In this document: positions 1 through 64,000 of the stretch, in pieces
Numbering within the stretch: position 1 is the stretch's first letter
Layout: each line of letters starts with the position of its first letter
IMG/VR virus record: IMGVR_UViG_3300020079_000009
Length of the DNA: 64,000 nucleotides
Strand: one strand, 5' to 3'
DNA from: a virus
Made by a program: the position numbers and the translations under genes
Notes under the pieces: generated by a model
What the model was told of the DNA's origin: nothing
Databases searched by the model: none
Seen by the model: the letters and a program-made list of their open reading frames with translations, nothing else

Positions 1-2875
1 GAACTTCTTCAAGATTCTCAGATAATTCTTCTGCTGTCTTAGCAGTTTTAGCTAACTGTGCTTCTGGACTGTTTTGTTCTGCTGCAATTGCTAATCCAAC
101 AAACAAAGCAATCAAAGCAGTAACAGCGGCAATAATCCAACCAATTGGACCCATTGCTGCAGTCATGCCAGCACCCATCATTGTACCACCAGTCATACCA
201 GCAGCACCAGCTCCCATAAACGCCGGAGCTAAAGCGGTAACAGTAGAAACAACCATTGGGATAGCCATTGCTACAGTTCCCATAATAGATAAGAATTTTT
301 CCCATCCAGTCATTTCTGGGTCTTTAATAGTATCAATAGCTCCTTTGAGCATATTAAATACCATAATGGTGGTAGTAACTGTCTGCGCCGCTGCAGTGAT
401 TTTTTGACCTAAAGTCATTACTTTTCCCTGAGCTCCATCAACATAATCGCCCATAGTCTTAACACTTTGACCAAGGGTAGTCATACCAACAGAAGCTTGA
501 CCTGCTTTCAAACCTGCATCGCGAGCAGTTTCTCCAAGATTTTGTAAATCTTGAGATTGTTTTCCGCCAGCTTTTAAACCTGCTGATTTTATAATATCTT
601 CAGCACCATTTTCTTGCATATCCATAGAAAGATCGGCAACCATTTGGTCTGCTTGTTGTGCCATTCTGGTTAAATCATCTACATCTTGCTGACTTATAAT
701 ATCTTTTCCTGCAATTTCAGTAAGTTTTCTATGTAAAGTTTCAACAGACTTAGAAGTTTTTTCTACATTACTATTACCCTTAAAAATAGGATTACTTGAA
801 ATGGTTCCTAATGTAGTTTGTAAATTTTTTGCATTTTCAAGCAATCCATCAAGTCCAGAGCCTTTTGTTTTTCCTGTAGAAAGAGATTTCGTTGCGTTTG
901 AAATAGCCCCACTAATACTTTCAGCTTTACCAACATCTTGCATACCCTCTTTATAAGAGGTTACTTTTTTGCTATTGGTTTTACCATTTAAAGTTTTATG
1001 TTTTAATTTCAAAGAACGCTCTTGATTATCTGCTTCTCGAGCAGCTTCATCAGCTAATTTTCCCTGAAGAATAACTTGTTCACCAAGTGCTTTATTACCA
1101 TCCATGAGGATTTGTAAAGTACTTTTTTCAGCTTCGCTTAAACGATTAGCATTATTAAGCATTAAAGTCTGAGCTTGTTGGCGAGCATTATAAGCCTCAT
1201 TCATGGCCATACCTTCGTTGGTATCAGAATCAGAACCCATATTGGCAGTTAATCCAACAGCCTTTTTCTTCATAGCAATTGCACTCGCAGACTCTCCACC
1301 TGCAGTACGACGAATAGCCATTCCAATATTATCAATCTTTGAAGCAATTTCATTACTAAAAGATTTAATCAATAAAGTACCAACTACTGATAAAACACCC
1401 TTTAATCCACCAAGAGCATCAATAAAATGGTCTACATATTCAAGAATTTCTTTAAAACCATCTAAAAGAGTAATAAAAAATTCATCATCAATTAACTCTG
1501 AATAAATAGTTTGAGCTGCTGCTTGGACTCTTTTATGAGCGGCTTCCCAAGATTCTTCATAAATCTTCTGCTGTTCATCAAGAGCGCCATCTGCATTAGC
1601 CGCAGTATTTAAATTTTGTTTATAAAAATCCCAGTTATTCATTAATGCCATCAATTGAGTATATTGACGGACACCAGCAACTGTTTGCGCCAAAGCAGTC
1701 TGTTGGTCTCTATTTAATGTCTGCCATTTAGTACCCATTTCCTCTAACAGAGCATCCATAGTTTTTAATTCGCCACTTTGGTCTTTAATATTAATGCCAA
1801 CTCTACTTAAAGCTTCAGAATATTTATTTAAAGTTGTGCCATCCTCTAAAGTTTCTCCAAGATTTAAGCCTTGGATACGTGCAAAAATGGTTTTAAATGC
1901 AGTACCAACAACATCTGCACTTTGACGAGTTGTTGCTGTAACAGTGGCCAGTGCAGCTGCTGCATTATTAAAACTTAATCCAACAGTATCTCCAATAGCA
2001 GCAAATTTCTCTAAACCTGCAGAAATTTCATCTGAACTTGATGCAGTTTCTGCACCTAATTTTACAAGAACATCAGCAAAATGTTCAAGATTTTCAGACC
2101 CTTTAGCAAAGTTATTCCAAATAGCTGTTAATTGGTCGGAAGCTGTCTCTGCACTAATTTTAGCAACATTTGCAAGTTTAATTGTAATATCAGCACGGTC
2201 TTTTACTGCTTGACCATCCAAACCCTGTTGATAGTAAATTAAAGAAGCATTAGTATAATTAGTGGTTGTAGTACTTAAAGCCTTAGCTGCTTTATTTGCT
2301 TCTTCTGCAAATTTTGCCATTTGGTCAATATTTTGACCCGTAACAATACGGATATTATTTAATGACTCATTTAAATCTTTTGCATAACCAAAAGCACCTT
2401 GAACCGCTCCCATAAAACCATGCAACATGCTGGATGATAATTGCCAACGAGCAGTATTCATCAAGGTTGTTTTCATTTCTGTTAACAACCTGTTGGAACG
2501 CTTTAAAACAACGTCCGCATTGTATATGGAATCAGCCAAAGAAGCAAATGCTTTTGCTCCATCAGGACCAAGAGCTACCAGCTGATTTCTATATTCCTCT
2601 AAAGACATTTTACTCTTATTCATTTGAGCTTGGAATTTAGATAAATCTAACTTACCAGTATTTACATCTATAGCCGCCTGTAAATTAGTCTTTAAAGTTG
2701 CTGCGGCAGTTGTAGCTTGTTGAAGCTCTCTGGTTAAAATAAAATCAGTTCTTTTTCCACCTAAACCGCCACCACTAATCAACTTATCAAGCTGATTTTG
2801 TAAATCTTGTAATTGCGCCTTTGCTTTACCAGTATCAGCAGTAAACGCAAGACTTACATTTAATTGTTTAGCCAT
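1..2875 (-). CDS. tail tape measure protein (partial; ATG at 2875, ORF open to window start)
   Basis: Manual translation of the minus strand from ATG 2875 (MAKQLNVSLAFTADTGKAKAQLQDLQNQLDKLISGGGLGGKRTDF...) shows no stop through at least position ~2160, and the six-frame track has no fully contained ORF here, so the frame stays open to position 1. Ala/Gln/Lys/Asn-rich helical composition. Position after the tail genes is typical for a TMP. Preceded by an rho-independent terminator/RBS region at 2880-2960. Confidence 0.55.
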   Translation of the reverse strand, partial: MAKQLNVSLAFTADTGKAKAQLQDLQNQLDKLISGGGLGGKRTDFILTRELQQATTAAATLKTNLQAAIDVNTGKLDLSKFQAQMNKSKMSLEEYRNQLVALGPDGAKAFASLADSIYNADVVLKRSNRLLTEMKTTLMNTARWQLSSSMLHGFMGAVQGAFGYAKDLNESLNNIRIVTGQNIDQMAKFAEEANKAAKALSTTTTNYTNASLIYYQQGLDGQAVKDRADITIKLANVAKISAETASDQLTAIWNNFAKGSENLEHFADVLVKLGAETASSSDEISAGLEKFAAIGDTVGLSFNNAAAALATVTATTRQSADVVGTAFKTIFARIQGLNLGETLEDGTTLNKYSEALSRVGINIKDQSGELKTMDALLEEMGTKWQTLNRDQQTALAQTVAGVRQYTQLMALMNNWDFYKQNLNTAANADGALDEQQKIYEESWEAAHKRVQAAAQTIYSELIDDEFFITLLDGFKEILEYVDHFIDALGGLKGVLSVVGTLLIKSFSNEIASKIDNIGMAIRRTAGGESASAIAMKKKAVGLTANMGSDSDTNEGMAMNEAYNARQQAQTLMLNNANRLSEAEKSTLQILMDGNKALGEQVILQGKLADEAAREADNQERSLKLKHKTLNGKTNSKKVTSYKEGMQDVGKAESISGAISNATKSLSTGKTKGSGLDGLLENAKNLQTTLGTISSNPIFKGNSNVEKTSKSVETLHRKLTEIAGKDIISQQDVDDLTRMAQQADQMVADLSMDMQENGAEDIIKSAGLKAGGKQSQDLQNLGETARDAGLKAGQASVGMTTLGQSVKTMGDYVDGAQGKVMTLGQKITAAAQTVTTTIMVFNMLKGAIDTIKDPEMTGWEKFLSIMGTVAMAIPMVVSTVTALAPAFMGAGAAGMTGGTMMGAGMTAAMGPIGWIIAAVTALIALFVGLAIAAEQNSPEAQLAKTAKTAEELSENLEEV

Positions 2876-3001
2876 GTCTTTATTTGCTCCTTTCTCTCCT
2901 TATTTTTTTTATTTGCAAATAAAAAAAATGGTGGTGGAGTATTAGGAAATATACTCCACCACCATTACTCCTATTTATCTTTAAAACTCATAATAATAGG
3001 A

Positions 3002-3586
3002 TTAGCCTAATTTGGTTAAAACATCCTTTAATAAGGTCATATTATCAGGGTCTGCTAAATTCTTTTGAATTTCAGAAGCTTCCAAACTCAAATTAGAATA
3101 ATCTGCAGAAACTCTTTCCAAGATACCCATAATAGAATTATGATATGTATAAATACTTTGCACAGTATCCATCAAAGTATTCTTTAAATAATCATATTCT
3201 CCTTTAGGAAGTCTTTCAATCACTTCTTGATATAAACCAGAAGATACGATTGTATCGTATAATTTACAAACGTCTTTCTTTTGAGTGTCTGTAAAATTAA
3301 TATTTGTATAATGATACATTATCTCCAAAGTTAAGAAAATTTCAAGCTTGCCAACATTATAAAAATTCATATCATCAGTACTATTATTAATAACAGAACT
3401 AATTAACTCTAATTTTTCATTAACTGGAAGATACTGTTTAACTTCAATTTCCATATCTTTAAAAGCAAAATTGCAAGTTTCAGTATTTACTTTTAAAGCC
3501 ATTTTATTAAAACTAACTTTCGCCATAATATAGCCTCCCTTAACTCTCTTTATAAATATTATACCAGAAAATTTTTCTTTTGTCAA
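3002..3586 (-). CDS. hypothetical tail-module protein (possible tail assembly chaperone; alternative start at 3526)
   Basis: 194-aa ORF immediately upstream of the tape-measure gene. Confidence 0.3.
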   Translation of the reverse strand: MTKEKFSGIIFIKRVKGGYIMAKVSFNKMALKVNTETCNFAFKDMEIEVKQYLPVNEKLELISSVINNSTDDMNFYNVGKLEIFLTLEIMYHYTNINFTDTQKKDVCKLYDTIVSSGLYQEVIERLPKGEYDYLKNTLMDTVQSIYTYHNSIMGILERVSADYSNLSLEASEIQKNLADPDNMTLLKDVLTKLG

Positions 3587-3588
3587 GT

Positions 3589-4869
3589 TTAATATCCTGA
3601 TATCGTAACTGGGCGCGACTTTGTAACAATATCGCCCTGTTTTTCCATTTGGATTCTACCTTTAAATGAGAAAAAATATTTGCCACTTCCCGCTTTTTCA
3701 TATAATTCAATAATACGAGTCACAAAAGGCATAAAACCATTTGGAGTTAAAACATATTGATTCCCCAATTGAGACAAATGTAATACTTTACTTAATTGAG
3801 TTGCCAAGCAATAATTTGCCATTGCAGTGTACTCTTGGGTTTGTTTTTTAATATTTTTTTCTGCAGCGTCCCAGGACCTATAAAGTCCTTGTACACCATT
3901 TAAAAAATCAATATATCGACTTACTCTGGAATCTCCTGCACTTTGAGCTTCTCCGATAGAAACATGAGTGTTCTTTGAGCTGACATTCCAAGGGAGCTGA
4001 TTATAACCAGACTTTGCCTGGATGCCCATGACACTAACTTCTGTTAAAATGTCTTCTGCTTCACTACTAATAGATATTTGTTTATGCCCGCTATATTTTT
4101 CAATCATGTGGAGAAAATCTTTAATTGGCATGGAATAAGGTTTCCCATCTAATGTAAAATCAATTTCCACATCTGATTTAATATTCACTTTATCCATGTC
4201 CATAACTAAAATATCTTGAATCATCTGGCCACCACGACCTCTAATTGCGCCAGTAGAATAGGCTCTGGTATTTACTCTCATATTAGTTGGCATTCTTTTA
4301 TTTAACCATTCTACACCAACTTCTTCTAAAATATCGCCTTTAAGATGGTACAAAGTTCTTAATACAGTATCCAAATTTCCTTGTGGCAATTGCTTGATAA
4401 GAGCATCTAATTGGTCAATATACGTACTACTAATAGTCATATTAGCTTGTTTGCGCAATTTATTTAATTCTTTACCAAGTCCTTGAAGTTGAGTTACAAT
4501 TTTTGCTGCTAATTGTTCATTTTGAGCAATATTACCACGAGATTCTTGACTCATTACACCAGACCCAATTAAAATATTAACTCGCTGAAAAAGTTCGTTA
4601 ACACTATTATAAACAATTTGGTCATAAGGTTCCGAACTGGTACTAAGATTTCCATTATACATTAAAAACCAATTTAATTGTCTGGTTTTACTTTCTTCTT
4701 TAATAGCAGAAGCTTGGAAATCCATCAACTTCTTTAATTGATAATCATGTATTGCATTTGCATCTGGGATATCACTAAAACGATTTAAATAGGAATATTC
4801 TCCAAAAAATTCAGTCTGTTTTTTTAAGATTGGAGCATTTGCATACATAATATTTCTAAATAAAGACAT
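3589..4869 (-). CDS. hypothetical tail-module protein (426 aa)
   Basis: ORF tightly packed (3-nt gap) with the downstream gene, in the tail block. No recognisable motif. Confidence 0.35.
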   Translation of the reverse strand: MSLFRNIMYANAPILKKQTEFFGEYSYLNRFSDIPDANAIHDYQLKKLMDFQASAIKEESKTRQLNWFLMYNGNLSTSSEPYDQIVYNSVNELFQRVNILIGSGVMSQESRGNIAQNEQLAAKIVTQLQGLGKELNKLRKQANMTISSTYIDQLDALIKQLPQGNLDTVLRTLYHLKGDILEEVGVEWLNKRMPTNMRVNTRAYSTGAIRGRGGQMIQDILVMDMDKVNIKSDVEIDFTLDGKPYSMPIKDFLHMIEKYSGHKQISISSEAEDILTEVSVMGIQAKSGYNQLPWNVSSKNTHVSIGEAQSAGDSRVSRYIDFLNGVQGLYRSWDAAEKNIKKQTQEYTAMANYCLATQLSKVLHLSQLGNQYVLTPNGFMPFVTRIIELYEKAGSGKYFFSFKGRIQMEKQGDIVTKSRPVTISGY

Positions 4870-4944
4870 TACACTCCTCCTTTTTCACAAATAACAAAAA
4901 GGGAGAGGTATTTCTACCTCTCCCTAAAAATTCTTATGTATCAA

Positions 4945-5904
4945 TTAGCCGTTAATAGCGGCAAACTGAGTCTCAAGACGATGGTCATCAGAAACCTCTC
5001 CGAGGTCACGGATTACCTGGATAGCAGCAAGAACTTTCTTGGAACGGTCGAATCTGGTATAATCAGGGAACGCATCCATAGTGAAAGTAAATGTACTTGG
5101 GTCTCCGCTTGAAGCCATAGTGAATGTGAAGTTAGACTGAATCTTGCAGTTAGGAATGATAAATTCTGCAGGCATGTCAACACCGCTCTGGTCACGGAAC
5201 AATGTAGCAGCTTCGAGGTAGTAGTTACCACCGAACTTATCAGCTGTAATTTCAATCTGCTGTGCGCCACCGGTACGAGCTACATAGTAGTCAACCAATA
5301 CGCTATCGAACTGGTTCTTGTTAGGAACAGTACCTAAAGTATAAGCATGGTCACCAGCCTCGCCGTGAAGGTCATCCACAGTCTGAACAGTCAACTGCTT
5401 AACATTGTTGGTATTGCCATCATGAACAGGAATGTAAGGCTCAGAGATGATTTCGCCATCTTTCATGAACATTACATATGCAAAGTTATCAGCATTGTCT
5501 GCTGGTAAGTAAGGAATCTCAGACAACTTAACAACAATATTGCCACCATCTTCTGCCAAAGTAACATCCTTAGCATCGATAGTCTCAGTCATATGCTGAT
5601 AAATAGGCTTATCAGTAGAAGCTTCAACCAATCCGGCACCAGAAAGAATCATAAAGCCTTCTGGAGAAATTAAAGCGTCTTCCATAGTGAAAGTAACAGT
5701 TCTTTCACCTTCCCATGCTACCAAACGGGAGTTACCACGACCACCCTGTGCATAAACAGTTGTTGCTGCACCTTCCATGCTTGAAGTCTTAAGGGTATCG
5801 AAATAAATTACAGGTTCGTTAGCATAGAACATTTTATTACCAATCTTCTGCGCTGCTTTAGCCTTTAAAACAACGTCGCAAATCTCACGAACACCAAATT
5901 TCAT
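4945..5904 (-). CDS. probable major tail (tube) protein
   Basis: 319-aa ORF with a C-rich third-position 'highly expressed' codon bias like the capsid gene. Located between head-completion genes and the chaperone/TMP region. Strong RBS (GGAGG) upstream. Confidence 0.45.
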   Translation of the reverse strand: MKFGVREICDVVLKAKAAQKIGNKMFYANEPVIYFDTLKTSSMEGAATTVYAQGGRGNSRLVAWEGERTVTFTMEDALISPEGFMILSGAGLVEASTDKPIYQHMTETIDAKDVTLAEDGGNIVVKLSEIPYLPADNADNFAYVMFMKDGEIISEPYIPVHDGNTNNVKQLTVQTVDDLHGEAGDHAYTLGTVPNKNQFDSVLVDYYVARTGGAQQIEITADKFGGNYYLEAATLFRDQSGVDMPAEFIIPNCKIQSNFTFTMASSGDPSTFTFTMDAFPDYTRFDRSKKVLAAIQVIRDLGEVSDDHRLETQFAAING

Positions 5905-5927
5905 AGTGCATATTCCTCCTTATTTAT

Positions 5928-6653
5928 TTAATGGATATTTTTCATCCAATCTTCAGGTTGGGAATCTGGCTTACCACCCGCAAGACGAGTGCGGATGTTG
6001 ATATCCCAATTGATATATAGCATATATCTTTCTAATAAATCATACAACTGGAACATTGTACAATTCGTTAAATCTTGCAATGACATGGAGTTTAAACCAA
6101 TAGTCAAAACTGAAAGATATCTACTAAACGAGCTTTGATTGCCACCATCTTTTTGTGCGGCAACCCTTTGACGACCTCTCATAAGCTTTTGCGCTATCTC
6201 TCGAGCCTTATCATTTGCCGGATTGAATGCTTGCTGGTCCATAGGGCCAGTGTTGGCGCAAAAGACCATTCTCAAAACATTTTGAAGTGCTTCAAAATTG
6301 GAATCGTCTACCATTTGAGAGCCGCCTTCGCTTTGAAAAAGTATGGAACGTGGAGTCATTAGAACTTTATATTTAGGAAAAAGTAAAGTTAACAACTGTT
6401 GAACGCAGACTTTTTTATCTGCCGTACTTTTATCCATCATCATCGTCATAAATATTTGAAAATTATTTATATCAGATAGAGCATCTTTGTCCTCTACGAA
6501 CATACTCTTATGTAAGCATAAGCATTGGACCCCAATGAAAAAATCATCTTCCCCCAAGAAGGAAATCTCTTTAATGGAGGGTTGGTGAAGAGTAAGTTGA
6601 CACTCTGGAATAGGAATATCAGAACCCGCCATTAAAGCAAGTCTTACATCCAT
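5928..6653 (-). CDS. hypothetical protein (tail completion / head-tail joining region)
   Basis: 241-aa ORF; start overlaps the stop of the upstream gene at 6653 (translational coupling). Confidence 0.3.
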   Translation of the reverse strand: MDVRLALMAGSDIPIPECQLTLHQPSIKEISFLGEDDFFIGVQCLCLHKSMFVEDKDALSDINNFQIFMTMMMDKSTADKKVCVQQLLTLLFPKYKVLMTPRSILFQSEGGSQMVDDSNFEALQNVLRMVFCANTGPMDQQAFNPANDKAREIAQKLMRGRQRVAAQKDGGNQSSFSRYLSVLTIGLNSMSLQDLTNCTMFQLYDLLERYMLYINWDINIRTRLAGGKPDSQPEDWMKNIH

Positions 6654-7252
6654 TACTCCTCAATAGCCTCGGCCGCAATTTCTTCTAACAGTTGTTTAAA
6701 GTGGATTTGGTCCTCTTCTACTGGAGTATAACTATTCTTATCCTCTTCACCATGAACTGCCTGATACATTAAACATAAACCAGCAAATTCATCTGTTAGA
6801 ATAATTTGATTAGCTCCTACAAACTGCAAAGTGCCGATTCCAGTAAGATGAGTTCCATCAAACAAAGAATCTAATTCAGCTGCAATACGATATGGACGCA
6901 ACTGGAAATCACGCATTGGCCACTGGTCAAAGTGACAAATAACATCAAATTCAATAATATTATCTCTGAATTCCGGATTAGAGTCATTTGGTGTAAAATT
7001 ATCAAAACTAATAATTACATAATTAAGACATTTTCCATCAACACTTAATTTCGGAACGATTTTAATGTTCTTACCAAATAAAGCTAACTTATCTTCCTCG
7101 CTTAAATTATCTCTTTTTAAAGCATCTGAAACTTCATAATGCAGAAGCTTCTGAAGGCGAGGGGACTTAAACATTTCTTTTACGATAATGCTAAGGTCTT
7201 TTTCAACAGATAAGAAACTTGATTTTGGGGCTTTATATCTTTCAACTTTCAT
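6653..7252 (-). CDS. hypothetical protein (head-tail joining region)
   Basis: 199-aa ORF in operon context. Confidence 0.3.
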   Translation of the reverse strand: MKVERYKAPKSSFLSVEKDLSIIVKEMFKSPRLQKLLHYEVSDALKRDNLSEEDKLALFGKNIKIVPKLSVDGKCLNYVIISFDNFTPNDSNPEFRDNIIEFDVICHFDQWPMRDFQLRPYRIAAELDSLFDGTHLTGIGTLQFVGANQIILTDEFAGLCLMYQAVHGEEDKNSYTPVEEDQIHFKQLLEEIAAEAIEE

Positions 7253-7279
7253 ATCTCTTAAACTCCTTTAACTCTCTAT

Positions 7280-8413
7280 TTAAAACAAAGACTGAACAAC
7301 AATCTTCTTTGTATAATAATTACCATAAGACAGCTCAAATTCACCACTATAAGAGCTATTCCACTTAACAAGACAAACACCTGTGCTATTTCTATCAACC
7401 TCAATGGTTACAGGATATTTAGAATCAACTTTCCAAAGGTTGCCATTATTAGGACCAATCCATCTATACTCATAAGCAATTCTTGGCTTAATAAATACGT
7501 CACCTTTAATCAATGTGTCAATGTGCTCAGGGTTTGGACTCTCCGGTACAACAACGAGGCCGCCCGCAATTCCTTTCTCTAAGTCATCTTCATCATCGTT
7601 GGCATAATACTCAACAGCTGTAATTTCTAAAATACCAGGAGTAGAAATCCAGTCTGTGGCTTCAACTCGCCAACAAATATTAGGCTCTTCTTCCATACTT
7701 CTTGATAAATAGAATTTAGAATATCTCTGAAAATATTTCAAAGATTCTGGTGTCTTAGGCATTAAAATATTCAGACTGTGGTTAGGTTCGTCTACACTAA
7801 TACCATGTTTCTGAATATAGTTAACTTTTGTTTCTACTGGACCTCGGATTGCGGCAAAGGTGTTGTGAACAACGCCATCGTCTAACCATTGAATACTCAA
7901 CGTACATTTTCTAATATCCCCTCTGAAATAGGCAAGTTCAGTAAGGTCTTGTAGATAAATTAACCAATGTGTTTGTGTTCCTTCCCACTCAAAAACGTCT
8001 CCACATCCGAAGCCCTCTTCGTATGGAATGGAAATAATTTTATCATCATAGTCTTGCTTTAATTTATTTGGGTTAATCAAAGCTCGAACTTTTCTTTTGC
8101 TTGCTGAATTCTCTACGAATCCATCTTCGCTTTCTTTTCCACTAACTTTTTTAACTGTTGCGGCTTGATATGAATACAGTAATGCTCTATCTAAAGAACG
8201 TCTTTTATCAAAGACCATTCTGTCATGTTGCGCATGACCACCATTGTATCTCAATAGTGTAGATTGATGTTGGAAGCCTTCAAGAGAAGTTTCCTCAGCC
8301 TTACCGTCTCCCTCAACGGGAATTGGTTTTTTGTCACCCAGGTTAAAAACGCCAAGGCGGCCAGCCATCAAATTTAAAGAAGTATTGCGTTTCTTATCGT
8401 CATAACTTGACAT
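7280..8413 (-). CDS. hypothetical structural protein (377 aa)
   Basis: ORF overlaps the upstream gene by 14 nt. Confidence 0.3.
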   Translation of the reverse strand: MSSYDDKKRNTSLNLMAGRLGVFNLGDKKPIPVEGDGKAEETSLEGFQHQSTLLRYNGGHAQHDRMVFDKRRSLDRALLYSYQAATVKKVSGKESEDGFVENSASKRKVRALINPNKLKQDYDDKIISIPYEEGFGCGDVFEWEGTQTHWLIYLQDLTELAYFRGDIRKCTLSIQWLDDGVVHNTFAAIRGPVETKVNYIQKHGISVDEPNHSLNILMPKTPESLKYFQRYSKFYLSRSMEEEPNICWRVEATDWISTPGILEITAVEYYANDDEDDLEKGIAGGLVVVPESPNPEHIDTLIKGDVFIKPRIAYEYRWIGPNNGNLWKVDSKYPVTIEVDRNSTGVCLVKWNSSYSGEFELSYGNYYTKKIVVQSLF

Positions 8414-8705
8414 GGCTTAACTCCTGCAAAATACTAATGCATTCAAAAATAGTTTTGCGGTATAGTTCAAAAGTGGTTTCTTGTACACGCAATCCTTCTA
8501 ATTTACTAAGCATTTGTAGAAAAATAGGACCAATGAAAATCTCATTAAGTCCTACTACTTCTAATATTACAGTATCCAATTGTTTTTGCCAATCCTCTTC
8601 ATGTTCACGCATCGGAATTAATTTCCATAATTGGTTGGTTAAACGTTGAACATTTTTAACTAAATCTTCCTGACTGAAATCAATATTATATTTATTTAAG
8701 AGCAC
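8400..8705 (-). CDS. hypothetical small protein (101 aa)
   Basis: ORF with overlapping start and stop, typical of phage head-tail connector gene strings. Confidence 0.25.
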   Translation of the reverse strand: MLLNKYNIDFSQEDLVKNVQRLTNQLWKLIPMREHEEDWQKQLDTVILEVVGLNEIFIGPIFLQMLSKLEGLRVQETTFELYRKTIFECISILQELSHVKL

Positions 8706-9288
8706 TTGTTTCCATTAACACAGACCAGTTCGAACTAATTCGACCATCTGCGTCGACCTTTCTACGCTTATATAAGCGTTGCATATGGAAAGAATCTCTA
8801 CGAGCTTCTTCCAATAAGTTTAACAACTTCGCCAAATGATTAGCCTGTGAAGTAAACTTAAAGTCTGAGCCACTGTATTTCATACGAGTGTTCTCAATGG
8901 ATGCTACTTGACGTTGAACCCAACCTTGTTTCATCAAGAGCGCAAGAATGTTGATTTCTTCGGAAGTTAATTCAGTGTTGAAATGGGATTTTTCAACAAT
9001 TACATCTGGAGTCTGAATACCAGCATCTTCTGGAAGTTCATTCCAAATAACACCAATAATGAAATCACCTGGCAATACTTCGTTCTCAGGGAGGACAACG
9101 GTTTCGATAGTGTAGTTTCCATCAAGCACAACTCGTGGAAACTCAAAGCCAGGAATCGCATCTAACAAAAGACTTTGCAAATCTTTCAAGGTGTCTTCTG
9201 GTGTCAGTTCCATGTACATATCATCAGTAATTTTTCCAAGAAAGCGATTATAGATAGCTGAGAATTGTGTCTGATTTGTTTCAGCCAT
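8692..9288 (-). CDS. hypothetical protein (head-tail connector candidate)
   Basis: 198-aa ORF with RBS. Confidence 0.3.
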   Translation of the reverse strand: MAETNQTQFSAIYNRFLGKITDDMYMELTPEDTLKDLQSLLLDAIPGFEFPRVVLDGNYTIETVVLPENEVLPGDFIIGVIWNELPEDAGIQTPDVIVEKSHFNTELTSEEINILALLMKQGWVQRQVASIENTRMKYSGSDFKFTSQANHLAKLLNLLEEARRDSFHMQRLYKRRKVDADGRISSNWSVLMETSALK

Positions 9289-9309
9289 ACTAAATCCTCC
9301 TATCTACAA

Positions 9310-9891
9310 TTACTCAGCAGACTTCTCCTCAACCTTAGGTGTTACCACATTGTACTTTGGAGTAGTTCTGCGACCTGCTGGAACCTCATCTTTCTTCACA
9401 CGACGCTCAGGAGCAGCCTGCTTTAAGATTGTTCCATCTTCGTCTTCTTTCTCAGCAGCAATGTTTTTCAAAGCGGCATCAACATCGAAGCCAGTCTTTT
9501 TCTTCAAAGCTACTCTCTTCTGCATATCATAAAGAGGAACGCTAATAGAAAGCTTCTTAATTAAATCGATAACACCAACTGGCGCAAAATCCAAACAATC
9601 AAGAAATTCATCAAGAGAACCTGTCTGAATCAATCTAACAACATCAGCTTCGCTCATGTTATATTCAGGCTCTACTTGAAGGCCTGCAATCTGTCTACCT
9701 TCTTCTTCAATAATCTGCAAGAAACCTGCAAGAATTTCTTTTCCACCTGGTTGGAAAGTCAAATGCTCAAGTTCTTCCTGAGTAATTTTCTTTGCTTCAC
9801 CTGGTGCAAAAGAACGACGAATGCCATCTTCAGGAATCATATAAGTTACCTGACCGGCACTTCTATTCTTAATAGTAATAGTCTTTTCCAT
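9310..9891 (-). CDS. hypothetical head-associated protein
   Basis: ORF 9310-9915; AAGGAG sits 9 nt upstream of the second ATG (MEKTITIK...), so 9891 is the likely start. Confidence 0.3.
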   Translation of the reverse strand: MEKTITIKNRSAGQVTYMIPEDGIRRSFAPGEAKKITQEELEHLTFQPGGKEILAGFLQIIEEEGRQIAGLQVEPEYNMSEADVVRLIQTGSLDEFLDCLDFAPVGVIDLIKKLSISVPLYDMQKRVALKKKTGFDVDAALKNIAAEKEDEDGTILKQAAPERRVKKDEVPAGRRTTPKYNVVTPKVEEKSAE

Positions 9892-9996
9892 AAAATTTAA
9901 TCTCCTTTTTCTCATAAAGTGAAAAAAGGGGGAAGTGGGGATTTCCCCATTTCCCCCTCTAATCTATTTCTATATTATATTAGGTTAAACCAAGAA

Positions 9997-11106
9997 TTAT
10001 TCACCCTTGTGATAAGCAGCAACTTCATTTACGAAGAAAGAGCTATCCCAAGTAGAACCCTTAATATTCATCTGACCCATCAAGCTTGTATCAGCATAAG
10101 CGCAGATGTTGTTAGCCAACATAGCAGTTACGCCAACCTTCTTGTATACCTGGATCTCACGGCTTCTATCAGCGTTAACATATTCATCAACGATTGTGCC
10201 GCCCTCGAATGCAATCTTAACAGGCTTGCTATCAGCACCAGCTGGGATGATGTAGCAGTAACCAGGATCGATTACCTTGCGAGTATTGGTCTCATCTTCA
10301 AGACCCTGAGGAAGGATAATAACCTTACGTCCCTTGTAAGTTGCAAGGTGACCAGTATCCCACAACTGTTGCTTCATAGCCTCAGTATATCTCCAACCCT
10401 CAGTAGGAACCATCTTAACTGCGAACTCGTAAGTACAGTAAATAGAAGGCTCACCATAAGCGGAAGCAATAACAAGGAGTCTATCGAATTCCTTCTCGTC
10501 GAAACCATTAGCAACTACAATATTTGCAGGTGGCAACTGGTTAACGGAAGCCTTAAGAGCATGACCAACCTCTTTGAATACGAGTTCGTCCATACCCTCC
10601 ATGATAATAGCAGTAACTTCAGCGAAGTCTACACGACCATCAAGGAACTCCTCAAATCCAATCTGAGCTGCTCCACCGATAGCAGATGTACGAACTTCGA
10701 AGCTCTCGTCTTCGGACTTACCAAGCTTGAATACTTCGTAAATACCAGTAAGACCAACACGAGTTACGAACTGCTTAGCACGCTGACGTGCATCTCTCTT
10801 GCGCTTGAACATAGGCTTGTCGCCCTGTGCAAAGGTCTTGGTTTCAGCAAACTGCATATAAGCCTGCTCAACCTTCTTAGGAAGGACTTCATCCAAAGTC
10901 TCTTCGATAATAGAGAAGATTAAATTCTTGTTCTCTCTATAAAGTGAATATGTACCAGCATATTCATTAAGCTCCTGACGAAGGCATTCGTTCAGGGCAT
11001 CATAGCTGAAATTCTCGCCATTAAAGCTGTAAGAAACAGGAGCGGAAGGGTCAGCTTTTGCTACAGTTTTCATCAACTGTACTAAGTTATTTCTATCTAA
11101 AGCCAT
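9997..11106 (-). CDS. probable major capsid protein
   Basis: 369-aa ORF with markedly C-rich third codon positions (optimal-codon, highly expressed signature). Located downstream of the portal and morphogenesis genes. Strong RBS. Confidence 0.5.
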   Translation of the reverse strand: MALDRNNLVQLMKTVAKADPSAPVSYSFNGENFSYDALNECLRQELNEYAGTYSLYRENKNLIFSIIEETLDEVLPKKVEQAYMQFAETKTFAQGDKPMFKRKRDARQRAKQFVTRVGLTGIYEVFKLGKSEDESFEVRTSAIGGAAQIGFEEFLDGRVDFAEVTAIIMEGMDELVFKEVGHALKASVNQLPPANIVVANGFDEKEFDRLLVIASAYGEPSIYCTYEFAVKMVPTEGWRYTEAMKQQLWDTGHLATYKGRKVIILPQGLEDETNTRKVIDPGYCYIIPAGADSKPVKIAFEGGTIVDEYVNADRSREIQVYKKVGVTAMLANNICAYADTSLMGQMNIKGSTWDSSFFVNEVAAYHKGE

Positions 11107-11125
11107 TACTCAATACTCTCCTTTC

Positions 11126-11968
11126 TTACTGAATTCTCATAATCTTAACGCCACGCTGATGGTCAGGCATAGTATATACCTTAACTACCTGCCAGAGCAT
11201 ACCAGTTTCAGCCTCAGTTGGCTCAAGGATACCCTTAGCACCTGGAGTAAGAATGTCACCAACTGCCAATTCAGTTGCGTTGATTGTGTTAGTAGTCATA
11301 ATGTCACCAACGTTAGTCTTGAAGACACGTGGAACCATAGTTGTGCCAGTAGGCATCATTTTCTCTTCGTATTCACGAAGCTTCATAAACAATCTCTTTC
11401 TATCTTCCTCAGCGATATCTGGGTTGTTAATATCAGAGAGCTCATAATAATCATGATACTTAGCAGCAACAGAGAAGTCAGCAACTACCTGATTACCGTC
11501 AGCATCAAGAACTGGCTTACCATCTTTACCATAAACAGGGAAAGCATCGCCAAGGTCTTTAAAAGTCTTGGTTACTGGGTCATAAACTTCTCTTACACCC
11601 TGCAAGAAACGAGTAGGACCGTACATCTCCTGAGCCTTCTCGCCATCAAGTGGGCTGTATACACGAGCACCATAATGCTCCTTAACGAGTGCGAACTCGC
11701 AATCTAACTGCTCTTCACGATAAAGTTTTGTCTCATTATAAACGAGCATCCATTCGCCCTTACCGGTAAAGTTAACAAGGCCGTTTGCATAGTCATACTT
11801 AACAAACTGTCCCTGCTCGAGAACTTCAATATCGGAAGCTGCAGGAAGCTGAGCGTAAATCTGAGCTGTACGCTGTGCAGACAAGTGGTTAGGCTCAACC
11901 TGACCATAGCCTACTTCAACGTAGGAAGCCTGAGACTTAATGCTCTTTTTAAGCAATTCTCTAAGCAT
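11126..11968 (-). CDS. hypothetical head protein (scaffold/decoration candidate)
   Basis: 280-aa ORF between the morphogenesis and capsid genes; same optimal-codon bias. Confidence 0.3.
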   Translation of the reverse strand: MLRELLKKSIKSQASYVEVGYGQVEPNHLSAQRTAQIYAQLPAASDIEVLEQGQFVKYDYANGLVNFTGKGEWMLVYNETKLYREEQLDCEFALVKEHYGARVYSPLDGEKAQEMYGPTRFLQGVREVYDPVTKTFKDLGDAFPVYGKDGKPVLDADGNQVVADFSVAAKYHDYYELSDINNPDIAEEDRKRLFMKLREYEEKMMPTGTTMVPRVFKTNVGDIMTTNTINATELAVGDILTPGAKGILEPTEAETGMLWQVVKVYTMPDHQRGVKIMRIQ

Positions 11969-11998
11969 TTCTATATTTCCTCCTTAAAATTTTTTCAC

Positions 11999-13720
11999 TT
12001 AGTTCATAGATTTCGCAACATTGCGAAGTGACTTAACCCAAGCAGGAACGTTTTCGTCCCCCATACCACCATCTAAGCTATATGTGGTAGGCTTGTTGTT
12101 TTTATCATCTTTATCTTCATCAAGGTTGAAATTGACCTTGTTGCGAACACAAATAATTGAAAGCTTTGCTTCAATTTCATCAAGAGAATAAGTATCAATG
12201 TTGTCAATAACATCTTTCTTCTCTTCATCAGAAAGCATATAGAAACTTGCAATCATAGCTTCTTTATCTTTCTTTTCAATAGATTTCTTGAACTCGACCA
12301 ACTTAGCCATTTCAGCTTTCATGTTGTTATAGTCGGTTTCAAGAGCAGAATATTTCTGACTAAGCTCTACATACTCTTCAATTTCATCCAAGTTGTATTT
12401 GCCTTTCTTGCCCTTGTTTTCGTCATCATCCTCTTCATCCTCGCACTCACACTCGGAAATAGGCTTGCCGCACTTAGGACACTTCTCTTCGTCCTCGTCA
12501 TCATCCTCGGACTTAGCAAACTTAGTCTTCTTTTTCTTCTTCTTATCTTCGTCATCATCGGCGTCGTCGTCATCAGAATCATCTTCATCATCCTCTTCGC
12601 CTGACTTCTTCTTGTCTTCTGGGTCTTCCTTACCTTCCTCGCCAGGCTTCTTGGACTCATCATCGTCCTCATCCTCTTCAGCCTTTTTCTTCTTCTTAGC
12701 ATATTCAAGCTCGAAAGCTTCAACATCCTCAAGAGCGAACTGTGGCTGAGCCGCAGGAACATAAGTCTTAGTTACTTCAACCAATTCGGCAGAAGCAGCA
12801 AAACCTGTATTGTCATCCAAAGAGAAATTCATTCTAAAGTACTTGCTATTAGAACGATTCTGAAGAATAGCGAACTTTTGACTACCTTCCTCATAAATGC
12901 CTTCAATTCTATAAATAGAATCATACACATAACCCTCGTCATTAGCACGTGGATATGTATGCTCTAAATAAGAATAGATAGCACTCCATAAGGAATCGCC
13001 AATTTCAACAGCATATCTTGTAAACACTGTAGGCGCTCCTCCTTCATTTAGAACTTTCTTGATTTCATTCATCATTGAGAAGAGCTGCTCCTTGAAGCCA
13101 TCCTCAAATGAGAATGTGATTTGTGGCGAAGTGATATTGGCCCCCTCGAAACAAGGTTCGCAATCTTCACCTAAAACACAAAGTTTTGAAATAATTGCCT
13201 CATTTATAATGAAAAACTGAGGCTTTCCTTTACTATCTTTTGTCCAAAACGCATCAATTAAATCTTCATCTAATTCCATTGACTGGTTATTACCCTCGTC
13301 AATGATTCTTTGCGCTTCAGGATACTGACCTGTCCAAATATAGCCTTCGGTCATTAGATATTCACGCTCAATCTGTCCATCGTCTAAAAACTTCTGGAAC
13401 CAAACCTTTGCACCTAAATCGACAAAGCCATATGGTCGTGTTTTATCTTTAATAGTAAATTTTCCATTGGAAATATCAATAACTCGATTGTGCTCTTCAA
13501 AGTCACCTTTTGCCTCATTGAAATAACCAACAATCGGACTGCCTGGAAGTGAGTTAGCCATGTCGCGCGCAACATCTTTAGTAATAATACTTTTGTTGCG
13601 ATTAGGCTCGTCACTTACATAGCAAACCTTAATTTGACATTTAGAAATCAGTGGGTTAAGAGGAGTGACATTAATAAACTCACAAGGAGTTTCCAACTTA
13701 ATACTTGTATGTTGAGCCAT
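11999..13720 (-). CDS. head morphogenesis protein with extreme acidic/lysine low-complexity linker and CxxC zinc ribbon (possible prohead protease/scaffold fusion)
   Basis: 573-aa ORF directly after the portal. Central ~110 aa are runs of D/E and K (KKKKKAEEDEDDDESKK...DDDEDKKKKKK) with a CPKCGKPISECEC motif, followed by a coiled-coil-like C-terminus. Confidence 0.4.
   Translation of the reverse strand: MAQHTSIKLETPCEFINVTPLNPLISKCQIKVCYVSDEPNRNKSIITKDVARDMANSLPGSPIVGYFNEAKGDFEEHNRVIDISNGKFTIKDKTRPYGFVDLGAKVWFQKFLDDGQIEREYLMTEGYIWTGQYPEAQRIIDEGNNQSMELDEDLIDAFWTKDSKGKPQFFIINEAIISKLCVLGEDCEPCFEGANITSPQITFSFEDGFKEQLFSMMNEIKKVLNEGGAPTVFTRYAVEIGDSLWSAIYSYLEHTYPRANDEGYVYDSIYRIEGIYEEGSQKFAILQNRSNSKYFRMNFSLDDNTGFAASAELVEVTKTYVPAAQPQFALEDVEAFELEYAKKKKKAEEDEDDDESKKPGEEGKEDPEDKKKSGEEDDEDDSDDDDADDDEDKKKKKKTKFAKSEDDDEDEEKCPKCGKPISECECEDEEDDDENKGKKGKYNLDEIEEYVELSQKYSALETDYNNMKAEMAKLVEFKKSIEKKDKEAMIASFYMLSDEEKKDVIDNIDTYSLDEIEAKLSIICVRNKVNFNLDEDKDDKNNKPTTYSLDGGMGDENVPAWVKSLRNVAKSMN
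12390..12760 (-). repeat. low-complexity GAA/GAT/AAG codon run encoding the D/E/K linker of the head morphogenesis protein
   Basis: Plus strand shows tcatc/ttctt runs; generates spurious overlapping ORFs (12367..12762, 12393..12749). Confidence 0.5.
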
Positions 13721-13730
13721 AGTATCCTCC

Positions 13731-15401
13731 TTAACTCATAGATTCTTTATTTTGAATGGTTTTTTCACTTTTCTGGTCGTCTGCCTTTTCTGGTCGACCG
13801 GCTTGCTTTTCTGAAGAATTCCCTTCTGATACTTTTTGAGAATTGTTTGAGACTGATTTATTATTTTCGCCCCCGCCTTTTAAATCTTCCATTTTCATAG
13901 TAGAAGACATAAGTGGAGGAATCATAACTTCACTCAACTTCAAAATCTCATTCTCAAACTTAGCAGTAGCCAAAATCGCACTCTGGGTATGACCAAGAGC
14001 AATCTGAGGCAACATCTTAGAATAGCCCATTTGAACTTGCTCTTTATACAACTTGGAAAGTTCCTTATAGTTGTATTGAGTAGTTTCTAACATATAGAAT
14101 TTAAATTTATATTTCTTCCTTTGAGTGTTGAGCTGTTGCACAACATCATTGAAAAATATATGGAATTGCAAAAGTAATGTTCTCATACTTGCTTCGTCTG
14201 ACAAAATTGATTTCTCAAGACTTAAGTTACCATCAGTATTAAATAAGTTATTTGAAACACCGAAAGAGTTATATACCGCACGCTCTACACGCTCAAGTTC
14301 ATCGGTAGAAGTGCTTGTAGTCTTGTCTGAAGTATCCACGGAGTCGATGTCCGCAAATGTTGTCAAAACGTCAACACCAATAGCATTACGTAACATTTGT
14401 ACTGCATTATTATGGATATCTCTTGCTTCATCCACGTCGAAAATCAAATCGCCATTTTTATCCATAGGAAGTTTCTGAACAATAATTTTCAACAACTTTT
14501 GCATCTGCTTGCGGCGGTCTAAATCCTGCGCCGCGTCTAAGTCAAGGATGGCTGGAATAGCATTGATAAACAAAGGAATATCATTTCCGTTACCACTTCC
14601 ACCATTTCCAAAACTAAATTTGACAGTGCTGTCTGGGTCAAGAAGATACCAGCCAGTGTCGCCGAGAAGATCGGTGCGCAATCTACTGTCAATGGTTCTT
14701 GTTTCACTATAATCAGGCTTTAATCTTCCCTGTTTGTAAGCCATATAACCCTTAGCAAACTCTTCTGGGAACATTTTTAGAACTTTCATACGGTAAACAG
14801 TGTCGGGGAATTCATTATCGAAAAATTTCATATTGAATTCAATTGCCGGCTTATTACCAATAAAGTATCTTACTCGACAGTACTTAATAGGAAGTTCCTG
14901 GAGAATGATACCATTTCCACTTGGGACAATATAACCATAATAGCAACCATTTTTGATTACACTAAGTGCAATATTGTCACACATCAACTTGATGTGAGTG
15001 GAGTCAAGGAAGTCAAGCATCTTTTGGAAATCCTTAATAATCTTATCTTCCTTGACAGCATCATCAAAAATCTCTGGAACAATATACCAGTCCCATCTGT
15101 ACATATTTGCGAAATATTCACAAACGCGTTTATAGATACCACTTGTTTTATAAAAGTAATTTGAGATTTCTCTTAATTGCTCGGTGTCATTATCGTACAA
15201 GGCACGATAAATCGCAGCCTTATCAATTCTGAAGCGGGTTGCATGTTTCAAACTGCCCAGATTCAATACGGCATCATCGAGCGATTTTACTCCGACCTTC
15301 ATCTTACCGTAACGAGTAGTTCCTCCCATATCAAAGCCTTTGGAGTGAATAGCGTCCTGTCTACTTGGCTCGTAGAGAGGATTTTCTCTAATCTCTTCCA
15401 A
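13731..15401 (-). CDS. probable portal protein
   Basis: 556-aa ORF immediately downstream of the terminase region (canonical order); size typical of a portal. Confidence 0.5.
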   Translation of the reverse strand: MEEIRENPLYEPSRQDAIHSKGFDMGGTTRYGKMKVGVKSLDDAVLNLGSLKHATRFRIDKAAIYRALYDNDTEQLREISNYFYKTSGIYKRVCEYFANMYRWDWYIVPEIFDDAVKEDKIIKDFQKMLDFLDSTHIKLMCDNIALSVIKNGCYYGYIVPSGNGIILQELPIKYCRVRYFIGNKPAIEFNMKFFDNEFPDTVYRMKVLKMFPEEFAKGYMAYKQGRLKPDYSETRTIDSRLRTDLLGDTGWYLLDPDSTVKFSFGNGGSGNGNDIPLFINAIPAILDLDAAQDLDRRKQMQKLLKIIVQKLPMDKNGDLIFDVDEARDIHNNAVQMLRNAIGVDVLTTFADIDSVDTSDKTTSTSTDELERVERAVYNSFGVSNNLFNTDGNLSLEKSILSDEASMRTLLLQFHIFFNDVVQQLNTQRKKYKFKFYMLETTQYNYKELSKLYKEQVQMGYSKMLPQIALGHTQSAILATAKFENEILKLSEVMIPPLMSSTMKMEDLKGGGENNKSVSNNSQKVSEGNSSEKQAGRPEKADDQKSEKTIQNKESMS

Positions 15402-15413
15402 AACCTTACCTCC

Positions 15414-15770
15414 TTAATAACCCGCTTTCTCCATGATATAATCATAAGAAATCAGATTTTCATCAGTATATGGAATTTCTATTAACTTAAAGTCATGCAA
15501 GGCGCAAAATCTTCTCTTGTTATTATCATTATACTGCTGTTGGTAGAAACCTCTTTTACCACCAAACTTTTGACTTGGTTCATAATGTTGTCTACCTTGA
15601 TACTCAATAATAAAATCAATTTTGCCATCATCATCAAAAACAACGAAATCAAAACGCAGAGGTCTGCCATTGGGACTTCTCAAGTCTTGAAAGCTATATT
15701 CCATTCTAAATGGTAATCCAGCTTCTGTCAAAACTTCTTCAATCTTGATTTCTCCTCTTGAAGCTCGCAT
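15414..15770 (-). CDS. small nuclease-like protein (PD-(D/E)xK-like motif FDFVVFDDDGKIDFIIEYQG), possible homing-endonuclease-type insertion
   Basis: 118-aa ORF inserted between the terminase and portal; motif resembles a restriction-endonuclease-like fold. Confidence 0.3.
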   Translation of the reverse strand: MRASRGEIKIEEVLTEAGLPFRMEYSFQDLRSPNGRPLRFDFVVFDDDGKIDFIIEYQGRQHYEPSQKFGGKRGFYQQQYNDNNKRRFCALHDFKLIEIPYTDENLISYDYIMEKAGY

Positions 15771-15785
15771 AGGCTCCCTCCTTTC

Positions 15786-17525
15786 TTAATTCATAAAGCA
15801 CCAGTCTTTAGCATTGAATTTCTTTTTACGTTTCTTATTTTCTTCTACTTGTTTAATATAGTATAATCCATATTCAAAAGCGGAGAATTTATCCTTGCGG
15901 ATACCTTTGTTCGCTTGTTTCAAAATAATGTTTACGCCTTCATTTTCTTCTCGTAAGTTCATCATTTCCTCTTTTAATATGGAAGTTAGGGTAAATGGTT
16001 TTAAATATTCTGCCCTTTCCTCAGGTTTCATATTCTGACCAACCTTGGTGCCAAGCAACTTAGTCTTAGCAACACGCTCGTCAATAAGAAGTTTAACTTT
16101 ACCAGAAGATAACTGAGCTTGCGCATTTGCATGTGCTTCTGTATTGATTGGCGCATTTGCTTTAATCAAATACATAGCATCTTGTTCGGTAATGTTGGTC
16201 TTATACTTTTTATAGTATAACTCATCATCATTATAAACACCAAAGTCAGGATACGTATCTCCTGTATTTGGGTCAATCTGAGATTTAATCATATAGTCGA
16301 CCAAACCAATACCAAGACCATTGGCGTCGATTACGACTCTACGAGCTTTATACTTGTAGAACAGTTTCTTGATACGAATCGCTTGGTCTTCAAAGTGTTC
16401 ATCAGAGAATGTATAAATATTTACCAATGATTTGTATGCCGCACCCATTGATTGTGGGGTTACTTTAAATACACATACTACAGAATCACATCCCTTACGA
16501 CCAACGTCAACAGACAATACATAGAAAGCCTGCGCACTTGAGCGTCCAGAATGTTCCAATTCAGGTTTCTGTAAGTTGCGGTTTCTATCAAAGATTTCTC
16601 CATTGAAGAAAGCGTCAGCTACAGTACCAGTCCATTTTGATTCATACTCACGGTCGAAAGAAGCTTCATTGAAGGTTCCGTCCTTTTTCAGGTCTTGCAG
16701 GAAGTTTTTATCCAGCAACTTCATTAAAACAGGAATTCTCCAAGTTCCGCCCATTACCATTGCCTTGTGAGGCTCAGTAATCATCCAAACCAAGAGCTGT
16801 ATCAATTTATCATATGCAAATGTGTTTTTAAATCCGGCAGTAGTTACATAAATCTGCGACTTATTCAAAGTCTCATCAGGTTGAGTTGTGCCATCCATAC
16901 ACAAACGAGAAACGTTCATGGTAGGAATAATAACCTGAGAAAGAATATCGCCGTCAACACCAACGCACTCCTCTACGAGACCGCCATGTCGACGCTTACC
17001 TCTCGACTTCTCGGACGCCGCAATATTATCGAAATAAGAGCCATTTTTGAATACATAACAAACATAGTCCTTACCTTCACGCGTCTTACCCGGTCGGCGG
17101 TCAAGTTCTCGGTCAAAGGCCGGAACCAGCGTGCAAATTTCTGTAACTTTTTCTTTTACGATACCTGCAGCCTGCTCTTTACCACCAGAAGTAACGAATA
17201 ATTTACTACGTGGATATAAGATACAACGGCACATCAGTACCATAACAGATAAGAATGATTTTGAATACGCACGAGGGAACACCATGTATACATATTTGTA
17301 ACGCATAGCCGCACGCAAAAATACTCGTTGATAGAAGAAAAACTTTAATTTCCTTTCCTTTGTAGGGTCTCCGCCATCTTGGAGAAAATCAATGAACATG
17401 TCTGGATATTCGCGCCAATAGGCAATATATTGGCGCACCGCAGGCTTAATAGCTTCGATACGCTCTTCAGATAGTCCAATTTTCTTTCTCTTGGTAGAGA
17501 GGTCTAATAGGTCTTGAAGAGCCAT
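15786..17525 (-). CDS. terL: terminase large subunit
   Basis: 579-aa ORF. N-terminal ATPase Walker-A-like MVFPRAYSKSF. C-terminal RNase-H-like nuclease motifs VLSVDVGRKGCD and VVIDANGLGIGL typical of TerL. Confidence 0.8.
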   Translation of the reverse strand: MALQDLLDLSTKRKKIGLSEERIEAIKPAVRQYIAYWREYPDMFIDFLQDGGDPTKERKLKFFFYQRVFLRAAMRYKYVYMVFPRAYSKSFLSVMVLMCRCILYPRSKLFVTSGGKEQAAGIVKEKVTEICTLVPAFDRELDRRPGKTREGKDYVCYVFKNGSYFDNIAASEKSRGKRRHGGLVEECVGVDGDILSQVIIPTMNVSRLCMDGTTQPDETLNKSQIYVTTAGFKNTFAYDKLIQLLVWMITEPHKAMVMGGTWRIPVLMKLLDKNFLQDLKKDGTFNEASFDREYESKWTGTVADAFFNGEIFDRNRNLQKPELEHSGRSSAQAFYVLSVDVGRKGCDSVVCVFKVTPQSMGAAYKSLVNIYTFSDEHFEDQAIRIKKLFYKYKARRVVIDANGLGIGLVDYMIKSQIDPNTGDTYPDFGVYNDDELYYKKYKTNITEQDAMYLIKANAPINTEAHANAQAQLSSGKVKLLIDERVAKTKLLGTKVGQNMKPEERAEYLKPFTLTSILKEEMMNLREENEGVNIILKQANKGIRKDKFSAFEYGLYYIKQVEENKKRKKKFNAKDWCFMN

Positions 17526-18754
17526 TAGTCTTCCTCTCCATTCAAGAGTTTTTCAATGTAAGCGGTGTCGTATTCTTCGACATCCTCTTCAAATTCTCTA
17601 AATTCTTCGAAATCACTATCTGTGAGAACCTTAGTAGCACCATCCTCAAATAGTGCGGCTTCCATGAGTTCTTCCTCATCAGCTGCCTCAGATGCGCCAT
17701 CGGCCTCTCTTTGTTTTTCTTCTTCAATCTGTTTAATAGCACTTTCAATCAAGTTACCAAGGTTCATTTCCTCAGTTACCAGATTATAAGTGTAACTTTG
17801 TAAATCTTGTAATGTTCTATCAACCTTATCCTGTGGCCCGTCTGTATAATAACGAGGGATGAACCCATCCTTTTCGCAAATTGCCACAAGTTCGGAAATG
17901 GAGTCTACATACTCACCAGATTCTGCTTTATTCTGAGCCGCAGTAAACTTACCAGACTTCATAAGTCCGTCATACATTTTAATCATCTTCTGAGCACCAT
18001 CAACATCACCAATATCCAAGAGCTGATTAGCTTTCAAAGATGTTTTACAAACTAATTTCAATGTATCAATATGTCCCGCAGTTTGAATATCGTAAGAACT
18101 CATCATTTCTTCATACAACTGTTCCAACTTAATCCATTCTTCTGGTTTATAGGTTTTGCCCCACTTTAATCGCAAGTATGTTCTATCTTCTTCTGTTAAA
18201 TCATCATCAAAAGAAGTATCCTCTCCGGACTGCTGTGCGAAGTAATCATCTTCTTCAAAATAACCAGTCGGTCCAGTATAAGGAGTGTACTCAGGTTCTT
18301 TTAAAATCTCATCCGGGATTGTAAAAGTCGCCTTCGTAACAGCTTCATTAATTTGTATTGCGTCATAGCCTTGACGCTTCATAGTTTCTTCAATTTTTTT
18401 GTTAGCGACTTCTTGTAGATAATCAGTGTGTTCCCAACGATAATCTCGCCACTGTTTTAACTTCATCTTAGATAAGTATCTACCAAGAATTGTCATGCCA
18501 GTTAATTTAGATTTGTCTTTTCCGTAGGACGCAAGTAGCTTATTCCATTCATCTTGAACATAAGGTACATCGCATTCCTGCAGAATCCATAAATATGTAT
18601 CAGGGTTAAAATTGTCAACATGCATTGAAATACATTTCTTGCATTGTTTCAATTTTCCTTCTGGATATTTTTCTAAATTATTTGAACCATAAAATTGTTC
18701 TGCACTCATCGTTCTATTACATTTTTCGCAGTAGAACGTACGGTTATCTGCCAT
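17525..18754 (-). CDS. zinc-ribbon protein upstream of terL (possible terminase small subunit / DNA-binding packaging protein)
   Basis: 409-aa ORF; N-terminal CEKC...CKKC ribbon and acidic C-terminus; stop overlaps the terL start. Confidence 0.3.
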   Translation of the reverse strand: MADNRTFYCEKCNRTMSAEQFYGSNNLEKYPEGKLKQCKKCISMHVDNFNPDTYLWILQECDVPYVQDEWNKLLASYGKDKSKLTGMTILGRYLSKMKLKQWRDYRWEHTDYLQEVANKKIEETMKRQGYDAIQINEAVTKATFTIPDEILKEPEYTPYTGPTGYFEEDDYFAQQSGEDTSFDDDLTEEDRTYLRLKWGKTYKPEEWIKLEQLYEEMMSSYDIQTAGHIDTLKLVCKTSLKANQLLDIGDVDGAQKMIKMYDGLMKSGKFTAAQNKAESGEYVDSISELVAICEKDGFIPRYYTDGPQDKVDRTLQDLQSYTYNLVTEEMNLGNLIESAIKQIEEEKQREADGASEAADEEELMEAALFEDGATKVLTDSDFEEFREFEEDVEEYDTAYIEKLLNGEED

Positions 18755-18800
18755 GCTCGTTACCTCCTCTCTAATTTATTATAAAAATACCTGGCCGCAA

Positions 18801-19853
18801 TTATGACTTTTTGCCCTTTGAATTTCTGCAACATTTGCAAATAGAGTAAAAACCATCTTTGCTGGTCTTATTCTTAGAGAAGTATTTATTATGAGCAAGT
18901 TTAATTTGCCCGCATCGAGAGCATCTCTTGTACTTACCTTTTTCCTCATTGAGGAAATACCAATCTAAATATTCATCCTCGGCCGCAGAAGCTATCAAAC
19001 TTGGAATCTTCTTGCGCCAGAGGCTACTAATATACTCAAGAGAATGAGTAATACCAAATTCATCTTTCAGAATCTCTTGAATCTGAACATTTTGGAGTCC
19101 ATCAATTTTACATTCAACAATTCGCTCATAAAGTGGATAATCTGCTAATGCTTTTGTAGCAATATTGTCAAAGTCCTCCATTAAATACCAAGTGTTCGAA
19201 TCAAAGACTCCCCAACTGTCTTGTTTTAATCTTGAATAGTTACATAGGATGGCTTCGCATACTTTTGGGTCCACCAAAGTAACTCCTTTAGAAACGCAAT
19301 ACCCATTTTCATCTAAAGTAATTTCGCCATCCAATTGAATTGGATTTCTGCCATGCATTACTTTATTTAAAACAATTGGTTTGCGGAAAGCATCTTTAAC
19401 CAAGTACTGGTCCTTACGCAATTCAATAATAGCCTTTTTGGCAATGAAAGCGTCTCGACCTGTCGCTTTCTTCAAGATATTTTCCCAAACCTGAATGGCC
19501 TCTCTAATTTGCTGTAACTCTGGGATTTCTTCTAAATCTTTCTTTGTGATTGAAACTTTAGGTCTAAAAATTTGATTCTTGTCTTCTGTTATTAATCCAT
19601 AAATACCATCTTCGCCATTTTCAAATTGGGAAACAAGACCTTCAAAAGACGTTTCGCGCTTTGTAACTGTAGCCATACGGTTTTCAGTTAAAATCTTGCG
19701 CTCCTTTTTCTCTTGTTTCTCCATGCAGAGGATTAGGTAATCAGCGAGAATTTCCAGGTATTTATCACCTGGGTCTGGATTCTCTGCGAGAATCTTCTCA
19801 ACCAATGCCTTTCGCTCTTCTGGAGTTGTTAAACTGTAATCTAATTTAATCAT
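18801..19853 (-). CDS. hypothetical protein with C-terminal Cys-rich zinc finger (first gene of the leftward operon)
   Basis: 350-aa ORF directly downstream of minus-strand promoter TTGACT-17-TGGTATAAT. Confidence 0.3.
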   Translation of the reverse strand: MIKLDYSLTTPEERKALVEKILAENPDPGDKYLEILADYLILCMEKQEKKERKILTENRMATVTKRETSFEGLVSQFENGEDGIYGLITEDKNQIFRPKVSITKKDLEEIPELQQIREAIQVWENILKKATGRDAFIAKKAIIELRKDQYLVKDAFRKPIVLNKVMHGRNPIQLDGEITLDENGYCVSKGVTLVDPKVCEAILCNYSRLKQDSWGVFDSNTWYLMEDFDNIATKALADYPLYERIVECKIDGLQNVQIQEILKDEFGITHSLEYISSLWRKKIPSLIASAAEDEYLDWYFLNEEKGKYKRCSRCGQIKLAHNKYFSKNKTSKDGFYSICKCCRNSKGKKS

Positions 19854-19859
19854 CTTTAA

Positions 19860-19900
19860 CCTCCAGTCTTATACTATAATTATACCAGAAAATTTTCGAA
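19860..19900 (-). promoter_or_regulatory. leftward (late/structural operon) sigma-A-type promoter TTGACT-N17-TATAAT with TGG extended -10
   Basis: Reverse complement of 19860-19900 reads gggTTGACTtttcgaaaattttctggTATAATtatagtataagactGGAGGttaaagATG, leading into the 18801..19853 gene. Confidence 0.6.
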
Positions 19901-19927
19901 AAGTCAACCCGCACTGGAAACCGAATG

Positions 19928-19956
19928 TTGACAAATTAAAAATTTTTTGGTATAAT
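19928..19956 (+). promoter_or_regulatory. rightward promoter TTGACA-N17-TGGTATAAT, divergent from the structural-operon promoter
   Basis: tgTTGACAaattaaaaattttttggTATAAT, followed by RBS GGAAAGGA and ATG 19989. Confidence 0.6.
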
Positions 19957-19988
19957 ATTAGTAAATATGAGGAAAGGATATTGGAGAT

Positions 19989-20336
19989 ATGAAAGTATTA
20001 CTTTATATCCTCGCATTCTTCCTTCTTTCACTCTTGGTTGGAATTATATATTGTTGTATTGCGGTAAGTAAAAATAAAGGTCAAGAGTTTTACGATGACA
20101 AGTGGATTGGTTCTTTAACCCTTGTTGAACATTTTAATCAAACAGAACATAGTGAATTATTTTATTGTGAAAATCACTATGAGCATTTAAATGCAAAAAT
20201 GCAATTGGTTATTTGCCACAAGAGGGCGCCGAGCGCAGAAGAATCTCCTTGGGACGGAGTCCCAAGGGAAATACATAAAGCACAAGTTATTGAGTTGGAG
20301 GGGAGATACTTTTGGCGGGAACTTGGATTGCAATAA
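19989..20336 (+). CDS. membrane-anchored protein (N-terminal TM helix)
   Basis: 115-aa ORF with hydrophobic N-terminus MKVLLYILAFFLLSLLVGIIYCCIAV. Confidence 0.4.
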   Translation: MKVLLYILAFFLLSLLVGIIYCCIAVSKNKGQEFYDDKWIGSLTLVEHFNQTEHSELFYCENHYEHLNAKMQLVICHKRAPSAEESPWDGVPREIHKAQVIELEGRYFWRELGLQ

Positions 20337-20545
20337 TCTTGTGGGGAGTTATTTCCACAATTACATTTATTCCACATATGCCTGCATGCAAAGAGCTTAG
20401 CAGCGCAGATAAATTTACAGTTATGGTCATATTTTTAATCGGAGGGCCATTTTTTGCAATATCTAATATTCTTGAAGAATTATTAAATTGCATTATGCCA
20501 CCTGGTTGGGGAGGAGACGACGATGATTTCTTCAACAAATACTAA
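20312..20545 (+). CDS. small two-TM membrane protein
   Basis: 77-aa ORF with two hydrophobic segments and acidic C-terminus GGDDDDFF. Confidence 0.35.
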   Translation: MAGTWIAIILWGVISTITFIPHMPACKELSSADKFTVMVIFLIGGPFFAISNILEELLNCIMPPGWGGDDDDFFNKY

Positions 20546-21380
20546 TTTTGAACTAAAAAATATTAAAGAGTTTTGTGCCGATTGGAAAGCCAGTCTTAAA
20601 GATCGGCTGAGCGGGCAGCGCGCAATCCTTCATATTATTCAAGTTGGTGACAATCCCGCATCAACACGCTATGTTCGCAATAAAGTGAAGGACGCACAGG
20701 AAGTGGGCATCGAAGCGCAGGTTATTCATTTTCCAGAATCAGTAACCCAAGAGACTGTCGAACAATCCATTATTCAAATTGTTCAGACTAATGCTGAAAA
20801 TCCAGCTGGCATTATTGTGCAGTTGCCATTACCAATTCATTTGGATAAAAATAGAATTACAAGACTTATCCCAAGCCGCATGGATGTAGATGGATTTAAG
20901 AATGATAGTCCTTATTTCCCTTGCACTCCTCTTGGTATTATCACATATCTGAAAGCATGCAATTTCAATTTTGAGGGGGCAAATGCGGTAGTAATTGGAC
21001 GTTCTGAGATTGTAGGGAAACCCGTCGCAGAAATGTTGGTAGATTTGAATTGCACAGTTACATTGTGCCATAGTAAAACAAAGAATTTGCATACCTTTAT
21101 TGATAGCGCAGACTTGATAATTTGCGCGGTGGGTAAGGCCGGATTCCTGAACTGCTATCCGATCTACGTACCGGTTATTGATGTAGGTATTAATTTTAAT
21201 GAAGAAGGTAAAATGGTTGGAGACTGTATTAATACCGAGAATAGACTGGTAACCCCAGTTCCGGGTGGAGTTGGTCTTTTAACCAGATGCGCACTCTTGG
21301 AAAATATGGCGGTAGCCAAGCTGTTGTTTGAAAATCCTCGGCTTGACGAGGCGCAAATTCCAATTAAATTAGGAGAATAA
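20523..21380 (+). CDS. folD: bifunctional methylenetetrahydrofolate dehydrogenase/cyclohydrolase
   Basis: Collinear FolD motifs: VGDNPAS..YVRNKVK, VQLPLP, MDVDGF, PCTPLG, VVIGRSEIVGKP, CHSKTKNL, ADLIICAVGK, VIDVGIN, VTPVPGGVG. Confidence 0.9.
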   Translation: MISSTNTNFELKNIKEFCADWKASLKDRLSGQRAILHIIQVGDNPASTRYVRNKVKDAQEVGIEAQVIHFPESVTQETVEQSIIQIVQTNAENPAGIIVQLPLPIHLDKNRITRLIPSRMDVDGFKNDSPYFPCTPLGIITYLKACNFNFEGANAVVIGRSEIVGKPVAEMLVDLNCTVTLCHSKTKNLHTFIDSADLIICAVGKAGFLNCYPIYVPVIDVGINFNEEGKMVGDCINTENRLVTPVPGGVGLLTRCALLENMAVAKLLFENPRLDEAQIPIKLGE

Positions 21381-21382
21381 AA

Positions 21383-21646
21383 ATGAGAATTAGACCAGAA
21401 AACACAACAAGAAAAATTGATGCGCTCGGACGTGTCACGATTCCTAAGGGCTTGCGTGACCGAATGGGACTCCATGAAAATGATGACATGGAATTGTTCA
21501 CAATGGAAAGCGGCGGATGCGAGTACATTTGTTTGCGCTCAGCCCGCATTGAAGCTGATAAATATCGCCTTGCCGCAGAATTGCTCCAAGAATTGAATAT
21601 TGCTGTTCCAGCTGAACTCGCAATCAAGGTTGGGTTGGAGGACTAA
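21383..21646 (+). CDS. AbrB/MazE/SpoVT-type swapped-hairpin DNA-binding regulator
   Basis: N-terminus RKIDALGRVTIPKGLRDRMGL..DDMEL matches the AbrB N-domain consensus (RKVDELGRVVIPIELRRTLGI..D.LEI). Confidence 0.8.
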   Translation: MRIRPENTTRKIDALGRVTIPKGLRDRMGLHENDDMELFTMESGGCEYICLRSARIEADKYRLAAELLQELNIAVPAELAIKVGLED

Positions 21647-21648
21647 TT

Positions 21649-21987
21649 ATGGCAGGGCGCAATTTAGCAGAACTATTTCATGGAAAAGAAAATGCGATTA
21701 CCGCGCAGAAATTGCGTGAGGGTCGCAGTTGTTTGGTAACTGGGTATGGACAAAGCATGACTCCCATTTTGGAGAGTGGAGATAGTGTTATTTGTATTCC
21801 TGTAACCGAGGATACGAAATTGCATAAGAATGATATTGTTCTATGTAGAGTGGGTGGGCATTACTACCTGCACAAGATAGTAGCTATTAAGAATGGAAAT
21901 CGGTATACGATTGGAAACAACCATGGACACATTAATGGCACTATTGGGCGAAACAATATTTTTGGAGTCGCCGTAGAAAGAGTTTAG
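21649..21987 (+). CDS. standalone S24 (LexA/CI-like) serine peptidase domain protein
   Basis: GQSMTPIL (Ser nucleophile in a GxSM context), GDSVI, and downstream LHKIV (candidate Lys of the Ser-Lys dyad). Starts 2 nt after the AbrB-like gene stop. Confidence 0.65.
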   Translation: MAGRNLAELFHGKENAITAQKLREGRSCLVTGYGQSMTPILESGDSVICIPVTEDTKLHKNDIVLCRVGGHYYLHKIVAIKNGNRYTIGNNHGHINGTIGRNNIFGVAVERV

Positions 21988-22397
21988 AAAGATTGGGTTC
22001 CGTACCATTCGGTATGGGACCCATTTCTTATTTTTCCCGTAAACCGAAATCTGAAATTGATTTAGTGGGAGGTTTGTCCAGGAAATAACATTTCATCAAC
22101 AATAAAAAAAAATTTTCCCGAAATACACCCCCCCGGGTATGTTGGCATACACAGCACAGGCACACACACAGACAGAGAGGTACGCCCCTCTCTACGCCCT
22201 ACAGAGCTACGCACATGTACATACAAAGAGATACATACACAATGACCAAGAGGTAATGAGTACATAACACATACACATCTATCTATACATACAACAATAG
22301 ATAATAATAATAAATAATAAACAACACAATGATGTACATACTAATACATACGCTGGGCCGTGCATGGATGGCGCGGCCCTGGTTGGCATGGTATACA

Positions 22398-22468
22398 TCT
22401 TGCACAAATAAAGGGCGCAACAATTGTGCAAATCTACCTATTGACAAACCTCCCGAAACGTGTTATAC
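22398..22468 (+). promoter_or_regulatory. class-3 promoter (TTGACA-17-TATACT) with upstream inverted repeat TGCACAA-N16-TTGTGCA (candidate operator)
   Basis: cTTGCACAAataaagggcgcaacaaTTGTGCAAatctacctaTTGACAaacctcccgaaacgtgtTATACT. Confidence 0.55.
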
Positions 22469-22503
22469 TAAGGGTACAACAAAGGAAGAGAGAGGTACAC
22501 ACA

Positions 22504-22839
22504 ATGAAACACATCAGCACAATCTACGTAGTAAGAAACAATGAGACACACAGACACACCTACTATACTAAGGAATGCGCACCTGCTGAAGCAAGACCTA
22601 TGCTTTACCACACAAGCAAGACTATCAACGTACACCAAGAGGATGGCACAGTGCGCACAGCATACATGTACGGAGAGAAGAGCTACAGCTACGACGCAAC
22701 AGAGGTAGCACAGTACAAAGAAGCACAAGCAGCTAAGAGACAGAGAGAAGCAGAGAGAAAGGCTATGCTTGCTACTATCATGACACACTATGAGGCAATG
22801 GATACTGAGGCACTGGCTAAGGTAATAGCTACTCTGTAA
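22504..22839 (+). CDS. hypothetical protein (within the T-depleted compositional island)
   Basis: Promoter TTGACA-17-TATACT at 22440-22468, RBS GAGAGAGG, ATG 22504. Coding strand almost devoid of T at many codon positions. Confidence 0.4.
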   Translation: MKHISTIYVVRNNETHRHTYYTKECAPAEARPMLYHTSKTINVHQEDGTVRTAYMYGEKSYSYDATEVAQYKEAQAAKRQREAERKAMLATIMTHYEAMDTEALAKVIATL

Positions 22840-22996
22840 GGGTAGCTACCGTGTGCGGCCCTGCTATCCCTAACTGCCACAGAGCCAGGAGGCACAGAAA
22901 AAAGTCTGCACAAACGTGTAAAAAAAGCTTGACACAAACCTCCTGTAATGGTATAATAAAGATACAAAGAAAGAAGTAAAGAAAGAGGTAGATACA

Positions 22997-23287
22997 ATGA
23001 GTAAGAGAGTAACAGAGATGATGACTATACTGTTGGTAGTAGTAGTGTTCATGGGCATGCTGGGGCTGTGCGGCTACGTAGAGACACACTACACACGCAA
23101 GGACTGCGTAGTAGTACACACAGAAGGACAGCTTGCAGAGGTAGAGGACAAGCAAGGACATGTGTGGTGCTATGAGGTAGAGGGCACAGCACCAAGCGTA
23201 GGCACAGTGGTAGATGTACACATGTACACAGCACACACTGATGGATACATCTATGATGATGAGGTAGTAGGAGTAAGCACACACTAA
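22997..23287 (+). CDS. small membrane protein
   Basis: Promoter cTTGACAcaaacctcctgtaatggTATAAT at 22929-22957, RBS GAGGT, hydrophobic N-terminus. Confidence 0.4.
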   Translation: MSKRVTEMMTILLVVVVFMGMLGLCGYVETHYTRKDCVVVHTEGQLAEVEDKQGHVWCYEVEGTAPSVGTVVDVHMYTAHTDGYIYDDEVVGVSTH

Positions 23288-23517
23288 TGCAGTGTGTGCT
23301 ACTACACACTACTACTAATACTACACTAATACAGAAAGACCGCCATAGGCGCGCGCACGGTCCTGGCGCGCCTGATTGGTGCTATTGTAAAACCTGCACA
23401 AAAAAGGCTTGCAAAATCGGCGTAAATTTGTGTAAAATAAATCTCCCAAAACCCTTGACAAAATACCTGCGCGCATGGTATACTATAGATACAAAGAAAG
23501 AGAGAGAGGTACAACCT

Positions 23518-23772
23518 ATGAACACTTATACTATCTACATTAACAACAACGCTATCGCTACTATTAGTGGTACTGAAGCTTGCTATGCTTGCTACGAAGC
23601 AGCTAAGACCATCGCAGAGATGACTTGCCAGACTGCTTCCCTTGTGTGGGATGAAACTGGCGAAGTAGTAGCCTTCTACGACCCTGAGGAAGAGGACTAC
23701 GAAGAGCCTGCTGACATTGATGACGATTTTGGCTTTGACCCTTACGAAGGATGTTACACTTATGATTGCTAA
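23518..23772 (+). CDS. small acidic Cys-containing protein
   Basis: Promoter at 23456-23486 (TTGACA...TGGTATACT), RBS GAGAGGT, ATG 23518; 84 aa. Confidence 0.4.
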   Translation: MNTYTIYINNNAIATISGTEACYACYEAAKTIAEMTCQTASLVWDETGEVVAFYDPEEEDYEEPADIDDDFGFDPYEGCYTYDC

Positions 23773-23860
23773 AAAAAAATTAAAAAAGGGGCTTGACAAA
23801 AAGCCCCCTCCATGTTATAATAAAGATACAAAAAAGGAAAACAAAAGGAGACTGATAACT

Positions 23861-24286
23861 ATGATGTGTGCAAGTGAACTGGCAATTGTGAGAAATGCAA
23901 GCGTAATGAAGTGGGAAAAAGAAAAGGCAGAAAGTCTTGCTCGTCTGTTGGGTGCGAGTGTTGAATTCTGTGAAACTGAGATTGGACCTGCCCTTGAGAA
24001 GCAGGCTCTCAACCCTAAGGGTGGACTGATTTCAACTTCTATTGACCTCGCTATGGCTTCCGATGCTTACGGCAACGAGGTACTGCGTCCTATTCGTTTC
24101 GATGGCAAGAAGTATGCAAATGGAGATTGGAGTTATTCTCCTTGCACTGACAAGAACTATCACAAGACTTTCATTGAAGAGTATCTTGCTCAGCATTGTC
24201 TGTCTGTAAGGTGGGAAGAAACTACTTACAATCGCTATGGTTTTGGCTCTTGCCGAGCTTACAAACTGATTGTTGAAGTAAAGTAA
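23861..24286 (+). CDS. hypothetical protein
   Basis: Class-1 promoter at 23794-23821 with -35 inside the GGGGCTT...AAGCCCC hairpin; RBS AAGGAG; ATG 23861. Confidence 0.45.
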   Translation: MMCASELAIVRNASVMKWEKEKAESLARLLGASVEFCETEIGPALEKQALNPKGGLISTSIDLAMASDAYGNEVLRPIRFDGKKYANGDWSYSPCTDKNYHKTFIEEYLAQHCLSVRWEETTYNRYGFGSCRAYKLIVEVK

Positions 24287-24365
24287 AAAAATGCAAAAAG
24301 GGGTTGACAAACTCAACCCCTTGTGCTATAATAATTACAGAAAGAAACAGAAAGAAGTGGTAAAA

Positions 24366-24698
24366 ATGGCTTACGGATGTTATTCAGAAGTGTATTACGC
24401 AGAACATTTAGAAATTAGAACGGCAATCAAAATTGGGGAAACGACTAATGCAAGGCGTAGAAGTAATCAGTTGCTCCAAGAAGATTATTTAATTCTTCAA
24501 TCATTAGACATTGGCGGCGGAGAATGCGAAAGGCTATTTGTAGAAAGTTTTTTGCGAATGAAAATTCTAAAAACACAAAAGGCTCGGCGCATTCGCAAAG
24601 ATTATTTTAATTGCGCTGATCTTGATACAGTAGAATTTATTAAATCTCACTTTCAAGAGTGGGTAATGGAAGCAATAACAACAATGAGGGGAATGTAA
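24366..24698 (+). CDS. T5orf172/GIY-YIG-like domain protein (putative)
   Basis: Motif IKIGETTNARRRSNQL resembles the KIGxT...R..QL core of the T5orf172 (GIY-YIG-related) domain. Class-1 promoter at 24304-24332. Confidence 0.4.
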   Translation: MAYGCYSEVYYAEHLEIRTAIKIGETTNARRRSNQLLQEDYLILQSLDIGGGECERLFVESFLRMKILKTQKARRIRKDYFNCADLDTVEFIKSHFQEWVMEAITTMRGM

Positions 24699-24770
24699 AA
24701 ATTCCCCTTGACAATCAATTAAAATTATGGTATAATAATAATACAAAGAAAAGAAAAGGAGATAGATACA

Positions 24771-24980
24771 ATGGGTGAAGGTTGTTTGATGGTAATTCTC
24801 GCGCTGGCACTGGTGTTCGGCGTTGTGTGTTTCGAGGCATGGATTGGGATGCTTCTGTTTAACTGGGTGATGAGCCTGTTCGGCTGTGCGTTTGCTCTAA
24901 CATTTTGGCAGGCTTTCGGCATCTGCGCTCTGCTCAGTTTTGTAGGTGGCTTTTTCAAATCGAGTTCCAAGAGCAATTAA
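24771..24980 (+). CDS. small hydrophobic membrane protein
   Basis: 69-aa, two TM segments; class-1 promoter at 24709-24739; followed by intrinsic terminator 24983-25011. Confidence 0.45.
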   Translation: MGEGCLMVILALALVFGVVCFEAWIGMLLFNWVMSLFGCAFALTFWQAFGICALLSFVGGFFKSSSKSN

Positions 24981-25011
24981 GGAGAGGGGAAACCCTCTCT
25001 TTTTATTTTTT

Positions 25012-25130
25012 CGGCCGCGCGCTGTCGGCTGTGGCGCGCGGTGTTTCTGCCAAGAGGTAATCTGCACAAAAATCTCGTGGAAAATTTGTGCAATTTTGTG
25101 CTTGACAAACATCCCGAAATGGTGTATACT
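25012..25130 (+). promoter_or_regulatory. class-3 module: GC-rich hairpin (25012-25041) + operator TGCACAA(25063)-N16-TTGTGCA(25092) + promoter TTGACA(25102)-17-TATACT(25130)
   Basis: Coordinates worked out by hand; the half-site TTGTGCA is repeated a third time right before the -35. Confidence 0.55.
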
Positions 25131-25160
25131 TAAGGTACAAAAGATGAGGGGGTAATAACT

Positions 25161-25343
25161 ATGATGATGAACATTACTATTGACAGACCTTGGAGCGAAC
25201 AGCCTGAGGAAGTACGCAACGCAATCGACGAACAGACTTACAACAAGGTTGCTGAGGTTCTCGGCATTAAGTTGGTAAGTCGCAAAAAATGGTACGAAAA
25301 GGTATTGACAAACATCTCAAAGTATGGTATACTTAGAGCATGA
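25161..25343 (+). CDS. small hypothetical protein (3' end overlaps the next promoter)
   Basis: Class-3 promoter at 25102-25130, RBS GAGGGGG. C-terminal codons ...EKVLTNISKYGILRA are encoded by a TTGACA-17-TATACT promoter. Confidence 0.35.
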   Translation: MMMNITIDRPWSEQPEEVRNAIDEQTYNKVAEVLGIKLVSRKKWYEKVLTNISKYGILRA

Positions 25344-25359
25344 AAGGGGGATACTAAAG

Positions 25360-25683
25360 ATGAAACCTATGAATACTACATTCCACGCAGGAGTGGAACG
25401 AGCAAACCGACTGCAAGCATTGGAAGAAGTTCTCGGCTTCACAAACCCTGTGCTTGAAGTTGAAGTAATTGAAGAAGAAAAGAGGTACTTGCTAACCAGT
25501 AGTGGAATTATCATTGTTAAGAATTTGTATCGTGACATTGTGATAACTGCATTTATGGCAAATGTCAATCAGTGCTATCGTCTTTACAGAATGGCGGGCA
25601 AGGGGCAGATGTCACCTAAAATGGAAAAGCGAGTAATGAAAAATTGTCAAAGACATCCAGAATTATTTACGATTAGGGGTTGA
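25360..25683 (+). CDS. hypothetical protein
   Basis: RBS AAAGGGGGA, ATG 25360 (MKPMNTTFH...). Confidence 0.4.
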   Translation: MKPMNTTFHAGVERANRLQALEEVLGFTNPVLEVEVIEEEKRYLLTSSGIIIVKNLYRDIVITAFMANVNQCYRLYRMAGKGQMSPKMEKRVMKNCQRHPELFTIRG

Positions 25684-25741
25684 CAAAACCCCTAAGCCGT
25701 GGTATAATAATTACAGAAACCAAGAGAGAGGAATTGATACT

Positions 25742-26155
25742 ATGAAGAAATTAGTAAACCTTAGATGCTATGCGGCAATCGGCAATGATGACTACTGCGA
25801 CACTTCCATTTGGAATCACATTCGCTATGTGGAAGTTGGCGAGTGTAACACGACAGAATACACACTCGAAACCTTTGAAGAAGCATTTGCGGCAGTTCGT
25901 GACCACAGAATCAGAAATGCAGAAACTGGTTGCACTCTATTTCGCAATCGTCCGACCATCGAAATTGGTTGGGGCGACTTCTACAGAAACAAAAGCAAAA
26001 TGACAGAAAAGACTTTCAAGCCCATTCGTGTCAGGTGGGAATGGGAAGAGGTTACAAGAATGTACACAATGAAAGACCTTGCGGACTTGCTCCCTGCTGA
26101 ACAGTTCTGCGAATGGTTGAAAGACAGAGGGATTACAATGGTTGGCTCGATGTGA
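25742..26155 (+). CDS. hypothetical protein
   Basis: Class-1 promoter at 25680-25708, RBS GAGAGGAATTGATACTATG. Confidence 0.45.
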   Translation: MKKLVNLRCYAAIGNDDYCDTSIWNHIRYVEVGECNTTEYTLETFEEAFAAVRDHRIRNAETGCTLFRNRPTIEIGWGDFYRNKSKMTEKTFKPIRVRWEWEEVTRMYTMKDLADLLPAEQFCEWLKDRGITMVGSM

Positions 26156-26262
26156 GCCAACCGCCCGTACAAAATAAATTAAAAAAGTTTTGAAAAACCT
26201 ATTGACAAACCCACGAACCTATGTTATAATAAATACAGAAATTGAGAGAGGAATTGATAACA

Positions 26263-26937
26263 ATGAACAAGAAAATTATTTACTGCACACTTGATACTGA
26301 AACTGTTGGCGGAGCTTCTAATCCTACTGGAATGTACAACCTCGGTTGCACTATCCACGACAGAGAGGGCAACATTTTCGCAACCGCTTCTCTGCTTGTA
26401 ATGGAACACTATGACGAAATCGCACAGGACGATTACGCAAAGAAGAACTTCCCTATCTATCGCGAAAGACTGATGACTGGCGAAATGTCTGCGGTGGCTA
26501 CCGAAGCCGAAGCACTTTCCATCGTTCGCAACCTTTGCAAGTTCTATGGTGTTCGCTATGTAATGGCTTACAACTCTGCTTTCGACTTTACCAAGACTAT
26601 TTGCAGAGAACTGCTCGACGAGTTTGAGTTCATCGACATTTACTTGATGGCTTTGCAGACCATCTGCCACAAGAAAGGCTTTGCGAACTTCTGCCACGAG
26701 AATGGCTTCCAGTCCTCTTCCAAGAAGTCTTGCTCTACTACTGCACAGACTGTCTATGGCTTCATCACTGGAAATGCTGACTACATCGAAGAACACACTG
26801 CACTGGCTGACGCACTCATCGAAATGGAAATCTTTGTGGCTTGTCTGAAAATGCACAAGAAATTCAACAAGAACATTCACCAGTGGGACGCAAAGGGCAG
26901 AGAGTACAACAAGTGCTTTCCGAAGTGGGTGGACTAA
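26263..26937 (+). CDS. DEDDh 3'-5' exonuclease (DnaQ/RNase T-like) paralog 1
   Basis: Exo motifs YCTLDTETVG (Exo I D-x-E), AYNSAFDF (Exo II), HTALADALIEMEIF (Exo III with His). Class-1 promoter at 26203-26230. Confidence 0.7.
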   Translation: MNKKIIYCTLDTETVGGASNPTGMYNLGCTIHDREGNIFATASLLVMEHYDEIAQDDYAKKNFPIYRERLMTGEMSAVATEAEALSIVRNLCKFYGVRYVMAYNSAFDFTKTICRELLDEFEFIDIYLMALQTICHKKGFANFCHENGFQSSSKKSCSTTAQTVYGFITGNADYIEEHTALADALIEMEIFVACLKMHKKFNKNIHQWDAKGREYNKCFPKWVD

Positions 26938-27048
26938 GTCCCCCACTTTCCCCGGTCAAAAAAAATAAAAAACTTTTCAAAAACCTATTGACAAACACGA
27001 AAATCCATGCTATAATTAAGATACAAAAAAGGAAAGGAAGTAAACACA

Positions 27049-27498
27049 ATGAAGACTATGAACATCACAATCAACTTTGACATGGACGGCACAATCGCTG
27101 ACCTCTATGGAGTAGAAAACTGGCTCGAATACCTCATCGCAGGCGACACATTCCCTTACGCAAACGCAAAGCCTCTGCTTAGACTTGCAACTCTCGCTCG
27201 CAGACTTAACACTCTCCAGAGAAATGGCTACAACATCGCAGTTATCTCTTGGCTGAGCAAGAGTGGCACAGAAGAATACAACAGAGCAGTTACCGAAGTC
27301 AAAATGGATTGGCTCAAGAAACATCTGCCAAGTGTCAACTGGAACGAAATCCACATTGTACCTTACGGCACACCAAAGCAGAACTTCTGCAAAACTCCTC
27401 TCGATGTGCTTTTCGATGATGAAGAACGCAACAGAACAAACTGGACTGGCAAGGCTTATGATGTGCAGAACATCTTGGAAATTCTCGCAGAAATGTGA
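27049..27498 (+). CDS. HAD-superfamily 5'(3')-deoxyribonucleotidase-like hydrolase
   Basis: N-terminal HAD motif I FDMDGTIADLYG (DxDGT) and overall NT5C-like size; class-1 promoter at 26988-27016. Confidence 0.6.
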   Translation: MKTMNITINFDMDGTIADLYGVENWLEYLIAGDTFPYANAKPLLRLATLARRLNTLQRNGYNIAVISWLSKSGTEEYNRAVTEVKMDWLKKHLPSVNWNEIHIVPYGTPKQNFCKTPLDVLFDDEERNRTNWTGKAYDVQNILEILAEM

Positions 27499-27571
27499 GA
27501 ATTTCCCCTTGACATTTTCAAACCGTTGTGCTATAATTTAATTACACCAAGAGGAAAGGAACTGATACCCC

Positions 27572-27790
27572 ATGATGATTAACACGAATGAACCCACTTG
27601 CCCCACTTGCGGCGGCTCCCTCATTTCTATCTCACACTACGATGTTGAAGACCTCGACACAGGCACAATCGCAATGAGCGTGGTCGGTGGCTGTGACCAC
27701 TGTGGCAACACCTATGAATGGGTTGAGTATTACGCCTACAAGGGTCACGCAGACATCAAGCCCACCCAAATCAGGGCGAGAGCAATTTGA
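27572..27790 (+). CDS. small zinc-ribbon protein
   Basis: CPTCGG...CDHCGN pairs; class-1-like promoter at 27505-27535; terminator at 27776-27805. Confidence 0.45.
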   Translation: MMINTNEPTCPTCGGSLISISHYDVEDLDTGTIAMSVVGGCDHCGNTYEWVEYYAYKGHADIKPTQIRARAI

Positions 27791-27805
27791 CGCTCTCGCC
27801 TTTTT

Positions 27806-27958
27806 GGCGCGCCGCCCACGACCCAGGCGGCACGAATTTCCATTATAACACTTCCTCAGCATTTTGTCAATAGGCAATTTGCACAAAGTTGCGAGAGGTC
27901 AAATTCCTGAAATTTGTGCATTTTGACTATTGACTTCTATTGGGGAGTGTGTTATACT
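27806..27958 (+). promoter_or_regulatory. class-3 module with divergent promoters: GC hairpin 27806-27834; antisense promoter (minus strand) -35 at 27865-27870 and -10 at 27842-27847; operator TGCACAA(27880)-N27-TTGTGCA(27920); sense promoter TTGACT(27930)-17-TATACT(27958)
   Basis: Reverse complement reads cctaTTGACAaaatgctgaggaagtgtTATAATgg, a perfect class-1 promoter firing leftward into the GC hairpin and the preceding gene terminator. Confidence 0.5.
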
Positions 27959-27964
27959 GTACTT

Positions 27965-28055
27965 ACAGATGAGGGGTGAGGTTTAATGCTGAGCCGCTCA
28001 AGCAGAAAGGGTTCAAACCCCTTGGGGGACGCCCCTAAAAGCCCCTCATCTTTTT
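27965..28055 (+). ncRNA. candidate ~90-nt small RNA (or leader with tiny ORF) from the class-3 promoter, enclosed by a long-range stem GATGAGGGG...CCCCTCATC plus U5 terminator
   Basis: The gene-less transcript begins GTCAG-type conserved start, has internal hairpins, and ends in a T-run at 28051-28055; only an in-frame run-on ORF (27986) with no independent support. Confidence 0.35.
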
Positions 28056-28144
28056 CAAAAAAAATAAAAAAAGTGCTTGACAAACGGTCAATGCGGTGCT
28101 ATAATAAAGATACAAAGAACGGAACAGAAAAGGAGACAGGAACA

Positions 28145-28633
28145 ATGACTAAGGGAAACGCAATCAGATACTACAGAAAGTTTAGTGGCGCACAGGGTTA
28201 CATCCTCGGTTTCACTTACAAGAAGAAGAACTACATGGCAATCGTTGATGAAATCATGCCTCGCTTCATTCGAGTAGAAAAAGAAGCAAGCAAAAAGGGT
28301 GGCAAGGAAAAGCTTCAGCTTCGACTGACTAATCAGCACATGGAACAGCTCATTCGCAAGGGCGCAATCGAAATCGACTACGAAGTAACCAACGGCAACA
28401 ACGGCAGAAACTTTGAAATGTGGGTACAGAGATACTTCGGTCAGGTCGCAAGAGATTGGGATAATGACGGCTTTTGGGTTGGTGGTGATGTCAATGTGAA
28501 CGGCATTGAGTATCAAATCAAATTCAACGGCGCACAGATTGTCACTTTCGACACTCTCCACAATTTGCAGAAGTGTGGCAAGGACTACAAAAACTATGTG
28601 CCTAAGCGTGGCAGAAAGAAAAAAGTTGCCTAA
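28145..28633 (+). CDS. hypothetical protein (162 aa)
   Basis: Class-1 promoter at 28078-28106, RBS AAAAGGAGA, ATG 28145 (MTKGNAIRYY...). Confidence 0.45.
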   Translation: MTKGNAIRYYRKFSGAQGYILGFTYKKKNYMAIVDEIMPRFIRVEKEASKKGGKEKLQLRLTNQHMEQLIRKGAIEIDYEVTNGNNGRNFEMWVQRYFGQVARDWDNDGFWVGGDVNVNGIEYQIKFNGAQIVTFDTLHNLQKCGKDYKNYVPKRGRKKKVA

Positions 28634-28687
28634 GGGGGTTGACAAACCCCCAAAGGTATGCTATAATAATACCAAGAGGTGAGATAA

Positions 28688-28849
28688 ATGAAAAAGAAGA
28701 AAACCATTGACAATCGCATTTTTAAGAAAGAGGGCGAAGAACTGCAACAGTATTTGCACTTTCGCAAGCGTGGGTCGGTAGTCGAGAACAAAAAGGGCAA
28801 AGGCTCGTACAATAGAAAAAAGTTCAAGAAAATTGAAAAAGACTATTGA
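28688..28849 (+). CDS. small lysine-rich protein (53 aa); 3' end overlaps the next promoter
   Basis: Promoter gGTTGACAaacccccaaaggtatgcTATAAT, RBS GAGGTGAG, ATG 28688. Not in the ORF track (<60 aa). Confidence 0.3.
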   Translation: MKKKKTIDNRIFKKEGEELQQYLHFRKRGSVVENKKGKGSYNRKKFKKIEKDY

Positions 28850-28907
28850 CAATTAAATAAAAATGTGGTATAATAATTATAGAAAATAAAGAAAAGAGGT
28901 TGTTACT

Positions 28908-29153
28908 ATGAAAATGTTTTCCGAAATGAGTTTGAAATCTATCCGCAACAAGTTGGCAAAGGTTGGGGTCACAATGAGTGACGAGCAGTTCAATGCTCTT
29001 ACCTACTCCGAGTTGAAGAAAGTCTATCGCAAGGCGAGCAAGGCTTACAAACTCTATGAGCAGGTTGATGCAATCATCACCAAAGCACAAGCTCCCACTC
29101 CGCAGATGCCCTTGACCAATGACAGTCCCAAGAGCGTAAGCGCAAAAAAGTAA
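28908..29153 (+). CDS. hypothetical protein (81 aa)
   Basis: Class-1 promoter at 28846-28875, RBS AAGAGGT. Confidence 0.4.
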   Translation: MKMFSEMSLKSIRNKLAKVGVTMSDEQFNALTYSELKKVYRKASKAYKLYEQVDAIITKAQAPTPQMPLTNDSPKSVSAKK

Positions 29154-29228
29154 AAAATGGGGGTTGACAAACCCCCAAACCTATGCTATAATACAAGTAC
29201 AAACCAAAAGAAAAGGAGAATGATACTA

Positions 29229-29381
29229 TGAGTATTCGAGAAGTAGCAAATGCACTGAATGAGATTCGCGCAAACATGAGCAACCCCGAAGGTATGGTGG
29301 TTGCGTCCATCACAAAGGACGAAGTCATTTTTGAGAATGGGGTTGCCTATTCGCTGACAACGAAGCAGAGAACGCGATAAG
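29229..29381 (+). CDS. small hypothetical protein (50 aa)
   Basis: Class-1 promoter at 29165-29192, RBS AAAGGAGA, ATG 29229; terminator at 29385-29412. Confidence 0.3.
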
Positions 29382-29429
29382 GAAGAGCGAGGGGAAACCC
29401 TCGCTTTTTCCATTTCAAAATCCAAAATG

Positions 29430-29590
29430 CATCGGCCGGTCCACGTGCGCGCGGACCGGTGTTTTGGCCTAACCTTCCATTATAACATTTTTCGAGCAAT
29501 TTGTCAATAGGCAAAATGCACAAAGATTTTCCTGTAATTTTGTGCAATTTGCCACTTGTATTTTGGTGGCTGATGTGGTATACTATTATT
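29430..29590 (+). promoter_or_regulatory. class-3 module (GC hairpin CCGGTCC..GGACCGG, antisense promoter, operator TGCACAA-N16-TTGTGCA, TGGTATACT promoter) not followed by a gene
   Basis: Same architecture as 27806-27958; downstream transcript ATTATTGTCAGTAAGGGAGAG... has no ORF before the next class-1 promoter. Confidence 0.5.
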
Positions 29591-29639
29591 GTCAGTAAGG
29601 GAGAGAACAAAATCCCATCAAAAAGATTTTGAAAAAACC

Positions 29640-29870
29640 TATTGACAAAATAAAAAAATTATGTTATAATTATTATAGAAAAAAGGAAAAAGCCATTACC
29701 AAAAAATTTCTAAAAAAGTTTTGAAAAAGGTATTGACAAATCCTAAAGAGTATGCTATAATAGTTATACAAGGTAAGGGAAAACCTACTGAGAGGTCAAC
29801 AAAAAAAATAAAAAAAAAGTTGAAAAAACCTCTTGACAAACAACTCCCAATGTGCTATAATAAGAATGTA
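29640..29870 (+). promoter_or_regulatory. three tandem class-1 promoters (TTGACAAA-N16/17-TGnTATAAT) separated by <60 nt with no intervening ORFs, upstream of paralog A1
   Basis: ttgacaaaataaaaaaattatgtTATAAT; ttgacaaatcctaaagagtatgcTATAAT; ttgacaaacaactcccaatgtgcTATAAT. Each is preceded by an AAAAAAGTTTTGAAAAAACC(T/C) UP-like element. Confidence 0.55.
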
Positions 29871-29937
29871 AAGAGGGACACCTCTTACAGAATAAAAACT
29901 TGGGTCGTGACCTACCACGAGATTGGAGATTGATACT

Positions 29938-30297
29938 ATGGCAAACACTAAGAAGATGACTAAGCGTGAGATGTTCGAGCAGATTAAGGCTTCCTACCCT
30001 CTGACTGAGGCTGAGGTTGAGTTCATTGACCACGAACTCGAACTGCTCGCAAAGAAGAACAGTGCCGAGAAGAAGCCTACCGCTGTGCAGGTGGCTAATG
30101 AGGGCATTAAGGGCGACATTGTCGCAGGTATGGAGCAGGGTAAGTCCTACACCATCACTGACCTGATGAAGACCATTCCTGCCTGTGCCGAACTGAGCAA
30201 CCAGCGTGTGTCTGCTCTTGTTCGTCAGCTCGTCACTGATGGCGTGGTTGTGCGAACTGAGGAAAAGCGTAAGGCTTATTTCTCCCTCGCTGACTAA
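29938..30297 (+). CDS. winged-helix-like protein, paralog A1 of a triplicated family
   Basis: MANTKKMTKREMFEQIK... is ~75-80% identical to the products of 33663..34022 and 34524..34883. C-terminal TITDLMK..LSNQRVSALVRQLVTDG..RTEEKRKAYFS resembles a winged HTH. Confidence 0.6.
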   Translation: MANTKKMTKREMFEQIKASYPLTEAEVEFIDHELELLAKKNSAEKKPTAVQVANEGIKGDIVAGMEQGKSYTITDLMKTIPACAELSNQRVSALVRQLVTDGVVVRTEEKRKAYFSLAD

Positions 30298-30385
30298 GGG
30301 AAAAAAGTCAAGGGGAAATGCAAATTTCCCCTTGACAACCCCTTTGATGTGTGGTATAATGTAATTACAGAAAGGGGGATTGCCT

Positions 30386-30766
30386 ATGACAGCATCCGAG
30401 AGAGAAAAACTGATTGCCAAGCACATGGGTCTGTTAGGTATCAGCCGAGAGGAAGCCGAACAGTTGGTCGCTGATGATGAAGCAATCGACAAGGGAGCAA
30501 AACTCTTTGAGTTGAGTGCCGAGCAAGAAAAGGCAAGCAAAAAGGCAAGAGCCATTGGAACAAAGACCACCACCACAACCAAGACCACAACCAAGAGAGA
30601 ACGCAAAGCCGACAACGACAAGGCAATGCTGATTGACGAAATCAAGCAAGCCCTTGAGGGATTGGAAAGCATTGAGGGAATTGAGGTTACGAACGCCGAG
30701 AGGGAAATGCTTTTCCACTGCAATGGGCGAAAGTTTAAGGTGGTACTGTCTGCCCCTCGTTCCTAA
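30386..30766 (+). CDS. partner protein B1 (paralog of 35007..35375)
   Basis: MTASEREKLIAKHMGLLGISREEAEQLVADDEAIDKG... aligns with ..LMKNLGISEEEALQVIADDKAIDRG.. Thr/Lys-rich linker. Confidence 0.5.
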   Translation: MTASEREKLIAKHMGLLGISREEAEQLVADDEAIDKGAKLFELSAEQEKASKKARAIGTKTTTTTKTTTKRERKADNDKAMLIDEIKQALEGLESIEGIEVTNAEREMLFHCNGRKFKVVLSAPRS

Positions 30767-30789
30767 CTTGTCAATGGGCGAAAGTCACA

Positions 30790-30970
30790 AACTTTCGCCC
30801 TAATTTTTGTGCATTTTTACCACTTGACAAATCGGGCCGGCTGTGGTATAATGGCCGCCCGTGCACAAGTGCGCGGGCCGGTATTCCTGTCAATAGTTAA
30901 TTTCAACAAAAATGCGGGCGAAAATTTGTGCAAATTGCCTATTGCAAAATCTCCCGAAACGTGGTATACT
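30790..30970 (+). promoter_or_regulatory. class-3 module with two promoters (TTGACA..TGGTATAAT inside a GGCCGGC hairpin, then TTGCAA-17-TATACT) and TGCACAA motifs
   Basis: cacTTGACAaatcgggccggctgtggTATAATggccgcccgTGCACAAgtgcgcgggccgg ... aaaatTTGTGCAaattgcctaTTGCAAaatctcccgaaacgtggTATACT. Confidence 0.5.
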
Positions 30971-30994
30971 AATAATGTCAGGAGGGATAGAACG

Positions 30995-31240
30995 ATGTTA
31001 GAACTGAACCAAGAGGAAAAGAAAGTAATCGAAAAGGTAGTTGACGGAATGACAGAATGCGGTCTGTTCTGCGGTCGGTACGATGCAAAGAATGGCAATG
31101 AGCATTTCATGTATGGGGTGAGCACTGTAATGGAATACCTCGCCTATCTTGTCAGCGATGAGTATGGGGATGAGTTCTCCGATGCTTTTACAAAAAATAT
31201 GATAAAAAGTGAAAAAAAGGTATTGACAAACGAGCATTGA
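30995..31240 (+). CDS. hypothetical protein (81 aa); C-terminus overlaps next promoter (..KKVLTNEH)
   Basis: Class-3 promoter at 30937-30970, RBS GGAGGGA, ATG 30995. Confidence 0.45.
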   Translation: MLELNQEEKKVIEKVVDGMTECGLFCGRYDAKNGNEHFMYGVSTVMEYLAYLVSDEYGDEFSDAFTKNMIKSEKKVLTNEH

Positions 31241-31283
31241 TGTGCTATAATAATTACAGAAAGAAACGAAAGAGGTAAACGCT

Positions 31284-31757
31284 ATGAATACACAGTTACT
31301 TATTACATTTATCATTCTTAACATTCTGAATGTTATCATTCAGACAGTGAAAAGTATCGCCACTGTGAAGTGCGGTAAAGGGGTCGCCGCAATCGTAAAT
31401 GCTGTTGCTTTTGGTCTTTACACAATTGTCACTGTTTACTTAATGTGTGAACTTGACCTTTACTTAAAGGCTGGCATTGTGGCTCTGTGCAACCTTGTTG
31501 GTGTGTATGTTGTTAAGTGGTGCGAAGAAAAGGCACGCAAGGACAAACTTTGGAAAGTTGAAGCAACTGTTCCCCACGAATGGACTGACGCAGTACATTT
31601 TGATTTGAAAGACATTCCCCACAACTATGTGGAAAATGTTGGAAAATATACCCTTTTCAATTTCTACTGTGCAACACAGAAAGAGAGTGCAAAGGTGCGT
31701 GACATTCTCGCACAGTATGAAGTGAAGTATTTTGTGAGCGAAAGCAAGACCCTTTAA
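31284..31757 (+). CDS. membrane protein (3 TM N-terminal + soluble C-terminal domain)
   Basis: Class-1 promoter at 31224-31252, RBS AAGAGGT; hydrophobic N-terminal half. Confidence 0.5.
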   Translation: MNTQLLITFIILNILNVIIQTVKSIATVKCGKGVAAIVNAVAFGLYTIVTVYLMCELDLYLKAGIVALCNLVGVYVVKWCEEKARKDKLWKVEATVPHEWTDAVHFDLKDIPHNYVENVGKYTLFNFYCATQKESAKVRDILAQYEVKYFVSESKTL

Positions 31758-31863
31758 TGGGTCAGCTTTTCGCCCGGGCGCAAAATATTTTTCAAAAACC
31801 TATTGACAAATCAAAATGAAAGTGCTATAATAATTACAGTTGATACGAAAGGATTTGATACCC

Positions 31864-32601
31864 ATGGCTCGCAAGAAAGAATTATTTTTAATCATCGACA
31901 CTGAAACAGCAAACACCATTGAACAGCCTTTGTGCTATGACATTGGCTATGCAATCTGTGACAGACAAGGCAAGATTTACCTTGAAAGAAGTTTTGTGGT
32001 TTCTGAAATGTTCCTCGACCACAAAGACTTGATGCAAAGTGCCTACTTTGCTGAAAAGATTCCCCAGTATTGGGATGACATTAAAAATGGCACTCGCACT
32101 TTGAAAAGCATTTTCAACATTCGCAAGCAAATCCATGAGGACATGAAAAAGTATTCCATTCGCAAGGTGGGTGCTTACAACATGGGTTTTGACAAGAGAG
32201 CATTGAATAATACAATTCGCTATTGTTCTCAATCTCGCTGGCGTTGGTTCTTCCCTTGGGGAACTGATTACATTTGCATTTGGAACATGGCTTGTCAAGT
32301 GGTTCTCAATCAAGTTTCCTATGTAAAATTTGCTTTACAGAATGGTTTAATTAGCGAAAGCGACAACATTCAGACAAGTGCTGAGGCTTGTTACAAGTTT
32401 CTGAAAAAGCAAGTTGATTTTGTGGAAAGCCACACAGGACTTGAGGATGTGAGAATTGAAGTTGAAATTCTCGCAAAGTGTTACGCAATGCACAGAAAAC
32501 TTGAAACTAAAATTTCCCCTGCGTGTTGGAGAATCCCCCAGAGAACACGCAAGGAAATGGACTTGAAAAAAGTTTTCAAAAATAGTGGGGAAAGGGCTTG
32601 A
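31864..32601 (+). CDS. DEDDh 3'-5' exonuclease paralog 2
   Basis: LIIDTETAN (Exo I), AYNMGFDKRAL (Exo II), HTGLEDVRIEVEIL (Exo III); class-1 promoter at 31803-31832. Confidence 0.65.
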   Translation: MARKKELFLIIDTETANTIEQPLCYDIGYAICDRQGKIYLERSFVVSEMFLDHKDLMQSAYFAEKIPQYWDDIKNGTRTLKSIFNIRKQIHEDMKKYSIRKVGAYNMGFDKRALNNTIRYCSQSRWRWFFPWGTDYICIWNMACQVVLNQVSYVKFALQNGLISESDNIQTSAEACYKFLKKQVDFVESHTGLEDVRIEVEILAKCYAMHRKLETKISPACWRIPQRTRKEMDLKKVFKNSGERA

Positions 32602-32659
32602 CAAAAGCCCTCCCCCATGGTATAATGAATACAGAAATTAAGGAAAGAGGTTGATACTA

Positions 32660-32818
32660 TGTTAGAACTTATTTGTCAAATTCCTGACCACATCGGTTGG
32701 GTGCTCGTTGGTGTTGTTGGCTGTCTGTGTGTGCAGATGCTTGGTCTGTTGATTGGTACTACCATCCAGGCAATCAAGGAACGAATTGAAGACCGCAACG
32801 AGGAATGCGAGGGTTAAT
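32660..32818 (+). CDS. small membrane peptide (52 aa)
   Basis: Promoter TTGACAaaagccctcccccatggTATAAT, RBS AAAGAGGT; hydrophobic core; terminator 32806-32832. Confidence 0.3.
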
Positions 32819-32844
32819 CCCTCGCTTTTTTGTTTGAGATTTCA

Positions 32845-33000
32845 GCGCCGCGCGCACGAACGTAGCGCGCGGAATTTACCATTATACCATACCCCGGCAT
32901 TTTTGTCAAGAGAAAATGTGCACAAAGATCGAGAAATAAAAATCCTGTAATTTGTGCATTCTGTCTATTGCAATCTGCTTCTGGATGTGGTATACTATCT
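32845..33000 (+). promoter_or_regulatory. class-3 module (GC hairpin CCGCGCGC..GCGCGCGG, antisense TTGACA-17-TGGTATAAT promoter on minus strand, operator, TGGTATACT promoter)
   Basis: Reverse complement is cTTGACAaaaatgccggggtatggTATAATggtaaattccgcgcgc... Confidence 0.5.
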
Positions 33001-33099
33001 ATGTCAGGTGAGGGGAGCACCCAAGAGGAGCTCAAAAAAACTTTGAAAAAAGTTAAAAAACCTCTTGACAAATAGCGCCGAGTGTGCTATAATAAATAC

Positions 33100-33300
33100 A
33101 GAAGTTAAGGGAAGCGACCCGAAGAGGGAAGCCCACGAGAGCGATGTAAGACTTCCCCCTTGAGCCAAGGCTCTTGCTTCTGACCGCAAGGTGTTCGCGT
33201 TTGCGGTATACAAGTGTGAACCAGTGCCCCAGAGGTTGAAGTAATAGGGGATTATGCGCGATACAATACCTCACACAAAAAAGTCAAGAATCTTGAAAAA
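33100..33300 (+). ncRNA. candidate noncoding RNA 1 (~200 nt, purine-rich, GC-rich relative to flanks) transcribed from the class-1 promoter at 33065-33093
   Basis: No RBS-preceded ORF; GC ~55% versus ~38% background; multiple local hairpins (e.g. ACCGCAAGGTGTTCGCGTTTGCGGT); ends at the next promoter. Confidence 0.4.
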
Positions 33301-33340
33301 AGGTCTTGACAAATACCGCAAAGTGTGGTATAATGATTAC

Positions 33341-33560
33341 AGTCAAGAGGGGAACCTTGACAGCGAAAGCCACCAAGGACAGTGGAAACAGACACGAAGC
33401 GAACTGAAACCCAAAGGATACACGAATCCCAGTAGCCCCCACAGAGCGTGGCAAAGCGATTGCGTGGTGAGGGTAGACTTAGGGCTGGGCCAGCAACAAG
33501 GCTGAGAAGTGGGCGAGTAGCGAAGATAAGAAAAAAAGTCGCGAATTTTTTTCGAAAACC
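33341..33560 (+). ncRNA. candidate noncoding RNA 2 (~220 nt) from the class-1 promoter at 33306-33334
   Basis: Purine-rich, no plausible ORF start with RBS; ends with AAAAAAAGTCGCGAATTTTTTT near the next promoter (33563-33591). Confidence 0.4.
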
Positions 33561-33662
33561 TCTTGACAAATCAAACCCCATGTGGTATAATTAAGATGTT
33601 CCAAGAGAGGAACGAAACTTCAAAAAGGGTCGCAACCAATAGCGAGAAATGGAGACGATACT

Positions 33663-34022
33663 ATGGCAAATGTTAAGAAGATGACTAAGGCTGACTACTT
33701 CCGCCAGATTATGGCAAACTACAACCTCACTGCTGACGAAAAGGCTTTCGTTGAGCATGAGCTGGAGCTTCTGGCAAAGAAGAACTCCGCAGAGAAGAAG
33801 CCGACTGCGGTTCAGGTCGCAAATGAGGGTATCAAGGCTGACATCCTCGAAGCCATGGAGAGTGGCAAGAAGTACACCATTACTGACCTCATGAAGAGTG
33901 TCGATGCGTGCGCTGACCTCTCCAATCAGCGAGTGAGCGCACTGGTGCGCCAGCTGGTTACTGAGGGTTCTGTGGAGCGCACTGAGGAGAAGCGCAAGGC
34001 TTACTTCTCCAAGGTGGACTAA
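33663..34022 (+). CDS. winged-helix-like protein, paralog A2
   Basis: MANVKKMTKADYFRQIM... paralog of A1/A3; promoter at 33563-33591. Confidence 0.6.
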   Translation: MANVKKMTKADYFRQIMANYNLTADEKAFVEHELELLAKKNSAEKKPTAVQVANEGIKADILEAMESGKKYTITDLMKSVDACADLSNQRVSALVRQLVTEGSVERTEEKRKAYFSKVD

Positions 34023-34039
34023 GGGCAAGGGGCGCAAGC

Positions 34040-34270
34040 CCCTCCCTCCCCTCTCTCAATTTTCACTTGACCCCTGGGGTGATTCGCTCCCCTGGGGGTT
34101 TTGTGCATTTTGCACAAAGCGCCGGCCCGGTCACGGCCAGCGTGACCGGAATTTTCCATTATACCACCGGCCGCAAATTTTGTCAAGAGAAAAGTTGCAC
34201 AAAAAATAAAAAATAATTTTCCTAAAATTTGTGCATTTTGACACTTGTATTTTCTCTTGGTCTGTGGTAT
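34040..34270 (+). promoter_or_regulatory. class-3 module: terminator GGGGCGCAAGCCCC, adjacent palindrome TTTGTGCAtttTGCACAAA (34108-34128), GC hairpin CCGGTCACG..CGTGACCGG, antisense promoter, operator TGCACAA-N..-TTGTGCA, TGGTATACT promoter with no downstream gene
   Basis: Near-identical to the 29430-29640 module (duplicated cassette). Confidence 0.5.
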
Positions 34271-34523
34271 ACTATTATTGTCAGTAAGGGAGAGCCGAAT
34301 TGATAGAGGTCAAAAAAAGTTTTTAAGAAATTTCAAAAAACCTCTTGACAAATCCCCCAAGATGTGCTATAATGAATACATCAAAGGGAGAGAGAAGTCA
34401 ACAGAGAGTTGAGAAAAAAAATAAAAAAACTTCAAAAAACCTCTTGACAAATCGCTCAACCTATGATATAATTAAATCATCAAAGGGAAGGAAAACCCAA
34501 CAAACCAGAAAGGAATTGATACT

Positions 34524-34883
34524 ATGGCTAATACTAAGAAGATGACTAAGAGAGAAATGTTTGAACAGATTAAGGCAAACTATGCCTTGAACGCAGACGA
34601 GATTGCGTTCATCGACCACGAGTTGGAATTGCTCGCAAAGAAAAACTCTGCTGAAAAGAAACCTACTGCTGTACAGGTTGCCAACGAAGGCATCAAGGCT
34701 GAAATCCTTGAAGGTATGGAAGTCGGCAAGAAGTACACTATCACAGATTTGATGAAGTCTGTGCCTGCGTGTGCAGAGTTGTCCAATCAGAGAGTGTCTG
34801 CCCTTGTCAGACAGTTGGTAACTGATGGCTCTGTTGAGAGAACAGAGGAAAAGAGAAAGGCTTACTTCTCCAAAGTAGCCTAA
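34524..34883 (+). CDS. winged-helix-like protein, paralog A3
   Basis: MANTKKMTKREMFEQIKANYALNADEIAFIDHELELLAKKNSAEKKPTAVQVANEGIK...; promoters at 34348-34378 and 34443-34471. Confidence 0.6.
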   Translation: MANTKKMTKREMFEQIKANYALNADEIAFIDHELELLAKKNSAEKKPTAVQVANEGIKAEILEGMEVGKKYTITDLMKSVPACAELSNQRVSALVRQLVTDGSVERTEEKRKAYFSKVA

Positions 34884-35006
34884 CTCCCCCAAGGGGGCAG
34901 AAATGCCCCCTCCCCTAAAAGGGCGGTAGAAAAAAATTTTGCAAAACCCCTTGACAGATAGCCTTAACTGTGCTATAATAAGGGTACAGTAAAGGAGTTG
35001 ATAACT

Positions 35007-35375
35007 ATGACAGAACAGGTTGCAAAGCTGATGAAAAATTTGGGTATCAGCGAAGAAGAGGCTCTGCAAGTCATCGCAGACGATAAGGCAATCGACAGGG
35101 GCGAGCGAATGTCCTTCGACCTTTCCAAAGAAGAAGAGAAAGCCGCCAAGAAGTACGCAAATGTGGGCGAAAAAACTGTGAAAACCCCACGAAAAGCGCC
35201 AGTTCGCAAGGAAAATGCGACAAAATCGCAGATAATTGCAGAAATTTCGGCATTTTTGAGCGAAAAAGGCTACGAAATGGTCGAAATCACCAATAAAGAG
35301 CGCCAAATCGCCTTCAAAGTTGGTGAAAATGACTATGAATTGACCCTTGTGCAGAAAAGAAAGCCGAAAAAGTAG
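35007..35375 (+). CDS. partner protein B3 (paralog of 30386..30766)
   Basis: Class-1 promoter at 34941-34969, RBS AAGGAG, ATG 35007. Confidence 0.5.
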   Translation: MTEQVAKLMKNLGISEEEALQVIADDKAIDRGERMSFDLSKEEEKAAKKYANVGEKTVKTPRKAPVRKENATKSQIIAEISAFLSEKGYEMVEITNKERQIAFKVGENDYELTLVQKRKPKK

Positions 35376-35404
35376 AAAAATCGCCCCAAAAGGGCGATTT
35401 TTTC

Positions 35405-35538
35405 GTCATTTTGCACAAAAACCGGCCGTTTTCGCCTGCGGCGGGCCGGAATTTCGTCAATTAGCAGATTCCACAAAGTTTTGGAGCGAAAATTGTGCAA
35501 AATTACCTGTTGACATTTCTCCCGAAATGGTGTATACT
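35405..35538 (+). promoter_or_regulatory. class-3 module (TGCACAAA, GC hairpin CCGGCC..GGCCGG, TTGTGCA, TTGACA-17-TATACT) driving gene 35564
   Basis: cgtcatttTGCACAAAaaccggccgttttcgcctgcggcgggccgg...aaaatTGTGCAaaattacctgTTGACAtttctcccgaaatggtgTATACT. Confidence 0.5.
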
Positions 35539-35563
35539 ATGTATAGAAAGTGAGGGAAACAAA

Positions 35564-35764
35564 ATGGAACAAGTTACGAAGTTTGTACTATCACGATTAC
35601 AACTTGCTGAACAGCGCCCTGTTTCTGCGAGCGTGTTTGAAGCACAAGCCTATGGGGCACTGGTTTACCATTGTGAGTTGAACCCCCAAGATGAAGAAAT
35701 GCTCATTCCGATGTGGGAAGAATGGCAACAAACATTTTGGAAAATAATTTCTGAAACCCCTTGA
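35564..35764 (+). CDS. small hypothetical protein (66 aa)
   Basis: Class-3 promoter at 35510-35538 (TTGACA-17-TATACT), RBS GTGAGGGAAA, ATG 35564. Confidence 0.4.
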   Translation: MEQVTKFVLSRLQLAEQRPVSASVFEAQAYGALVYHCELNPQDEEMLIPMWEEWQQTFWKIISETP

Positions 35765-35822
35765 CAAACCCCACAAAGTATGCTATAATAAATACAACAA
35801 AACAAAGAAAGAGGTAGATACT

Positions 35823-36071
35823 ATGATGAAGATTTCTGAGATGATTGCAATGCTGTCTGAGGTTATGGCTGACCATGGTGACAAGGAAGTTATCCTTGTG
35901 AATGATGCGACTGGTGAAATTCGCTATGCGTCTGGCATGACTGTTGACCTCGTTGAGGGTACTGTCACTATCGACCACATTTCCTATGGTGAAAAGCAGG
36001 AAATCGAAGCAGGTCTGGCTATGATGGAAGTGATGGCGAACATCATGGCGATTTGTGGGGGTAAGCAGTAA
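35823..36071 (+). CDS. hypothetical protein (82 aa)
   Basis: Class-1 promoter at 35762-35790, RBS AGAGGTAGATACTATG. Confidence 0.4.
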   Translation: MMKISEMIAMLSEVMADHGDKEVILVNDATGEIRYASGMTVDLVEGTVTIDHISYGEKQEIEAGLAMMEVMANIMAICGGKQ

Positions 36072-36337
36072 TGGCTCACATCCACTGCCCTATGAATGGT
36101 TGGGACTGTCCTTACTACAGCGACAGTCCCATCCCCTGCCAGTGTACACTGGATGACCCTATGAATGAGTGCGACGACTTCGCTGTCTTCTGGGACCCCG
36201 ATGATGATTACATCTGTCACGATGAGTGCCGAGGTTGTTCTACTTGCCACAATGCCGACCAAGATACGACCGACAAGGTGGCTTGCTGTAACTGCTGTGA
36301 AAACCATTCCTTTTATTCCCCTGCGTCCGAGGTGTAA
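36071..36337 (+). CDS. Cys-rich small protein (multiple CxxC)
   Basis: Start overlaps the upstream stop (ATGG); 14 Cys in 88 aa. Confidence 0.4.
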   Translation: MAHIHCPMNGWDCPYYSDSPIPCQCTLDDPMNECDDFAVFWDPDDDYICHDECRGCSTCHNADQDTTDKVACCNCCENHSFYSPASEV

Positions 36338-36374
36338 AAACCTCGGATTTTTTATTTTTGTTTCAAAAAACACT

Positions 36375-36745
36375 TGACAAGTGCGCCCGGGTATGGTATA
36401 ATAATAGTAGGTAGAGCGGGCCCTGGACGGAGGCCAGGTACCGAATTTCCGATCGGTACCCCCATATGCGATTTTTTCGGTGGAAAGTGCGGCCCTTCCA
36501 TATGCGTTCAATTTCCCGTAAAACCCGGCCGCCGATCGGTTCTTGTTTTCCCGATCGGTTCGCACCATATGACCATCCTGGCCGCAAAATCTTAATTCAA
36601 AATGCCTGGTTTCGGGCTCATATCGCCGCGTTTACATCTTCTCACGAGTTTGTGTTCAGCCCGAGAAAAATTTGACATTTTGAATTAAATTTGATATAAT
36701 ATAAAAAAAGGAGTCATTGCCGATCGGGACGCGCACCGACCGCAT
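36375..36745 (+). ncRNA. candidate ~300-nt structured noncoding transcript from promoter TTGACA-N17-TGGTATAAT (36375-36403); contains three CCGATCGG and three CCATATG palindromes
   Basis: No ORF >20 codons with RBS; GC-rich; local stems (CCTGGACGGAGGCCAGG, GGTACCGAATTTCCGATCGGTACC, TTTCGGGCTC...GAGCCCGAGAAA). Confidence 0.35.
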
Positions 36746-36808
36746 TTGATTTTTATAAAAAAATATGGTATAATATATACATAAGATATGAAAGAGAGGT
36801 AATTACCT

Positions 36809-37252
36809 ATGGTAAATCAGAAAGATATTCTTGCCAGACTGCAGGCTGGTGAGAGCGCAGATGTTATTGCCCAGGAGCTGGTAGACGCACTCAACGCAGC
36901 TAATGCCGAGTTCGCCGCTGAGCAGGAAAAGGCAAGCACTGCAAAGGCTAAGGCCGAGTACATTGAGGAAATTGGCGCGCTCATTAAAGATTACATCCTC
37001 GAGTTCCACGCTGGTTCTGCTGTCGCCGAGGCAATCGCTGATCAGGAGATCGATGCAGCTGAGATTGTTGAAATGATTGACGCCGCTTTCGAGCAGCTTG
37101 ATGCCGAGGTGCGCAAGCTCAAAGAGTTTGAGAAGATGCTGAAAGGTATCATGGACCATGCAGATCACGCTCCTAAGGCACCTGTAGGCGGCAAGATTGA
37201 GCCTAATGTAGATGCGCTTGGAGCATTTCTAAAAGCCAACGGTTTGGCTTAA
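36809..37252 (+). CDS. acidic alpha-helical protein (147 aa)
   Basis: Class-2-like promoter at 36745-36775, RBS AGAGAGGT; terminator at 37331-37362. Confidence 0.45.
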   Translation: MVNQKDILARLQAGESADVIAQELVDALNAANAEFAAEQEKASTAKAKAEYIEEIGALIKDYILEFHAGSAVAEAIADQEIDAAEIVEMIDAAFEQLDAEVRKLKEFEKMLKGIMDHADHAPKAPVGGKIEPNVDALGAFLKANGLA

Positions 37253-37369
37253 GGTGAAGTCGTCCTCACTGGACTAAAAATTTGCTCCGTAGACTGAACA
37301 AGAACATAGCCCAAGAGGCAAAAAAGAAGAGGCTCTCTCCAGAAATGGAGAGGGCCTTTTTATATTATA

Positions 37370-37395
37370 TGTGCGTTTAAGAATTTAAACGCACA
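37370..37395. repeat. perfect 26-bp palindrome TGTGCGTTTAAGAATTTAAACGCACA
   Basis: 11-bp arms with a 4-bp centre, located between converging transcription units (terminators at 37331-37362 and 37503-37529). GGCCGATCGGCC palindrome follows at 37444-37455. Confidence 0.5.
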
Positions 37396-37519
37396 GGGTA
37401 ACGAAGACGGTGACGATGGAATTTTGATCAGCATGTCGCGGGCCGATCGGCCACCACTTCCACTGGATTTTACTGGATTTTCACCATTCATAACCAAGAG
37501 CAAAAGAAAAAGCCGAGGG

Positions 37520-37942
37520 TTAAACCTCGGCCTTAAACTCACCAACTAAATCGGTAATCTCCATATTACGTGCGGCAATGATGAAATCATTAATCATCTT
37601 ATCTAAATCTGTAGGGTCAACAACCGTGCTCTTCAACACATCATCAACTGCAACTTCTCTGCGCTTACCCCTACCAGGCTTACTTACTGGTACATTATCT
37701 TCATATTTATAAGTCTTGACCGCTTCGCGTTCAACTGGATATTTATAAGCATAACAACGATGGTCATCATACTCAGTAACAGAGCCAGACGCAAACGCCA
37801 CCTTACCAACAACTTCTCCATTAAGAATCAGTTCACCAGTCTCAGCAACTGCGTAAAGCACTCCTTTTTCCTGGTCTTTCTTCATCTCACTCTTTGGAGT
37901 CTTATATACATTATATCCTTTATACTTACCAATATGTTCCAT
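37520..37942 (-). CDS. hypothetical protein (140 aa), leftward island
   Basis: Minus-strand ORF; bidirectional terminator at 37503-37529. Confidence 0.45.
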   Translation of the reverse strand: MEHIGKYKGYNVYKTPKSEMKKDQEKGVLYAVAETGELILNGEVVGKVAFASGSVTEYDDHRCYAYKYPVEREAVKTYKYEDNVPVSKPGRGKRREVAVDDVLKSTVVDPTDLDKMINDFIIAARNMEITDLVGEFKAEV

Positions 37943-38067
37943 CTCATTTTTCCTTTCGTTTTTTTCATTTCATTTTTCGAAATGGGAATGAATTTTCAAT
38001 TCATTTTTCTATTTCTTTACTTATATTATATCATATTTTCATTTGAAAATCAAACCGATTTTTCAAT

Positions 38068-38298
38068 TCAGTTTTCAATTTCATTTAACTGTTGATATAT
38101 ATAATCTTCAAACGAAGTTTTTGTAGAAAATCCGACAGGATTTTCATTTTTCCTTTTGAAAGATACAACATAAAGGCTACCATCTTCCTTATCAAAGTAT
38201 ACCTCGGCTTCAGTAATACTTGGTCTTACTTTCATAAGGTCTAAAATCTGTTCCTTTGTTCCCCATTTAAACTTAACTTGCATCGCCGATCCTCCCAC
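38068..38298 (-). CDS. hypothetical small protein (76 aa)
   Basis: Minus-strand ORF preceding an A/T-rich TTTTCAATT-repeat region. Confidence 0.4.
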   Translation of the reverse strand: MGGSAMQVKFKWGTKEQILDLMKVRPSITEAEVYFDKEDGSLYVVSFKRKNENPVGFSTKTSFEDYIYQQLNEIEN

Positions 38299-38424
38299 GC
38301 GAAACGAGCTCGCTAAGGAAGGATTATAAAAGCCTGAGGACCGAAGGTCCGAAGGATTTTTAATCCTTCCCCACTATTGAGCCACTCTCTATTATTATTT
38401 AATAGGATACTATTTTTTTAACAA

Positions 38425-38545
38425 AAATGCCGATTTTGCCGAAAATTTTTAACAACTATTGCCGAAAATTTTTAACACATTGCTTAGATGTACAAAATTT
38501 TAACACTTTTATATAGGTGTCTAAATTTTTAACAAATCTCATTCG
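38425..38545. repeat. iteron array (left of HTH gene): GCCGAAAATTTTTAACA x2 and (A/G)GATGTACAAAATTTTAACA / GGTGTCTAAATTTTTAACA
   Basis: Direct repeats at 38430, 38460, 38486 and 38517 ending in TTTTAACA. Confidence 0.6.
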
Positions 38546-39143
38546 TAAGCCATTCTAATTCATAGATTGTCTTGATATTCTTAAATGAAGTATCGTCCTG
38601 TTCCTTTGTAGTCATATGGTATTTAATCAGTCCCAATTTCTCCAATACATAAAGAATATTCGTAATAGTATCATCGTTACTTCTTGTTGTAGAACAAATT
38701 CCAATATTCTCTTTCACTTGAGCCAATGTGAACTGGAATGCTTTACAACCAGTTGCATAGTATCTATTAAATAGATACACATATGTATTAATACTGTGCT
38801 CACTTAATGTATCAGTAATCAGTTTCAAAGTCTTATATGGCACGAGTGAAGCGATATCATTCGCCAAAGGTAGAATTAAAAACGAATTCTCGTCTTTCTT
38901 CGTGACGAGCCCTAAATCTACGAGATTGTTAAACTTCTTAGAAACTGTCTGACGGCTCATATTAAACATGGCAGATAACTTTGAGAAGTTAATCTCTTTC
39001 TTCCCAACAGTTCTCTCACCAGTCTTTTCGTCATAAGAAGAAATGCACTGAAGGTGAGCATAGAGAATGTCATAATATCTCTTATCAGCACAAATCTGTT
39101 TTACCTTCGGGACCTGACGAGAGTCCCTTTTCATTTCAAGCAT
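38529..39143 (-). CDS. HTH DNA-binding protein flanked by iterons (candidate repressor or replication-initiator/ori-binding protein)
   Basis: AGGAGG 8 nt upstream of ATG 39143 (MLEMKRDS...). HTH segment SKLSAMFNMSRQTVSKKFNNLVDLGLV. Opposite orientation to surrounding genes; direct repeats GATGTACAAAATTTTAACA on both sides. Confidence 0.55.
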   Translation of the reverse strand: MLEMKRDSRQVPKVKQICADKRYYDILYAHLQCISSYDEKTGERTVGKKEINFSKLSAMFNMSRQTVSKKFNNLVDLGLVTKKDENSFLILPLANDIASLVPYKTLKLITDTLSEHSINTYVYLFNRYYATGCKAFQFTLAQVKENIGICSTTRSNDDTITNILYVLEKLGLIKYHMTTKEQDDTSFKNIKTIYELEWLTNEIC

Positions 39144-39209
39144 GCAACTATTCCTCCTTTGCCATACATAATATATGAACAAAGTTGTTAATGGGTTAAC
39201 AGAATCTAC

Positions 39210-39345
39210 CCATTTATATAGATGTACAAAATTTTAACAAAATATCAAGGTGTCTAAAAATTTAACACATTTTTTTAACAATTATAGAGATGTACAAAAT
39301 TTTAACAACTCAATAAGATGTACAAAATTTTAACAAAAATCTCCG
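39210..39345. repeat. iteron array (right of HTH gene): four copies of GATGTACAAAATTTTAACA-like 19-mers
   Basis: Copies at 39217, 39247 (GGTGTCTAAAAATTTAACA variant), 39285 and 39316, spaced ~30-35 bp apart. Confidence 0.6.
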
Positions 39346-39396
39346 CAGTTGATTTTTACAAAATAATATGTTATAATATATATATAAAGTAAAAGG

Positions 39397-39708
39397 ATGG
39401 TAGATAATATGTCAGTAGATTATTCAGCAGGTGTTGTTTACGGTTGGAAACTGAAGCAGGGACGATATGATGAACTCCCCGACGAAATCAAAGATGAATA
39501 CGGCATTCAGACCGACTGTTATGGTTACGGCGGAGATTACTTTGTCGGTGTAAAGCAGTATGGTTGTGATTGCGGCGAGTCTGACGAGATGAATACCGAT
39601 GAAATCGCATTGCCTTTCGAAGACTTTGCAAAAATCCTCGCTGCAATACCCGACATCATAGCAAAATATCCTAATCCGTCACTGTATGTATATTGCAGAG
39701 TTTCCTAA
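39397..39708 (+). CDS. hypothetical protein (103 aa)
   Basis: Class-2-like promoter at 39341-39375; RBS AAAGGA. Confidence 0.4.
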   Translation: MVDNMSVDYSAGVVYGWKLKQGRYDELPDEIKDEYGIQTDCYGYGGDYFVGVKQYGCDCGESDEMNTDEIALPFEDFAKILAAIPDIIAKYPNPSLYVYCRVS

Positions 39709-39800
39709 CGGTGCCGTCAATTTTCGTTCCGTCACGAAAAATTGACAAACTCTAAAAATGCCGAAAAATTTTAACAGAAATAAAAGGAGAGTACAAGTCT

Positions 39801-40280
39801 ATGAATACTCAAAAATTTTGTAGAACTTGCGCCCTGGCCGACCCTGAGAATCTTGTATGTCAGCTTCTCCGAATGAGAATCGACCTTGATAAAGACTTTT
39901 GCTCAAGACACACAACTGAGGACCAGCTTGGGACTTGCGCGTACTGCGGCCAAATGTATCTTGGACCCGCAATTTTGGAGCAAACGGAAGACGGTTCGTT
40001 CATTGAACTGTGTCCTTCCTGTAACGAAAAGTTTGGAACCTGCGTGATGTGCACCGGTTTCACCAAGTGTAAACTGACAGATGAATCTTATAAACCACAG
40101 ATTCCGGTTACGGTCATCAAGACTATCCAACAGGGCAATATGAGAGCCCGCACGCAGATTGTTAACCCGGAGCGCATTGATGCAATCTGCAAGGCAGAGT
40201 GCAAATGCTGGGATGGCGAAGGTTGCGCGAGACGCGATTTCGGTACTTGCGCCAAGTATAACCAAAAGAAACCAAAGTAA
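39801..40280 (+). CDS. Cys-rich protein (159 aa, multiple zinc-ribbon-like CxxC pairs)
   Basis: RBS AAAGGAGAG; 18 Cys. Confidence 0.45.
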   Translation: MNTQKFCRTCALADPENLVCQLLRMRIDLDKDFCSRHTTEDQLGTCAYCGQMYLGPAILEQTEDGSFIELCPSCNEKFGTCVMCTGFTKCKLTDESYKPQIPVTVIKTIQQGNMRARTQIVNPERIDAICKAECKCWDGEGCARRDFGTCAKYNQKKPK

Positions 40281-40364
40281 AATTGTCACGATTTTCAGTC
40301 CTTTCTGAAGTTTCCTACATATATTATACCAAAATTTCGACAAAAAGTCAAGGAGGAGCGCACG

Positions 40365-41159
40365 ATGTTCGGATTTATAAAAAAGGCGGCACAAGGCGCG
40401 ATCGACACAGAACGTGCGCTCGCTGCATGCACTATGAACCAACAGGAGATTTATGAGAAACAAGTTGATAAACTTATCGAGGATGAAGGGGACGAATGGA
40501 TTTGGGTTCCCGGATGGAAAGCCACCGACTATTATATGCGTGGATACGGAGAATTTCAGTTCGAGATTGGACAGACCTACGAGCTTGCCGATGGTGAAGA
40601 ACCAGATGTCTGCTCTAAAGGATTTCATTTCTGCCCTAAACCCCAGTACGTGCGACAGTTTTATCATTATGGACGCCTTTTCCGAGTTGAAGTTTTGATT
40701 CGTAAAAGCGAATGGATAAAAGCTGAAGAGTGGGTGCGCGAACACCCCTATGGACCGGAATGGGGCTACAGTCTGTACCATATGGGCCCGACCTATATGA
40801 AGATGGCTGCAAAAGCGGTAAAGTTCATCGAGGAAGTTCCTGTCGCAGAGGCTCGTGAGTATTTCTACGATGTGGACTATGTCACTACTGATGAAGAGTA
40901 TTTGGATTTCATCAAGTGGATGGCCGACAAAAAAGAAATGAATGAGTGGTACTTCCAGCGCTACAAAGTGCTGATGGAACAAGCCGGAATCTCTGAAGTA
41001 CTTGCAAGAGTAATCTGGGATGACTTCAAATATAAACACAAGGGAAAAGTTGTTGCCGATTATGCTCTTGGTCTGCGAAGCAGTGGCGTAGGCACTGATA
41101 TGATGGTTTACCTTATGACGAAGAAGGCGAGCGAGCTCGTGGCTTCAGAGTCTAAGTGA
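40365..41159 (+). CDS. hypothetical protein (264 aa)
   Basis: RBS AAGGAGGAG; terminator at 41178-41200. Confidence 0.45.
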   Translation: MFGFIKKAAQGAIDTERALAACTMNQQEIYEKQVDKLIEDEGDEWIWVPGWKATDYYMRGYGEFQFEIGQTYELADGEEPDVCSKGFHFCPKPQYVRQFYHYGRLFRVEVLIRKSEWIKAEEWVREHPYGPEWGYSLYHMGPTYMKMAAKAVKFIEEVPVAEAREYFYDVDYVTTDEEYLDFIKWMADKKEMNEWYFQRYKVLMEQAGISEVLARVIWDDFKYKHKGKVVADYALGLRSSGVGTDMMVYLMTKKASELVASESK

Positions 41160-41271
41160 TGATATAGGAAGCTCTCTTGGTGAATTCAAGAGAGCTTCTT
41201 TGATTTTTTTATAAAAATATGTTATAATATATATGTAAGATAAAGAAAGAGATAAAAGCGAGGTTGATAAT

Positions 41272-41568
41272 ATGATGATTATTTTAGCTCATTGTGGAAA
41301 TGGTTACTGCGGCTGTGACTCTGAGGAGGTTTTCTTCTTCGAAGATGGAACCGCCGAAGCGATTATCAACGAAACTGTTTGCGACTGGGCTCGCGATAAC
41401 GCAGAATCCTATGCATATGTTCACTTCGGTTGGGGTGAAGAGTACTCTGATGAGGACTATGAAGACTATCTGGAGAACTATGTTGATTTCGACTGGTACG
41501 ATGCAACCTATGAAGAGTATGTTGAATGGTGTGAGAACTGGGGTTATGAGCCTAAGGAGGTTGAATAA
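41272..41568 (+). CDS. small acidic protein
   Basis: Class-2 promoter at 41201-41232, conserved leader GTAAGATAAAGAAAGA, RBS GCGAGGTTGATAATATG. Confidence 0.4.
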   Translation: MMIILAHCGNGYCGCDSEEVFFFEDGTAEAIINETVCDWARDNAESYAYVHFGWGEEYSDEDYEDYLENYVDFDWYDATYEEYVEWCENWGYEPKEVE

Positions 41569-41828
41569 TGGGTTATTTCGAGTATGAAGTTCGTGTTTAC
41601 GAAGAGTCTATGGTTGTTGAGAACCAGCTCGATAAAATGATTTATTGCGGCGTTATCTGCGCCGACAGCTATCCCGATGCCATCACCAAGGTCATTGACT
41701 ACTACGGTAAGGACGCAGTAATTGATGTTCGTCTGAGTGAGTGGGATTGCAGTGGCTGTATCATTCAGATTTCTAAGTCTGTTCTCGATGAACTGCGAGA
41801 GGACGAGGGAGACGGAATTAAGATTTAA
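41568..41828 (+). CDS. small hypothetical protein
   Basis: Translationally coupled (ATAATGG). Confidence 0.4.
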   Translation: MGYFEYEVRVYEESMVVENQLDKMIYCGVICADSYPDAITKVIDYYGKDAVIDVRLSEWDCSGCIIQISKSVLDELREDEGDGIKI

Positions 41829-41845
41829 GAAAGGAGGGTCTGAAT

Positions 41846-42424
41846 ATGGCTCTGAGTGGTGTTTATGAAATTTTTAACGAGAGATGGTGTAAGCAGACCG
41901 TGTGGCTGTATTCTGACCCTCACTTCGGTGATGAAGACCTGCGCGCAGGCATGCCTAACCGTCCTTCTGACGAGGAAATGGTAAAGATGATTAACGCTTG
42001 CGTTGGTCGTAAGGATACCATCATCTTCCTCGGTGACATTGGCGACATTGAATATGCTCGTCAGATTCGTGGCTACAAGGTTCTCATTTGCGGCAACCAC
42101 GATGTAGGTCATACTGTTTACAACGAAGTATTCGATGAGGTTTACTCTGGTCCTCTGATGATTGGTGAGAAGCTGTTGCTCTCTCACGAGCCTGTGGAAA
42201 TTCCTTGGGCGTTCAACATTCACGGTCACGACCACAAGGGTACCAAGAGAGAGGGTCATCTCAATGTCTGTGCCGATGTTATCGGTTACAAGCCTGTTCA
42301 TATGAACAACCTGCTTGCAAAGACTGGTATTCTCAGCAAGACTGAGTCTATCCACCGCCAGACTATCGACCAAGCAACCAAGAGAAAGAAAAAGCGTGGA
42401 GGTAAGAAAATTGGACAGAAATAA
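41846..42424 (+). CDS. calcineurin-like metallophosphoesterase
   Basis: Motifs SDPHFGD, GDIGD, GNHD, HGHDH in canonical order. Confidence 0.7.
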   Translation: MALSGVYEIFNERWCKQTVWLYSDPHFGDEDLRAGMPNRPSDEEMVKMINACVGRKDTIIFLGDIGDIEYARQIRGYKVLICGNHDVGHTVYNEVFDEVYSGPLMIGEKLLLSHEPVEIPWAFNIHGHDHKGTKREGHLNVCADVIGYKPVHMNNLLAKTGILSKTESIHRQTIDQATKRKKKRGGKKIGQK

Positions 42425-42635
42425 GGTAATTGAGCTTGCCTTCCGCAAGGCTTGCAAGTTCATGCGCGACCACCCCGCATATGATACCTGCGAACACATT
42501 GAGTTGGTTCAGCTGGTATATGACGGCAATAGTGACCCCGAGGGTCGCAGATACGCAGGTTATTTCCTGCAACAGGCTATCGACGAACTGAAGGAGAAGG
42601 AAAATGATGAAGTACGAGATTCTGCCGATAATTGA
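42411..42635 (+). CDS. possible small protein with TTG start
   Basis: GGAGG 8 nt upstream of TTG 42411, in frame with ORF 42315-42635; overlaps the previous gene's stop. Confidence 0.25.
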   Translation: MDRNKVIELAFRKACKFMRDHPAYDTCEHIELVQLVYDGNSDPEGRRYAGYFLQQAIDELKEKENDEVRDSADN

Positions 42636-42891
42636 TATTTATGACCTGCAGGACGCGATGGTTTCTCATTATGGAAATGATTTCCGTGTCTGCGATTTGC
42701 GCCAGATTATGTTTGGCGACCAGTATATGAACGATGTGTATAAGCGTTACAGTTGGGAAGATGGTCCCGTTGAATACACCGGCGCTTCTTGGCAGAACGA
42801 AGAGCACATTCGTCTGGAAAACTGCATCATCAGCTTTCTGGCTGATACTTTCCCCAGATATAAGGAGGTAATTGTCAATGTCGCATGGTAA
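42604..42891 (+). CDS. hypothetical protein (95 aa)
   Basis: RBS AAGGAGAAGG. Confidence 0.4.
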   Translation: MMKYEILPIIDIYDLQDAMVSHYGNDFRVCDLRQIMFGDQYMNDVYKRYSWEDGPVEYTGASWQNEEHIRLENCIISFLADTFPRYKEVIVNVAW

Positions 42892-43111
42892 AGTTGTCGG
42901 AGGAATTCCGATTGAAAAATGGAAATTGGCTTTCGCCGACGCGGTGAATACTGCGATTGATAAGGATTACTTTTCTGATACTCTGTTCTTCGAGCTGTAT
43001 CCTGAACACGGTGATGAAGATGAGGATTATGATAAGATGTGGGCCAGCGTAGATGAAGCATTCAAGGAGGTATTCGGATATGACCGACACGACTGCGGCA
43101 TCCTCGGTTAA
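42872..43111 (+). CDS. hypothetical protein (79 aa)
   Basis: RBS AAGGAGG; coupled. Confidence 0.35.
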   Translation: MSMSHGKVVGGIPIEKWKLAFADAVNTAIDKDYFSDTLFFELYPEHGDEDEDYDKMWASVDEAFKEVFGYDRHDCGILG

Positions 43112-43346
43112 GCGATACTGGAGGATAACTGCCTATACGCCGTTCTGCGGTGAGGATAAAATCGCATATTACAGCGGCACAAGTGAAGCTAATATGCACA
43201 AGTTCGCTCAGGAGCTGACAGAAGATAATGCAGCTGAATGGTGGGATACTTCTTGCGGCATGGATGAAGAGGAATACCTTGAAGAGTGCGGCTATGGCTT
43301 CGAGGAGATTTCGTACGAGACCTTCCGAGAGGAATGCGGCTACTAA
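43080..43346 (+). CDS. hypothetical acidic protein
   Basis: RBS CAAGGAGG 9 nt upstream of ATG 43080; terminator 43351-43378. Confidence 0.4.
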   Translation: MTDTTAASSVKRYWRITAYTPFCGEDKIAYYSGTSEANMHKFAQELTEDNAAEWWDTSCGMDEEEYLEECGYGFEEISYETFREECGY

Positions 43347-43455
43347 TATATGAAGCCCTGTGGAGACACAAGGGCTTCTTTGATTTTTATAAAAAAATAT
43401 GTTATAATATATATATAAAGTAAGAAAAGAAATTAAGAAAAGAGAGGTCGATACT

Positions 43456-44172
43456 ATGGCAGTAGCAAAGAGCTATCAGGGTCTGAAACAGCTGGGTCAG
43501 CCTTATGCGGTAAACGGAAAAATGTATGTAAAAGTGGAAACTGTCAAGGGCGGCACCCGCCAGGTTCGTTGGTATAGCGATGCTGAATATGCCAAGATGT
43601 ATGGTGAAGCTCCTACTGAGCGTGCTAAGCCTAAGACTGAAAAGGAAGCTCTCGGCTTTGCCAATGGCTTCATTCATATCTTCAAGGGCGATACTTATGC
43701 GGCTCTGGAATGGTTCCGTGCCTCTGTTTGCAAATACAATAAGATTTTCGGTTGGTATTGCCCTTCTACTGAAGAGCTGCCTAAGGATATTCCTATTGGC
43801 ATTGACCCTATCGAAATTCGTTGGTCTGATGTCTGCGCCGAGGATCAGATTTGCCTGAAAAATGAAACTGCGGTTAAGGAATGGTGTGCTCAGTTCCTGT
43901 ATGAGCCTTCTGATTCCGAGTTCATTGGCAATATCGGCGACCGAATCGAAGTGGTTGTTACGGTTGAGAAAGCAATCGAAATGAATGGCTACTATGGTCG
44001 TTCCACGATGCATGTGATGCATGACTACGAGGGTAATGTCATCATGTGGACCACTTCTGCTAAGCAGCTCGTAGAGGGTAACGAGTATACTCTGCGAGGT
44101 ACGATTAAAGACCACAAGGTCTATAAAAACGAAAAGCAGACCGTGCTTACTCGTTGCATGGTCCTCAACTAA
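43456..44172 (+). CDS. hypothetical protein (238 aa)
   Basis: Class-2 promoter at 43381-43412, RBS GAGAGGTCGATACTATG. Confidence 0.45.
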   Translation: MAVAKSYQGLKQLGQPYAVNGKMYVKVETVKGGTRQVRWYSDAEYAKMYGEAPTERAKPKTEKEALGFANGFIHIFKGDTYAALEWFRASVCKYNKIFGWYCPSTEELPKDIPIGIDPIEIRWSDVCAEDQICLKNETAVKEWCAQFLYEPSDSEFIGNIGDRIEVVVTVEKAIEMNGYYGRSTMHVMHDYEGNVIMWTTSAKQLVEGNEYTLRGTIKDHKVYKNEKQTVLTRCMVLN

Positions 44173-44190
44173 GAAAAGGAGATAGGGAAT

Positions 44191-44463
44191 ATGAAGAAAA
44201 TTTTTGCGATTGTTTTGGTGCTGGTGATGGTTCTGGGTTTGACGGCCTGCGGTAATGAGAACTGGGGTTTCGGTAACTACAACTTCACCCACGTCCATGT
44301 GAGCGACGGCGTTGATGGCTATTGTGCCACTATCAAGAGCTGGCACGATAATGAGCGAGGCATCGAGCTGCATACCGAAGAGTTTGGCAATGTTTATCTG
44401 AGCGAGGGCACATATGCACTGTTTGAGTATGGTAAGAATTGCCCGTTTTGCAACCAGGAGTAA
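44191..44463 (+). CDS. putative lipoprotein
   Basis: Signal peptide MKKIFAIVLVLVMVLG plus lipobox LTAC; RBS AAGGAGA. Confidence 0.55.
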   Translation: MKKIFAIVLVLVMVLGLTACGNENWGFGNYNFTHVHVSDGVDGYCATIKSWHDNERGIELHTEEFGNVYLSEGTYALFEYGKNCPFCNQE

Positions 44464-44578
44464 CATATGAGAGCGTTTTTCAGTTGCCTAATCATAGGCA
44501 TATACATTGTTTGCCTCGTTGTAGGCATATTTTATGATAGATAATATAAGGAAGCCTGCTGGTCACCAGTAGGCTTCT

Positions 44579-44625
44579 TTGATTTTTTATAAAAAATATG
44601 TTATAATATATATGTAAGATAAAGA
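44579..44625 (+). promoter_or_regulatory. class-2 promoter unit: TTGATT(44579)-N17-TATAAT(44602) with TGT extended -10 and conserved leader ATATATGTAAGATAAAGAAAGA; -35 overlaps the U-tract of terminator 44550-44580
   Basis: Near-identical 50-mers recur at ~39341, 41201, 43381, 46976, 47097, 48768, 51941, 61171, 62196, 62384, 63343, 63438 and 63672. Confidence 0.6.
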
Positions 44626-44654
44626 AAGAAAGAAAAAAGAAAGAGGTCGATACT

Positions 44655-44966
44655 ATGTCTAAATATAGAATTCTTGGTCTGGACGACGATAATCATTCTC
44701 CTATGTTTGTGTGCGAAGGTGGTCACGGTCACTACAATACTTTCAAGGAGCTGGTTGAGTTCCTGTCCCGTCCTCATCAGTTTGAAGTTGAAGTTAAGAT
44801 GTTCGCTATCGTAGACGAATGGTCTACTGAACTCGAAAAGTATGAGGAAGAAGAAATCAATGCTATGTTCGACGCTCTTGCTGGCACTTGCAGATATAGC
44901 GAAGATATGGTTCCTGAAGATGTCTTCAATCTGTTCTGGGAATCTGCAAATCGTAACTGGTGGTAA
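44655..44966 (+). CDS. hypothetical protein (103 aa)
   Basis: Class-2 promoter at 44579-44607, RBS AAGAGGTCGATACTATG. Confidence 0.4.
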   Translation: MSKYRILGLDDDNHSPMFVCEGGHGHYNTFKELVEFLSRPHQFEVEVKMFAIVDEWSTELEKYEEEEINAMFDALAGTCRYSEDMVPEDVFNLFWESANRNWW

Positions 44967-44976
44967 GGAGGTTCAT

Positions 44977-45174
44977 ATGACAAGAACTAAGGCGTTAGAG
45001 GCTTCCCGTGCACTGGATGCGATTGATGGCTTCCAGGCGTTTATGGACGAAGTTGATAAGGCGGTTAAGGATGCTGAAGACTTCGCACTTTTTAATCCAG
45101 AATTCAAAAACGCTCTGAATGAGCTGATGGAAAATGAACTCGCAAGACTGAACAAGGTACTTGCAGATTTATAA
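44977..45174 (+). CDS. small helical protein (65 aa)
   Basis: RBS GGTAAGGAGG before ATG 44977. Confidence 0.35.
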   Translation: MTRTKALEASRALDAIDGFQAFMDEVDKAVKDAEDFALFNPEFKNALNELMENELARLNKVLADL

Positions 45175-45193
45175 GAAAGAGGTTGGTATTTTT

Positions 45194-45448
45194 ATGGTAG
45201 ATATTAAGTCTATGTCCCTTGAGGAACTGTCCATTCTGGCTGAGGATATCAGCCATGAACTGAAAAAGCGTAAGGATATCCGTTTTCGTGAGCTGGCGTC
45301 TGGTGTGCTGGATGCAGTCAAGGCTCTGAAAACTGAGTTCCCTTATGTGAGTTACGATGTTGAAGTTGAAGATGAAGACGGCGGCTACCATGATGTAGAT
45401 GTGCTGGCTTATCTGGTCGACGGTAGCGTTTCTAAGTTTAGTAAGTAA
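45194..45448 (+). CDS. hypothetical protein
   Basis: RBS AAGAAAGAGG, ATG 45194. Confidence 0.4.
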   Translation: MVDIKSMSLEELSILAEDISHELKKRKDIRFRELASGVLDAVKALKTEFPYVSYDVEVEDEDGGYHDVDVLAYLVDGSVSKFSK

Positions 45449-45459
45449 GGAGGCGTGTC

Positions 45460-45747
45460 ATGTTTGATGGAAAATTTGGCGTTGACCCGCCTTGGTATAG
45501 AGAAAGCCCAATAGAAAGAGAAGCATTCAACCTTTATGCGATGGAGTGTGAGGGAATGCTTCCTACTCGACAGGGTAAAATCAATCAAGTTATCAATCTG
45601 ATGGTTGCGGCCGGGCCTATGTGTAACGACTTCGCCACTCAGTGTGATATATACGATGAGGTCGGCATCGATAGTGATACTTTTACCGACCAAGAGGTAC
45701 AATATATAGAAAGCGAGGTTGCAAAGCGACTTGTATACGGCTATTGA
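45460..45747 (+). CDS. hypothetical protein (95 aa)
   Basis: RBS GTAAGGAGG. Confidence 0.4.
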   Translation: MFDGKFGVDPPWYRESPIEREAFNLYAMECEGMLPTRQGKINQVINLMVAAGPMCNDFATQCDIYDEVGIDSDTFTDQEVQYIESEVAKRLVYGY

Positions 45748-46933
45748 TTCTCGAGAGCTGGATTTCGCTTTGACAGACTTTGCGGACCTGGTCAAGGATA
45801 AAACCTACAAGAAATTCCCATATGACCGCTGGAAGGAATTCGTCAGCAAGTTTAAGGGCAAGTGCATTGAGATTGAGGGTGACGATTATGAAATCGAAAT
45901 TCATTCCAATGACAGAAAGAGTATGACTCTTGACCCTTGCGACCAGTCATTGGGTACATTCCTTTGGTCCGAGTTCTGCGAAGACTACTCAGAGTATGGA
46001 ATGAGCGCCGAATTTGACAAAGAACACGCATTTGGTCAAGACTTAGTTAAGGTCAAGTGCAATATCGCTTCAAGCGAAGTAAACAAAAATATGAGCAGAA
46101 TTATGCCTGATGCGATTGGGATGCGTATTAAGGCTCCTGATGGGGATTGGATAGAAGTCCGTCCCGAAGATGTTTCTGTGCAATGCACTTCAAGCAACTG
46201 CTATCCCGTAAAAAACTATAAGATTGATTTAGACCATGCAAATCTCGATATGAGCTGTAGTCTAAAGAAACCTATTGACGAAATTCTGAAAAATGAAAAG
46301 GAGAAAACTGATATGAAGGGTTTCAATTTTGATTTCGGTCCTTGCAGCAATGATAATATCCGAATGAGCATCTACGGCCTGGCTGTTCAGAACAACGCCG
46401 GTATCTGGGTGTCCTATAACAACGGTCAGATTGTCGATGTTGATGTGTTCAACTTCGATGGTCGCCAGTATATGTTCAAGATGCCTGTTGCTATCAAGGA
46501 CATTAAGGTTGGCGATATCGTCATCCACAACCGTGTGCCTATGTTCGTAACTTCCACTGAGGGTGGTTCCATCTCTGCTGTGGATGTGCGCGCTGGCGAG
46601 GCTAAGACTATCATTCCTACTACCAATATGTTCGGTTTCAACTTCGTTACCAAGATTGTGTCTATGTTCGACGCCTTCACTGGCGCTCCTACTGCCGACC
46701 AGCCTTTCGGTAATATGCTGCCTTTCATTATGATGGGCGAGGGTAAGGATATCGACCCTATGATGATGTTCTTCCTGATGAATCAGGGCAACGGTAACTT
46801 CGATATGAACAATCCTATGATGCTCTACTTCATGATGGGTAAGGATGGCAAGTCTAACGACTGGATGCTGCCTATGATGATGATGAATATGCAGACTGGT
46901 AAGCACGAGTGCCACTGCGGCCATCACGACTAA
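45719..46933 (+). CDS. hypothetical protein (404 aa) with Met/Asn-rich C-terminus and CHCGHH tail
   Basis: Long ORF; terminator 46940-46968. Confidence 0.45.
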   Translation: MQSDLYTAIDSRELDFALTDFADLVKDKTYKKFPYDRWKEFVSKFKGKCIEIEGDDYEIEIHSNDRKSMTLDPCDQSLGTFLWSEFCEDYSEYGMSAEFDKEHAFGQDLVKVKCNIASSEVNKNMSRIMPDAIGMRIKAPDGDWIEVRPEDVSVQCTSSNCYPVKNYKIDLDHANLDMSCSLKKPIDEILKNEKEKTDMKGFNFDFGPCSNDNIRMSIYGLAVQNNAGIWVSYNNGQIVDVDVFNFDGRQYMFKMPVAIKDIKVGDIVIHNRVPMFVTSTEGGSISAVDVRAGEAKTIIPTTNMFGFNFVTKIVSMFDAFTGAPTADQPFGNMLPFIMMGEGKDIDPMMMFFLMNQGNGNFDMNNPMMLYFMMGKDGKSNDWMLPMMMMNMQTGKHECHCGHHD

Positions 46934-47165
46934 TAAATTCCATAAGGCTCTCTGACTCGCTTCAGAGAGCCTTTTTGATTTTTTATAAAAAATATGTTAT
47001 AATATTTATAGAAAGTGATAAAGAAATCAAAATGAGTGCGAGCGGTACTCAAGGCGTTAAAAGGTAAGCCTACTGGGCACCAAAGAGCTTATTTGATTTT
47101 TTTATAAAAATATGTTATAATATATATGTAAGATAAAGAAAGAACAATAAAGCGAGGTAGATACT

Positions 47166-48767
47166 ATGTTATTTAAGGAAGTTTTGGCTGCGGCCGATAA
47201 GGAACTGATTGAAGCGTGGATTTCTGACTACGCACTCGACGAAGTAAACTGTGGCGGCTCCAAAGCCTCCCTTGAGTACATTCTTCGTTATTGGAACTCC
47301 AATAAGGCTCGTCTGTTCAAGCTGATGGGCGAAAATCTCATTCTCTCCAAGGACATCACCGTTGTCAAGGAAGCCGGCGATATGGAGCGTGAGATTGGCG
47401 AACTGCTCAGCTTCCGTGAGGACGGTCCTTCCATGCGTCCTTTCTATATGAATCTGAGCAACTGCGTTGACCGCAACTGGCGTGAAATGGGCGTCAATCG
47501 TTGGTGCATCATGGACCTGTTCAGCTCTTACTACCTCGCTCGCAACAGTTATGAGGGCGACAGCTTCACTGTCAATGTGCCTAATGATGGCAAGCCTATT
47601 CAGGTTCAGCGTGGTTGCAAGCCAGTTAAGATTCTCGGCAAGATTGCACAGGCGTGGAATGTGGACGGCTTTGAAGAGTTCCGTCTGTGCCACTCTCGTG
47701 TATTGAACCAGAAGATGCTGAAAGGCGAACTCTGCATCTCTATCCATCCTATGGACTATATGACCATGAGCGACAACGATTGCGACTGGGACTCTTGTAT
47801 GTCTTGGCGTAATACGGGTTGCTATCGCCGTGGTACTGTTGAGATGATGAACTCCGAGTGTGTCGTGGTTGCTTATCTCCGTGCTAAGGAAGATATGCGT
47901 TTCTACGACAAGTACTGGAACAACAAGAAGTGGCGTCAGCTCTTCATCGTTCAGCCCGAGTGCGTTGTTGGTGTTAAGGGTTACCCTTACTGCCACGACG
48001 GTCTGGCTAACGAGGTTATCAACTGGCTCTGCGCTCTGGCTCAGAAGAACCTCGGTTGGGAATACAAGGAGCAGGTTTACACTATGGAACACGAAAACTG
48101 GTTCCAGGTGGATGGCGAGAATTGGAAGTTCCAGTTCTGGTGCGACACTATGTACAATGACTTCGGCTCTTGCTCTCACCAGATTCGTGTGACTGCTAAT
48201 CCGGAGAGTGTATATGAGCACAAGTACCAGTTCAACTACTCCGGTCCGGAAGTATGTATGTACTGCGGCCGTTCCGATGTGGACTTCGATGGTGAAGAGC
48301 CTCTGACTTGCAACAGCTGCTCTGACTATGTCTACTGCTGCTGCTGTGACAACCGCATCAACCCTGACGATGCAGTCGAAGTTGATGGTAGCTGCTACTG
48401 TGACTACTGTTATGACGAGCACGTCGCAGAGTGCCCTGTGTCCGGCAGGGAACATCACGATTCCAACTTCGTGACTCTGAATGTAATTCCGGACGACTTC
48501 CCCGAAGAGAAGCTGAATGACCGTGAGTGTCCTTACTCCGTTCGAGTTTGTCTGGATGATATCTATGACGACTTTAATGTGAGTGATGAACAGTTCAGCA
48601 AGTTCTTCACCATTGACCCTAAAAATCGTGAGTTCCATCGTTATGGTAGCTTCTGGCGTGAGCTGTACTATGTACGACTTGGGGAGCTGACCGAGAGAGG
48701 TCGAGAATTGTTCGACCTCTGTGATGAGGCTGATATGGAATGGTTCCTAAAGCATCATAAGAACTAA
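47166..48767 (+). CDS. large Cys-rich protein, paralog X1 of 53076..54488
   Basis: Shared blocks with X2: ISIHPMDYMTMSDNDCDWDSCMSW / FSVHPLDFLSTSENTYNWRSCHA, KKWRQLF / KKWRMLL, and C-terminal zinc-ribbon clusters. Class-2 promoter at 47097-47129. Confidence 0.5.
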   Translation: MLFKEVLAAADKELIEAWISDYALDEVNCGGSKASLEYILRYWNSNKARLFKLMGENLILSKDITVVKEAGDMEREIGELLSFREDGPSMRPFYMNLSNCVDRNWREMGVNRWCIMDLFSSYYLARNSYEGDSFTVNVPNDGKPIQVQRGCKPVKILGKIAQAWNVDGFEEFRLCHSRVLNQKMLKGELCISIHPMDYMTMSDNDCDWDSCMSWRNTGCYRRGTVEMMNSECVVVAYLRAKEDMRFYDKYWNNKKWRQLFIVQPECVVGVKGYPYCHDGLANEVINWLCALAQKNLGWEYKEQVYTMEHENWFQVDGENWKFQFWCDTMYNDFGSCSHQIRVTANPESVYEHKYQFNYSGPEVCMYCGRSDVDFDGEEPLTCNSCSDYVYCCCCDNRINPDDAVEVDGSCYCDYCYDEHVAECPVSGREHHDSNFVTLNVIPDDFPEEKLNDRECPYSVRVCLDDIYDDFNVSDEQFSKFFTIDPKNREFHRYGSFWRELYYVRLGELTERGRELFDLCDEADMEWFLKHHKN

Positions 48768-48865
48768 TTGATTTTTTCAAAAAAAAATGTTATAATATAT
48801 ATGTAAGGTAAAGAAAAAACCTTAACTCAAAATCAAAAAAAATTATAGAAAGAGGTACAAAGACT

Positions 48866-49279
48866 ATGACTAACGCTAAGATTACTAAGAAAGACAAGTT
48901 CGCAATGATTCTCGACATTCTCGCCACTTCCGACCATGCAGATGCTGATATGCTCACTGAGTTCGTGGGCAACGAGATTGCTCTGCTCGAGAAGAAGGCT
49001 GCTAAGGCTAAGGAAGCCGCTGCTAACAAGAAGGCTGAGGCTGACGAGCTCACTATCGCAGTTGAGAATGTTCTCACTGATGAGTATCAGACTATCGCCG
49101 AGGTTACTGCCTGCATCGAGGGCGAAGATGTGACTACTGCTAAGGTTGCATATCGCTTGAACGCACTCGTTAAGGCTGGTGTGGCTGAAAAGGCTGAGAA
49201 GACTATCCCTGGCGGCGAGGGCGTTAAGGCTCGTAAGGTTCAGTCTTACAGAATCGCACAGGTTGCTGACGCTGAGTAA
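48866..49279 (+). CDS. hypothetical protein, distant relative of the A-family winged-helix-like proteins
   Basis: Similar N-terminal MT.AKITKKDKF.. and EIALLEKKAAKAKE.. segment as A1-A3; terminator 49283-49322. Confidence 0.45.
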   Translation: MTNAKITKKDKFAMILDILATSDHADADMLTEFVGNEIALLEKKAAKAKEAAANKKAEADELTIAVENVLTDEYQTIAEVTACIEGEDVTTAKVAYRLNALVKAGVAEKAEKTIPGGEGVKARKVQSYRIAQVADAE

Positions 49280-49343
49280 GATTGGCGATTTGAGGGGACA
49301 GGGAAACCTGTTCCCTCTTTTTTAATTGAATAAGGAGGTTATT

Positions 49344-50750
49344 ATGTCTGGTAAAAAGATGTTTGCATTTTGGCTTGGGTGCATATGCATGTTCTTTACG
49401 ACATTGTTCCCAAGTTTGGACATTGCGTTCGCTGGGTTAAGTGGCGATGCAATTACAATGATTGGCATATTCATTGGTGCTATCATTATGTGGCTTTTTG
49501 TGGATGTAGGCTGGCCGAGCTTACTGGTGCTATTTTCATTGACGCAGTTGACTGATGTGACCATATCGATAGTAATGGCGAATTCATTGGGTAATAATAC
49601 TATTGCCTTCCTCATTTTCAGTTGCGCGCTGACATATGCGCTCTCCACGACTGGACTTTTGAGACGAATCGCATTATGGTTTGTTAATACACCAATAGCA
49701 AAGAAATCCCAATGGGCATTTGCGGCAATGTATTTCGTATCCATTTTGGTAATCGGAAGCTTCATTTCCCCGACCGTTTTATTCGTTTTATTCTTTGCTT
49801 TGGCGAAGGAAATTTACGACATTAATGGATTCCAAAAGGGCAACGCATATGCAAAGATGTTAATGATTGGTACGGCTATTATGACTTCAATATCTTGCGC
49901 GATGACTCCTATTGCTCACACCTTCCCGCTCATGGCGATTGGCTTTTATGAATCTGCGACTGAGGAAGTTATTAACTGGATTGATTATATGCTGATTGGT
50001 ATTCCAGCTGGATTGTGTGCGGCGGGGGCAACCTTTGGCGCTTTATGGTTAGGTTTTAGGAAACAAGTGGCTCATGTTCAAGTCGCTGCTTCTGAAAATA
50101 CGACTAAGATTACTCGAAAAGAGATTGTTGCTTTAATTGTTTTCTTGGTTGTTGTGGCAATGTGGATGGTCTCTGGTTTATTCCCAGATTGGCTTCCAAT
50201 ATTAAAAACTTGGACCACAACTGTTCCTCCTATGCTGGGCGTCATTGTTCTTTGTTTGTTTGGCATTTTGAAATTCAATGATGCAATGAAGAATGGCGTG
50301 CCTTGGACAGCAATTATTTTGTGTGCATCAACTCTTGCAGTTGGTAAATGGTTAACTTCTGCGGACCTCGGCATTACCGCGGCGATTGGCGAGGGTCTTG
50401 GAGCAATTATTGGTCAACCTTCAATGTTAGGTTTGATTTTTGCAATAGTATGCTTCACTGTAGTAATGACTAATTTAATGTCAAATATTGTTACGACTAC
50501 CGTTTCATATAATTTACTGACACCAATAGTAATTGCAACTGGAGTTATTTCGCCTGTTTTGTCTACTATCTTGATTGGTATGTGCGCATCAATGGCTTAT
50601 GCAACTCCACCAGCTATCGCTCATGTAGCACTTGCGGCAGGGTCTGAATATTGTGATTCCAAAGATATGTTGATATATGGTGGTATTGCAACGGTTATTT
50701 CGATTGTATTCGTTGTAGGTTTTGGATTCATATTTGGAGGTATTATATGA
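49344..50750 (+). CDS. polytopic membrane transporter (ArsB/NhaD/DASS anion-permease superfamily-like)
   Basis: RBS AAGGAGG before ATG 49344; ~12 predicted TM segments; hairpin-tip-like motifs ANSLGNNT and LMSNIVTT. Confidence 0.5.
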   Translation: MSGKKMFAFWLGCICMFFTTLFPSLDIAFAGLSGDAITMIGIFIGAIIMWLFVDVGWPSLLVLFSLTQLTDVTISIVMANSLGNNTIAFLIFSCALTYALSTTGLLRRIALWFVNTPIAKKSQWAFAAMYFVSILVIGSFISPTVLFVLFFALAKEIYDINGFQKGNAYAKMLMIGTAIMTSISCAMTPIAHTFPLMAIGFYESATEEVINWIDYMLIGIPAGLCAAGATFGALWLGFRKQVAHVQVAASENTTKITRKEIVALIVFLVVVAMWMVSGLFPDWLPILKTWTTTVPPMLGVIVLCLFGILKFNDAMKNGVPWTAIILCASTLAVGKWLTSADLGITAAIGEGLGAIIGQPSMLGLIFAIVCFTVVMTNLMSNIVTTTVSYNLLTPIVIATGVISPVLSTILIGMCASMAYATPPAIAHVALAAGSEYCDSKDMLIYGGIATVISIVFVVGFGFIFGGII

Positions 50751-51010
50751 TGAAACCAGAAGATGAAGCTATGTTGGACACTTTACGAATGACAATTCAG
50801 TTAATTGATACTGATATTTTGCATTTATTGGAGGAGCGCATCGACGCTGTAAAGCAAGTTGGTGCAATTAAAGAATTATATAATGCTCCTATTTATGTCC
50901 CAGAAGTAGAGAAAAGAAAAATTGAAGCTTTGGCTGCGGCCTGTAAGTATCCCGGTCTGGTCGAAACAATTTGGCCGGTAATTATGTGTTACGCTCGTAG
51001 CGTTGAATAA
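50747..51010 (+). CDS. chorismate mutase (AroQ class)
   Basis: LRMTIQLIDTDILHLLEERIDAVKQVGAIK..PIYVPEVEKRKIEAL matches the AroQ helix-1/2 consensus (R..ID..D..LL.LL.ER...VG..K...P..D..RE). Start overlaps the transporter stop. Terminator 51016-51045. Confidence 0.6.
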   Translation: MMKPEDEAMLDTLRMTIQLIDTDILHLLEERIDAVKQVGAIKELYNAPIYVPEVEKRKIEALAAACKYPGLVETIWPVIMCYARSVE

Positions 51011-51177
51011 TATAGAAACCCATCTCAAATTTTGAGATGGGTTTTTTGTTTCACAAAGCTGCTCCGGGCGCTGAGGGGCGTGCAAATCGTAAGGCGAGAA
51101 TAAAATTGCCATTGGGTAATTTTTATTGACTTTCTTACAAAAAAATGGTACAATATAAGTAAAAGGAGGAGTTTAAG

Positions 51178-51954
51178 ATGAAATATTGCTTAAATTGCAG
51201 ACAAGAAAAAGCATATCTCCAAAAGGCAGATGAAATTAAAGTTGAATTTAGAGATAGAAAGATTATTCCGGATTTAATTGATAATTATCCAGACGCAACA
51301 ATTATTTTAATGTGTTACTCTGGAGAAGAGATTAACTGGAATGATTGCGTTCGTTGGAATGTTTTAGCTAAAGGTAATTTTATTATGTGTTTATCTTCTT
51401 TTGAAGATGCTAAAGTATGTAAAGAAAAAGAATTAAAGTTTTATATTGGTTATCCAATTAAAACTTTTTATGAATTGAACGCTTTAAGAGATTTGGGCGT
51501 TTGTTATGTGCGCCTGGCCGAACCTTTATTCTTCCAAATGGATGAAGTTAAGTTGTTTAATATTCCTGTTAGAGCAATTCCAAACATTGCATTTACAGAT
51601 ACCTTTCCTCATCCCGATGGGGTTTGCGGCACATGGATTCGTCCGGAAGATGTAGATACATATGCTCCATATGTTGAAACAATTGAGTTTGAGGATTGTG
51701 ATAATCGCAAAGAACAAGCTCTATATAGATTATACGCAGAACAAAAGAGCTGGCCCGGAGATTTATCAATGGTTATTACAAACTTAGAATATCCAGCTGT
51801 GAATCGTATGATTCTTCCAGATATGGCAAGAAGTCGTTTAAATTGCGGCCAGAAGTGTCAAATGAATAGGCATTGTAAGATATGTTATCGTGCTTTTGAT
51901 TTGGCTGACCCGGAAAAAATTAGAGACTATATGGAAGCTACCGACCAATCTTGA
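51178..51954 (+). CDS. hypothetical Cys-containing protein (258 aa)
   Basis: Promoter at 51118-51150 (TTGACT-17-TGGTACAAT), RBS AAGGAGGAG. Confidence 0.45.
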   Translation: MKYCLNCRQEKAYLQKADEIKVEFRDRKIIPDLIDNYPDATIILMCYSGEEINWNDCVRWNVLAKGNFIMCLSSFEDAKVCKEKELKFYIGYPIKTFYELNALRDLGVCYVRLAEPLFFQMDEVKLFNIPVRAIPNIAFTDTFPHPDGVCGTWIRPEDVDTYAPYVETIEFEDCDNRKEQALYRLYAEQKSWPGDLSMVITNLEYPAVNRMILPDMARSRLNCGQKCQMNRHCKICYRAFDLADPEKIRDYMEATDQS

Positions 51955-52017
51955 TTTTTTATTAAATTTTTGATATAATATATATATAAGAATATGAAGA
52001 GAGGTAGGTTGTTGTGA

Positions 52018-53073
52018 ATGAGAATTTTACGAGAAAATGAATTGAAGACTTTTGAACAAATCGTATCTTTAAAGCAACCGGCTTTGAAAAAGGTAATGTC
52101 CAATTTCCTCAGAAAGAAGTATAGCAAGGTTATTGAAACCAAGGATTATATTGTTGCGGTTGGTGAGATTCCGATTGCTTTGACGGCGCATATGGATACT
52201 GTCTTTGACAAGCCAGTTTCTGAAATGTTTTATGATACTCGCAAGAATGTAATTTGGAGTCCTGAAGGATTGGGTGCAGATGATAGAGCTGGTGTGTATG
52301 CAATTATTCAGATTCTGCGTGCAGGTTACCGTCCTCATGTAATCCTTACCACCGATGAAGAAAAAGGTTGTTTGGGTGCTGGAGAACTTGCAAAATTAAG
52401 CTGTCCTTTTGAGGATTTGAAGTATGTTATTGAACTGGATAGACGTGGTACAAATGACTGTGTATTCTATGATTGTGAGAACCCTCAGTTTGTTGATTAT
52501 GTTGAGCAGTTCGGCTTTACTGAGGCCTATGGTAGCTTTTCTGACATCTGTGAGTTTTGTCCTGAATGGGGAGTTGCTGGTGTAAATCTGTCTATTGGAT
52601 ACCGTGATGAACACAGTCATCAAGAACTTTTGTTTGTAAGCCCTATGTTCGCAACAATCGAAAAAGTTAAAAAGATGTTGGACGAGGAAGAAATTCCTTT
52701 CTTCAAGTATATTCCCAGTCCCTACGCTTGGAATTGGAAAAACTGGAAGAAAGATGGGTGGGAAGAAAACTACTACTCTAAAGCGTATGGGTACGGTTGT
52801 TACTCCTATCCATATGATGATGAAGTCGTTTGTACGAAGTGTCATAAGACCTTCCTCGAAGAAGAAGTATTTCCAGTTAAACTCTTAGATGGTAAGACAG
52901 GCTGGTATTGTCCTGACTGTTTAGTTGATAATGTATCTTGGTGTAAATATTGTCAAGAGCCATTTGAGGTTGAACCTGGTACTGATATTAGTCTTGTGGA
53001 TGTTTGCCCCGACTGCGCAAAGAATCCAAAGCCTAAGTCCGATAAAAAGAAAAAAGGCAAGGGGAATAAATAA
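52018..53073 (+). CDS. M28/M42-family-like zinc aminopeptidase with C-terminal Cys-rich zinc ribbon
   Basis: Metal-ligand motifs AHMDTV, GADDRAGV, TTDEEKGCLGA; C-terminal CTKCH...CPDC...CKYC...CPDC. Confidence 0.55.
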   Translation: MRILRENELKTFEQIVSLKQPALKKVMSNFLRKKYSKVIETKDYIVAVGEIPIALTAHMDTVFDKPVSEMFYDTRKNVIWSPEGLGADDRAGVYAIIQILRAGYRPHVILTTDEEKGCLGAGELAKLSCPFEDLKYVIELDRRGTNDCVFYDCENPQFVDYVEQFGFTEAYGSFSDICEFCPEWGVAGVNLSIGYRDEHSHQELLFVSPMFATIEKVKKMLDEEEIPFFKYIPSPYAWNWKNWKKDGWEENYYSKAYGYGCYSYPYDDEVVCTKCHKTFLEEEVFPVKLLDGKTGWYCPDCLVDNVSWCKYCQEPFEVEPGTDISLVDVCPDCAKNPKPKSDKKKKGKGNK

Positions 53074-53075
53074 AC

Positions 53076-54488
53076 ATGGTTAATATTAAAGAAATCCAAG
53101 AGCAATTTAATAAAGTTATTTCACATTCTCAGGGCATTAATGAACCCCAAACTGACGAGCTTTTTAGCAGATGGCTTGAGGCTAAGAGAGACATTATTGA
53201 AGCGATGGATGGGCGTCTTATTTATACCATTCCACAAAAAGTCAGTTTTGAACTGAGCTATAAAGAGAAAATGAATCGAGTTAATGAGTTTATCGAGTCT
53301 GTTTCTATGACTTGGAGAAACAATGATTTGGCTTGTTTCATTGATGAAAATAAAGACGGTTTTTTCAGTAATGTTGTCGTTGAGAGTTTTACTGCGCCAA
53401 GGGGTGAAAAGATTCCGAAGGGCATGAAGCTCGTTAAGGCTTTTAAGTTCTTTGAAGATGACAAGATTACTTTGGAAGAAATTCAGAATCGTGCAAGTAT
53501 GATTATCCAAGAGGATAAGGTAGAAGGCTGGTTGTGTTTTTCAGTTCATCCTTTGGACTTTTTAAGTACGAGTGAAAACACATACAACTGGCGCTCTTGT
53601 CATGCGCTTGATGGCGAATATCGTTGCGGCAATTTATCTTATATGATGGATAAGTCTACTGTTATTTGTTACTTAAAGAGTGACAAAGACGATAACCATT
53701 TGCCGAATTTCCCAAGTGATGTTCCTTGGAACTCTAAGAAATGGAGAATGTTATTGTTCCTTAGCGATGCTTGGAATGCAATGTTTGCGGGCAGGCAATA
53801 TCCATTCTTTAGTGAAACTGCTTTAGAATCAGTATTGTATCACTCTATGAATGTGTTTAAGTTCCACGGACAGTGGAGTAAGTGGCATAATGATGAATTG
53901 CGCAACTTCAATTTTGCTGGAGATGAGGAACATGAAGATGAGATGTACTTCAGGAGTCCATATCTTCCAATTCGAGGGAGATTGTATCCTAAAGAAGAGC
54001 TGATTGAAGACTGTGAAAATCCGATGCACTTCAATGATTTGTTGAGAAGTTCTTGTTATATTCCATATTACTGTTGGAATAAATCATATTTCAGTGGTCA
54101 TAAAGAGATTCACTTTTTGATTGGTGGCGAAATTCCTTGTTTGCGCTGCGGCGAATATCCGGTCGCTCAGACAGATGATATGCTTTGTCGAGATTGCGAA
54201 CTCGAGTATGGGAGTTCTGAAGATGAAGCCTACATCACCTGCTCTTGTTGTGGACGAAGAATTTTATATGATGATTCTTGGTACGTCGAATCTTCAGGAG
54301 AAAATGTTTGTGAAGAATGTGCCAATAGAGAATGTAGAACCTGTGATAATTGCGGAGAACTTTATTGGAATAGCGATATAGTGTATGACAAGAAAAATCA
54401 TGACTATCGTTGTGAGCATTGTCACTCTGATAATGACGATAGACAAGAAAGGATGCAAGAGTTTTTTAGCTCATTGCTACCGTTCTAA
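53076..54488 (+). CDS. large Cys-rich protein, paralog X2 of 47166..48767
   Basis: See X1; coupled to the peptidase gene (stop/start 3 nt apart). Confidence 0.5.
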   Translation: MVNIKEIQEQFNKVISHSQGINEPQTDELFSRWLEAKRDIIEAMDGRLIYTIPQKVSFELSYKEKMNRVNEFIESVSMTWRNNDLACFIDENKDGFFSNVVVESFTAPRGEKIPKGMKLVKAFKFFEDDKITLEEIQNRASMIIQEDKVEGWLCFSVHPLDFLSTSENTYNWRSCHALDGEYRCGNLSYMMDKSTVICYLKSDKDDNHLPNFPSDVPWNSKKWRMLLFLSDAWNAMFAGRQYPFFSETALESVLYHSMNVFKFHGQWSKWHNDELRNFNFAGDEEHEDEMYFRSPYLPIRGRLYPKEELIEDCENPMHFNDLLRSSCYIPYYCWNKSYFSGHKEIHFLIGGEIPCLRCGEYPVAQTDDMLCRDCELEYGSSEDEAYITCSCCGRRILYDDSWYVESSGENVCEECANRECRTCDNCGELYWNSDIVYDKKNHDYRCEHCHSDNDDRQERMQEFFSSLLPF

Positions 54489-54655
54489 ATATGGGTATGA
54501 AATATATAATTGACGGCTTCAATTATCCTTATAGAGGAATTGAAGCGCAACGTCAAACTTCATATTGGTTGATTGCGGCGTTCTGGTTTGCCGTTTACTC
54601 AGTCAAGTTTGATGGTGTTAATATAATCAAGAGAAAGTAAAAGGAGAAAGAGCAT

Positions 54656-54976
54656 ATGGCAAAGGGTGCAGAAGCAAAGGCTAATGTAGTCAAGAAAATC
54701 CAAGCTGCTTTTGGAGCAGATTTTGTTGGTGAATATGATAAGAAAGTGTATGTGTGGGCACAAGAGAACGGCGAGAAAATTCAGATTGCTATTTCTATGA
54801 CCTGTCCTAAAAATCCAGTAGGTGCAGTTAATCCTGCAGCTTTAGATTTCGGTGGCGACCTTGATTTTGAAAATATGGGTGCGCCGGTTGTTGCACAGAC
54901 CTCTTTCGAGCCAGCTGAAATTTCCGATGAAGAAAAGCAGACTGTTGCAGATTTAATGGCGAGACTTGGTCTATAA
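54656..54976 (+). CDS. hypothetical protein (106 aa)
   Basis: RBS AAAAGGAGAAAGAG. Confidence 0.4.
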   Translation: MAKGAEAKANVVKKIQAAFGADFVGEYDKKVYVWAQENGEKIQIAISMTCPKNPVGAVNPAALDFGGDLDFENMGAPVVAQTSFEPAEISDEEKQTVADLMARLGL

Positions 54977-55155
54977 TTGAAATTTGGACGAAAGATAAGA
55001 GGTGTGTGAAGGGATTCACATACCTCTTTAATAGTTTTGGTTAGAAGTTAACAATTTATCTATAATGAATTTTATAGTATACAGGAGACAATTCAGCTTT
55101 GTCTTGACTTAACATAAAATTTATGTTATAATATAATTAAAAAGGAAGGAGTTTT

Positions 55156-56961
55156 ATGATGTCAGAGAATCTATTATCGAATAAATATAAAGACCGTAGT
55201 CCGATGGATACAGTCAATTTAATTAAATCATTTTTCGAGAATAGTGGATTTAAAATCGGACATACAATGTTCCAGACTGAAATTGGGACTTGGACTTGCC
55301 ATGTAACTATTTCTTCCAATAACTTAGAGGTTCTTGGTAGTAATGGCAAGGGTATGACTCAAGAATTCGCTTTGGCCAGCGGCTACAGTGAAATGTTCGA
55401 GCGTTTTTCCAATAAAGTAGGATATATTAACAATCCTTACTTCCAAAGAAAAATTAGAGCCTTGAGAGAAGACTATGTATATTGTCCAGAAGAAAAGAAG
55501 ATTGATGCTTATGATATGGTTATTGAGAATCATATTTTAGACCAATATTATAGAACATTCTTGAAATCTGATGAAAATATGAAGAAGTTCTTTGAAATCA
55601 ATTATCCTGATGGCGCAATCGGCGTTCCTTTTACAAGCGTTTCTGACCCCACAAAGGTTAAGTATTTAGACCCAAGTATTATGCAGCGTGCTACTGGTAG
55701 TAATGGTATGGCGGCTGGTAATACAGAAGAAGAAGCTTTGAATCAAGGTTTGTCCGAGCTTTTTGAGCGCAAGGGAACTGTATTATTTTATAGTCAGCCA
55801 CAAGAGCATTATCGTGCGGTTGACCTTGAAACAATTACAAGAGAAGATTTTAGAGAAGCAGTAAGTAATATCGTTAATCGAGAGTTTGATTTTATTGTTA
55901 TGGATTTATCCCATAATTTTGGCATGCCAGTATTAGCTGGTTTGTTAATTGATAAAATTGGTTGTAATTGCCGTGTAAACTTCAGTGCCTTTCCAGTTTT
56001 TGATATCGCATTTGAAAGAATTTTAACTGAGTTATATCAAGGTATTGATAATATGAGAATGTATTGCTCTGGTTTTGAAGTTCCTGCAAAAACAAATAAA
56101 GCATCTTTTGTTTTGAATTTCTATGGAAACAATTATTCTCAAGCTAATTATATTCATGATGAATTTATTACTGAAAAAGTAGAGTATGTTCCTTATGATG
56201 TTTTGGCATATGAAAGTAAAGTGTTCGTAAATCCTGATAGTACAAATGTGAATTTATTGGATTACTATAAAAAGCTCTCCAAAGATTTGGGTTATGAATT
56301 CTTTTATTATAATTGCAGTCCTATCCCAAATGAGATGGCAGCTGTTTATATTTTAGGACCAGATTTTTGTTCTATTGAACAAATTCGTGAAAAGAATGCT
56401 CGTTTCATTAGTCCTATTATTGTTCAAGCATTGCTTATAATGTTTGAAAGAATGCAAAATTTAACCTCTTTAATTTGTGACTTAACTGACCATATTGGTG
56501 ACCAAGAGTATTATGATAAGCTTTATAATGAGTATAACTTATTTAGAAACTTATCTGCTAATACAAATGATTATGAACATTTTGGCGATTTATTATTGTC
56601 AACTTATGATAGCTGTCTGTTTAATGGAGAAGGTATTTCACCAATGTTCTCTGTTGAGCAAATGTTAAATAATGGAAATAATGGTCAAATTCCAACTGTT
56701 AATCCAAAGAGTTATCTTTATGGCATCCAGAAATTATATGCTTCTATTATGGTATATAAGTGTAATGGATACAGCAATAAAGAGATTAAAGATATTTTCA
56801 AAACTTTGTTTGGTACAGAATTAACTTATCCTCAAATTGAAGATGTACCTAATATGGACATTGCATTGATGGATTGTTATTTCTATCCAACTTCTGCCTT
56901 TTACAATAGTGATATTTACGATAATATTGTAAAAGCATATTTTAGCGTAAAGGAGGAGTAA
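55156..56961 (+). CDS. YcaO-domain protein (azoline-forming cyclodehydratase / thioamidation family)
   Basis: Signature GSNGKGMTQEFALASGYSEMFERFSN matches the YcaO ATP-binding motif (GKG...A..SA..E..ER). Size 601 aa. Promoter TTGACT-18-TATAAT at 55105-55134. Confidence 0.75.
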   Translation: MMSENLLSNKYKDRSPMDTVNLIKSFFENSGFKIGHTMFQTEIGTWTCHVTISSNNLEVLGSNGKGMTQEFALASGYSEMFERFSNKVGYINNPYFQRKIRALREDYVYCPEEKKIDAYDMVIENHILDQYYRTFLKSDENMKKFFEINYPDGAIGVPFTSVSDPTKVKYLDPSIMQRATGSNGMAAGNTEEEALNQGLSELFERKGTVLFYSQPQEHYRAVDLETITREDFREAVSNIVNREFDFIVMDLSHNFGMPVLAGLLIDKIGCNCRVNFSAFPVFDIAFERILTELYQGIDNMRMYCSGFEVPAKTNKASFVLNFYGNNYSQANYIHDEFITEKVEYVPYDVLAYESKVFVNPDSTNVNLLDYYKKLSKDLGYEFFYYNCSPIPNEMAAVYILGPDFCSIEQIREKNARFISPIIVQALLIMFERMQNLTSLICDLTDHIGDQEYYDKLYNEYNLFRNLSANTNDYEHFGDLLLSTYDSCLFNGEGISPMFSVEQMLNNGNNGQIPTVNPKSYLYGIQKLYASIMVYKCNGYSNKEIKDIFKTLFGTELTYPQIEDVPNMDIALMDCYFYPTSAFYNSDIYDNIVKAYFSVKEE

Positions 56962-56965
56962 CAGT

Positions 56966-57970
56966 ATGCCTACAGTAAGTCGCGGCGATAGACTATTATA
57001 CAGCGCGCAAATTAAAAATTGGTATGATAGACTTAATTCTGTAATTACGAAATATGGCGGAGGTATGGCTACGATTGCTGTTCCTTCTGCTACTCCCGCA
57101 AAAGCCTCCGATGTAAATAATCTTGTGGCTAAATTAAATGCCATGAAAGCAGATAGTTACCTGGGTTCAAATGCAAACTTATACCCAACATATTCTACTG
57201 TTGGAATAGGTACAATCATTTATGCGAATACGGGTAACCAGTTAGAAGCAGTTATTGCTAAACTGGAAACTATTAAGTGTCGTAACTCTTATACTCACAG
57301 TAACCAGAATCATTCTAATGGAACAAACAGCCAAACTTGTTCTAATAGTGCTCATAGCAATAATAACTCTAACACATCAAACAGTAATACTTGTTCCAAT
57401 AGTACAAATAGTAACACTTGTACAAACGGCTCTAATAGCAACACTTGTTCCAATGGTAGCCATAGTAACACCTGTTCTAATGGTACTCATGGAAATACAA
57501 ATAGCCACGGCTATAATAGCAATACCAATAGCAATAGTTCTCATGGTCAATCTTGTTCTAATGGTAGCAACTCCTACGGTGCACGTGGCAATGGATTGAA
57601 GCATCATAGTAGTAGATTCTATACTGACCAATGTTCTTATCAGTATAAATCTAATGGTACTTGTGGAACTAATGGTAGTCACAGTAATACTTGTTCAAAC
57701 GGAACCAATGGTAATACCAATAGTAATGGATATAACAGTAATACTTGTTCTAACAGTGCTCATAGCCAGGGTTGTTCTAATAGTGCGCACAGCCAGAGCA
57801 GAAGCCATAGTACACATGGTCAGACTTGTTCTAATAGTGCTCACAGCCAAACAAATTCCAATGTCACTAACTCACAGACCTGTTCAAACAGTGCTCATAG
57901 TAACACTAATTCTCACCAGGCTAAATCTAATGTAACGGTTATTGATATTATGAATAGTTATAAACCATAA
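56966..57970 (+). CDS. candidate RiPP precursor: ~115-aa leader-like N-terminal region followed by a Cys/Ser/Thr/Asn/His-rich repetitive core (~20 Cys)
   Basis: Core is imperfect 9-10-aa repeats (SNTCSNGSH / CSNSAHSQT ...) encoded by nucleotide tandem repeats 57290-57900. Lies immediately between the YcaO and two rSAM/SPASM genes, coupled (5-nt gap). Confidence 0.5.
   Translation: MPTVSRGDRLLYSAQIKNWYDRLNSVITKYGGGMATIAVPSATPAKASDVNNLVAKLNAMKADSYLGSNANLYPTYSTVGIGTIIYANTGNQLEAVIAKLETIKCRNSYTHSNQNHSNGTNSQTCSNSAHSNNNSNTSNSNTCSNSTNSNTCTNGSNSNTCSNGSHSNTCSNGTHGNTNSHGYNSNTNSNSSHGQSCSNGSNSYGARGNGLKHHSSRFYTDQCSYQYKSNGTCGTNGSHSNTCSNGTNGNTNSNGYNSNTCSNSAHSQGCSNSAHSQSRSHSTHGQTCSNSAHSQTNSNVTNSQTCSNSAHSNTNSHQAKSNVTVIDIMNSYKP
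57290..57900 (+). repeat. imperfect tandem nucleotide repeats (~27-30 nt units, e.g. TGTTC(T/C)AATAGTGCTCATAGCCA) encoding the precursor core
   Basis: Repeats of aatagtgctcatagc / aacacttgttccaatgg visible by eye; spurious ORFs on other frames (57255..57599, 57377..57682, 57654..57935). Confidence 0.6.
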
Positions 57971-57985
57971 GGAGAGTTTTGACAT

Positions 57986-59362
57986 ATGAAATGCGGATTA
58001 AATTGTATGAATAAAGAGCGCAGTGTCGCGGTGTTTTACACCTGCGGCACCTGCAATCTAAAATGTAGATATTGTAACATCGATAAGAATCCTGTGTTAG
58101 CTAAGATTGATGAAAAGTTAGCAGAGAGTTTTGAAGGCGATTACTATTTTAACCAAATGAAAGAGTGGTTTCCAAATATTGACCAGCTTCGTAAGATTGA
58201 AACTTGGGGTGGAGAGCCATTTTTGCATATGGAAAGAATTTATAATTTGATTACTCAAGTTATTGAATATTATCCATATTTCGACCAGTTCTTCTCTTCT
58301 ACAAACTTCTCATATCCAGAGTGGACAAATAAAGTATTTGGTTTAACTGACCAGTTTGCCAAGTACCCAGAAAGAACTTTTAGATTCACTTTACAGCTTT
58401 CTATGGACGGTCCTGAGTATATCAATGACCCAAATAGAGGTAAGGGCGTAACCAAGAGATGTATTGAAAATTTCAATAAGTTAATGGATATGATTCCTGA
58501 AAGACTTCCAAATAATGTTGTTTTAGAAATCGTATTCAAGCAGACTTTGGATACTTATTCAGTAAGAGAACTTTGCGATAAGCAAAAGATTATTGAGTAT
58601 TTCCAATTTTTTGAGAATTTTTATTTGAGAATCAATGAGTTAAATCTGCCAAATGTATTGATGTCTTGTACAGTACCTAACACTGCCGTACCTGCGCCAG
58701 TCACTAAGAAAGATGGCGAAATCTTTGCTGAGTTCTGTCGTCTTTGCAATGAAATTGAAGTTGAGAATTATAGAAACCATTACTTTAGATACTATGAAAG
58801 TATCATGCCTTATTTTGGCGAACCAATGCCTTTAAATGCAACATATGAACACTGTTCTACTTTGTGCGGCAGTGGGTCTATTATGGTTTGTTTATTGCCA
58901 GATAATCTGGTATCTACTTGCCATGAAGGATTTACTTCATTATATGAAGACTATAAGAAGTTTGCACAATCTTCTGGACGTGTTGAAGATGGTACTATTA
59001 ACTTTAACCAGTGGGTAAATGAAGATGGTCCTGTATATGTGTTGGATGCAGAAGGTTATAAAGAGCATGAGAGATTTATGGGTTATTATAACCATCCATG
59101 GTCAACTGCGCGAATGGTTAACACGACCGCTTTGATTCGTACTCTCGCTCTTGCAGATGAGATTGAAAGAAAATACTTGAATGAAGATGAAGCGTTGCGT
59201 GCTGCGCATTTTATGGCAGGTCATTCTTCTTATTGTATCAAGGATAATTATAATGTAACAGGTTCTCATAGCTTGACACCTGTTGGTTTGTTTAAGTTAT
59301 TATTAAACGGAGCGAAAGCTTATATTGAAGAAGGAGAAAGGAGAGTAAGATCGAATGGATAA
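57986..59362 (+). CDS. radical SAM enzyme with C-terminal SPASM/twitch-like Cys cluster
   Basis: CGTCNLKCRYC (Cx3Cx2C), GGEPFL SAM-binding motif, C-terminal CSTLCGSGS...C..C cluster. Confidence 0.8.
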   Translation: MKCGLNCMNKERSVAVFYTCGTCNLKCRYCNIDKNPVLAKIDEKLAESFEGDYYFNQMKEWFPNIDQLRKIETWGGEPFLHMERIYNLITQVIEYYPYFDQFFSSTNFSYPEWTNKVFGLTDQFAKYPERTFRFTLQLSMDGPEYINDPNRGKGVTKRCIENFNKLMDMIPERLPNNVVLEIVFKQTLDTYSVRELCDKQKIIEYFQFFENFYLRINELNLPNVLMSCTVPNTAVPAPVTKKDGEIFAEFCRLCNEIEVENYRNHYFRYYESIMPYFGEPMPLNATYEHCSTLCGSGSIMVCLLPDNLVSTCHEGFTSLYEDYKKFAQSSGRVEDGTINFNQWVNEDGPVYVLDAEGYKEHERFMGYYNHPWSTARMVNTTALIRTLALADEIERKYLNEDEALRAAHFMAGHSSYCIKDNYNVTGSHSLTPVGLFKLLLNGAKAYIEEGERRVRSNG

Positions 59363-60806
59363 TGTGATTGTAAATATTCATGACGACAAGGAATTATTCC
59401 AGCAAGAACAAGATAAATTATTGCAAGTTGTATTAGATAAACGATTCTTCTCTACTTGGAGACCAAATAATAGTGCGATGGATGTACCTCGTGGGCATGT
59501 GGAGTTATTTATTACTTCTCAGTGTAACCAAAAGTGTGAGTATTGTTATTTGGTTAAATATCCTGACCTTTATCCAAAGGAATTTTTAAACCCAGAGCAA
59601 ATCAAAGAAAACCTTAAAATTTTTTATGACTGGGTTATTGCAAATAATTATTGTATTCCTCAGATTGAGTTTTATACTGGCGAAATCTGGCATAGTAAAT
59701 TTGGAACTGATATCTTAGATATTACTTTTGATTATCTTTTAGCTGGATTGCAAGTGCGCCAGTTCATGATTCCTTCTAACTGCAGTTTTCTTAAAGACCG
59801 TAAGAGAGCTGCAATTATTCAAGGATATATTGACAAGTTTAGAGCTATTGGTGTTCCACTTATTTTCTCTATCTCTATTGATGGAAAGTATGTAGATAAT
59901 GATATTCGCCCTAATGTCAATGCGAAAATTACTCATGATGATGACTTTTATGATATGGCGTTTTCATTTTCTAAGCACAATGGATTTGGCTTCCATCCGA
60001 TGATTGCGGCAGCCTCTATTGAAATGTGGCCAGAGAATTATAAGTGGTGGAAAGAAATGCTAAAGAAATATGGCTTGACTCTTGGAGAAGTTATGATGCT
60101 TGAAGTAAGAAATGGAGACTGGACTCCAGAGAAAATTCAAGCGTTCTTAGATTTTGAGGATATTTTAATTGATGGTCTTTTAGAGCGTAATGATAATGAC
60201 CCAATTAAAGCTTGTATTTTCGGTTTTGGTATTAACCAAACTTATTATGATAAGAATTTGTTAGCTATCGAAGACGAAGAAATGAGTGCATATACGCCTT
60301 ATCATTTAGCAGAAACTGATGAATTTCTTGGATGTACGTTACAAAATACTTTAACAGTTCGTTTAGGTGATTTAGCAATTTGCCCTTGCCATAGAACTGC
60401 TTATAATAAAAATCTATATGGTTGGTTTACTGTTGAAAATGGGGCAATTACAGGTATTAAATCTAATAATCCTCATCAGGCTATTAGAAATCTAATGGTA
60501 AATAACCATGTGGGAACTTTAGGTTGCGACTCTTGTTTCTATAATAGATATTGTATGGGTGGATGCCCTGGTCAACAAATGGAAAAATTTAATGACCCAT
60601 ATCATTTAGACCCTACGGTTTGCAACTTCTTAAAGAGTAAGATTAAGCATTTGATTAAACGTTACCATGATTTAGGATTTTTGGATTGGTTAAAAGAAAA
60701 CATTTCTCCTTACCATGTATTTTATCCAAATGCGCAGAATCTTATTCGTTTATATGAAAATGTAATGGAGGAGGAGCGTCATGAGCGAATGGCAGAATTT
60801 AGATAA
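59355..60806 (+). CDS. radical SAM/SPASM-domain enzyme (second)
   Basis: SQCNQKCEYC (Cx3Cx2C); C-terminal SPASM-like CPCHRT...GCDSCFYNRYCMGGCPG. Overlaps the rSAM1 stop by 8 nt. Confidence 0.8.
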   Translation: MDNVIVNIHDDKELFQQEQDKLLQVVLDKRFFSTWRPNNSAMDVPRGHVELFITSQCNQKCEYCYLVKYPDLYPKEFLNPEQIKENLKIFYDWVIANNYCIPQIEFYTGEIWHSKFGTDILDITFDYLLAGLQVRQFMIPSNCSFLKDRKRAAIIQGYIDKFRAIGVPLIFSISIDGKYVDNDIRPNVNAKITHDDDFYDMAFSFSKHNGFGFHPMIAAASIEMWPENYKWWKEMLKKYGLTLGEVMMLEVRNGDWTPEKIQAFLDFEDILIDGLLERNDNDPIKACIFGFGINQTYYDKNLLAIEDEEMSAYTPYHLAETDEFLGCTLQNTLTVRLGDLAICPCHRTAYNKNLYGWFTVENGAITGIKSNNPHQAIRNLMVNNHVGTLGCDSCFYNRYCMGGCPGQQMEKFNDPYHLDPTVCNFLKSKIKHLIKRYHDLGFLDWLKENISPYHVFYPNAQNLIRLYENVMEEERHERMAEFR

Positions 60807-61176
60807 AATTTTTGTTGACGATGCCTATGGCATTGGTAATGCTGATGAAAATTTTACTATTATCACAAAAGAATGGCTTGCTAATGGTGGAAAGATTGAT
60901 TCTTTCACTCAAGAAATTATTAAGCCAGTAGACAATATCGCTGTTATGGCAGAAGATATGGAAGGTACAACTCCTCTTCTTTGGAAAGAAAGATTGATTT
61001 TCTATTCCGATGGCAGAATGGAAAGATACTTCTTGTATAATAGATATCCTTCTGATATAATTCGCACAAGGGTTAATAGCCGTCCAGCTTTAACCCCTTG
61101 GGCACAAACCATTATGCAAGAGGCAATTTATGAAGAGAGATGTCGAGTTGAAGATTTGCAAAACGAAGATTGGTAA
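60781..61176 (+). CDS. hypothetical protein (131 aa) downstream of and overlapping rSAM2
   Basis: Start overlaps the rSAM2 stop by 26 nt. Confidence 0.4.
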   Translation: MSEWQNLDKIFVDDAYGIGNADENFTIITKEWLANGGKIDSFTQEIIKPVDNIAVMAEDMEGTTPLLWKERLIFYSDGRMERYFLYNRYPSDIIRTRVNSRPALTPWAQTIMQEAIYEERCRVEDLQNEDW

Positions 61177-61236
61177 ATTGATTTTTAATTAAAAATATGG
61201 TATAATTATAGTAATAAGAGAAAAAGGAGATTTTTT

Positions 61237-62187
61237 ATGGCGAACTTTTATTGTCCAGGCTTTTATGAAAATGCCGTTATGTATAAAAGACTCTTATGGT
61301 TCCAAAAGTATTATCCACAGTGTTGGGTAGATGGCGCAAAAATTACTCATATTTTTGGTTGTTTCCCTAACTGTATTTGGAATGGAGGGTCTACTTGGAT
61401 TCAATATCCGCCCGCAAAACCTATCATGAGAAATGTATTCCAGTGGTATAAAGACCAAGGTATTATTATTCAGTTAACTTTTACTAATCCTATGTTACAG
61501 GAAACTGATGTATACGACAGATATGCTAATTGCATTTTAGATGTTGCGGTTGAGATTTTAGGATATGAGCAATTAGAAGTATTAGTTTCTGCTCAGTGTC
61601 TTGAGGATTATATTCGCAATAAATATCCAAAAGCCAATGTAACAAGAAGTATTGTTGGTGCAACTGGCTGCGAAAACACTTGTAGCACAATTGAAGATTA
61701 TGTCGCGCTATTGGATAAATATCCTCGTATTGTTGTACCTCGTAAAAAGGTTAATGATATTGATTTTATTCAAGGCTTTCCTCAGGAATTAAAGCATCGA
61801 GTAGAGTTACTTTGTACAGATGCCTGTCCCATTGATTGCCCTCGAATTTATCAGCATTATACTAAATTAGGTATGGAACAGTTATGGGAAGATGTTTCTT
61901 TTGAAGAAGTAATTTGCACGGGTTTTGCAAAAGATAATCCTTTCCATGAAGCAACTTATTCTCAATATAAGATTACTCCACCTGAAATTGCGGCATATGA
62001 AGCTCTTGGATGGTCAGAGTTCAAAATTAGCGGTCGTATTTCTACTGCGGCAGCTCCTTTGAGATTGGTACCATATTTAATTAAGCCAGAATTTTGGGAA
62101 GATGTTTATATCAACATTTATTTCGATATTTTTGGTGATAATAGCTATTTCCCAGACTATGATTTCTGGTCAGATTCAACTATTTAA
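61237..62187 (+). CDS. hypothetical Cys-containing protein (316 aa)
   Basis: Class-2-like promoter at 61171-61204, RBS AAAGGAGA. Confidence 0.45.
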   Translation: MANFYCPGFYENAVMYKRLLWFQKYYPQCWVDGAKITHIFGCFPNCIWNGGSTWIQYPPAKPIMRNVFQWYKDQGIIIQLTFTNPMLQETDVYDRYANCILDVAVEILGYEQLEVLVSAQCLEDYIRNKYPKANVTRSIVGATGCENTCSTIEDYVALLDKYPRIVVPRKKVNDIDFIQGFPQELKHRVELLCTDACPIDCPRIYQHYTKLGMEQLWEDVSFEEVICTGFAKDNPFHEATYSQYKITPPEIAAYEALGWSEFKISGRISTAAAPLRLVPYLIKPEFWEDVYINIYFDIFGDNSYFPDYDFWSDSTI

Positions 62188-62280
62188 TCTTAATTGATTT
62201 TTATAAAAAATAATGTTATAATATATATGTAAAGATGATAAAAGAATATAAGGCACATACAGCAAAATGCTTAAAAAGCT

Positions 62281-62352
62281 AATGCAATAGTCAAACGGTT
62301 AAGACATTACCCTTCCACGGTGAAAGTTGGGGTTCGATTCCCCATTGCGATT
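62281..62352 (+). tRNA. tRNA-Gly(UCC) (no encoded CCA; one A-A mismatch in acceptor stem)
   Basis: Manual fold: acceptor AATGCAA/TTGCGAT, U8A9, D-loop with GG, anticodon stem TTACC/GGTGA, loop CTTCCAC (U33, UCC, A37), T-arm TGGGG-TTCGATT-CCCCA. Flanked by complementary AAGGCAC (62251) and GTGCCTT (62358). Driven by class-2 promoter at 62196-62226. Confidence 0.55.
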
Positions 62353-62628
62353 CAGAGGTGCCTTGGAAATAAAAATTCTTTTTGATTTTTTATAAAAAAT
62401 ATGTTATAATATATATGTAAGATAAAGAAAGCCCTTTAATCTTAGTCGTAAAGGAAAGACGCGAGTCCGGCCATCGTATTCACTGTGAGTTCCTCTCGTA
62501 AGAGGGTTGACGGTAGTAGTGCCCAGCGCAACTGGTGAGTAAACAGGTCCGAGGGTATGAATAGGTGTCACGACCACCTAACTTTCTTTGTCTGATATAT
62601 GTATTATATAGGAAAGGAGAAATTATCA

Positions 62629-62952
62629 ATGAGTTCTCTTGGTAAGTGCTATATCTACATTGATGACACGAGATATGACTACTCCAATGTTCCTGATGGA
62701 ATGGCGTTTGTTCATTGCAAGACTTACAAAGATGCTATTGAGAAACTCCGTTTCTATATCGAGCATGGAACTAAGCTGATTGTCGACTTCGACCATGACC
62801 TTGGTTGCAAGAAGAATGGTTACGATATCGCTAAATGGATTGTCGCCTCTGGTTATCCGAACATTAGGTTTAGAGTCCATTCTATGAACCCAGTAGGAGC
62901 TCAGAATATCAGAGAGACTTTGAGCCACTATGGCTACGAGGAAATCAGATGA
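62629..62952 (+). CDS. hypothetical protein (108 aa) with ~170-nt structured leader
   Basis: RBS AGGAAAGGAGAAATTATCAATG; class-2 promoter at 62384-62412. Confidence 0.45.
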   Translation: MSSLGKCYIYIDDTRYDYSNVPDGMAFVHCKTYKDAIEKLRFYIEHGTKLIVDFDHDLGCKKNGYDIAKWIVASGYPNIRFRVHSMNPVGAQNIRETLSHYGYEEIR

Positions 62953-63065
62953 AGTTACTTTTCATTTTGGGTGGCTGCGCGATGGCCGCTCTGTGTATCG
63001 CCGGAGTTGGTGCAATTCTGGGAATCATCGCGGTTCATATGCATCAAGCAAGTGAAAATTTTTGA
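62949..63065 (+). CDS. possible 38-aa membrane peptide
   Basis: ATG overlaps the upstream stop (ATGA); hydrophobic MKLLFILGGCAMAALCIAGVGAILGIIAV. Confidence 0.25.
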   Translation: MKLLFILGGCAMAALCIAGVGAILGIIAVHMHQASENF

Positions 63066-63157
63066 AAAACTGTGGACAGAGTGGGATAAAACCTACTTGA
63101 CAGTTTTCAAATGATAATACCTAAATAAAAGACCGTTACTGCAATTTTCAAATGATT

Positions 63158-63237
63158 GCCTGCCAAGCCGGAAGTCGGAGGTTCGAGCCCTTCTCCCCCT
63201 GCCAACATAGGGGGATAGCTCAGCTGGGAGAGCGCCG
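63158..63237 (+). tRNA. circularly permuted tRNA-Gly(GCC)-like gene: 3' half (nt 30-76 incl. CCA) 63158-63204, spacer ACAT, 5' half (nt 1-29) 63209-63237
   Basis: 3' half is GC-CTGCCAA-GCCGG-AAGTC-GGAGGTTCGAGCCCTTC-TCCCCCT-G-CCA. 5' half is AGGGGGA-TA-GCTC-AGCTGGGA-GAGC-G-CCG. Joined 5'+3' they give a 76-nt cloverleaf with all-Watson-Crick acceptor (7/7) and anticodon stems (CCGGC/GCCGG), U8, A14, G18G19, U33, GCC, A37, T-loop TTCGAGC. No matching partner half exists in conventional order on either side. Confidence 0.6.
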
Positions 63238-63801
63238 TTAAATCGAAAAAGCGGTCTTGTTTTTTATCGCCGGAATTGCTGAAGGAACCATAGAAGTAGG
63301 TGGCCTCCAAACCAAGGTTCCTGTTAGGGAGGCTGAAAAAACTTTTTTGATTTTTCTTAAAAAATATGTTATAATATTTATAGAAAGTTAAGAAAGAGAT
63401 TTTTACAAGACCTTTCCAAGATGTTGAAAATAAAAAATCTTTCTTGATTTTTCAAAAAAAATATGTTATAATATATATGTAAGTTAAATAAAGGATATGG
63501 AAATTCCACGAAGACTATTGATGTGATGCAAGGAGTTTCGGAGATTCGAGAGAAAATAGGAAACCATTGAGATTATTTAATGAGCATTAAAGACGACTTC
63601 AGCAACTTTTGAGGAAACATTTTTACTGAATACTTGAAACTTCCATGTTGTCTTGTTCTAAACGAAAAATCTTAATTGATTTTTTCAAAAAAATATGTTA
63701 TAATATATATGTAAGATAAAGAAAGAAATCTTACAGGTTGTGCCTTCAAGCTGTGATTTCAGCGTTGTCCTAAAACAGCGTAGAATATCAGCAACAGATA
63801 T

Positions 63802-63877
63802 TGCCCTGTAGCTCAGTCGGTAGAGCACGCGGCTGTTAACCGCGCTGTCGTGGGTTCGAGCCCCACCGGGGCAGCCA
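63802..63877 (+). tRNA. tRNA-Asn(GUU) with encoded CCA
   Basis: TGCCCTG-TA-GCTC-AGTCGGTA-GAGC-A-CGCGG-CTGTTAA-CCGCG-CTGTC-GTGGG-TTCGAGC-CCCAC-CGGGGCA-G-CCA; canonical cloverleaf. Class-2 promoter at 63672-63704. Confidence 0.85.
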
Positions 63878-64000
63878 GAGAGTTTGTTTCTTATGGTTCG
63901 CTTCTCGATGAATAAAAAGTTGAAAGCCATACGAGGTTTTAGCCGTGAGTTTCTCGTAAATATAAGCCGCGGCACATAATTTCCTTCTCATATCACAGCA

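Follow-up and report, generated by a model that had tools for sequence, protein, structure and literature searches.

Gene content and boundaries of the module

The window analyzed here, a stretch of 64,000 nucleotides, is phage DNA, with a portal gene (phrog_2739, 5.5e-81) as well as terminase-like and sigma-factor genes, and its source is a large uncultivated gut phage. Every open reading frame of a preliminary description was recovered at the same coordinates, and its central observation was upheld, namely that a phage carries a YcaO protein and two radical-SAM (rSAM) enzymes next to a repetitive protein that looks like a substrate. The unit was redefined by comparing the window with 87 related loci (Table 1). 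In the window it is an operon of five genes, YcaO, repeat protein, rSAM-1, rSAM-2 and p131 (55156-61176), to which p316 may belong as a sixth, accessory gene.

Table 1. Features of the module and its surroundings in the window
Feature	Coordinates	Strand	Remarks
Terminator-like hairpin, 14-bp stem	54997..55028	+	Ends peptidase / Cys-rich / 106-aa gene block
Promoter-like site, TTGACT-17-TATAAT	55104..55132	+	11/12, extended -10; best of the region
YcaO-domain protein, 601 aa	55156..56961	+	Pfam PF02624 E=1.7e-30; accessory, non-core
Repeat protein, N-terminal domain (aa 1-107)	56966..57286	+	Three-helix unit (AF2)
Repeat protein, tail (aa 108-334)	57287..57970	+	N/S/G/T/H/C-rich degenerate 9-aa repeats, central aromatic linker
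27-nt tandem array, first 9-aa repeat block	57378..57486	+	Tandem Repeats Finder: 4 copies, 73% matches
27-nt tandem array, second 9-aa repeat block	57745..57849	+	Tandem Repeats Finder: 3.9 copies, 62%
C-terminal motif T-V-I-D-I-M-N	57935..57955	+	Family consensus x-(I/V)-(D/E)-(I/V)-x-(N/C)
rSAM-1, 458 aa	57986..59362	+	CX3CX2C at C23/C27/C30
rSAM-2, 483 aa	59355..60806	+	CX3CX2C at C57/C61/C64, plus 7-Cys SPASM
p131, small conserved partner, 131 aa	60781..61176	+	Overlaps rSAM-2 stop by 26 nt
p316	61237..62187	+	Possible accessory gene

The invariant core of the module is the repeat protein with rSAM-1 and rSAM-2. Among the first 23 loci (the window and L001-L022), both enzymes were found in 23/23 and all three genes in each of the 22 not cut by a contig end. 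With a metagenome scan included, the repeat gene lies directly 5' of rSAM-1 in the window and 52 loci, 36 of them non-redundant. The gap between these two genes is a few nucleotides, and genes further downstream overlap. Up to three paralogues of the repeat protein accompany one enzyme pair (L024/L045), and one phage has two modules (L012 and L019). The link between precursor and enzymes is strongly backed by this synteny. The carriers form a clade of uncultivated phages with large genomes (about 130-220 kb), probably infecting Firmicutes of the gut; they encode a sigma factor, gyrase and ligase of their own and, being so large and so equipped, look virulent.

The M28-like peptidase (Pfam 25 bits, cutoff 21.3) and the 470-aa Cys-rich protein with a paralogue at 47166-48767 were correctly recognized at the outset, and both lie outside the module. 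The peptidase had been placed in the same transcription unit, which is apparently not the case, since the hairpin and the promoter-like site intervene before YcaO. The hairpin would mark the 5' boundary of the module, and the promoter-like site stands 24 nt upstream of the YcaO start; both calls are consensus matches only, and promoter-like sites in the region are in total no more frequent than the shuffled expectation. The peptidase and the Cys-rich protein co-occur with the module only in the window and its closest relatives, L004 and L005 (in L005 the repeat gene is about 4.7 kb away), and the peptidase family is present in 377 deposited phages, none of which has these rSAMs. A role of the two proteins as module members, or of the M28 protein as leader peptidase, finds no support on these grounds, the three loci, the intervening signals and the 377 rSAM-less phages.

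At the 3' end, the protein that usually follows rSAM-2 has about 100–130 residues. The p131 family is found directly after rSAM-2 in 16/23 loci; p131 has no Pfam or PDB match and no detectable RRE/PqqD similarity. A GT2 glycosyltransferase (neighbor family f4, Pfam PF00535 about 1e-18) follows the small protein in about half of the scorable loci and occurs in 14/23 loci; the window has none. The p316 family, which has a weak, sub-threshold likeness to Peptidase_U32, flanks the module in 7/23 loci, and in the window p316 is preceded by a promoter-like site at 61178-61206.

The repeat protein

The repeat protein (334 aa, 56966-57970) starts 4 nt past the YcaO stop. Its N-domain is predicted with an AF2 pLDDT of 80-95 across residues ~9-108, and the fold has no match in PDB or BFVD. 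Residues Y20, D63, C105 and N107 are invariant, and the domain ends in a near-invariant junction, Cys105-Arg-Asn107; C[RK]N is present in 105/121 family members (87%). The family comprises 289 representative clusters, and in nearly all matches listed the N-domain is N-terminal. We propose that it is a recognition ("leader-like") domain.

The tail, proposed here as the site of modification, has an AF2 pLDDT of about 30 and is thus predicted to be disordered. The 9-aa repeats noted earlier beside YcaO were confirmed as two tandem arrays, and the earlier figure of about 20 Cys is corrected to 14 in the protein and 13 in the tail, mostly in (T/S/G)-C-S-N contexts. Tails are hypervariable (107 family members have tails of 54-300 aa, and in the loci they reach 452 aa) and are closed by a conserved IDIxN-like motif. 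Some are entirely without Cys and are still accompanied by both rSAMs, and loci whose tails defy alignment have rSAM enzymes 50-58% identical. With a "core" of such length, and with neither an RRE nor a transporter, an immunity gene or a dedicated protease found for the module, the earlier reading as a "complete" RiPP cluster is not borne out; TOMM C/B partners are absent, as had been stated.

The radical SAM enzymes

The two overlapping frames (8 nt), each with a CX3CX2C motif, were found as described. They score 19.9 and 21 bits against Pfam Radical_SAM, under the cutoff of 29.5, and their assignment as radical-SAM enzymes rests instead on the motif, NCBIfam matches, predicted AF2 folds and family profiles. 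The SPASM-like Cys clusters attributed to both were borne out in full for rSAM-2, in which the canonical seven (C327, 345, 391, 394, 400, 404 and 423) are invariant in the family. They were not for rSAM-1, which has four further invariant Cys (159, 294, 312 and 417) and is twitch-like, probably with one auxiliary cluster. The rSAM-1 model (pLDDT 86.7) matched anSMEcpe (1.4e-7), TigE (8.7e-5) and EpeE (1.5e-3) in Foldseek, and the rSAM-2 family profile matched CteB (7.9e-7), ChlB (3e-3) and SkfB (0.02) in the PDB. The best NCBIfam matches of both are peptide maturases, with scores far under every equivalog cutoff, and the known relatives are very remote (identity at most about 15%). The enzymes are mutually unrelated and always paired, form at least 345 clusters, all >50% identical, and have no detectable RRE.

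YcaO, an optional partner

The YcaO assignment was secured by 106.9 bits against PF02624 (cutoff 25.7). The protein is of the standalone type and, by its best NCBIfam matches (YcaO_for_S12 and TIGR00702) and PDB match (4q84, 1.4e-21), closest to E. coli YcaO. However, its score against the S12-type equivalog is 117 bits vs a cutoff of 700, and only residues 12-297 align with E. coli YcaO. In a comparison of seven phage YcaOs the ATP/Mg-binding Glu/Arg residues are invariant and a C-terminal PxPxP motif is absent.

YcaO had been described as a core component. It lies directly upstream of the module in only 7/24 scorable non-redundant loci and is missing from the closest relatives of the window; it is an optional add-on. 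Its presence is associated with tail Cys content (Mann-Whitney p=0.016, a statistic that ignores phylogeny): in the seven loci where YcaO is adjacent, Cys makes up 5.3% or more of the tail, and an adjacent YcaO is missing from all ten Cys-poor loci. The identities of YcaO and rSAM-1 are correlated (rho 0.59, p=0.005). The association with tail Cys is one-directional, since L024/L045, L023 and L042 have Cys-rich tails without any YcaO and L013/L048 has a Cys-poor tail with a YcaO 4 kb off. It points to a probable Cys-directed chemistry.

Genomic setting and expression

The window itself uses the standard code. In TAG-recoded relatives the repeat gene has 14.9 in-frame TAG per 1000 codons, a load like that of lysis and tail genes (endolysin 16.1 per 1000 codons; gyrA/gyrB 0). 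In a published model, recoded stops are tied to lysis and structural genes (PMC10879173). The pattern in these relatives suggests that the repeat protein is expressed late.

Relation to known systems

The closest systems are the ranthipeptides and sactipeptides (CteB/thermocellin, PapB/freyrasin, SkfB, SCIFF), in which a SPASM rSAM likewise stands beside a Cys-containing precursor with short-period repeats. The rSAM-2 profile matches CteB and SkfB, and the NCBIfam matches include models of PapB, SCIFF, CcpM and CXXX-repeat maturases. However, the phage enzymes score 10-20 times under the equivalog cutoffs, have no N-terminal RRE and always come as an unrelated pair; the substrate is 200-560 aa long with a folded N-domain, some tails are Cys-free, and the module is phage-borne. 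Proteusins (polytheonamide/landornamide), with long NHLP/Nif11 leaders and rSAM epimerases, share a long structured leader-like N-domain and a core rich in Asn/Ser/Thr/Gly that rSAMs alter at numerous positions, as we propose here, and the epimerase EpeE is among the structural neighbors of rSAM-1. However, the repeat protein has no NHLP/Nif11 similarity (no NCBIfam match at E<=0.1, Pfam matches at chance level only), its N-domain fold is without known relative, the rSAMs are of SPASM/twitch type, GT2 and YcaO are partners, and the core exceeds that of proteusins 2-10 times in length.

TigE and TvgB are cyclopropylglycine synthases acting on TIGSVS/TVGG repeats, and they offer a likeness in a SPASM-type rSAM working iteratively on a motif repeated within one precursor. 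Among fold matches to rSAM-1 the TigE structure (8vpo) ranks second, but with only 13% identity and a different partner set, and the phage repeats are an (S/T)-(N/H)-G pentad and T-C-S-N units with almost no Val/Ile. YcaOs acting on proteins are known from E. coli YcaO-RimO, on ribosomal protein S12, and from the thioglycine YcaO of McrA. These are a precedent for joint action of YcaO and rSAM enzymes on a full-length protein, and the E. coli protein, named a RimO accessory factor, is the nearest relative of the phage YcaO in sequence and solved structure. The phage protein is nevertheless no orthologue by score and alignment, and the module has no TfuA and would target a phage repeat protein. 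The sublancin/glycocin cluster of prophage SPbeta is also phage-borne, with a ribosomally made, post-translationally modified product and a GT2-family glycosyltransferase acting on a Cys/Ser substrate; in relatives, GT2 often belongs to the present module too. However, the window has no GT2, disulfide, transporter or immunity genes are not found here, rSAM and YcaO are not in the sublancin cluster, the substrate here is much larger, and the carriers are large and apparently virulent.

Proposed mechanism and alternatives

We favor, with modest confidence, a five-gene RiPP-like module that modifies the repeat protein. The folded ~107-aa N-domain with its C(R/K)N junction would be a constant handle read by the enzymes, and the disordered, hypervariable N/S/G/T(/C/H) tail the part modified. 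Judging from enzyme relatives that are all very remote, we infer that twitch-type rSAM-1 and SPASM-type rSAM-2 may abstract hydrogen atoms from tail residues, giving cross-links or stereochemical or oxidative changes. In Cys-bearing tails, Cys-to-carbon thioethers would be the most likely chemistry; given the tails without Cys, thioether formation cannot be the universal reaction, and because these tails keep both enzymes some Cys-independent rSAM reaction would have to exist too. In lineages with GT2, that enzyme would then glycosylate the tail. In Cys-bearing lineages, the window included, the ATP-dependent YcaO may add a backbone modification at or next to Cys, most likely thiazoline, or it may aid the rSAM step as E. 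coli YcaO aids RimO.

The product could instead be a virion structural or decoration protein, a fibre, whisker or coat part cross-linked and decorated by the rSAMs (and GT2 and YcaO where present). The enzymology would be that of the module we favor, and the fate and role of the product would differ: modification would help the protein survive gut proteases or bind mucus or host surfaces, and the N-domain would be an attachment or oligomerization domain and no leader. The repeat gene shares its TAG signature with structural and lysis genes, which argues for this, as do the position of the module directly after tape-measure and virion structural genes in L018 and after large tail-fibre-like proteins and a holin in L003, L010 and L011, and the adhesin-like SpaA/pAdhesive proteins downstream of it in L003, L012 and L019. 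The degree of enzyme conservation suits core genes better than accessory ones, and a variable middle flanked by conserved N- and C-terminal anchors is reminiscent of fibre proteins. However, the head/packaging genes of the window are on the opposite strand and no less than 35 kb away from the module, in L001 and L014 the module has lysis or PhoH genes on one side and gyrase genes on the other, the repeat protein has no PHROG structural-protein match, its N-domain is unlike known virion proteins in fold, and AF2 shows no ordered fibre. We regard a purely virion role as possible but rather unlikely.

A classical small antimicrobial RiPP, with the M28 protein removing the leader and a multi-core tail cut into killing azoline/thioether peptides, would fit the canonical layout of YcaO and rSAM/SPASM genes adjoining a Cys/Ser/Thr-rich gene and the several precursor paralogues of L024; phage-borne bacteriocin clusters such as that of sublancin are known (10.1101/2020.10.01.322628). 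It is nonetheless improbable: the peptidase is not co-conserved, is apparently on a separate transcript and is common in rSAM-less phages, no locus has a transporter or immunity gene, and the long tails have no recurring inter-repeat cleavage motif. The conserved C-terminal motif and the junction Cys point to a single intact product, and the carriers look virulent, whereas most phage BGCs known so far belong to temperate phages. The alternative raised in the preliminary description, a modified structural or surface protein, fits the evidence better than a small peptide. More improbable still is that the rSAMs and YcaO act elsewhere, with DNA or RNA bases, some cofactor or a host protein (ribosomal S12, for example) as their target, next to a repeat protein that could be, for example, an intrinsically disordered host-takeover protein. 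Phage rSAMs are known from nucleotide pathways, the YcaO is closest to the S12/RimO accessory type, the RRE search was negative, and conservation is far higher in the rSAMs than in the tails. Against this stand the invariant order of overlapping or near-abutting genes in dozens of divergent loci, the several repeat-protein paralogues around one enzyme pair, the YcaO score far under the S12-type cutoff and its presence tracking tail Cys. The nearest relatives of both rSAMs, moreover, are peptide- or protein-modifying SPASM/twitch enzymes and not nucleotide enzymes.

In summary, this gene set, so far undescribed, is found again in dozens of related phages; it is a RiPP-like protein-modification module of phages that lies outside every known RiPP class. 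As judged from sequence, it resembles a peptide natural-product cluster, yet its target is most likely a whole protein. We infer that late synthesis would yield a heavily modified, probably protease-resistant protein which, because it is made late, would be released at lysis or attached to the virion.

Composition of the module across related loci

All open reading frames of the preliminary description were found where it had placed them. The window is phage DNA, as its portal protein (phrog_2739, 5.5e-81), its phage sigma factor and its terminase-like protein show. The portal shares 38% identity with its counterpart in the TAG-recoded gut phage Phass-1 and 30% with those of ~140-kb Enterococcus phages. 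The module was absent from 50,697 deposited phage records, both by megablast of the region and by tblastn with its two radical-SAM enzymes, rSAM-1 and rSAM-2, and in the literature and annotation sources we found no description of it beyond an automatic 'AslB-like' label.

The contigs carrying homologues of the repeat protein, the proposed substrate, were inspected for gene context. Because rSAM-1 is 50–58% identical across distant loci, it served as the query for related loci, and 15 viral, 3 MAG and 61 metagenome loci were fetched with it. TAG is a sense codon in many of these relatives, and all loci were therefore re-annotated under both codes. The ORFs of the first 23 loci (the window and L001–L022, our handles for related loci) were then clustered into families.

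Features of the window and occurrence of the gene families in the first 23 loci
Feature	Position	Loci (of 23)	Remarks
404-aa protein	45719-46933
Cys-rich protein, 533 aa	47166-48767		phrog_18912
Anion transporter, 474 aa, and chorismate mutase	within 49326-51010		chorismate mutase directly after transporter, 4-nt overlap
TTGATT-17 nt-TATAAT	51951-51979		5' of peptidase gene
Block of M28 peptidase, Cys-rich 470-aa, 106-aa and 258-aa proteins		3	window, L004, L005
Cys-rich protein, 470 aa	53076-54488		phrog_18912
Terminator-like hairpin	54997-55028		14-bp stem; between 106-aa gene and YcaO
Best promoter-like site in region	55104-55132		between 106-aa gene and YcaO
YcaO, 601 aa	55156-56961	7	PF02624, E=1.7e-30
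Repeat protein, 334 aa	56966-57970	22	starts 4 nt after YcaO; missing in L020, cut at contig end
27-nt tandem arrays	57378-57486 and 57745-57849		in repeat gene
rSAM-1	57986-59362	23	overlaps rSAM-2 by 8 nt
rSAM-2	59355-60806	23	overlapped 26 nt at end by p131
p131, 131 aa	60781-61176	16	overlaps end of rSAM-2 by 26 nt
TTGATT-17 nt-TATAAT	61178-61206		5' of p316
p316	61237-62187	7
TTGATT-17 nt-TATAAT	62194-62222		5' of tRNA-Gly
tRNA-Gly	62281-62353
TTGATT-17 nt-TATAAT	62382-62410		3' of tRNA-Gly
cREC_REC protein, 117 aa	62599-62952		PF20274, 2.7e-18
tRNA-Asn	63802-63877
GT2 glycosyltransferase (family f4)		14

The count for the repeat protein includes a divergent 210-aa form in L014, L015 and L022. 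The repeat gene lies 5' of rSAM-1 in 52 loci (36 non-redundant), so that the proposed precursor adjoins the enzymes and is co-conserved with them, as is expected of a RiPP system. The glycosyltransferase family was recognized as GT2 by PF00535 matches at ~1e-18 in L007 and L013; the window has no GT2 gene, and that of the sister loci L004 and L005 is degenerated. An exact copy of p131, the small partner protein, occurs on 28 contigs, the longest of 220 kb. The module also occurs in multiplied forms: L012 and L019 are two paralogous modules on one 193-kb phage, with YcaO in one and not in the other; three paralogues of the repeat protein surround a single rSAM pair in L024/L045; two modules stand in tandem in L025; and a third rSAM gene lies downstream in L026. 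When clustered at 90% identity, the rSAM-1 sequences of the family form 345 clusters or more.

The radical-SAM enzymes

The CX3CX2C motif by which the two enzymes had been recognized is conserved. Across 53 sequences of rSAM-1, C27 and C30 do not vary and C23 is conserved in at least 90%; across 22 sequences of rSAM-2, C57, C61 and C64 are invariant. The Pfam search did not bear the assignment out, since PF04055 scored 19.9 and 21.0 bits against a gathering cutoff of 29.5. The radical-SAM fold of rSAM-1 is nonetheless supported by a confident AF2 model (pLDDT 86.7) and by its closest solved structures, which are anSME (1.4e-7), TigE (8.7e-5) and the peptide epimerase EpeE (1.5e-3).

C-terminal SPASM-like clusters had been proposed for both enzymes, and this holds for rSAM-2 alone. 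All seven of its SPASM cysteines are invariant (C327, C345, C391, C394, C400, C404 and C423); its segment CDSCFYNRYCMGGC fits CX2CX5CX3C, within the full pattern CX9-15GX4C...CX2CX5CX3C...C of two auxiliary clusters. The SPASM model TIGR04085 scores slightly below its cutoff (25 vs 27), and the family profile matches CteB (7.9e-7) as well as ChlB and SkfB. With only four further invariant cysteines (C159, C294, C312 and C417), rSAM-1 is twitch-like and not a full SPASM protein. The alignment of the two enzymes is confined to the CX3CX2C region, and recent paralogy was rejected.

Both enzymes fall 10–20 times below every NCBIfam equivalog cutoff. The models of sactipeptide and ranthipeptide maturases (PapB, CteB, SCIFF, AlbA, RumMC) gave at best 22–36 bits against cutoffs of 340–720, and these functions were rejected. 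Since the CX3CX2C motif begins at residue 23 in rSAM-1 and at residue 57 in rSAM-2, there is no space for an N-terminal RRE; no RRE/PqqD similarity was detected in either enzyme or in p131, which was dismissed as an RRE/PqqD protein for want of any Pfam or PDB-profile signal. From these relatives and cysteine signatures, both enzymes are placed in the peptide- or protein-modifying twitch/SPASM class, with a chemistry that is not assignable. An anti-phage defence system, including prokaryotic viperins, was also considered and rejected: PADLOC gave no full-length match, pVip was aligned at the rSAM core only (~50–60 of 257 profile positions), and the remaining six proteins had no PADLOC match.

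The YcaO protein

Membership in the YcaO superfamily, as the preliminary description had it, was confirmed by PF02624 (106.9 bits vs a cutoff of 25.7, residues 63–404) and by the domain model TIGR00702 of NCBIfam (106.8 vs 75.65). Residues E79, E82, R83, E201, E204, E287, R288 and E292 are invariant in all seven phage YcaO proteins recovered and fall inside the stretch aligned to E. coli YcaO (PDB 4q84); judged from this alignment, they appear to be the ATP/Mg2+-binding set that marks a YcaO enzyme. E. coli YcaO is the nearest relative (NF040716 is the best-scoring NCBIfam family, and 4q84 is matched at 1.4e-21, the alignment being limited to residues 12–297 in the N-terminal half), with LynD and TruD far behind.

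The specific functions known for such proteins do not fit. An equivalog of the E. coli-type S12/RimO accessory factor (NF040716) was rejected at 117.4 bits vs a cutoff of 700, a TOMM SagD-type cyclodehydratase (TIGR03604) at 34.9 vs 219.25 over residues 179–299 only, and a thioamide-forming YcaO-TfuA protein (McrA-glycine thioamidation, TIGR03266) at 42.4 vs 365. Neither an E1-like or Ocin-ThiF-like C protein nor an FMN dehydrogenase B protein was matched by Pfam or NCBIfam among the 10 ORFs of 51178-62187, in agreement with the earlier remark that TOMM partner proteins are absent, and no TfuA-like gene was found in the cluster with the same libraries. None of the seven phage proteins ends in PxPxP; that of the window ends in ...AYFSVKEE. 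The phage YcaO is of the standalone type, and no defined YcaO subfamily could be established for it.

In 24 non-redundant loci the sequence reaches far enough upstream to be scored, and in 7 of them YcaO lies directly 5' of the repeat gene. The tail of the repeat protein has at least 5.3% Cys in all seven, and the 10 loci whose tails contain less than 5% Cys all lack an adjacent YcaO (Mann-Whitney p=0.016, phylogeny being ignored). A strict equivalence of YcaO and Cys-rich tails was discarded: L024/L045, L023 and L042 are Cys-rich without YcaO, and L013/L048 have YcaO nearby and a Cys-poor tail. What survives is a one-way rule, that an adjacent YcaO goes with a tail of at least 5% Cys. Pairwise YcaO identities track those of rSAM-1 (rho 0.59, p=0.005), which means that YcaO evolved together with the module and was patchily kept, and was not acquired by a single capture. 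The pattern fits optional Cys-directed tailoring, on statistics that ignore kinship.

The repeat protein

The N-domain (residues 1–107) is followed by a tail, the final ~227 residues, of degenerate 9-aa repeats. The protein contains 14 Cys, rather than the ~20 first counted, and 13 of them are in the tail, mostly in (T/S/G)-C-S-N contexts. AF2 predicts a confident three-helix unit at residues ~9–108 (pLDDT 80–95) and a disordered tail. A Foldseek search of PDB and BFVD with the N-domain returned no relative below E=1, NCBIfam gave no match of any kind to the repeat protein at E<=0.1, NHLP/Nif11 leaders included, and its Pfam matches are at chance level only (GGDEF 0.019, zf-CCCH_UNK 0.045). 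The N-domain profile recovered 289 representative clusters at 50% identity from 1.84 billion proteins, and among the matches listed the domain is at the far N-terminus in nearly all.

Two anchor motifs are shared by the family. Y20, D63, C105 and N107 are invariant in an alignment of 15 repeat proteins, and of the 121 members that are 160 aa or longer, 87% carry the C(R/K)N junction and at least 58% a C-terminal x-(D/E)-(I/V)-x-(N/C) motif, the latter figure being a lower bound because many predictions are incomplete. Between them the tail varies from 54 to 300 aa in the 107 members analysed, and reaches 452 aa in L012. It is composed largely of N (16.7%), S (14.4%), G (12.8%) and T (12.2%), with 6.8% C; the dipeptides HG, TC, CS and NG are enriched 2–3-fold, and spacing peaks occur at 5 residues for NG-NG and at 9, 4 and 5 residues for Cys-Cys, so that the tails have a real short-period grammar. 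An enrichment of N-glycosylation sequons (N-x-S/T) in the tails was rejected, their count being equal to that in shuffled tails (5.8 vs 5.8). Tail Cys varies continuously from 0 to 17% (median 5.2%), the window being typical at 5.7%, and a few members have Cys-free tails and retain both anchor motifs.

The upstream boundary and other genes of the window

The M28 peptidase upstream of YcaO had been read as a leader peptidase, and the Cys-rich 470-aa protein as a further part of the module. Neither role holds. The peptidase block is confined to three of the 23 loci, in one of which (L005) it is ~4.7 kb from the repeat gene; a terminator-like hairpin and a promoter-like site separate it from YcaO; and members of the peptidase family are present in 377 deposited phage genomes, which lack the rSAMs. 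The peptidase and the Cys-rich protein thus adjoin the module without belonging to it. Among the 23 loci, the 470-aa protein is itself found only in the window, L004 and L005; it and its 533-aa paralogue, which is likewise outside the module, have many CxxC pairs in the C-terminal third.

Four intergenic sites share the promoter-like sequence TTGATT-17 nt-TATAAT, in which the -10 box is extended by TG; it may represent a phage-specific promoter class. The sign of the GC skew flips at ~20 kb in the window, where minus-strand structural and packaging genes give way to plus-strand genes. The 117-aa cREC_REC (cyclic-phosphate processing receiver) protein lies between two tRNA genes. The 404-aa protein has no Pfam or PHROG match; its C-terminal third is very Met-rich (PMMMFFLMNQ, LPMMMMNMQ), and its end, HECHCGHHD, looks like a metal-binding tail. 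A DASS/CitMHS-type anion transporter (PF00939 1e-15, PF03600 3e-15) and a type II chorismate mutase (PF01817 1.7e-14) form an auxiliary metabolic gene pair that is unusual for a phage.

The p316 family flanks the module in the window and in L004, L005, L006, L013, L016, L020 and L025, often as two tandem paralogues, and has C197, C201 and H207 invariant. Peptidase_U32 gave weak matches in 3 of 9 members (best 6e-4), with a faint U32 flag in L025, and p316 had no match in PDB. U32-family enzymes include prephenate-dependent anaerobic hydroxylases, and a link of p316 through prephenate to the nearby chorismate mutase would be speculative. The proposal that p316 and the 258-aa protein p258 are both U32-type enzymes tied to chorismate mutase was dropped, the U32 matches being weak and p258 unrelated to p316.

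TAG recoding and genome setting

TAG is reassigned to sense in L001–L003, L007–L013, L016, L017, L019, L021 and L022; the module of the window reads cleanly in the standard code. Among the recoded relatives, 13 of 14 repeat genes contain in-frame TAG, at 14.9 per 1000 codons. The corresponding values are 16.1 for endolysin and 11.6 for large tail-fibre-like proteins, 2.6 for rSAM-1 and 3.5 for rSAM-2, and 0 for gyrA and gyrB. Under the published model (PMC10879173, with reference to Borges et al. 2022), recoded stops are a sign of lysis and structural genes whose translation is late. The TAG-rich substrate gene and the mostly TAG-free enzyme genes suggest an order of expression in which the enzymes would come first and the substrate follow; by inference, the substrate would be late and the enzymes possibly earlier.

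In L018 the module comes immediately after genes for the tape measure and virion structure, and in L003, L010 and L011 after tail-fibre-like genes and a holin. Its neighbours in L001 are an endolysin gene on one side and gyrase genes on the other; in the window it is placed amid auxiliary and unknown genes. A ~900-aa protein is encoded a few genes 3' of the module in one clade (L003, 19969-21107; L012; L019, 14249-16993); it has a hydrophobic signal-like N-terminus, long Pro/Thr linkers and weak SpaA/pAdhesive-type matches, and its gene, unlike the neighbouring ones, is without in-frame TAG.

Discussion

The module is best read as a RiPP-like system that modifies a protein. The N-domain, with the junction, would be the constant handle by which the enzymes recognise the protein, and modification would fall on the variable tail; the two always-paired rSAMs would be the core catalysts, to which GT2 and YcaO would be lineage-specific additions, and the product would be made late in infection. 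For the tail of the window, a thioether at Cys together with a YcaO-made thiazoline would be the most economical chemistry. The family must in addition have an rSAM reaction that does not depend on Cys.

Membership in a defined RiPP class could not be established for the module. Sactipeptide and ranthipeptide systems have a short Cys-bearing precursor, whereas some of the phage substrates are without tail Cys. Proteusins carry an NHLP/Nif11 leader, to which the repeat protein has no homology, its N-domain being also without a fold match. The GT2 S/O-glycosyltransferase of the sublancin-type glycocins has a counterpart in 14 of the 23 loci but not in the window. A RiPP in the general sense has a leader that is recognised by an RRE and removed by a dedicated protease, and a small final product; here p131 and the rSAMs show no RRE/PqqD similarity and the nearby M28 peptidase is not co-conserved with the module, and the repeat protein may or may not be cleaved.

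The biosynthetic gene clusters known from phages mostly encode bacteriocins, sit on temperate phages and include genes for transport and immunity (10.1101/2020.10.01.322628). A classical bacteriocin-type RiPP is one rival reading here; the comparative genomics of the unit and of the substrate family weakens it. The possibility that the enzymes act on a target other than the repeat protein is likewise weakened, by the synteny and by the class of the enzymes. That the repeat protein may be a virion structural or decoration protein is compatible with the enzymology. A bolder proposal, to which we give well under an even chance, is a new class of viral post-translational modification, in which a late protein substrate is processed by an rSAM pair to a crosslinked, glycosylated, protease-resistant polymer that is virion-associated or co-released in the gut, with GT2 and YcaO contributing in some lineages. 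If this were true, the substrate would combine a novel folded recognition domain with a hypervariable repeat tail, the product would be a 'giant RiPP' that serves in structure or host interaction instead of as an antibiotic, and at least one rSAM reaction not yet known, independent of Cys, would act on Asn/Ser/Gly/Thr pentads.

RiPP-type enzymology (rSAM/SPASM, YcaO) is otherwise known almost wholly from bacterial small-peptide products. What sets the present case apart is that RiPP-like rSAM/YcaO tailoring is paired with substrates that are unusually protein-like, in the late-gene setting of a virus; throughout a clade of large gut phages, such enzymology seems to be a conserved trait that is expressed late and acts on a protein. 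If the assignment is right, it would mean new radical-SAM chemistry on Asn/Ser/Gly/Thr repeats and a new leader-like recognition fold; the natural series of loci with and without YcaO, with and without GT2, and from Cys-rich to Cys-free would make each enzyme's part testable, and the system would also be relevant to the ways in which extracellular products of gut phages are stabilised or decorated.

What the first reader, a model, noticed from the sequence alone, without database searches (positions are those of the whole stretch)
63128..63266. Circularly permuted tRNA-Gly(GCC) gene: 3' half upstream of 5' half, junction in the anticodon stem (29/30)
Seen in sequence: 63158-63204 encodes tRNA positions 30-76 (GC-CUGCCAA-GCCGG-AAGUC-T-arm-UCCCCCU-G-CCA). 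After a 4-nt spacer (ACAT), 63209-63237 encodes positions 1-29 (AGGGGGA-UA-D-arm-G-CCG). Joined in the order 5' half + 3' half they form a 76-nt cloverleaf with 7/7 Watson-Crick acceptor pairs, a 5/5 anticodon stem, all invariant nucleotides (U8, A14, G18G19, U33, A37, T54-C56, A58) and anticodon GCC. Neither half has a partner in conventional order on either side. The unit is bracketed by the complementary AAGACCG (63130) and CGGUCUU (63252) followed by U6, and by local leader/trailer pairing (GAUU/AAUC, UUUUC/GAAAA) that would bring the 29 and 30 ends together. Established knowledge: permuted tRNA genes are known from Cyanidioschyzon merolae and split tRNAs from some archaea, processed via BHB-splicing endonuclease and ligase; I am not aware of a bacterial or phage example. 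Alternatives (inference): a phage attP-like tRNA 3' fragment fused to a 5' fragment by recombination, a DNA-rearrangement substrate that reconstitutes the tRNA, or a tRNA-like decoy. The perfect complementarity of independently located halves argues against coincidence.
Basis: seen in the sequence. Interest (0 to 1): 0.88.

Follow-up and report, generated by a model that had tools for sequence, protein, structure and literature searches.

The report
Phage Y-RNA-like permuted tRNA mimic
The "back-to-front tRNA gene" is real in the sequence, but it is best read as one member of a large, unannotated family of phage small RNAs that imitate tRNA and pair with a Ro60-like protein, not as a gene for a working glycine tRNA.

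Summary
Positions 63158-63204 (tRNA 30-76), ACAU, then 63209-63237 (tRNA 1-29) join into a 76-nt cloverleaf that ARAGORN calls tRNA-Gly(GCC).

It is not a one-off. A covariance model finds 60 full-length relatives in phage contigs, and members in cultured phages (Enterococcus EFDG1, E. coli HY02). All six helices covary, including the anticodon stem split at 29/30, and so does the tertiary 15:48 pair.

The shared architecture is:
- a 7-9 bp basal stem followed by an ACAGCAA motif (ACUGCAA here)
- an anticodon-like hairpin, T arm, closed 7-bp acceptor hairpin and D arm
- the return strand of the basal stem, then a U-rich tail

The "anticodons" differ between members, and this one has an Ala/Val-like body and non-Gly acceptor features. 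I found no splicing endonuclease, ligase, or host tRNA match.

Verdict: a new variant of the Y-RNA/YrlA class. The main gap is that no Ro-like gene lies in this 64-kb window; the adjacent gene is a cREC RNA-repair domain.

The parts
63129..63137 (+). Basal (outer) stem, 5' strand, AAGACCGUU
   Evidence: Pairs 9/9 with 63250-63258. The equivalent 7 pairs covary in 59 distinct sequences, 98.1% paired, with both-sided changes in all 7 pairs. Basal stems are perfect and 6-9 bp (mostly 7-9) but differ in sequence across ~50 members.
63138..63144 (+). ACUGCAA, the window's variant of the family's single-stranded ACAGCAA motif. Candidate protein-recognition site (inferred).
   Evidence: CM alignment. 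The motif is present in nearly all members, including copies not selected by the search pattern. Occupies the same place as YrlA's GNCGAAN0-1G motif near the 5' end (PMC4201824).
63145..63157 (+). Leader linker (UUUUC AAAU GAUU). Can pair locally with the trailer.
   Evidence: Seen in sequence. This kind of pairing is not above composition-matched expectation across the family.
63158..63168 (+). Anticodon-like mini-hairpin GC-CUGCCAA-GC (tRNA positions 30-40; triplet GCC)
   Evidence: Helix 30-31:39-40 is 95.9% paired with covariation. 36/60 members have 2 bp + a 7-nt loop, with U33 in 33/36, R37 in 34/36, A38 in 31/36 and positions 34-36 unconstrained.
63169..63171 (+). CGG (positions 41-43), proximal half of the split anticodon stem; pairs with 63235-63237
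   Evidence: Helix 27-29:41-43 is 84.9% paired, with both-sided changes in 21-30 sequences per pair.
63172..63176 (+). Variable loop AAGUC (C48 pairs with G15)
   Evidence: The 15:48 tertiary pair is complementary in 56/60 members, against 23.6 +/- 3.5 in shuffles. The CM does not model this pair.
63177..63193 (+). T arm GGAGG-UUCGAGC-CCUUC
   Evidence: Helix 100% paired across the family.
63194..63215 (+). Closed acceptor hairpin: UCCCCCU (66-72), loop GCCAACAU (G73, CCA, ACAU), AGGGGGA (1-7). Predicted RNase P site between 63208 and 63209 (inferred).
   Evidence: 7/7 pairs. Family helix 96.3% paired, all 7 pairs covary. 6/60 loops begin GCCA. A YrlA with a 7-bp acceptor stem is cleaved by RNase P and receives CCA in M. 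smegmatis (PMC4201824).
63216..63234 (+). U8 A9, D arm GCUC-AGCUGGGA-GAGC, G26
   Evidence: Helix 99.6% paired.
63235..63237 (+). CCG (positions 27-29), pairs with 63169-63171
   Evidence: helix 3.
63238..63249 (+). A-rich trailer UUAAAUCGAAAA
   Evidence: A/U-rich trailers are seen in most members.
63250..63265 (+). Basal stem 3' strand AGCGGUCUU, then G and U6. Likely 3' end or terminator (inferred).
   Evidence...YCU(U/A)G(U) followed by a U-rich tail in most members. The simple terminator scan does not call it because the stem is long-range.
62249..62366 (+). Paralogous scaffold (UAAGGCAC...AUACAGCAA...GUGCCUUG) enclosing a conventional-order, low-scoring tRNA-Gly(UCC)
   Evidence: Only 8 of 1304 ARAGORN tRNAs in the sequences then held (127 loci plus the window) sit in such a scaffold.
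63590..63656 (+). Third scaffold copy (AAGACGAC-U-UCAGCAA ... GUUGUCUU-GU) with a ~40-nt non-tRNA insert
   Evidence: Analogous plain-insert copies occur in the L130 array beside a Ro-like gene.
62599..62952 (+). Upstream gene: cREC (cyclic-phosphate-processing receiver) domain protein, 117 aa. Possible functional neighbour.
   Evidence: Pfam PF20274, E = 2.7e-18. All three homologous cREC loci that lie in tRNA arrays (L001, L002, L003) also carry a family member within 2.5 kb. The cREC function is only predicted (PMC7824862, PMC9503650).

Best explanation
The locus 63129-63265 encodes a ~135-nt non-coding RNA. It belongs to a widespread phage family built like bacterial Y RNAs of the YrlA type.

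The 5' and 3' ends form a basal stem that carries a conserved single-stranded ACAGCAA-type motif. The rest folds into an L-shaped tRNA look-alike in its native permuted order: T arm, closed 7-bp acceptor hairpin, D arm. Unlike canonical YrlA, it also has a complete anticodon arm, whose stem is split where the chain enters and leaves (29/30).

Shown here:
- the fold, its conservation and its covariation
- the genomic pairing of the family with a protein of Ro60 fold (DUF2828 + vWA)

Inferred:
- The basal stem and motif dock the RNA on that ring protein, or on another RNA-repair or quality-control factor.
- The tRNA module recruits or occupies tRNA-recognising enzymes: RNase P, CCA-adding and modification enzymes, possibly host anticodon nucleases or repair enzymes such as the adjacent cREC.
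- Because this copy has a 7-bp acceptor stem with an encoded G-CCA, RNase P may open the acceptor loop, as in M. smegmatis YrlA. That would give a two-piece RNA held together by the stems.

It is not expected to act as a decoding tRNA-Gly.
For: - Rfam's only match to the locus is YrlA (RF02553): 30.6 bits, E = 7.7e-4. Relatives in EFDG1 score 44.9 and 34.2 bits.
- CM R1 finds 60 full-length members at E <= 1e-9. Of all cells, 96.7% are paired, against 62.4% in shuffles and 36-44% in slid controls. All six helices show compensatory changes.
- The unmodelled Levitt pair 15:48 is complementary in 56/60 members, against 23.6 in shuffles. Chen et al. used the same signature for YrlA (PMC4201824).
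- The most recurrent neighbour is a DUF2828 + DUF7788/vWA protein, often within 1 kb and on the same strand.
- Loci picked by the protein alone also carry the RNAs: L129 has two, L130 has an array of five.
- In cultured phages the RNAs are unannotated and lie next to the gene. In EFDG1 they are at L131:4455-4578 and 4640-4761, before the CDS at 5016-6548. In HY02 one lies 0.9 kb downstream.
- The scaffold also encloses non-tRNA or conventional tRNA inserts. This shows that the stem and motif form the constant core.
Against: - No DUF2828/Ro-like or TROVE gene lies in the 64-kb window (tblastn; hmmsearch; hhalign; Pfam). None lies in the 4 kb beyond the related locus L001 either. The element sits 735 nt from the window end and the RNA array continues past it, so the partner for this copy is unproven.
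- The Rfam YrlA gathering score is not reached, and the YrlA motif GNCGAAN0-1G is absent.
- The retrieval pattern contained GCAAWT, the T loop and TAGCT, so conservation of those three features is partly by construction.
- The covariation alignment was fitted to the model.
- The Ro-like model has only moderate confidence (pLDDT 66.5).
- No expression, processing or binding data exist for any member.
Confidence: 0.72

Rival explanations
1. Genuine circularly permuted tRNA-Gly(GCC) gene. The transcript is cut at 29/30 out of the leader-trailer helix and ligated (circular intermediate). It is then opened by RNase P and 3' trimming to give a decoding tRNA.
For: - The joined halves give a perfect cloverleaf with all invariant nucleotides and an encoded CCA.
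- The loop has U33, A37 and A38.
- The neighbouring cREC gene is predicted to process 2',3'-cyclic phosphate RNA ends (PMC7824862).
- Wang et al. raised this possibility for YrlA-like RNAs.
Against: - Only 6/60 members encode CCA in the acceptor loop; most loops are 3-6 nt.
- The triplets at 34-36 are unconstrained across members, and differ in L134, which has the identical acceptor stem.
- In the closest relative, L001, the 30-31:39-40 pairing is lost.
- The body is Ala/Val-like. A1:U72, G2:C71 and G73 differ from bacterial GlyRS identity elements G1:C72, C2:G71 and U73 (own knowledge).
- The basal stem and motif are conserved even with non-tRNA inserts.
- Junction-proximal leader/trailer pairing is not conserved.
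- No EndA-type endonuclease, RtcB or Rnl was found in the window ORFs scanned.
Confidence: 0.05
2. tRNA decoy or RNA-repair cofactor acting without a Ro-like protein. The RNA displays an authentic anticodon arm to soak up or report host anticodon nucleases or other tRNA-targeting defences, working with the adjacent cREC enzyme.
For: - The anticodon-loop architecture is conserved while the triplets are diverse.
- The element lies inside phage tRNA arrays.
- A cREC gene lies within 2.5 kb in W, L001, L002 and L003.
- No Ro-like gene lies in the window.
Against: - Co-location with cREC may only reflect both residing in tRNA arrays. More distant cREC loci (L004-L008) have no such RNA.
- The only family-wide recurrent RNA-binding neighbour is the Ro-fold protein; the other recurrent neighbours are homing-type endonucleases.
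- There is no experimental link between cREC and any RNA.
- This reading is compatible with, rather than exclusive of, the best explanation.
Confidence: 0.15
3. Accident of DNA history: an attP-type tRNA 3' fragment fused to a 5' fragment, tandem tRNA remnants, or an assembly mis-join.
For: Phage att sites often carry tRNA 3' portions. The two halves are separated by only 4 nt.
Against: - Sixty independent loci share the same order, with compensatory changes in every helix.
- The same arrangement occurs in finished genomes of cultured phages.
- Neither half occurs exactly in one representative genome of each of 185,579 bacterial and archaeal species.
- No integrase was found among the scanned ORFs.
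- An independent contig, L134, carries the same acceptor hairpin.
Confidence: 0.01

Closest known systems
YrlA / bacterial Y RNAs (Rfam RF02553; Chen et al. 2014, PMC4201824; Wang et al. 2018, bioRxiv 10.1101/312249)
   Same: - 5'/3' ends form a stem with a conserved single-stranded motif near the 5' end.
- The interior is a tRNA mimic in permuted order: T arm, closed acceptor stem-loop, D arm.
- The 15:48 Levitt pair covaries.
- Genes lie near, and on the same strand as, a Ro60-fold protein gene (family level).
- Smaller paralogues lacking the tRNA module exist, like YrlB.
- A member with a 7-bp acceptor stem is an RNase P substrate.
   Different: - It scores below the Rfam threshold: 30.6 bits here, at most 44.9 in relatives, against a gathering score of 69.
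- The motif is ACAGCAA/ACUGCAA, not GNCGAAN0-1G.
- The partner protein is the DUF2828/DUF7788 family, which has no sequence-level TROVE match; the similarity is by fold only.
- 36/60 members, including this one, carry a complete anticodon stem-loop, whereas YrlA 'lacks the anticodon loop'.
- Acceptor stems are almost always 7 bp.
- The genes sit in phage tRNA arrays.
- No Ro-like gene has been seen in this window.
Circularly permuted tRNA genes of Cyanidioschyzon merolae and other algae, and of Thermofilum pendens (Soma et al. 2007; Chan et al. 2011; own knowledge and as cited in 10.1101/312249)
   Same: The 3' half lies upstream of the 5' half with a short spacer between the CCA end and position 1. 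The acceptor stem is initially a closed loop. Leader and trailer pair.
   Different: - Those use a BHB motif, a splicing endonuclease and a ligase, with junctions mostly in loops.
- Here the junction is in the anticodon stem. No in-register or conserved BHB exists, and no such enzymes were found.
- The flanking scaffold is the conserved part.
- The anticodon and identity elements are inconsistent with a decoding tRNA.
Thermus phage phiLo Ro60 with Yrl1/Yrl2 (PMC12135203)
   Same: Phage-encoded Ro60-fold protein with adjacent phage-encoded Y-like RNAs. Proposed to hijack host RNA-decay machinery (PNPase).
   Different: phiLo Ro60 is a recognisable TROVE protein. Its Yrl RNAs carry the CGAA motif and, as described, a stem-bulge-stem architecture rather than a full tRNA mimic.
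Two-piece tmRNA from permuted ssrA genes (alpha-proteobacteria, cyanobacteria; own knowledge)
   Same: Bacterial precedent for a circularly permuted tRNA-like gene. Its transcript is processed into two base-paired pieces with a CCA end.
   Different: No tag reading frame or pseudoknots, and no ARAGORN tmRNA call. tmRNA lacks an anticodon arm; here one is present.

Membership tests
YrlA / bacterial Y RNA (RF02553) | Reaches the Rfam gathering score of the YrlA covariance model | tested here: not met
   30.6 bits against a gathering score of 69 at 63149-63266. Relatives score 26-45 bits.
YrlA / bacterial Y RNA (RF02553) | tRNA-like module in the order T arm, closed acceptor stem-loop, D arm, closed by pairing of sequences 5' and 3' of it | tested here: met
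   Covariation in all helices.
YrlA / bacterial Y RNA (RF02553) | tRNA tertiary signature: compensatory 15:48 (Levitt) pair | tested here: met
   G15:C48 in the window. 56/60 members are complementary (G:C 26, A:U 23, U:A 7), against 23.6 +/- 3.5 in shuffles.
YrlA / bacterial Y RNA (RF02553) | GNCGAAN0-1G Ro-binding motif near the 5' end | tested here: not met
   The window has ACUGCAA and the family consensus is ACAGCAA. The position is analogous but the sequence differs.
YrlA / bacterial Y RNA (RF02553) | Encoded within ~4 kb of, and on the same strand as, a Ro60 orthologue | tested here: inconclusive
   For this window, none within 64 kb, but the element is 735 nt from the window end. For the family, the feature is met with a Ro60-fold DUF2828/vWA protein (fold).
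YrlA / bacterial Y RNA (RF02553) | Bound by Ro60/Rsr in vivo | not testable with these tools
   Needs RIP or EMSA with the DUF2828 protein.
Circularly permuted tRNA genes (C. merolae / T. pendens type) | 3' half upstream of 5' half; joined halves give a canonical cloverleaf | tested here: met
   ARAGORN tRNA-Gly(gcc), 76 nt, on the joined sequence.
Circularly permuted tRNA genes (C. merolae / T. pendens type) | Bulge-helix-bulge motif at the leader/trailer junction, in register with the exon ends | tested here: not met
   By my reading of the sequence, W has a 4-nt bulge, a 4-bp helix and a 3-nt bulge (AAAU; GAUU/AAUC; UUA). Cutting in those bulges would leave GAUU between positions 29 and 30. 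Junction-proximal pairing across 60 members equals the composition-matched expectation (3.8 vs 3.66).
Circularly permuted tRNA genes (C. merolae / T. pendens type) | Splicing endonuclease and RNA ligase available | tested here: inconclusive
   None among the window ORFs scanned with Pfam. The rest of the genome and the host are unknown. Only a predicted cyclic-phosphate-processing cREC protein is adjacent.
Circularly permuted tRNA genes (C. merolae / T. pendens type) | Anticodon and identity elements coherent and conserved, as expected of a decoding tRNA | tested here: not met
   Positions 34-36 are unconstrained across members. L134 has the same acceptor stem but a UUUAGGA loop. L001 has a degenerate hairpin. 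The body is closest to tRNA-Ala/Val. A1:U72, G2:C71 and G73 differ from bacterial Gly identity elements (own knowledge).
Circularly permuted tRNA genes (C. merolae / T. pendens type) | Mature re-joined tRNA or circular intermediate detected | not testable with these tools
   Needs RNA from infected cells.
Two-piece (permuted) tmRNA | tRNA-like domain plus tag-peptide reading frame; detected by ARAGORN's tmRNA search | tested here: not met
   ARAGORN reports no tmRNA in the window. The Rfam scan of 60000-64000 gives no tmRNA hit.
Phage attP / tRNA-fragment remnant | Fragment identical to part of a host tRNA gene; integrase nearby | tested here: not met
   Neither the 28-nt 3' part nor the 29-nt 5' half occurs in the genome collection (one genome for each of 185,579 species). 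No integrase family was found in the scanned ORFs.

The most novel reading that the evidence does not exclude
The RNA is a true split or permuted tRNA substrate. RNase P opens the acceptor loop at 63208/63209 and the ACAU is trimmed back to the encoded CCA. The resulting two-piece molecule is then either aminoacylated as it stands or cut at the 29/30 three-way junction and re-sealed into a free tRNA by phage RNA-repair enzymes (cREC plus a ligase encoded elsewhere). That would be the first permuted-tRNA maturation pathway in bacteria or their viruses. The Ro-like protein and ACAGCAA scaffold would then serve as its processing platform.
Probability: 0.07. Interest if true: 0.92.

Novelty: new variant of a known kind. 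Interest (0 to 1): 0.55.

Why it matters
Y RNAs and Ro60 are conserved from bacteria to humans, yet the purpose of the tRNA-like module in bacterial Y RNAs is unknown.

This locus points to a large, unannotated phage branch of that system. The partner protein occurs in 707 deposited phage genomes, including Felix O1-like, Listeria, Staphylococcus, Enterococcus and mycobacterial phages. Family RNAs sit unannotated beside it in the two cultured genomes I inspected.

In this branch the mimic is more complete than in YrlA: it has a 7-bp acceptor stem and a true anticodon-type loop with varying triplets. It also sits inside tRNA arrays and next to predicted RNA-repair genes.

That gives tractable models (EFDG1, Felix O1 relatives) to ask two questions. 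What does a Ro-type ring do with a tRNA look-alike during infection? Are these RNAs decoys, processing platforms or quality-control adaptors in the tRNA-centred arms race between phages and hosts?

It also warns annotators that apparent 'permuted tRNA genes' in phages are likely to belong to this class.

Tried and rejected
- Close phage relatives of the locus by blastn in INPHARED: only chance tRNA hits.
- Exact look-ups of two window proteins in public assemblies, to extend past the window end: not on record.
- A Ro-like gene in the window by tblastn, hmmsearch and hhalign: none.
- Walking 4 kb past L001 in the related 190-kb contig: more tRNAs, no Ro-like gene.
- Sequence-level link of the DUF2828 protein to Ro60 in the PDB: none. 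Only the fold comparison showed it.
- Literature searches for DUF2828, for 'Ro-like' together with tRNA, and for 'permuted tRNA' together with phage gave no description of these RNAs. Burroughs & Aravind 2016 and the Sim et al. 2020 review are not held.
- The idea that the GC-N7-GC hairpin is a generic scaffold element rather than the anticodon arm was considered because the paralogue at 62249-62366 has one in front of a complete tRNA. I rejected it because the other scaffold-embedded conventional tRNAs lack it, and in permuted members it covaries and stacks on the 3-bp 27-29:41-43 helix.
- A loose scan for further scaffold copies in the window was no better than shuffled sequence overall (34 vs ~27). 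Only the three copies in the RNA array are credible.
- MFE folding of the native locus is uninformative (z = -1.7; the cloverleaf is not recovered).
- A sigma-70 promoter for the element itself could not be assigned. It may be co-transcribed with cREC.
Full report
**1. The observation**

- 63158-63204 reads GC-CUGCCAA-GCCGG-AAGUC-GGAGG-UUCGAGC-CCUUC-UCCCCCU-G-CCA.
- After ACAU, 63209-63237 reads AGGGGGA-UA-GCUC-AGCUGGGA-GAGC-G-CCG.

Joined 5'+3', these form a 76-nt sequence that ARAGORN calls tRNA-Gly(gcc). On the native window ARAGORN finds only tRNA-Gly(UCC) at 62281-62353 and tRNA-Asn at 63802-63877.

The unit is closed by a 9-bp stem, AAGACCGUU (63129-63137) with AGCGGUCUU (63250-63258), followed by G and U6.

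**2. The first lead away from a "permuted tRNA gene"**

A permissive Rfam scan of 60000-64000 gave a single non-tRNA match to this locus: YrlA (RF02553, "Y RNA-like"). It scored 30.6 bits against a gathering score of 69, E = 7.7e-4, over 63149-63266.

YrlA RNAs are partners of the bacterial Ro60 protein (Rsr). Their interior is a tRNA mimic in exactly this order: T arm, closed acceptor stem-loop, D arm (PMC4201824). [quoted passage not shown] A bacterial and phage precedent for the topology therefore exists.

**3. Context**

The window is a phage: portal, terminase-like and sigma-factor hits, 40% G+C. By portal sequence it is distantly related to human-gut phages and Enterococcus Schiekviruses.

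The region from about 62190 to the window end is an array of short RNA genes driven by five near-identical TTGATT-N17-TATAAT promoters.

The gene immediately upstream (62599-62952) is a cREC "cyclic-phosphate processing receiver" domain protein (PF20274, E = 2.7e-18). Its role in resolving 2',3'-cyclic phosphate RNA ends is predicted but untested (PMC7824862, PMC9503650).

**4. Relatives**

Loci found through the cREC protein showed the same kind of RNA nearby: L001 at 2685-2812, L003 with two copies, and L002 at 536-654. All were weak YrlA hits in Rfam.

A pattern scan of IMG/VR followed by a topology filter found about 60 distinct modules of the form "T arm, 7-bp acceptor hairpin, U8A9 + D arm" that do not overlap any ARAGORN tRNA.

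A covariance model (R1) was built from 12 sequences and 28 base pairs. It scores the window locus at 100.9 bits (E = 6.7e-21) and finds 60 full-length members at E <= 1e-9.

**5. Structure of the family**

On the model-guided alignment, 96.7% of cells form standard pairs, against 62.4% in column shuffles and 36-44% when partners are slid. All six helices show changes on both sides. This includes the two that make up the split anticodon stem: 30-31:39-40 (95.9% paired) and 27-29:41-43 (84.9% paired). The alignment is fitted to the model, which favours the structure.

An independent check is the tertiary 15:48 pair, which the model does not encode. It is complementary in 56 of 60 members (G:C 26, A:U 23, U:A 7), against 23.6 +/- 3.5 in shuffles.

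Thirty-six of 60 members have the 2-bp + 7-nt hairpin. In those loops, position 33 is U in 33/36, position 37 is a purine in 34/36, and position 38 is A in 31/36. Positions 34-36 are essentially random.

The basal stem is perfect and 6-9 bp (mostly 7-9) in about 50 members, with quite different sequences. It is followed within 0-3 nt by ACAGCAA (ACUGCAA in the window).

A caveat on bias: GCAAWT, the T loop and TAGCT were part of the retrieval pattern. The basal stem, acceptor hairpin, anticodon hairpin and 15:48 pair were not. The motif also recurs in copies found without the pattern.

**6. The scaffold is the constant part**

The window holds two more copies of the scaffold.
- 62249-62366 encloses the conventional-order, low-scoring tRNA-Gly(UCC).
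- 63590-63656 encloses a ~40-nt non-tRNA insert.

Only 8 of the 1304 ARAGORN tRNAs in the sequences then held (127 loci plus the window) sit in such a scaffold, several with atypical A34 anticodons.

In L130, five scaffold RNAs in tandem carry inserts ranging from plain hairpins to partial tRNA-like domains. This modular pattern matches Y RNAs (YrlA and YrlB) and not a tRNA gene whose flanks are discarded.

**7. The partner protein**

Clustering the ORFs around the RNAs showed one dominant neighbour, a 460-570-aa protein. It matches DUF2828 (best E = 9.8e-38), DUF7788 (1.2e-48) and VWA_2, and its alignment has an invariant DxSxS motif (MIDAS-type, by my reading). By hmmsearch it is present in 18 of the pattern-derived loci within the stretch held, often less than 1 kb from the RNA and on the same strand.

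All further hits cover only the vWA domain.

Loci chosen by the protein alone also carry the RNAs: L129 has two, 0.75-0.9 kb downstream on the same strand, and L130 has an array directly upstream.

The protein occurs in 707 deposited phage genomes. Some annotate it as "Ro-like RNA binding protein".

In Enterococcus phage EFDG1 two members (76 and 105 bits) lie unannotated between the tRNA array and this gene. In E. coli phage HY02 one lies 0.9 kb downstream. Rfam's YrlA model sees the EFDG1 RNAs at only 44.9 and 34.2 bits.

**8. Against a decoding tRNA-Gly**

- Only 6 of 60 acceptor loops begin GCCA; most are 3-6 nt.
- L134 carries the identical acceptor hairpin (UCCCCCU-GCCAAUGA-AGGGGGA) but a UUUAGGA loop.
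- The closest relative by neighbouring gene, L001, has no CCA and has lost the 30-31:39-40 pairing.
- The joined window sequence is most similar to tRNA-Ala/Val bodies.
- A1:U72, G2:C71 and G73 are not the bacterial GlyRS identity set (own knowledge).
By my inspection it would be out of register for a BHB cut.
- No splicing endonuclease, RtcB, Rnl or Pnkp was found among the window ORFs scanned.

The att-fragment idea fails too. Neither half occurs in one representative genome of each of 185,579 bacterial and archaeal species.

**9. What remains open**

No Ro-fold gene lies in this 64-kb window, nor in 4 kb beyond L001 in the related contig. The element is 735 nt from the window end, so the partner of this particular copy is inferred from the family.

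The role of cREC, of the anticodon-type loop with variable triplets, and of possible RNase P opening of the 7-bp acceptor stem (as in M. smegmatis YrlA, PMC4201824) is untested.

**10. Verdict**

The locus is a member of a Y-RNA/YrlA-like family of phage tRNA mimics that Rfam does not capture at threshold and that I did not find described in the held literature. It differs from YrlA in four ways: a different 5' motif, a Ro-fold partner from the DUF2828 family, 7-bp acceptor stems, and a complete split-stem anticodon arm.

I rate it a new variant of a known kind, with interest 0.55. The residual chance that it matures into a real tRNA is about 5-7%.

Noticed in passing
window 62249-62366 (+): The same basal-stem + ACAGCAA scaffold encloses the conventional-order tRNA-Gly(UCC) (62281-62353; Rfam 51.9 bits, A2/A71 mismatch, U73), preceded by a GC-UUAAAAA-GC mini-hairpin. 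The scaffold family therefore has two topologies. L001 likewise has a scaffolded tRNA-Gly(ACC).
   Followed up: partly
window 63590-63656 (+): A third scaffold copy (AAGACGAC-U-UCAGCAA ... GUUGUCUU-GU) with a ~40-nt non-tRNA insert, reminiscent of YrlB-type Y RNAs. 'AUCAGCAAC' also lies 8 nt upstream of tRNA-Asn (63802-63877).
   Followed up: partly
window 62194-63704 (+): Five near-identical strong promoters (TTGATT-N17-TATAAT with TG, at 62194, 62382, 63347, 63444 and 63676) drive an array of short RNA genes. Several transcripts (e.g. 63376-63440 and 63473-63590) have no assigned function.
   Followed up: no
window 62420-62598 (+): A ~180-nt G+C-rich leader lies between a promoter and the cREC start codon. 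It has no Rfam match and could be a structured regulatory RNA.
   Followed up: no
window 62949-63066 (+): A small hydrophobic ORF (~38 aa) overlaps the cREC stop codon (ATGA), directly upstream of the element. An ORF on the opposite strand (63107-63310) overlaps the RNA and is probably spurious.
   Followed up: no
window 63266-63340 (+) and L001 2815-2925: The sequence just downstream of the element appears to be conserved between the window and L001 (GUAGGU..CCAAACC..GUUAGGGA). It may be another small RNA.
   Followed up: no
L002 2382-2973: A ROOL RNA (RF03087, 316.6 bits) lies immediately upstream of that phage's cREC gene, with a scaffold-family RNA at L002:536-654. This links cREC, large ornate RNAs and tRNA arrays.
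   Followed up: no
window 55156-60806 (+): A YcaO cyclodehydratase (E = 1.7e-30) is followed by two weak radical-SAM-like ORFs, with an M28/M20-like peptidase and a Na/sulfate-symporter-like protein upstream. This is a RiPP-like or metabolic cluster, unusual in a phage.
   Followed up: no
L131 (Enterococcus phage EFDG1, KP339049) 1125-1475: Rfam finds a tmRNA (140.6 bits) inside the EFDG1 tRNA array. It is not annotated in the record stretch shown.
   Followed up: no
L130 896-1300: A tandem array of five ACAGCAA-scaffold RNAs lies directly upstream of a DUF2828 gene in a contig labelled as a PVC-group bacterium MAG. One insert is a 4-bp stem with a CUGUUAA loop (anticodon-loop-like) and no other tRNA parts.
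   Followed up: partly
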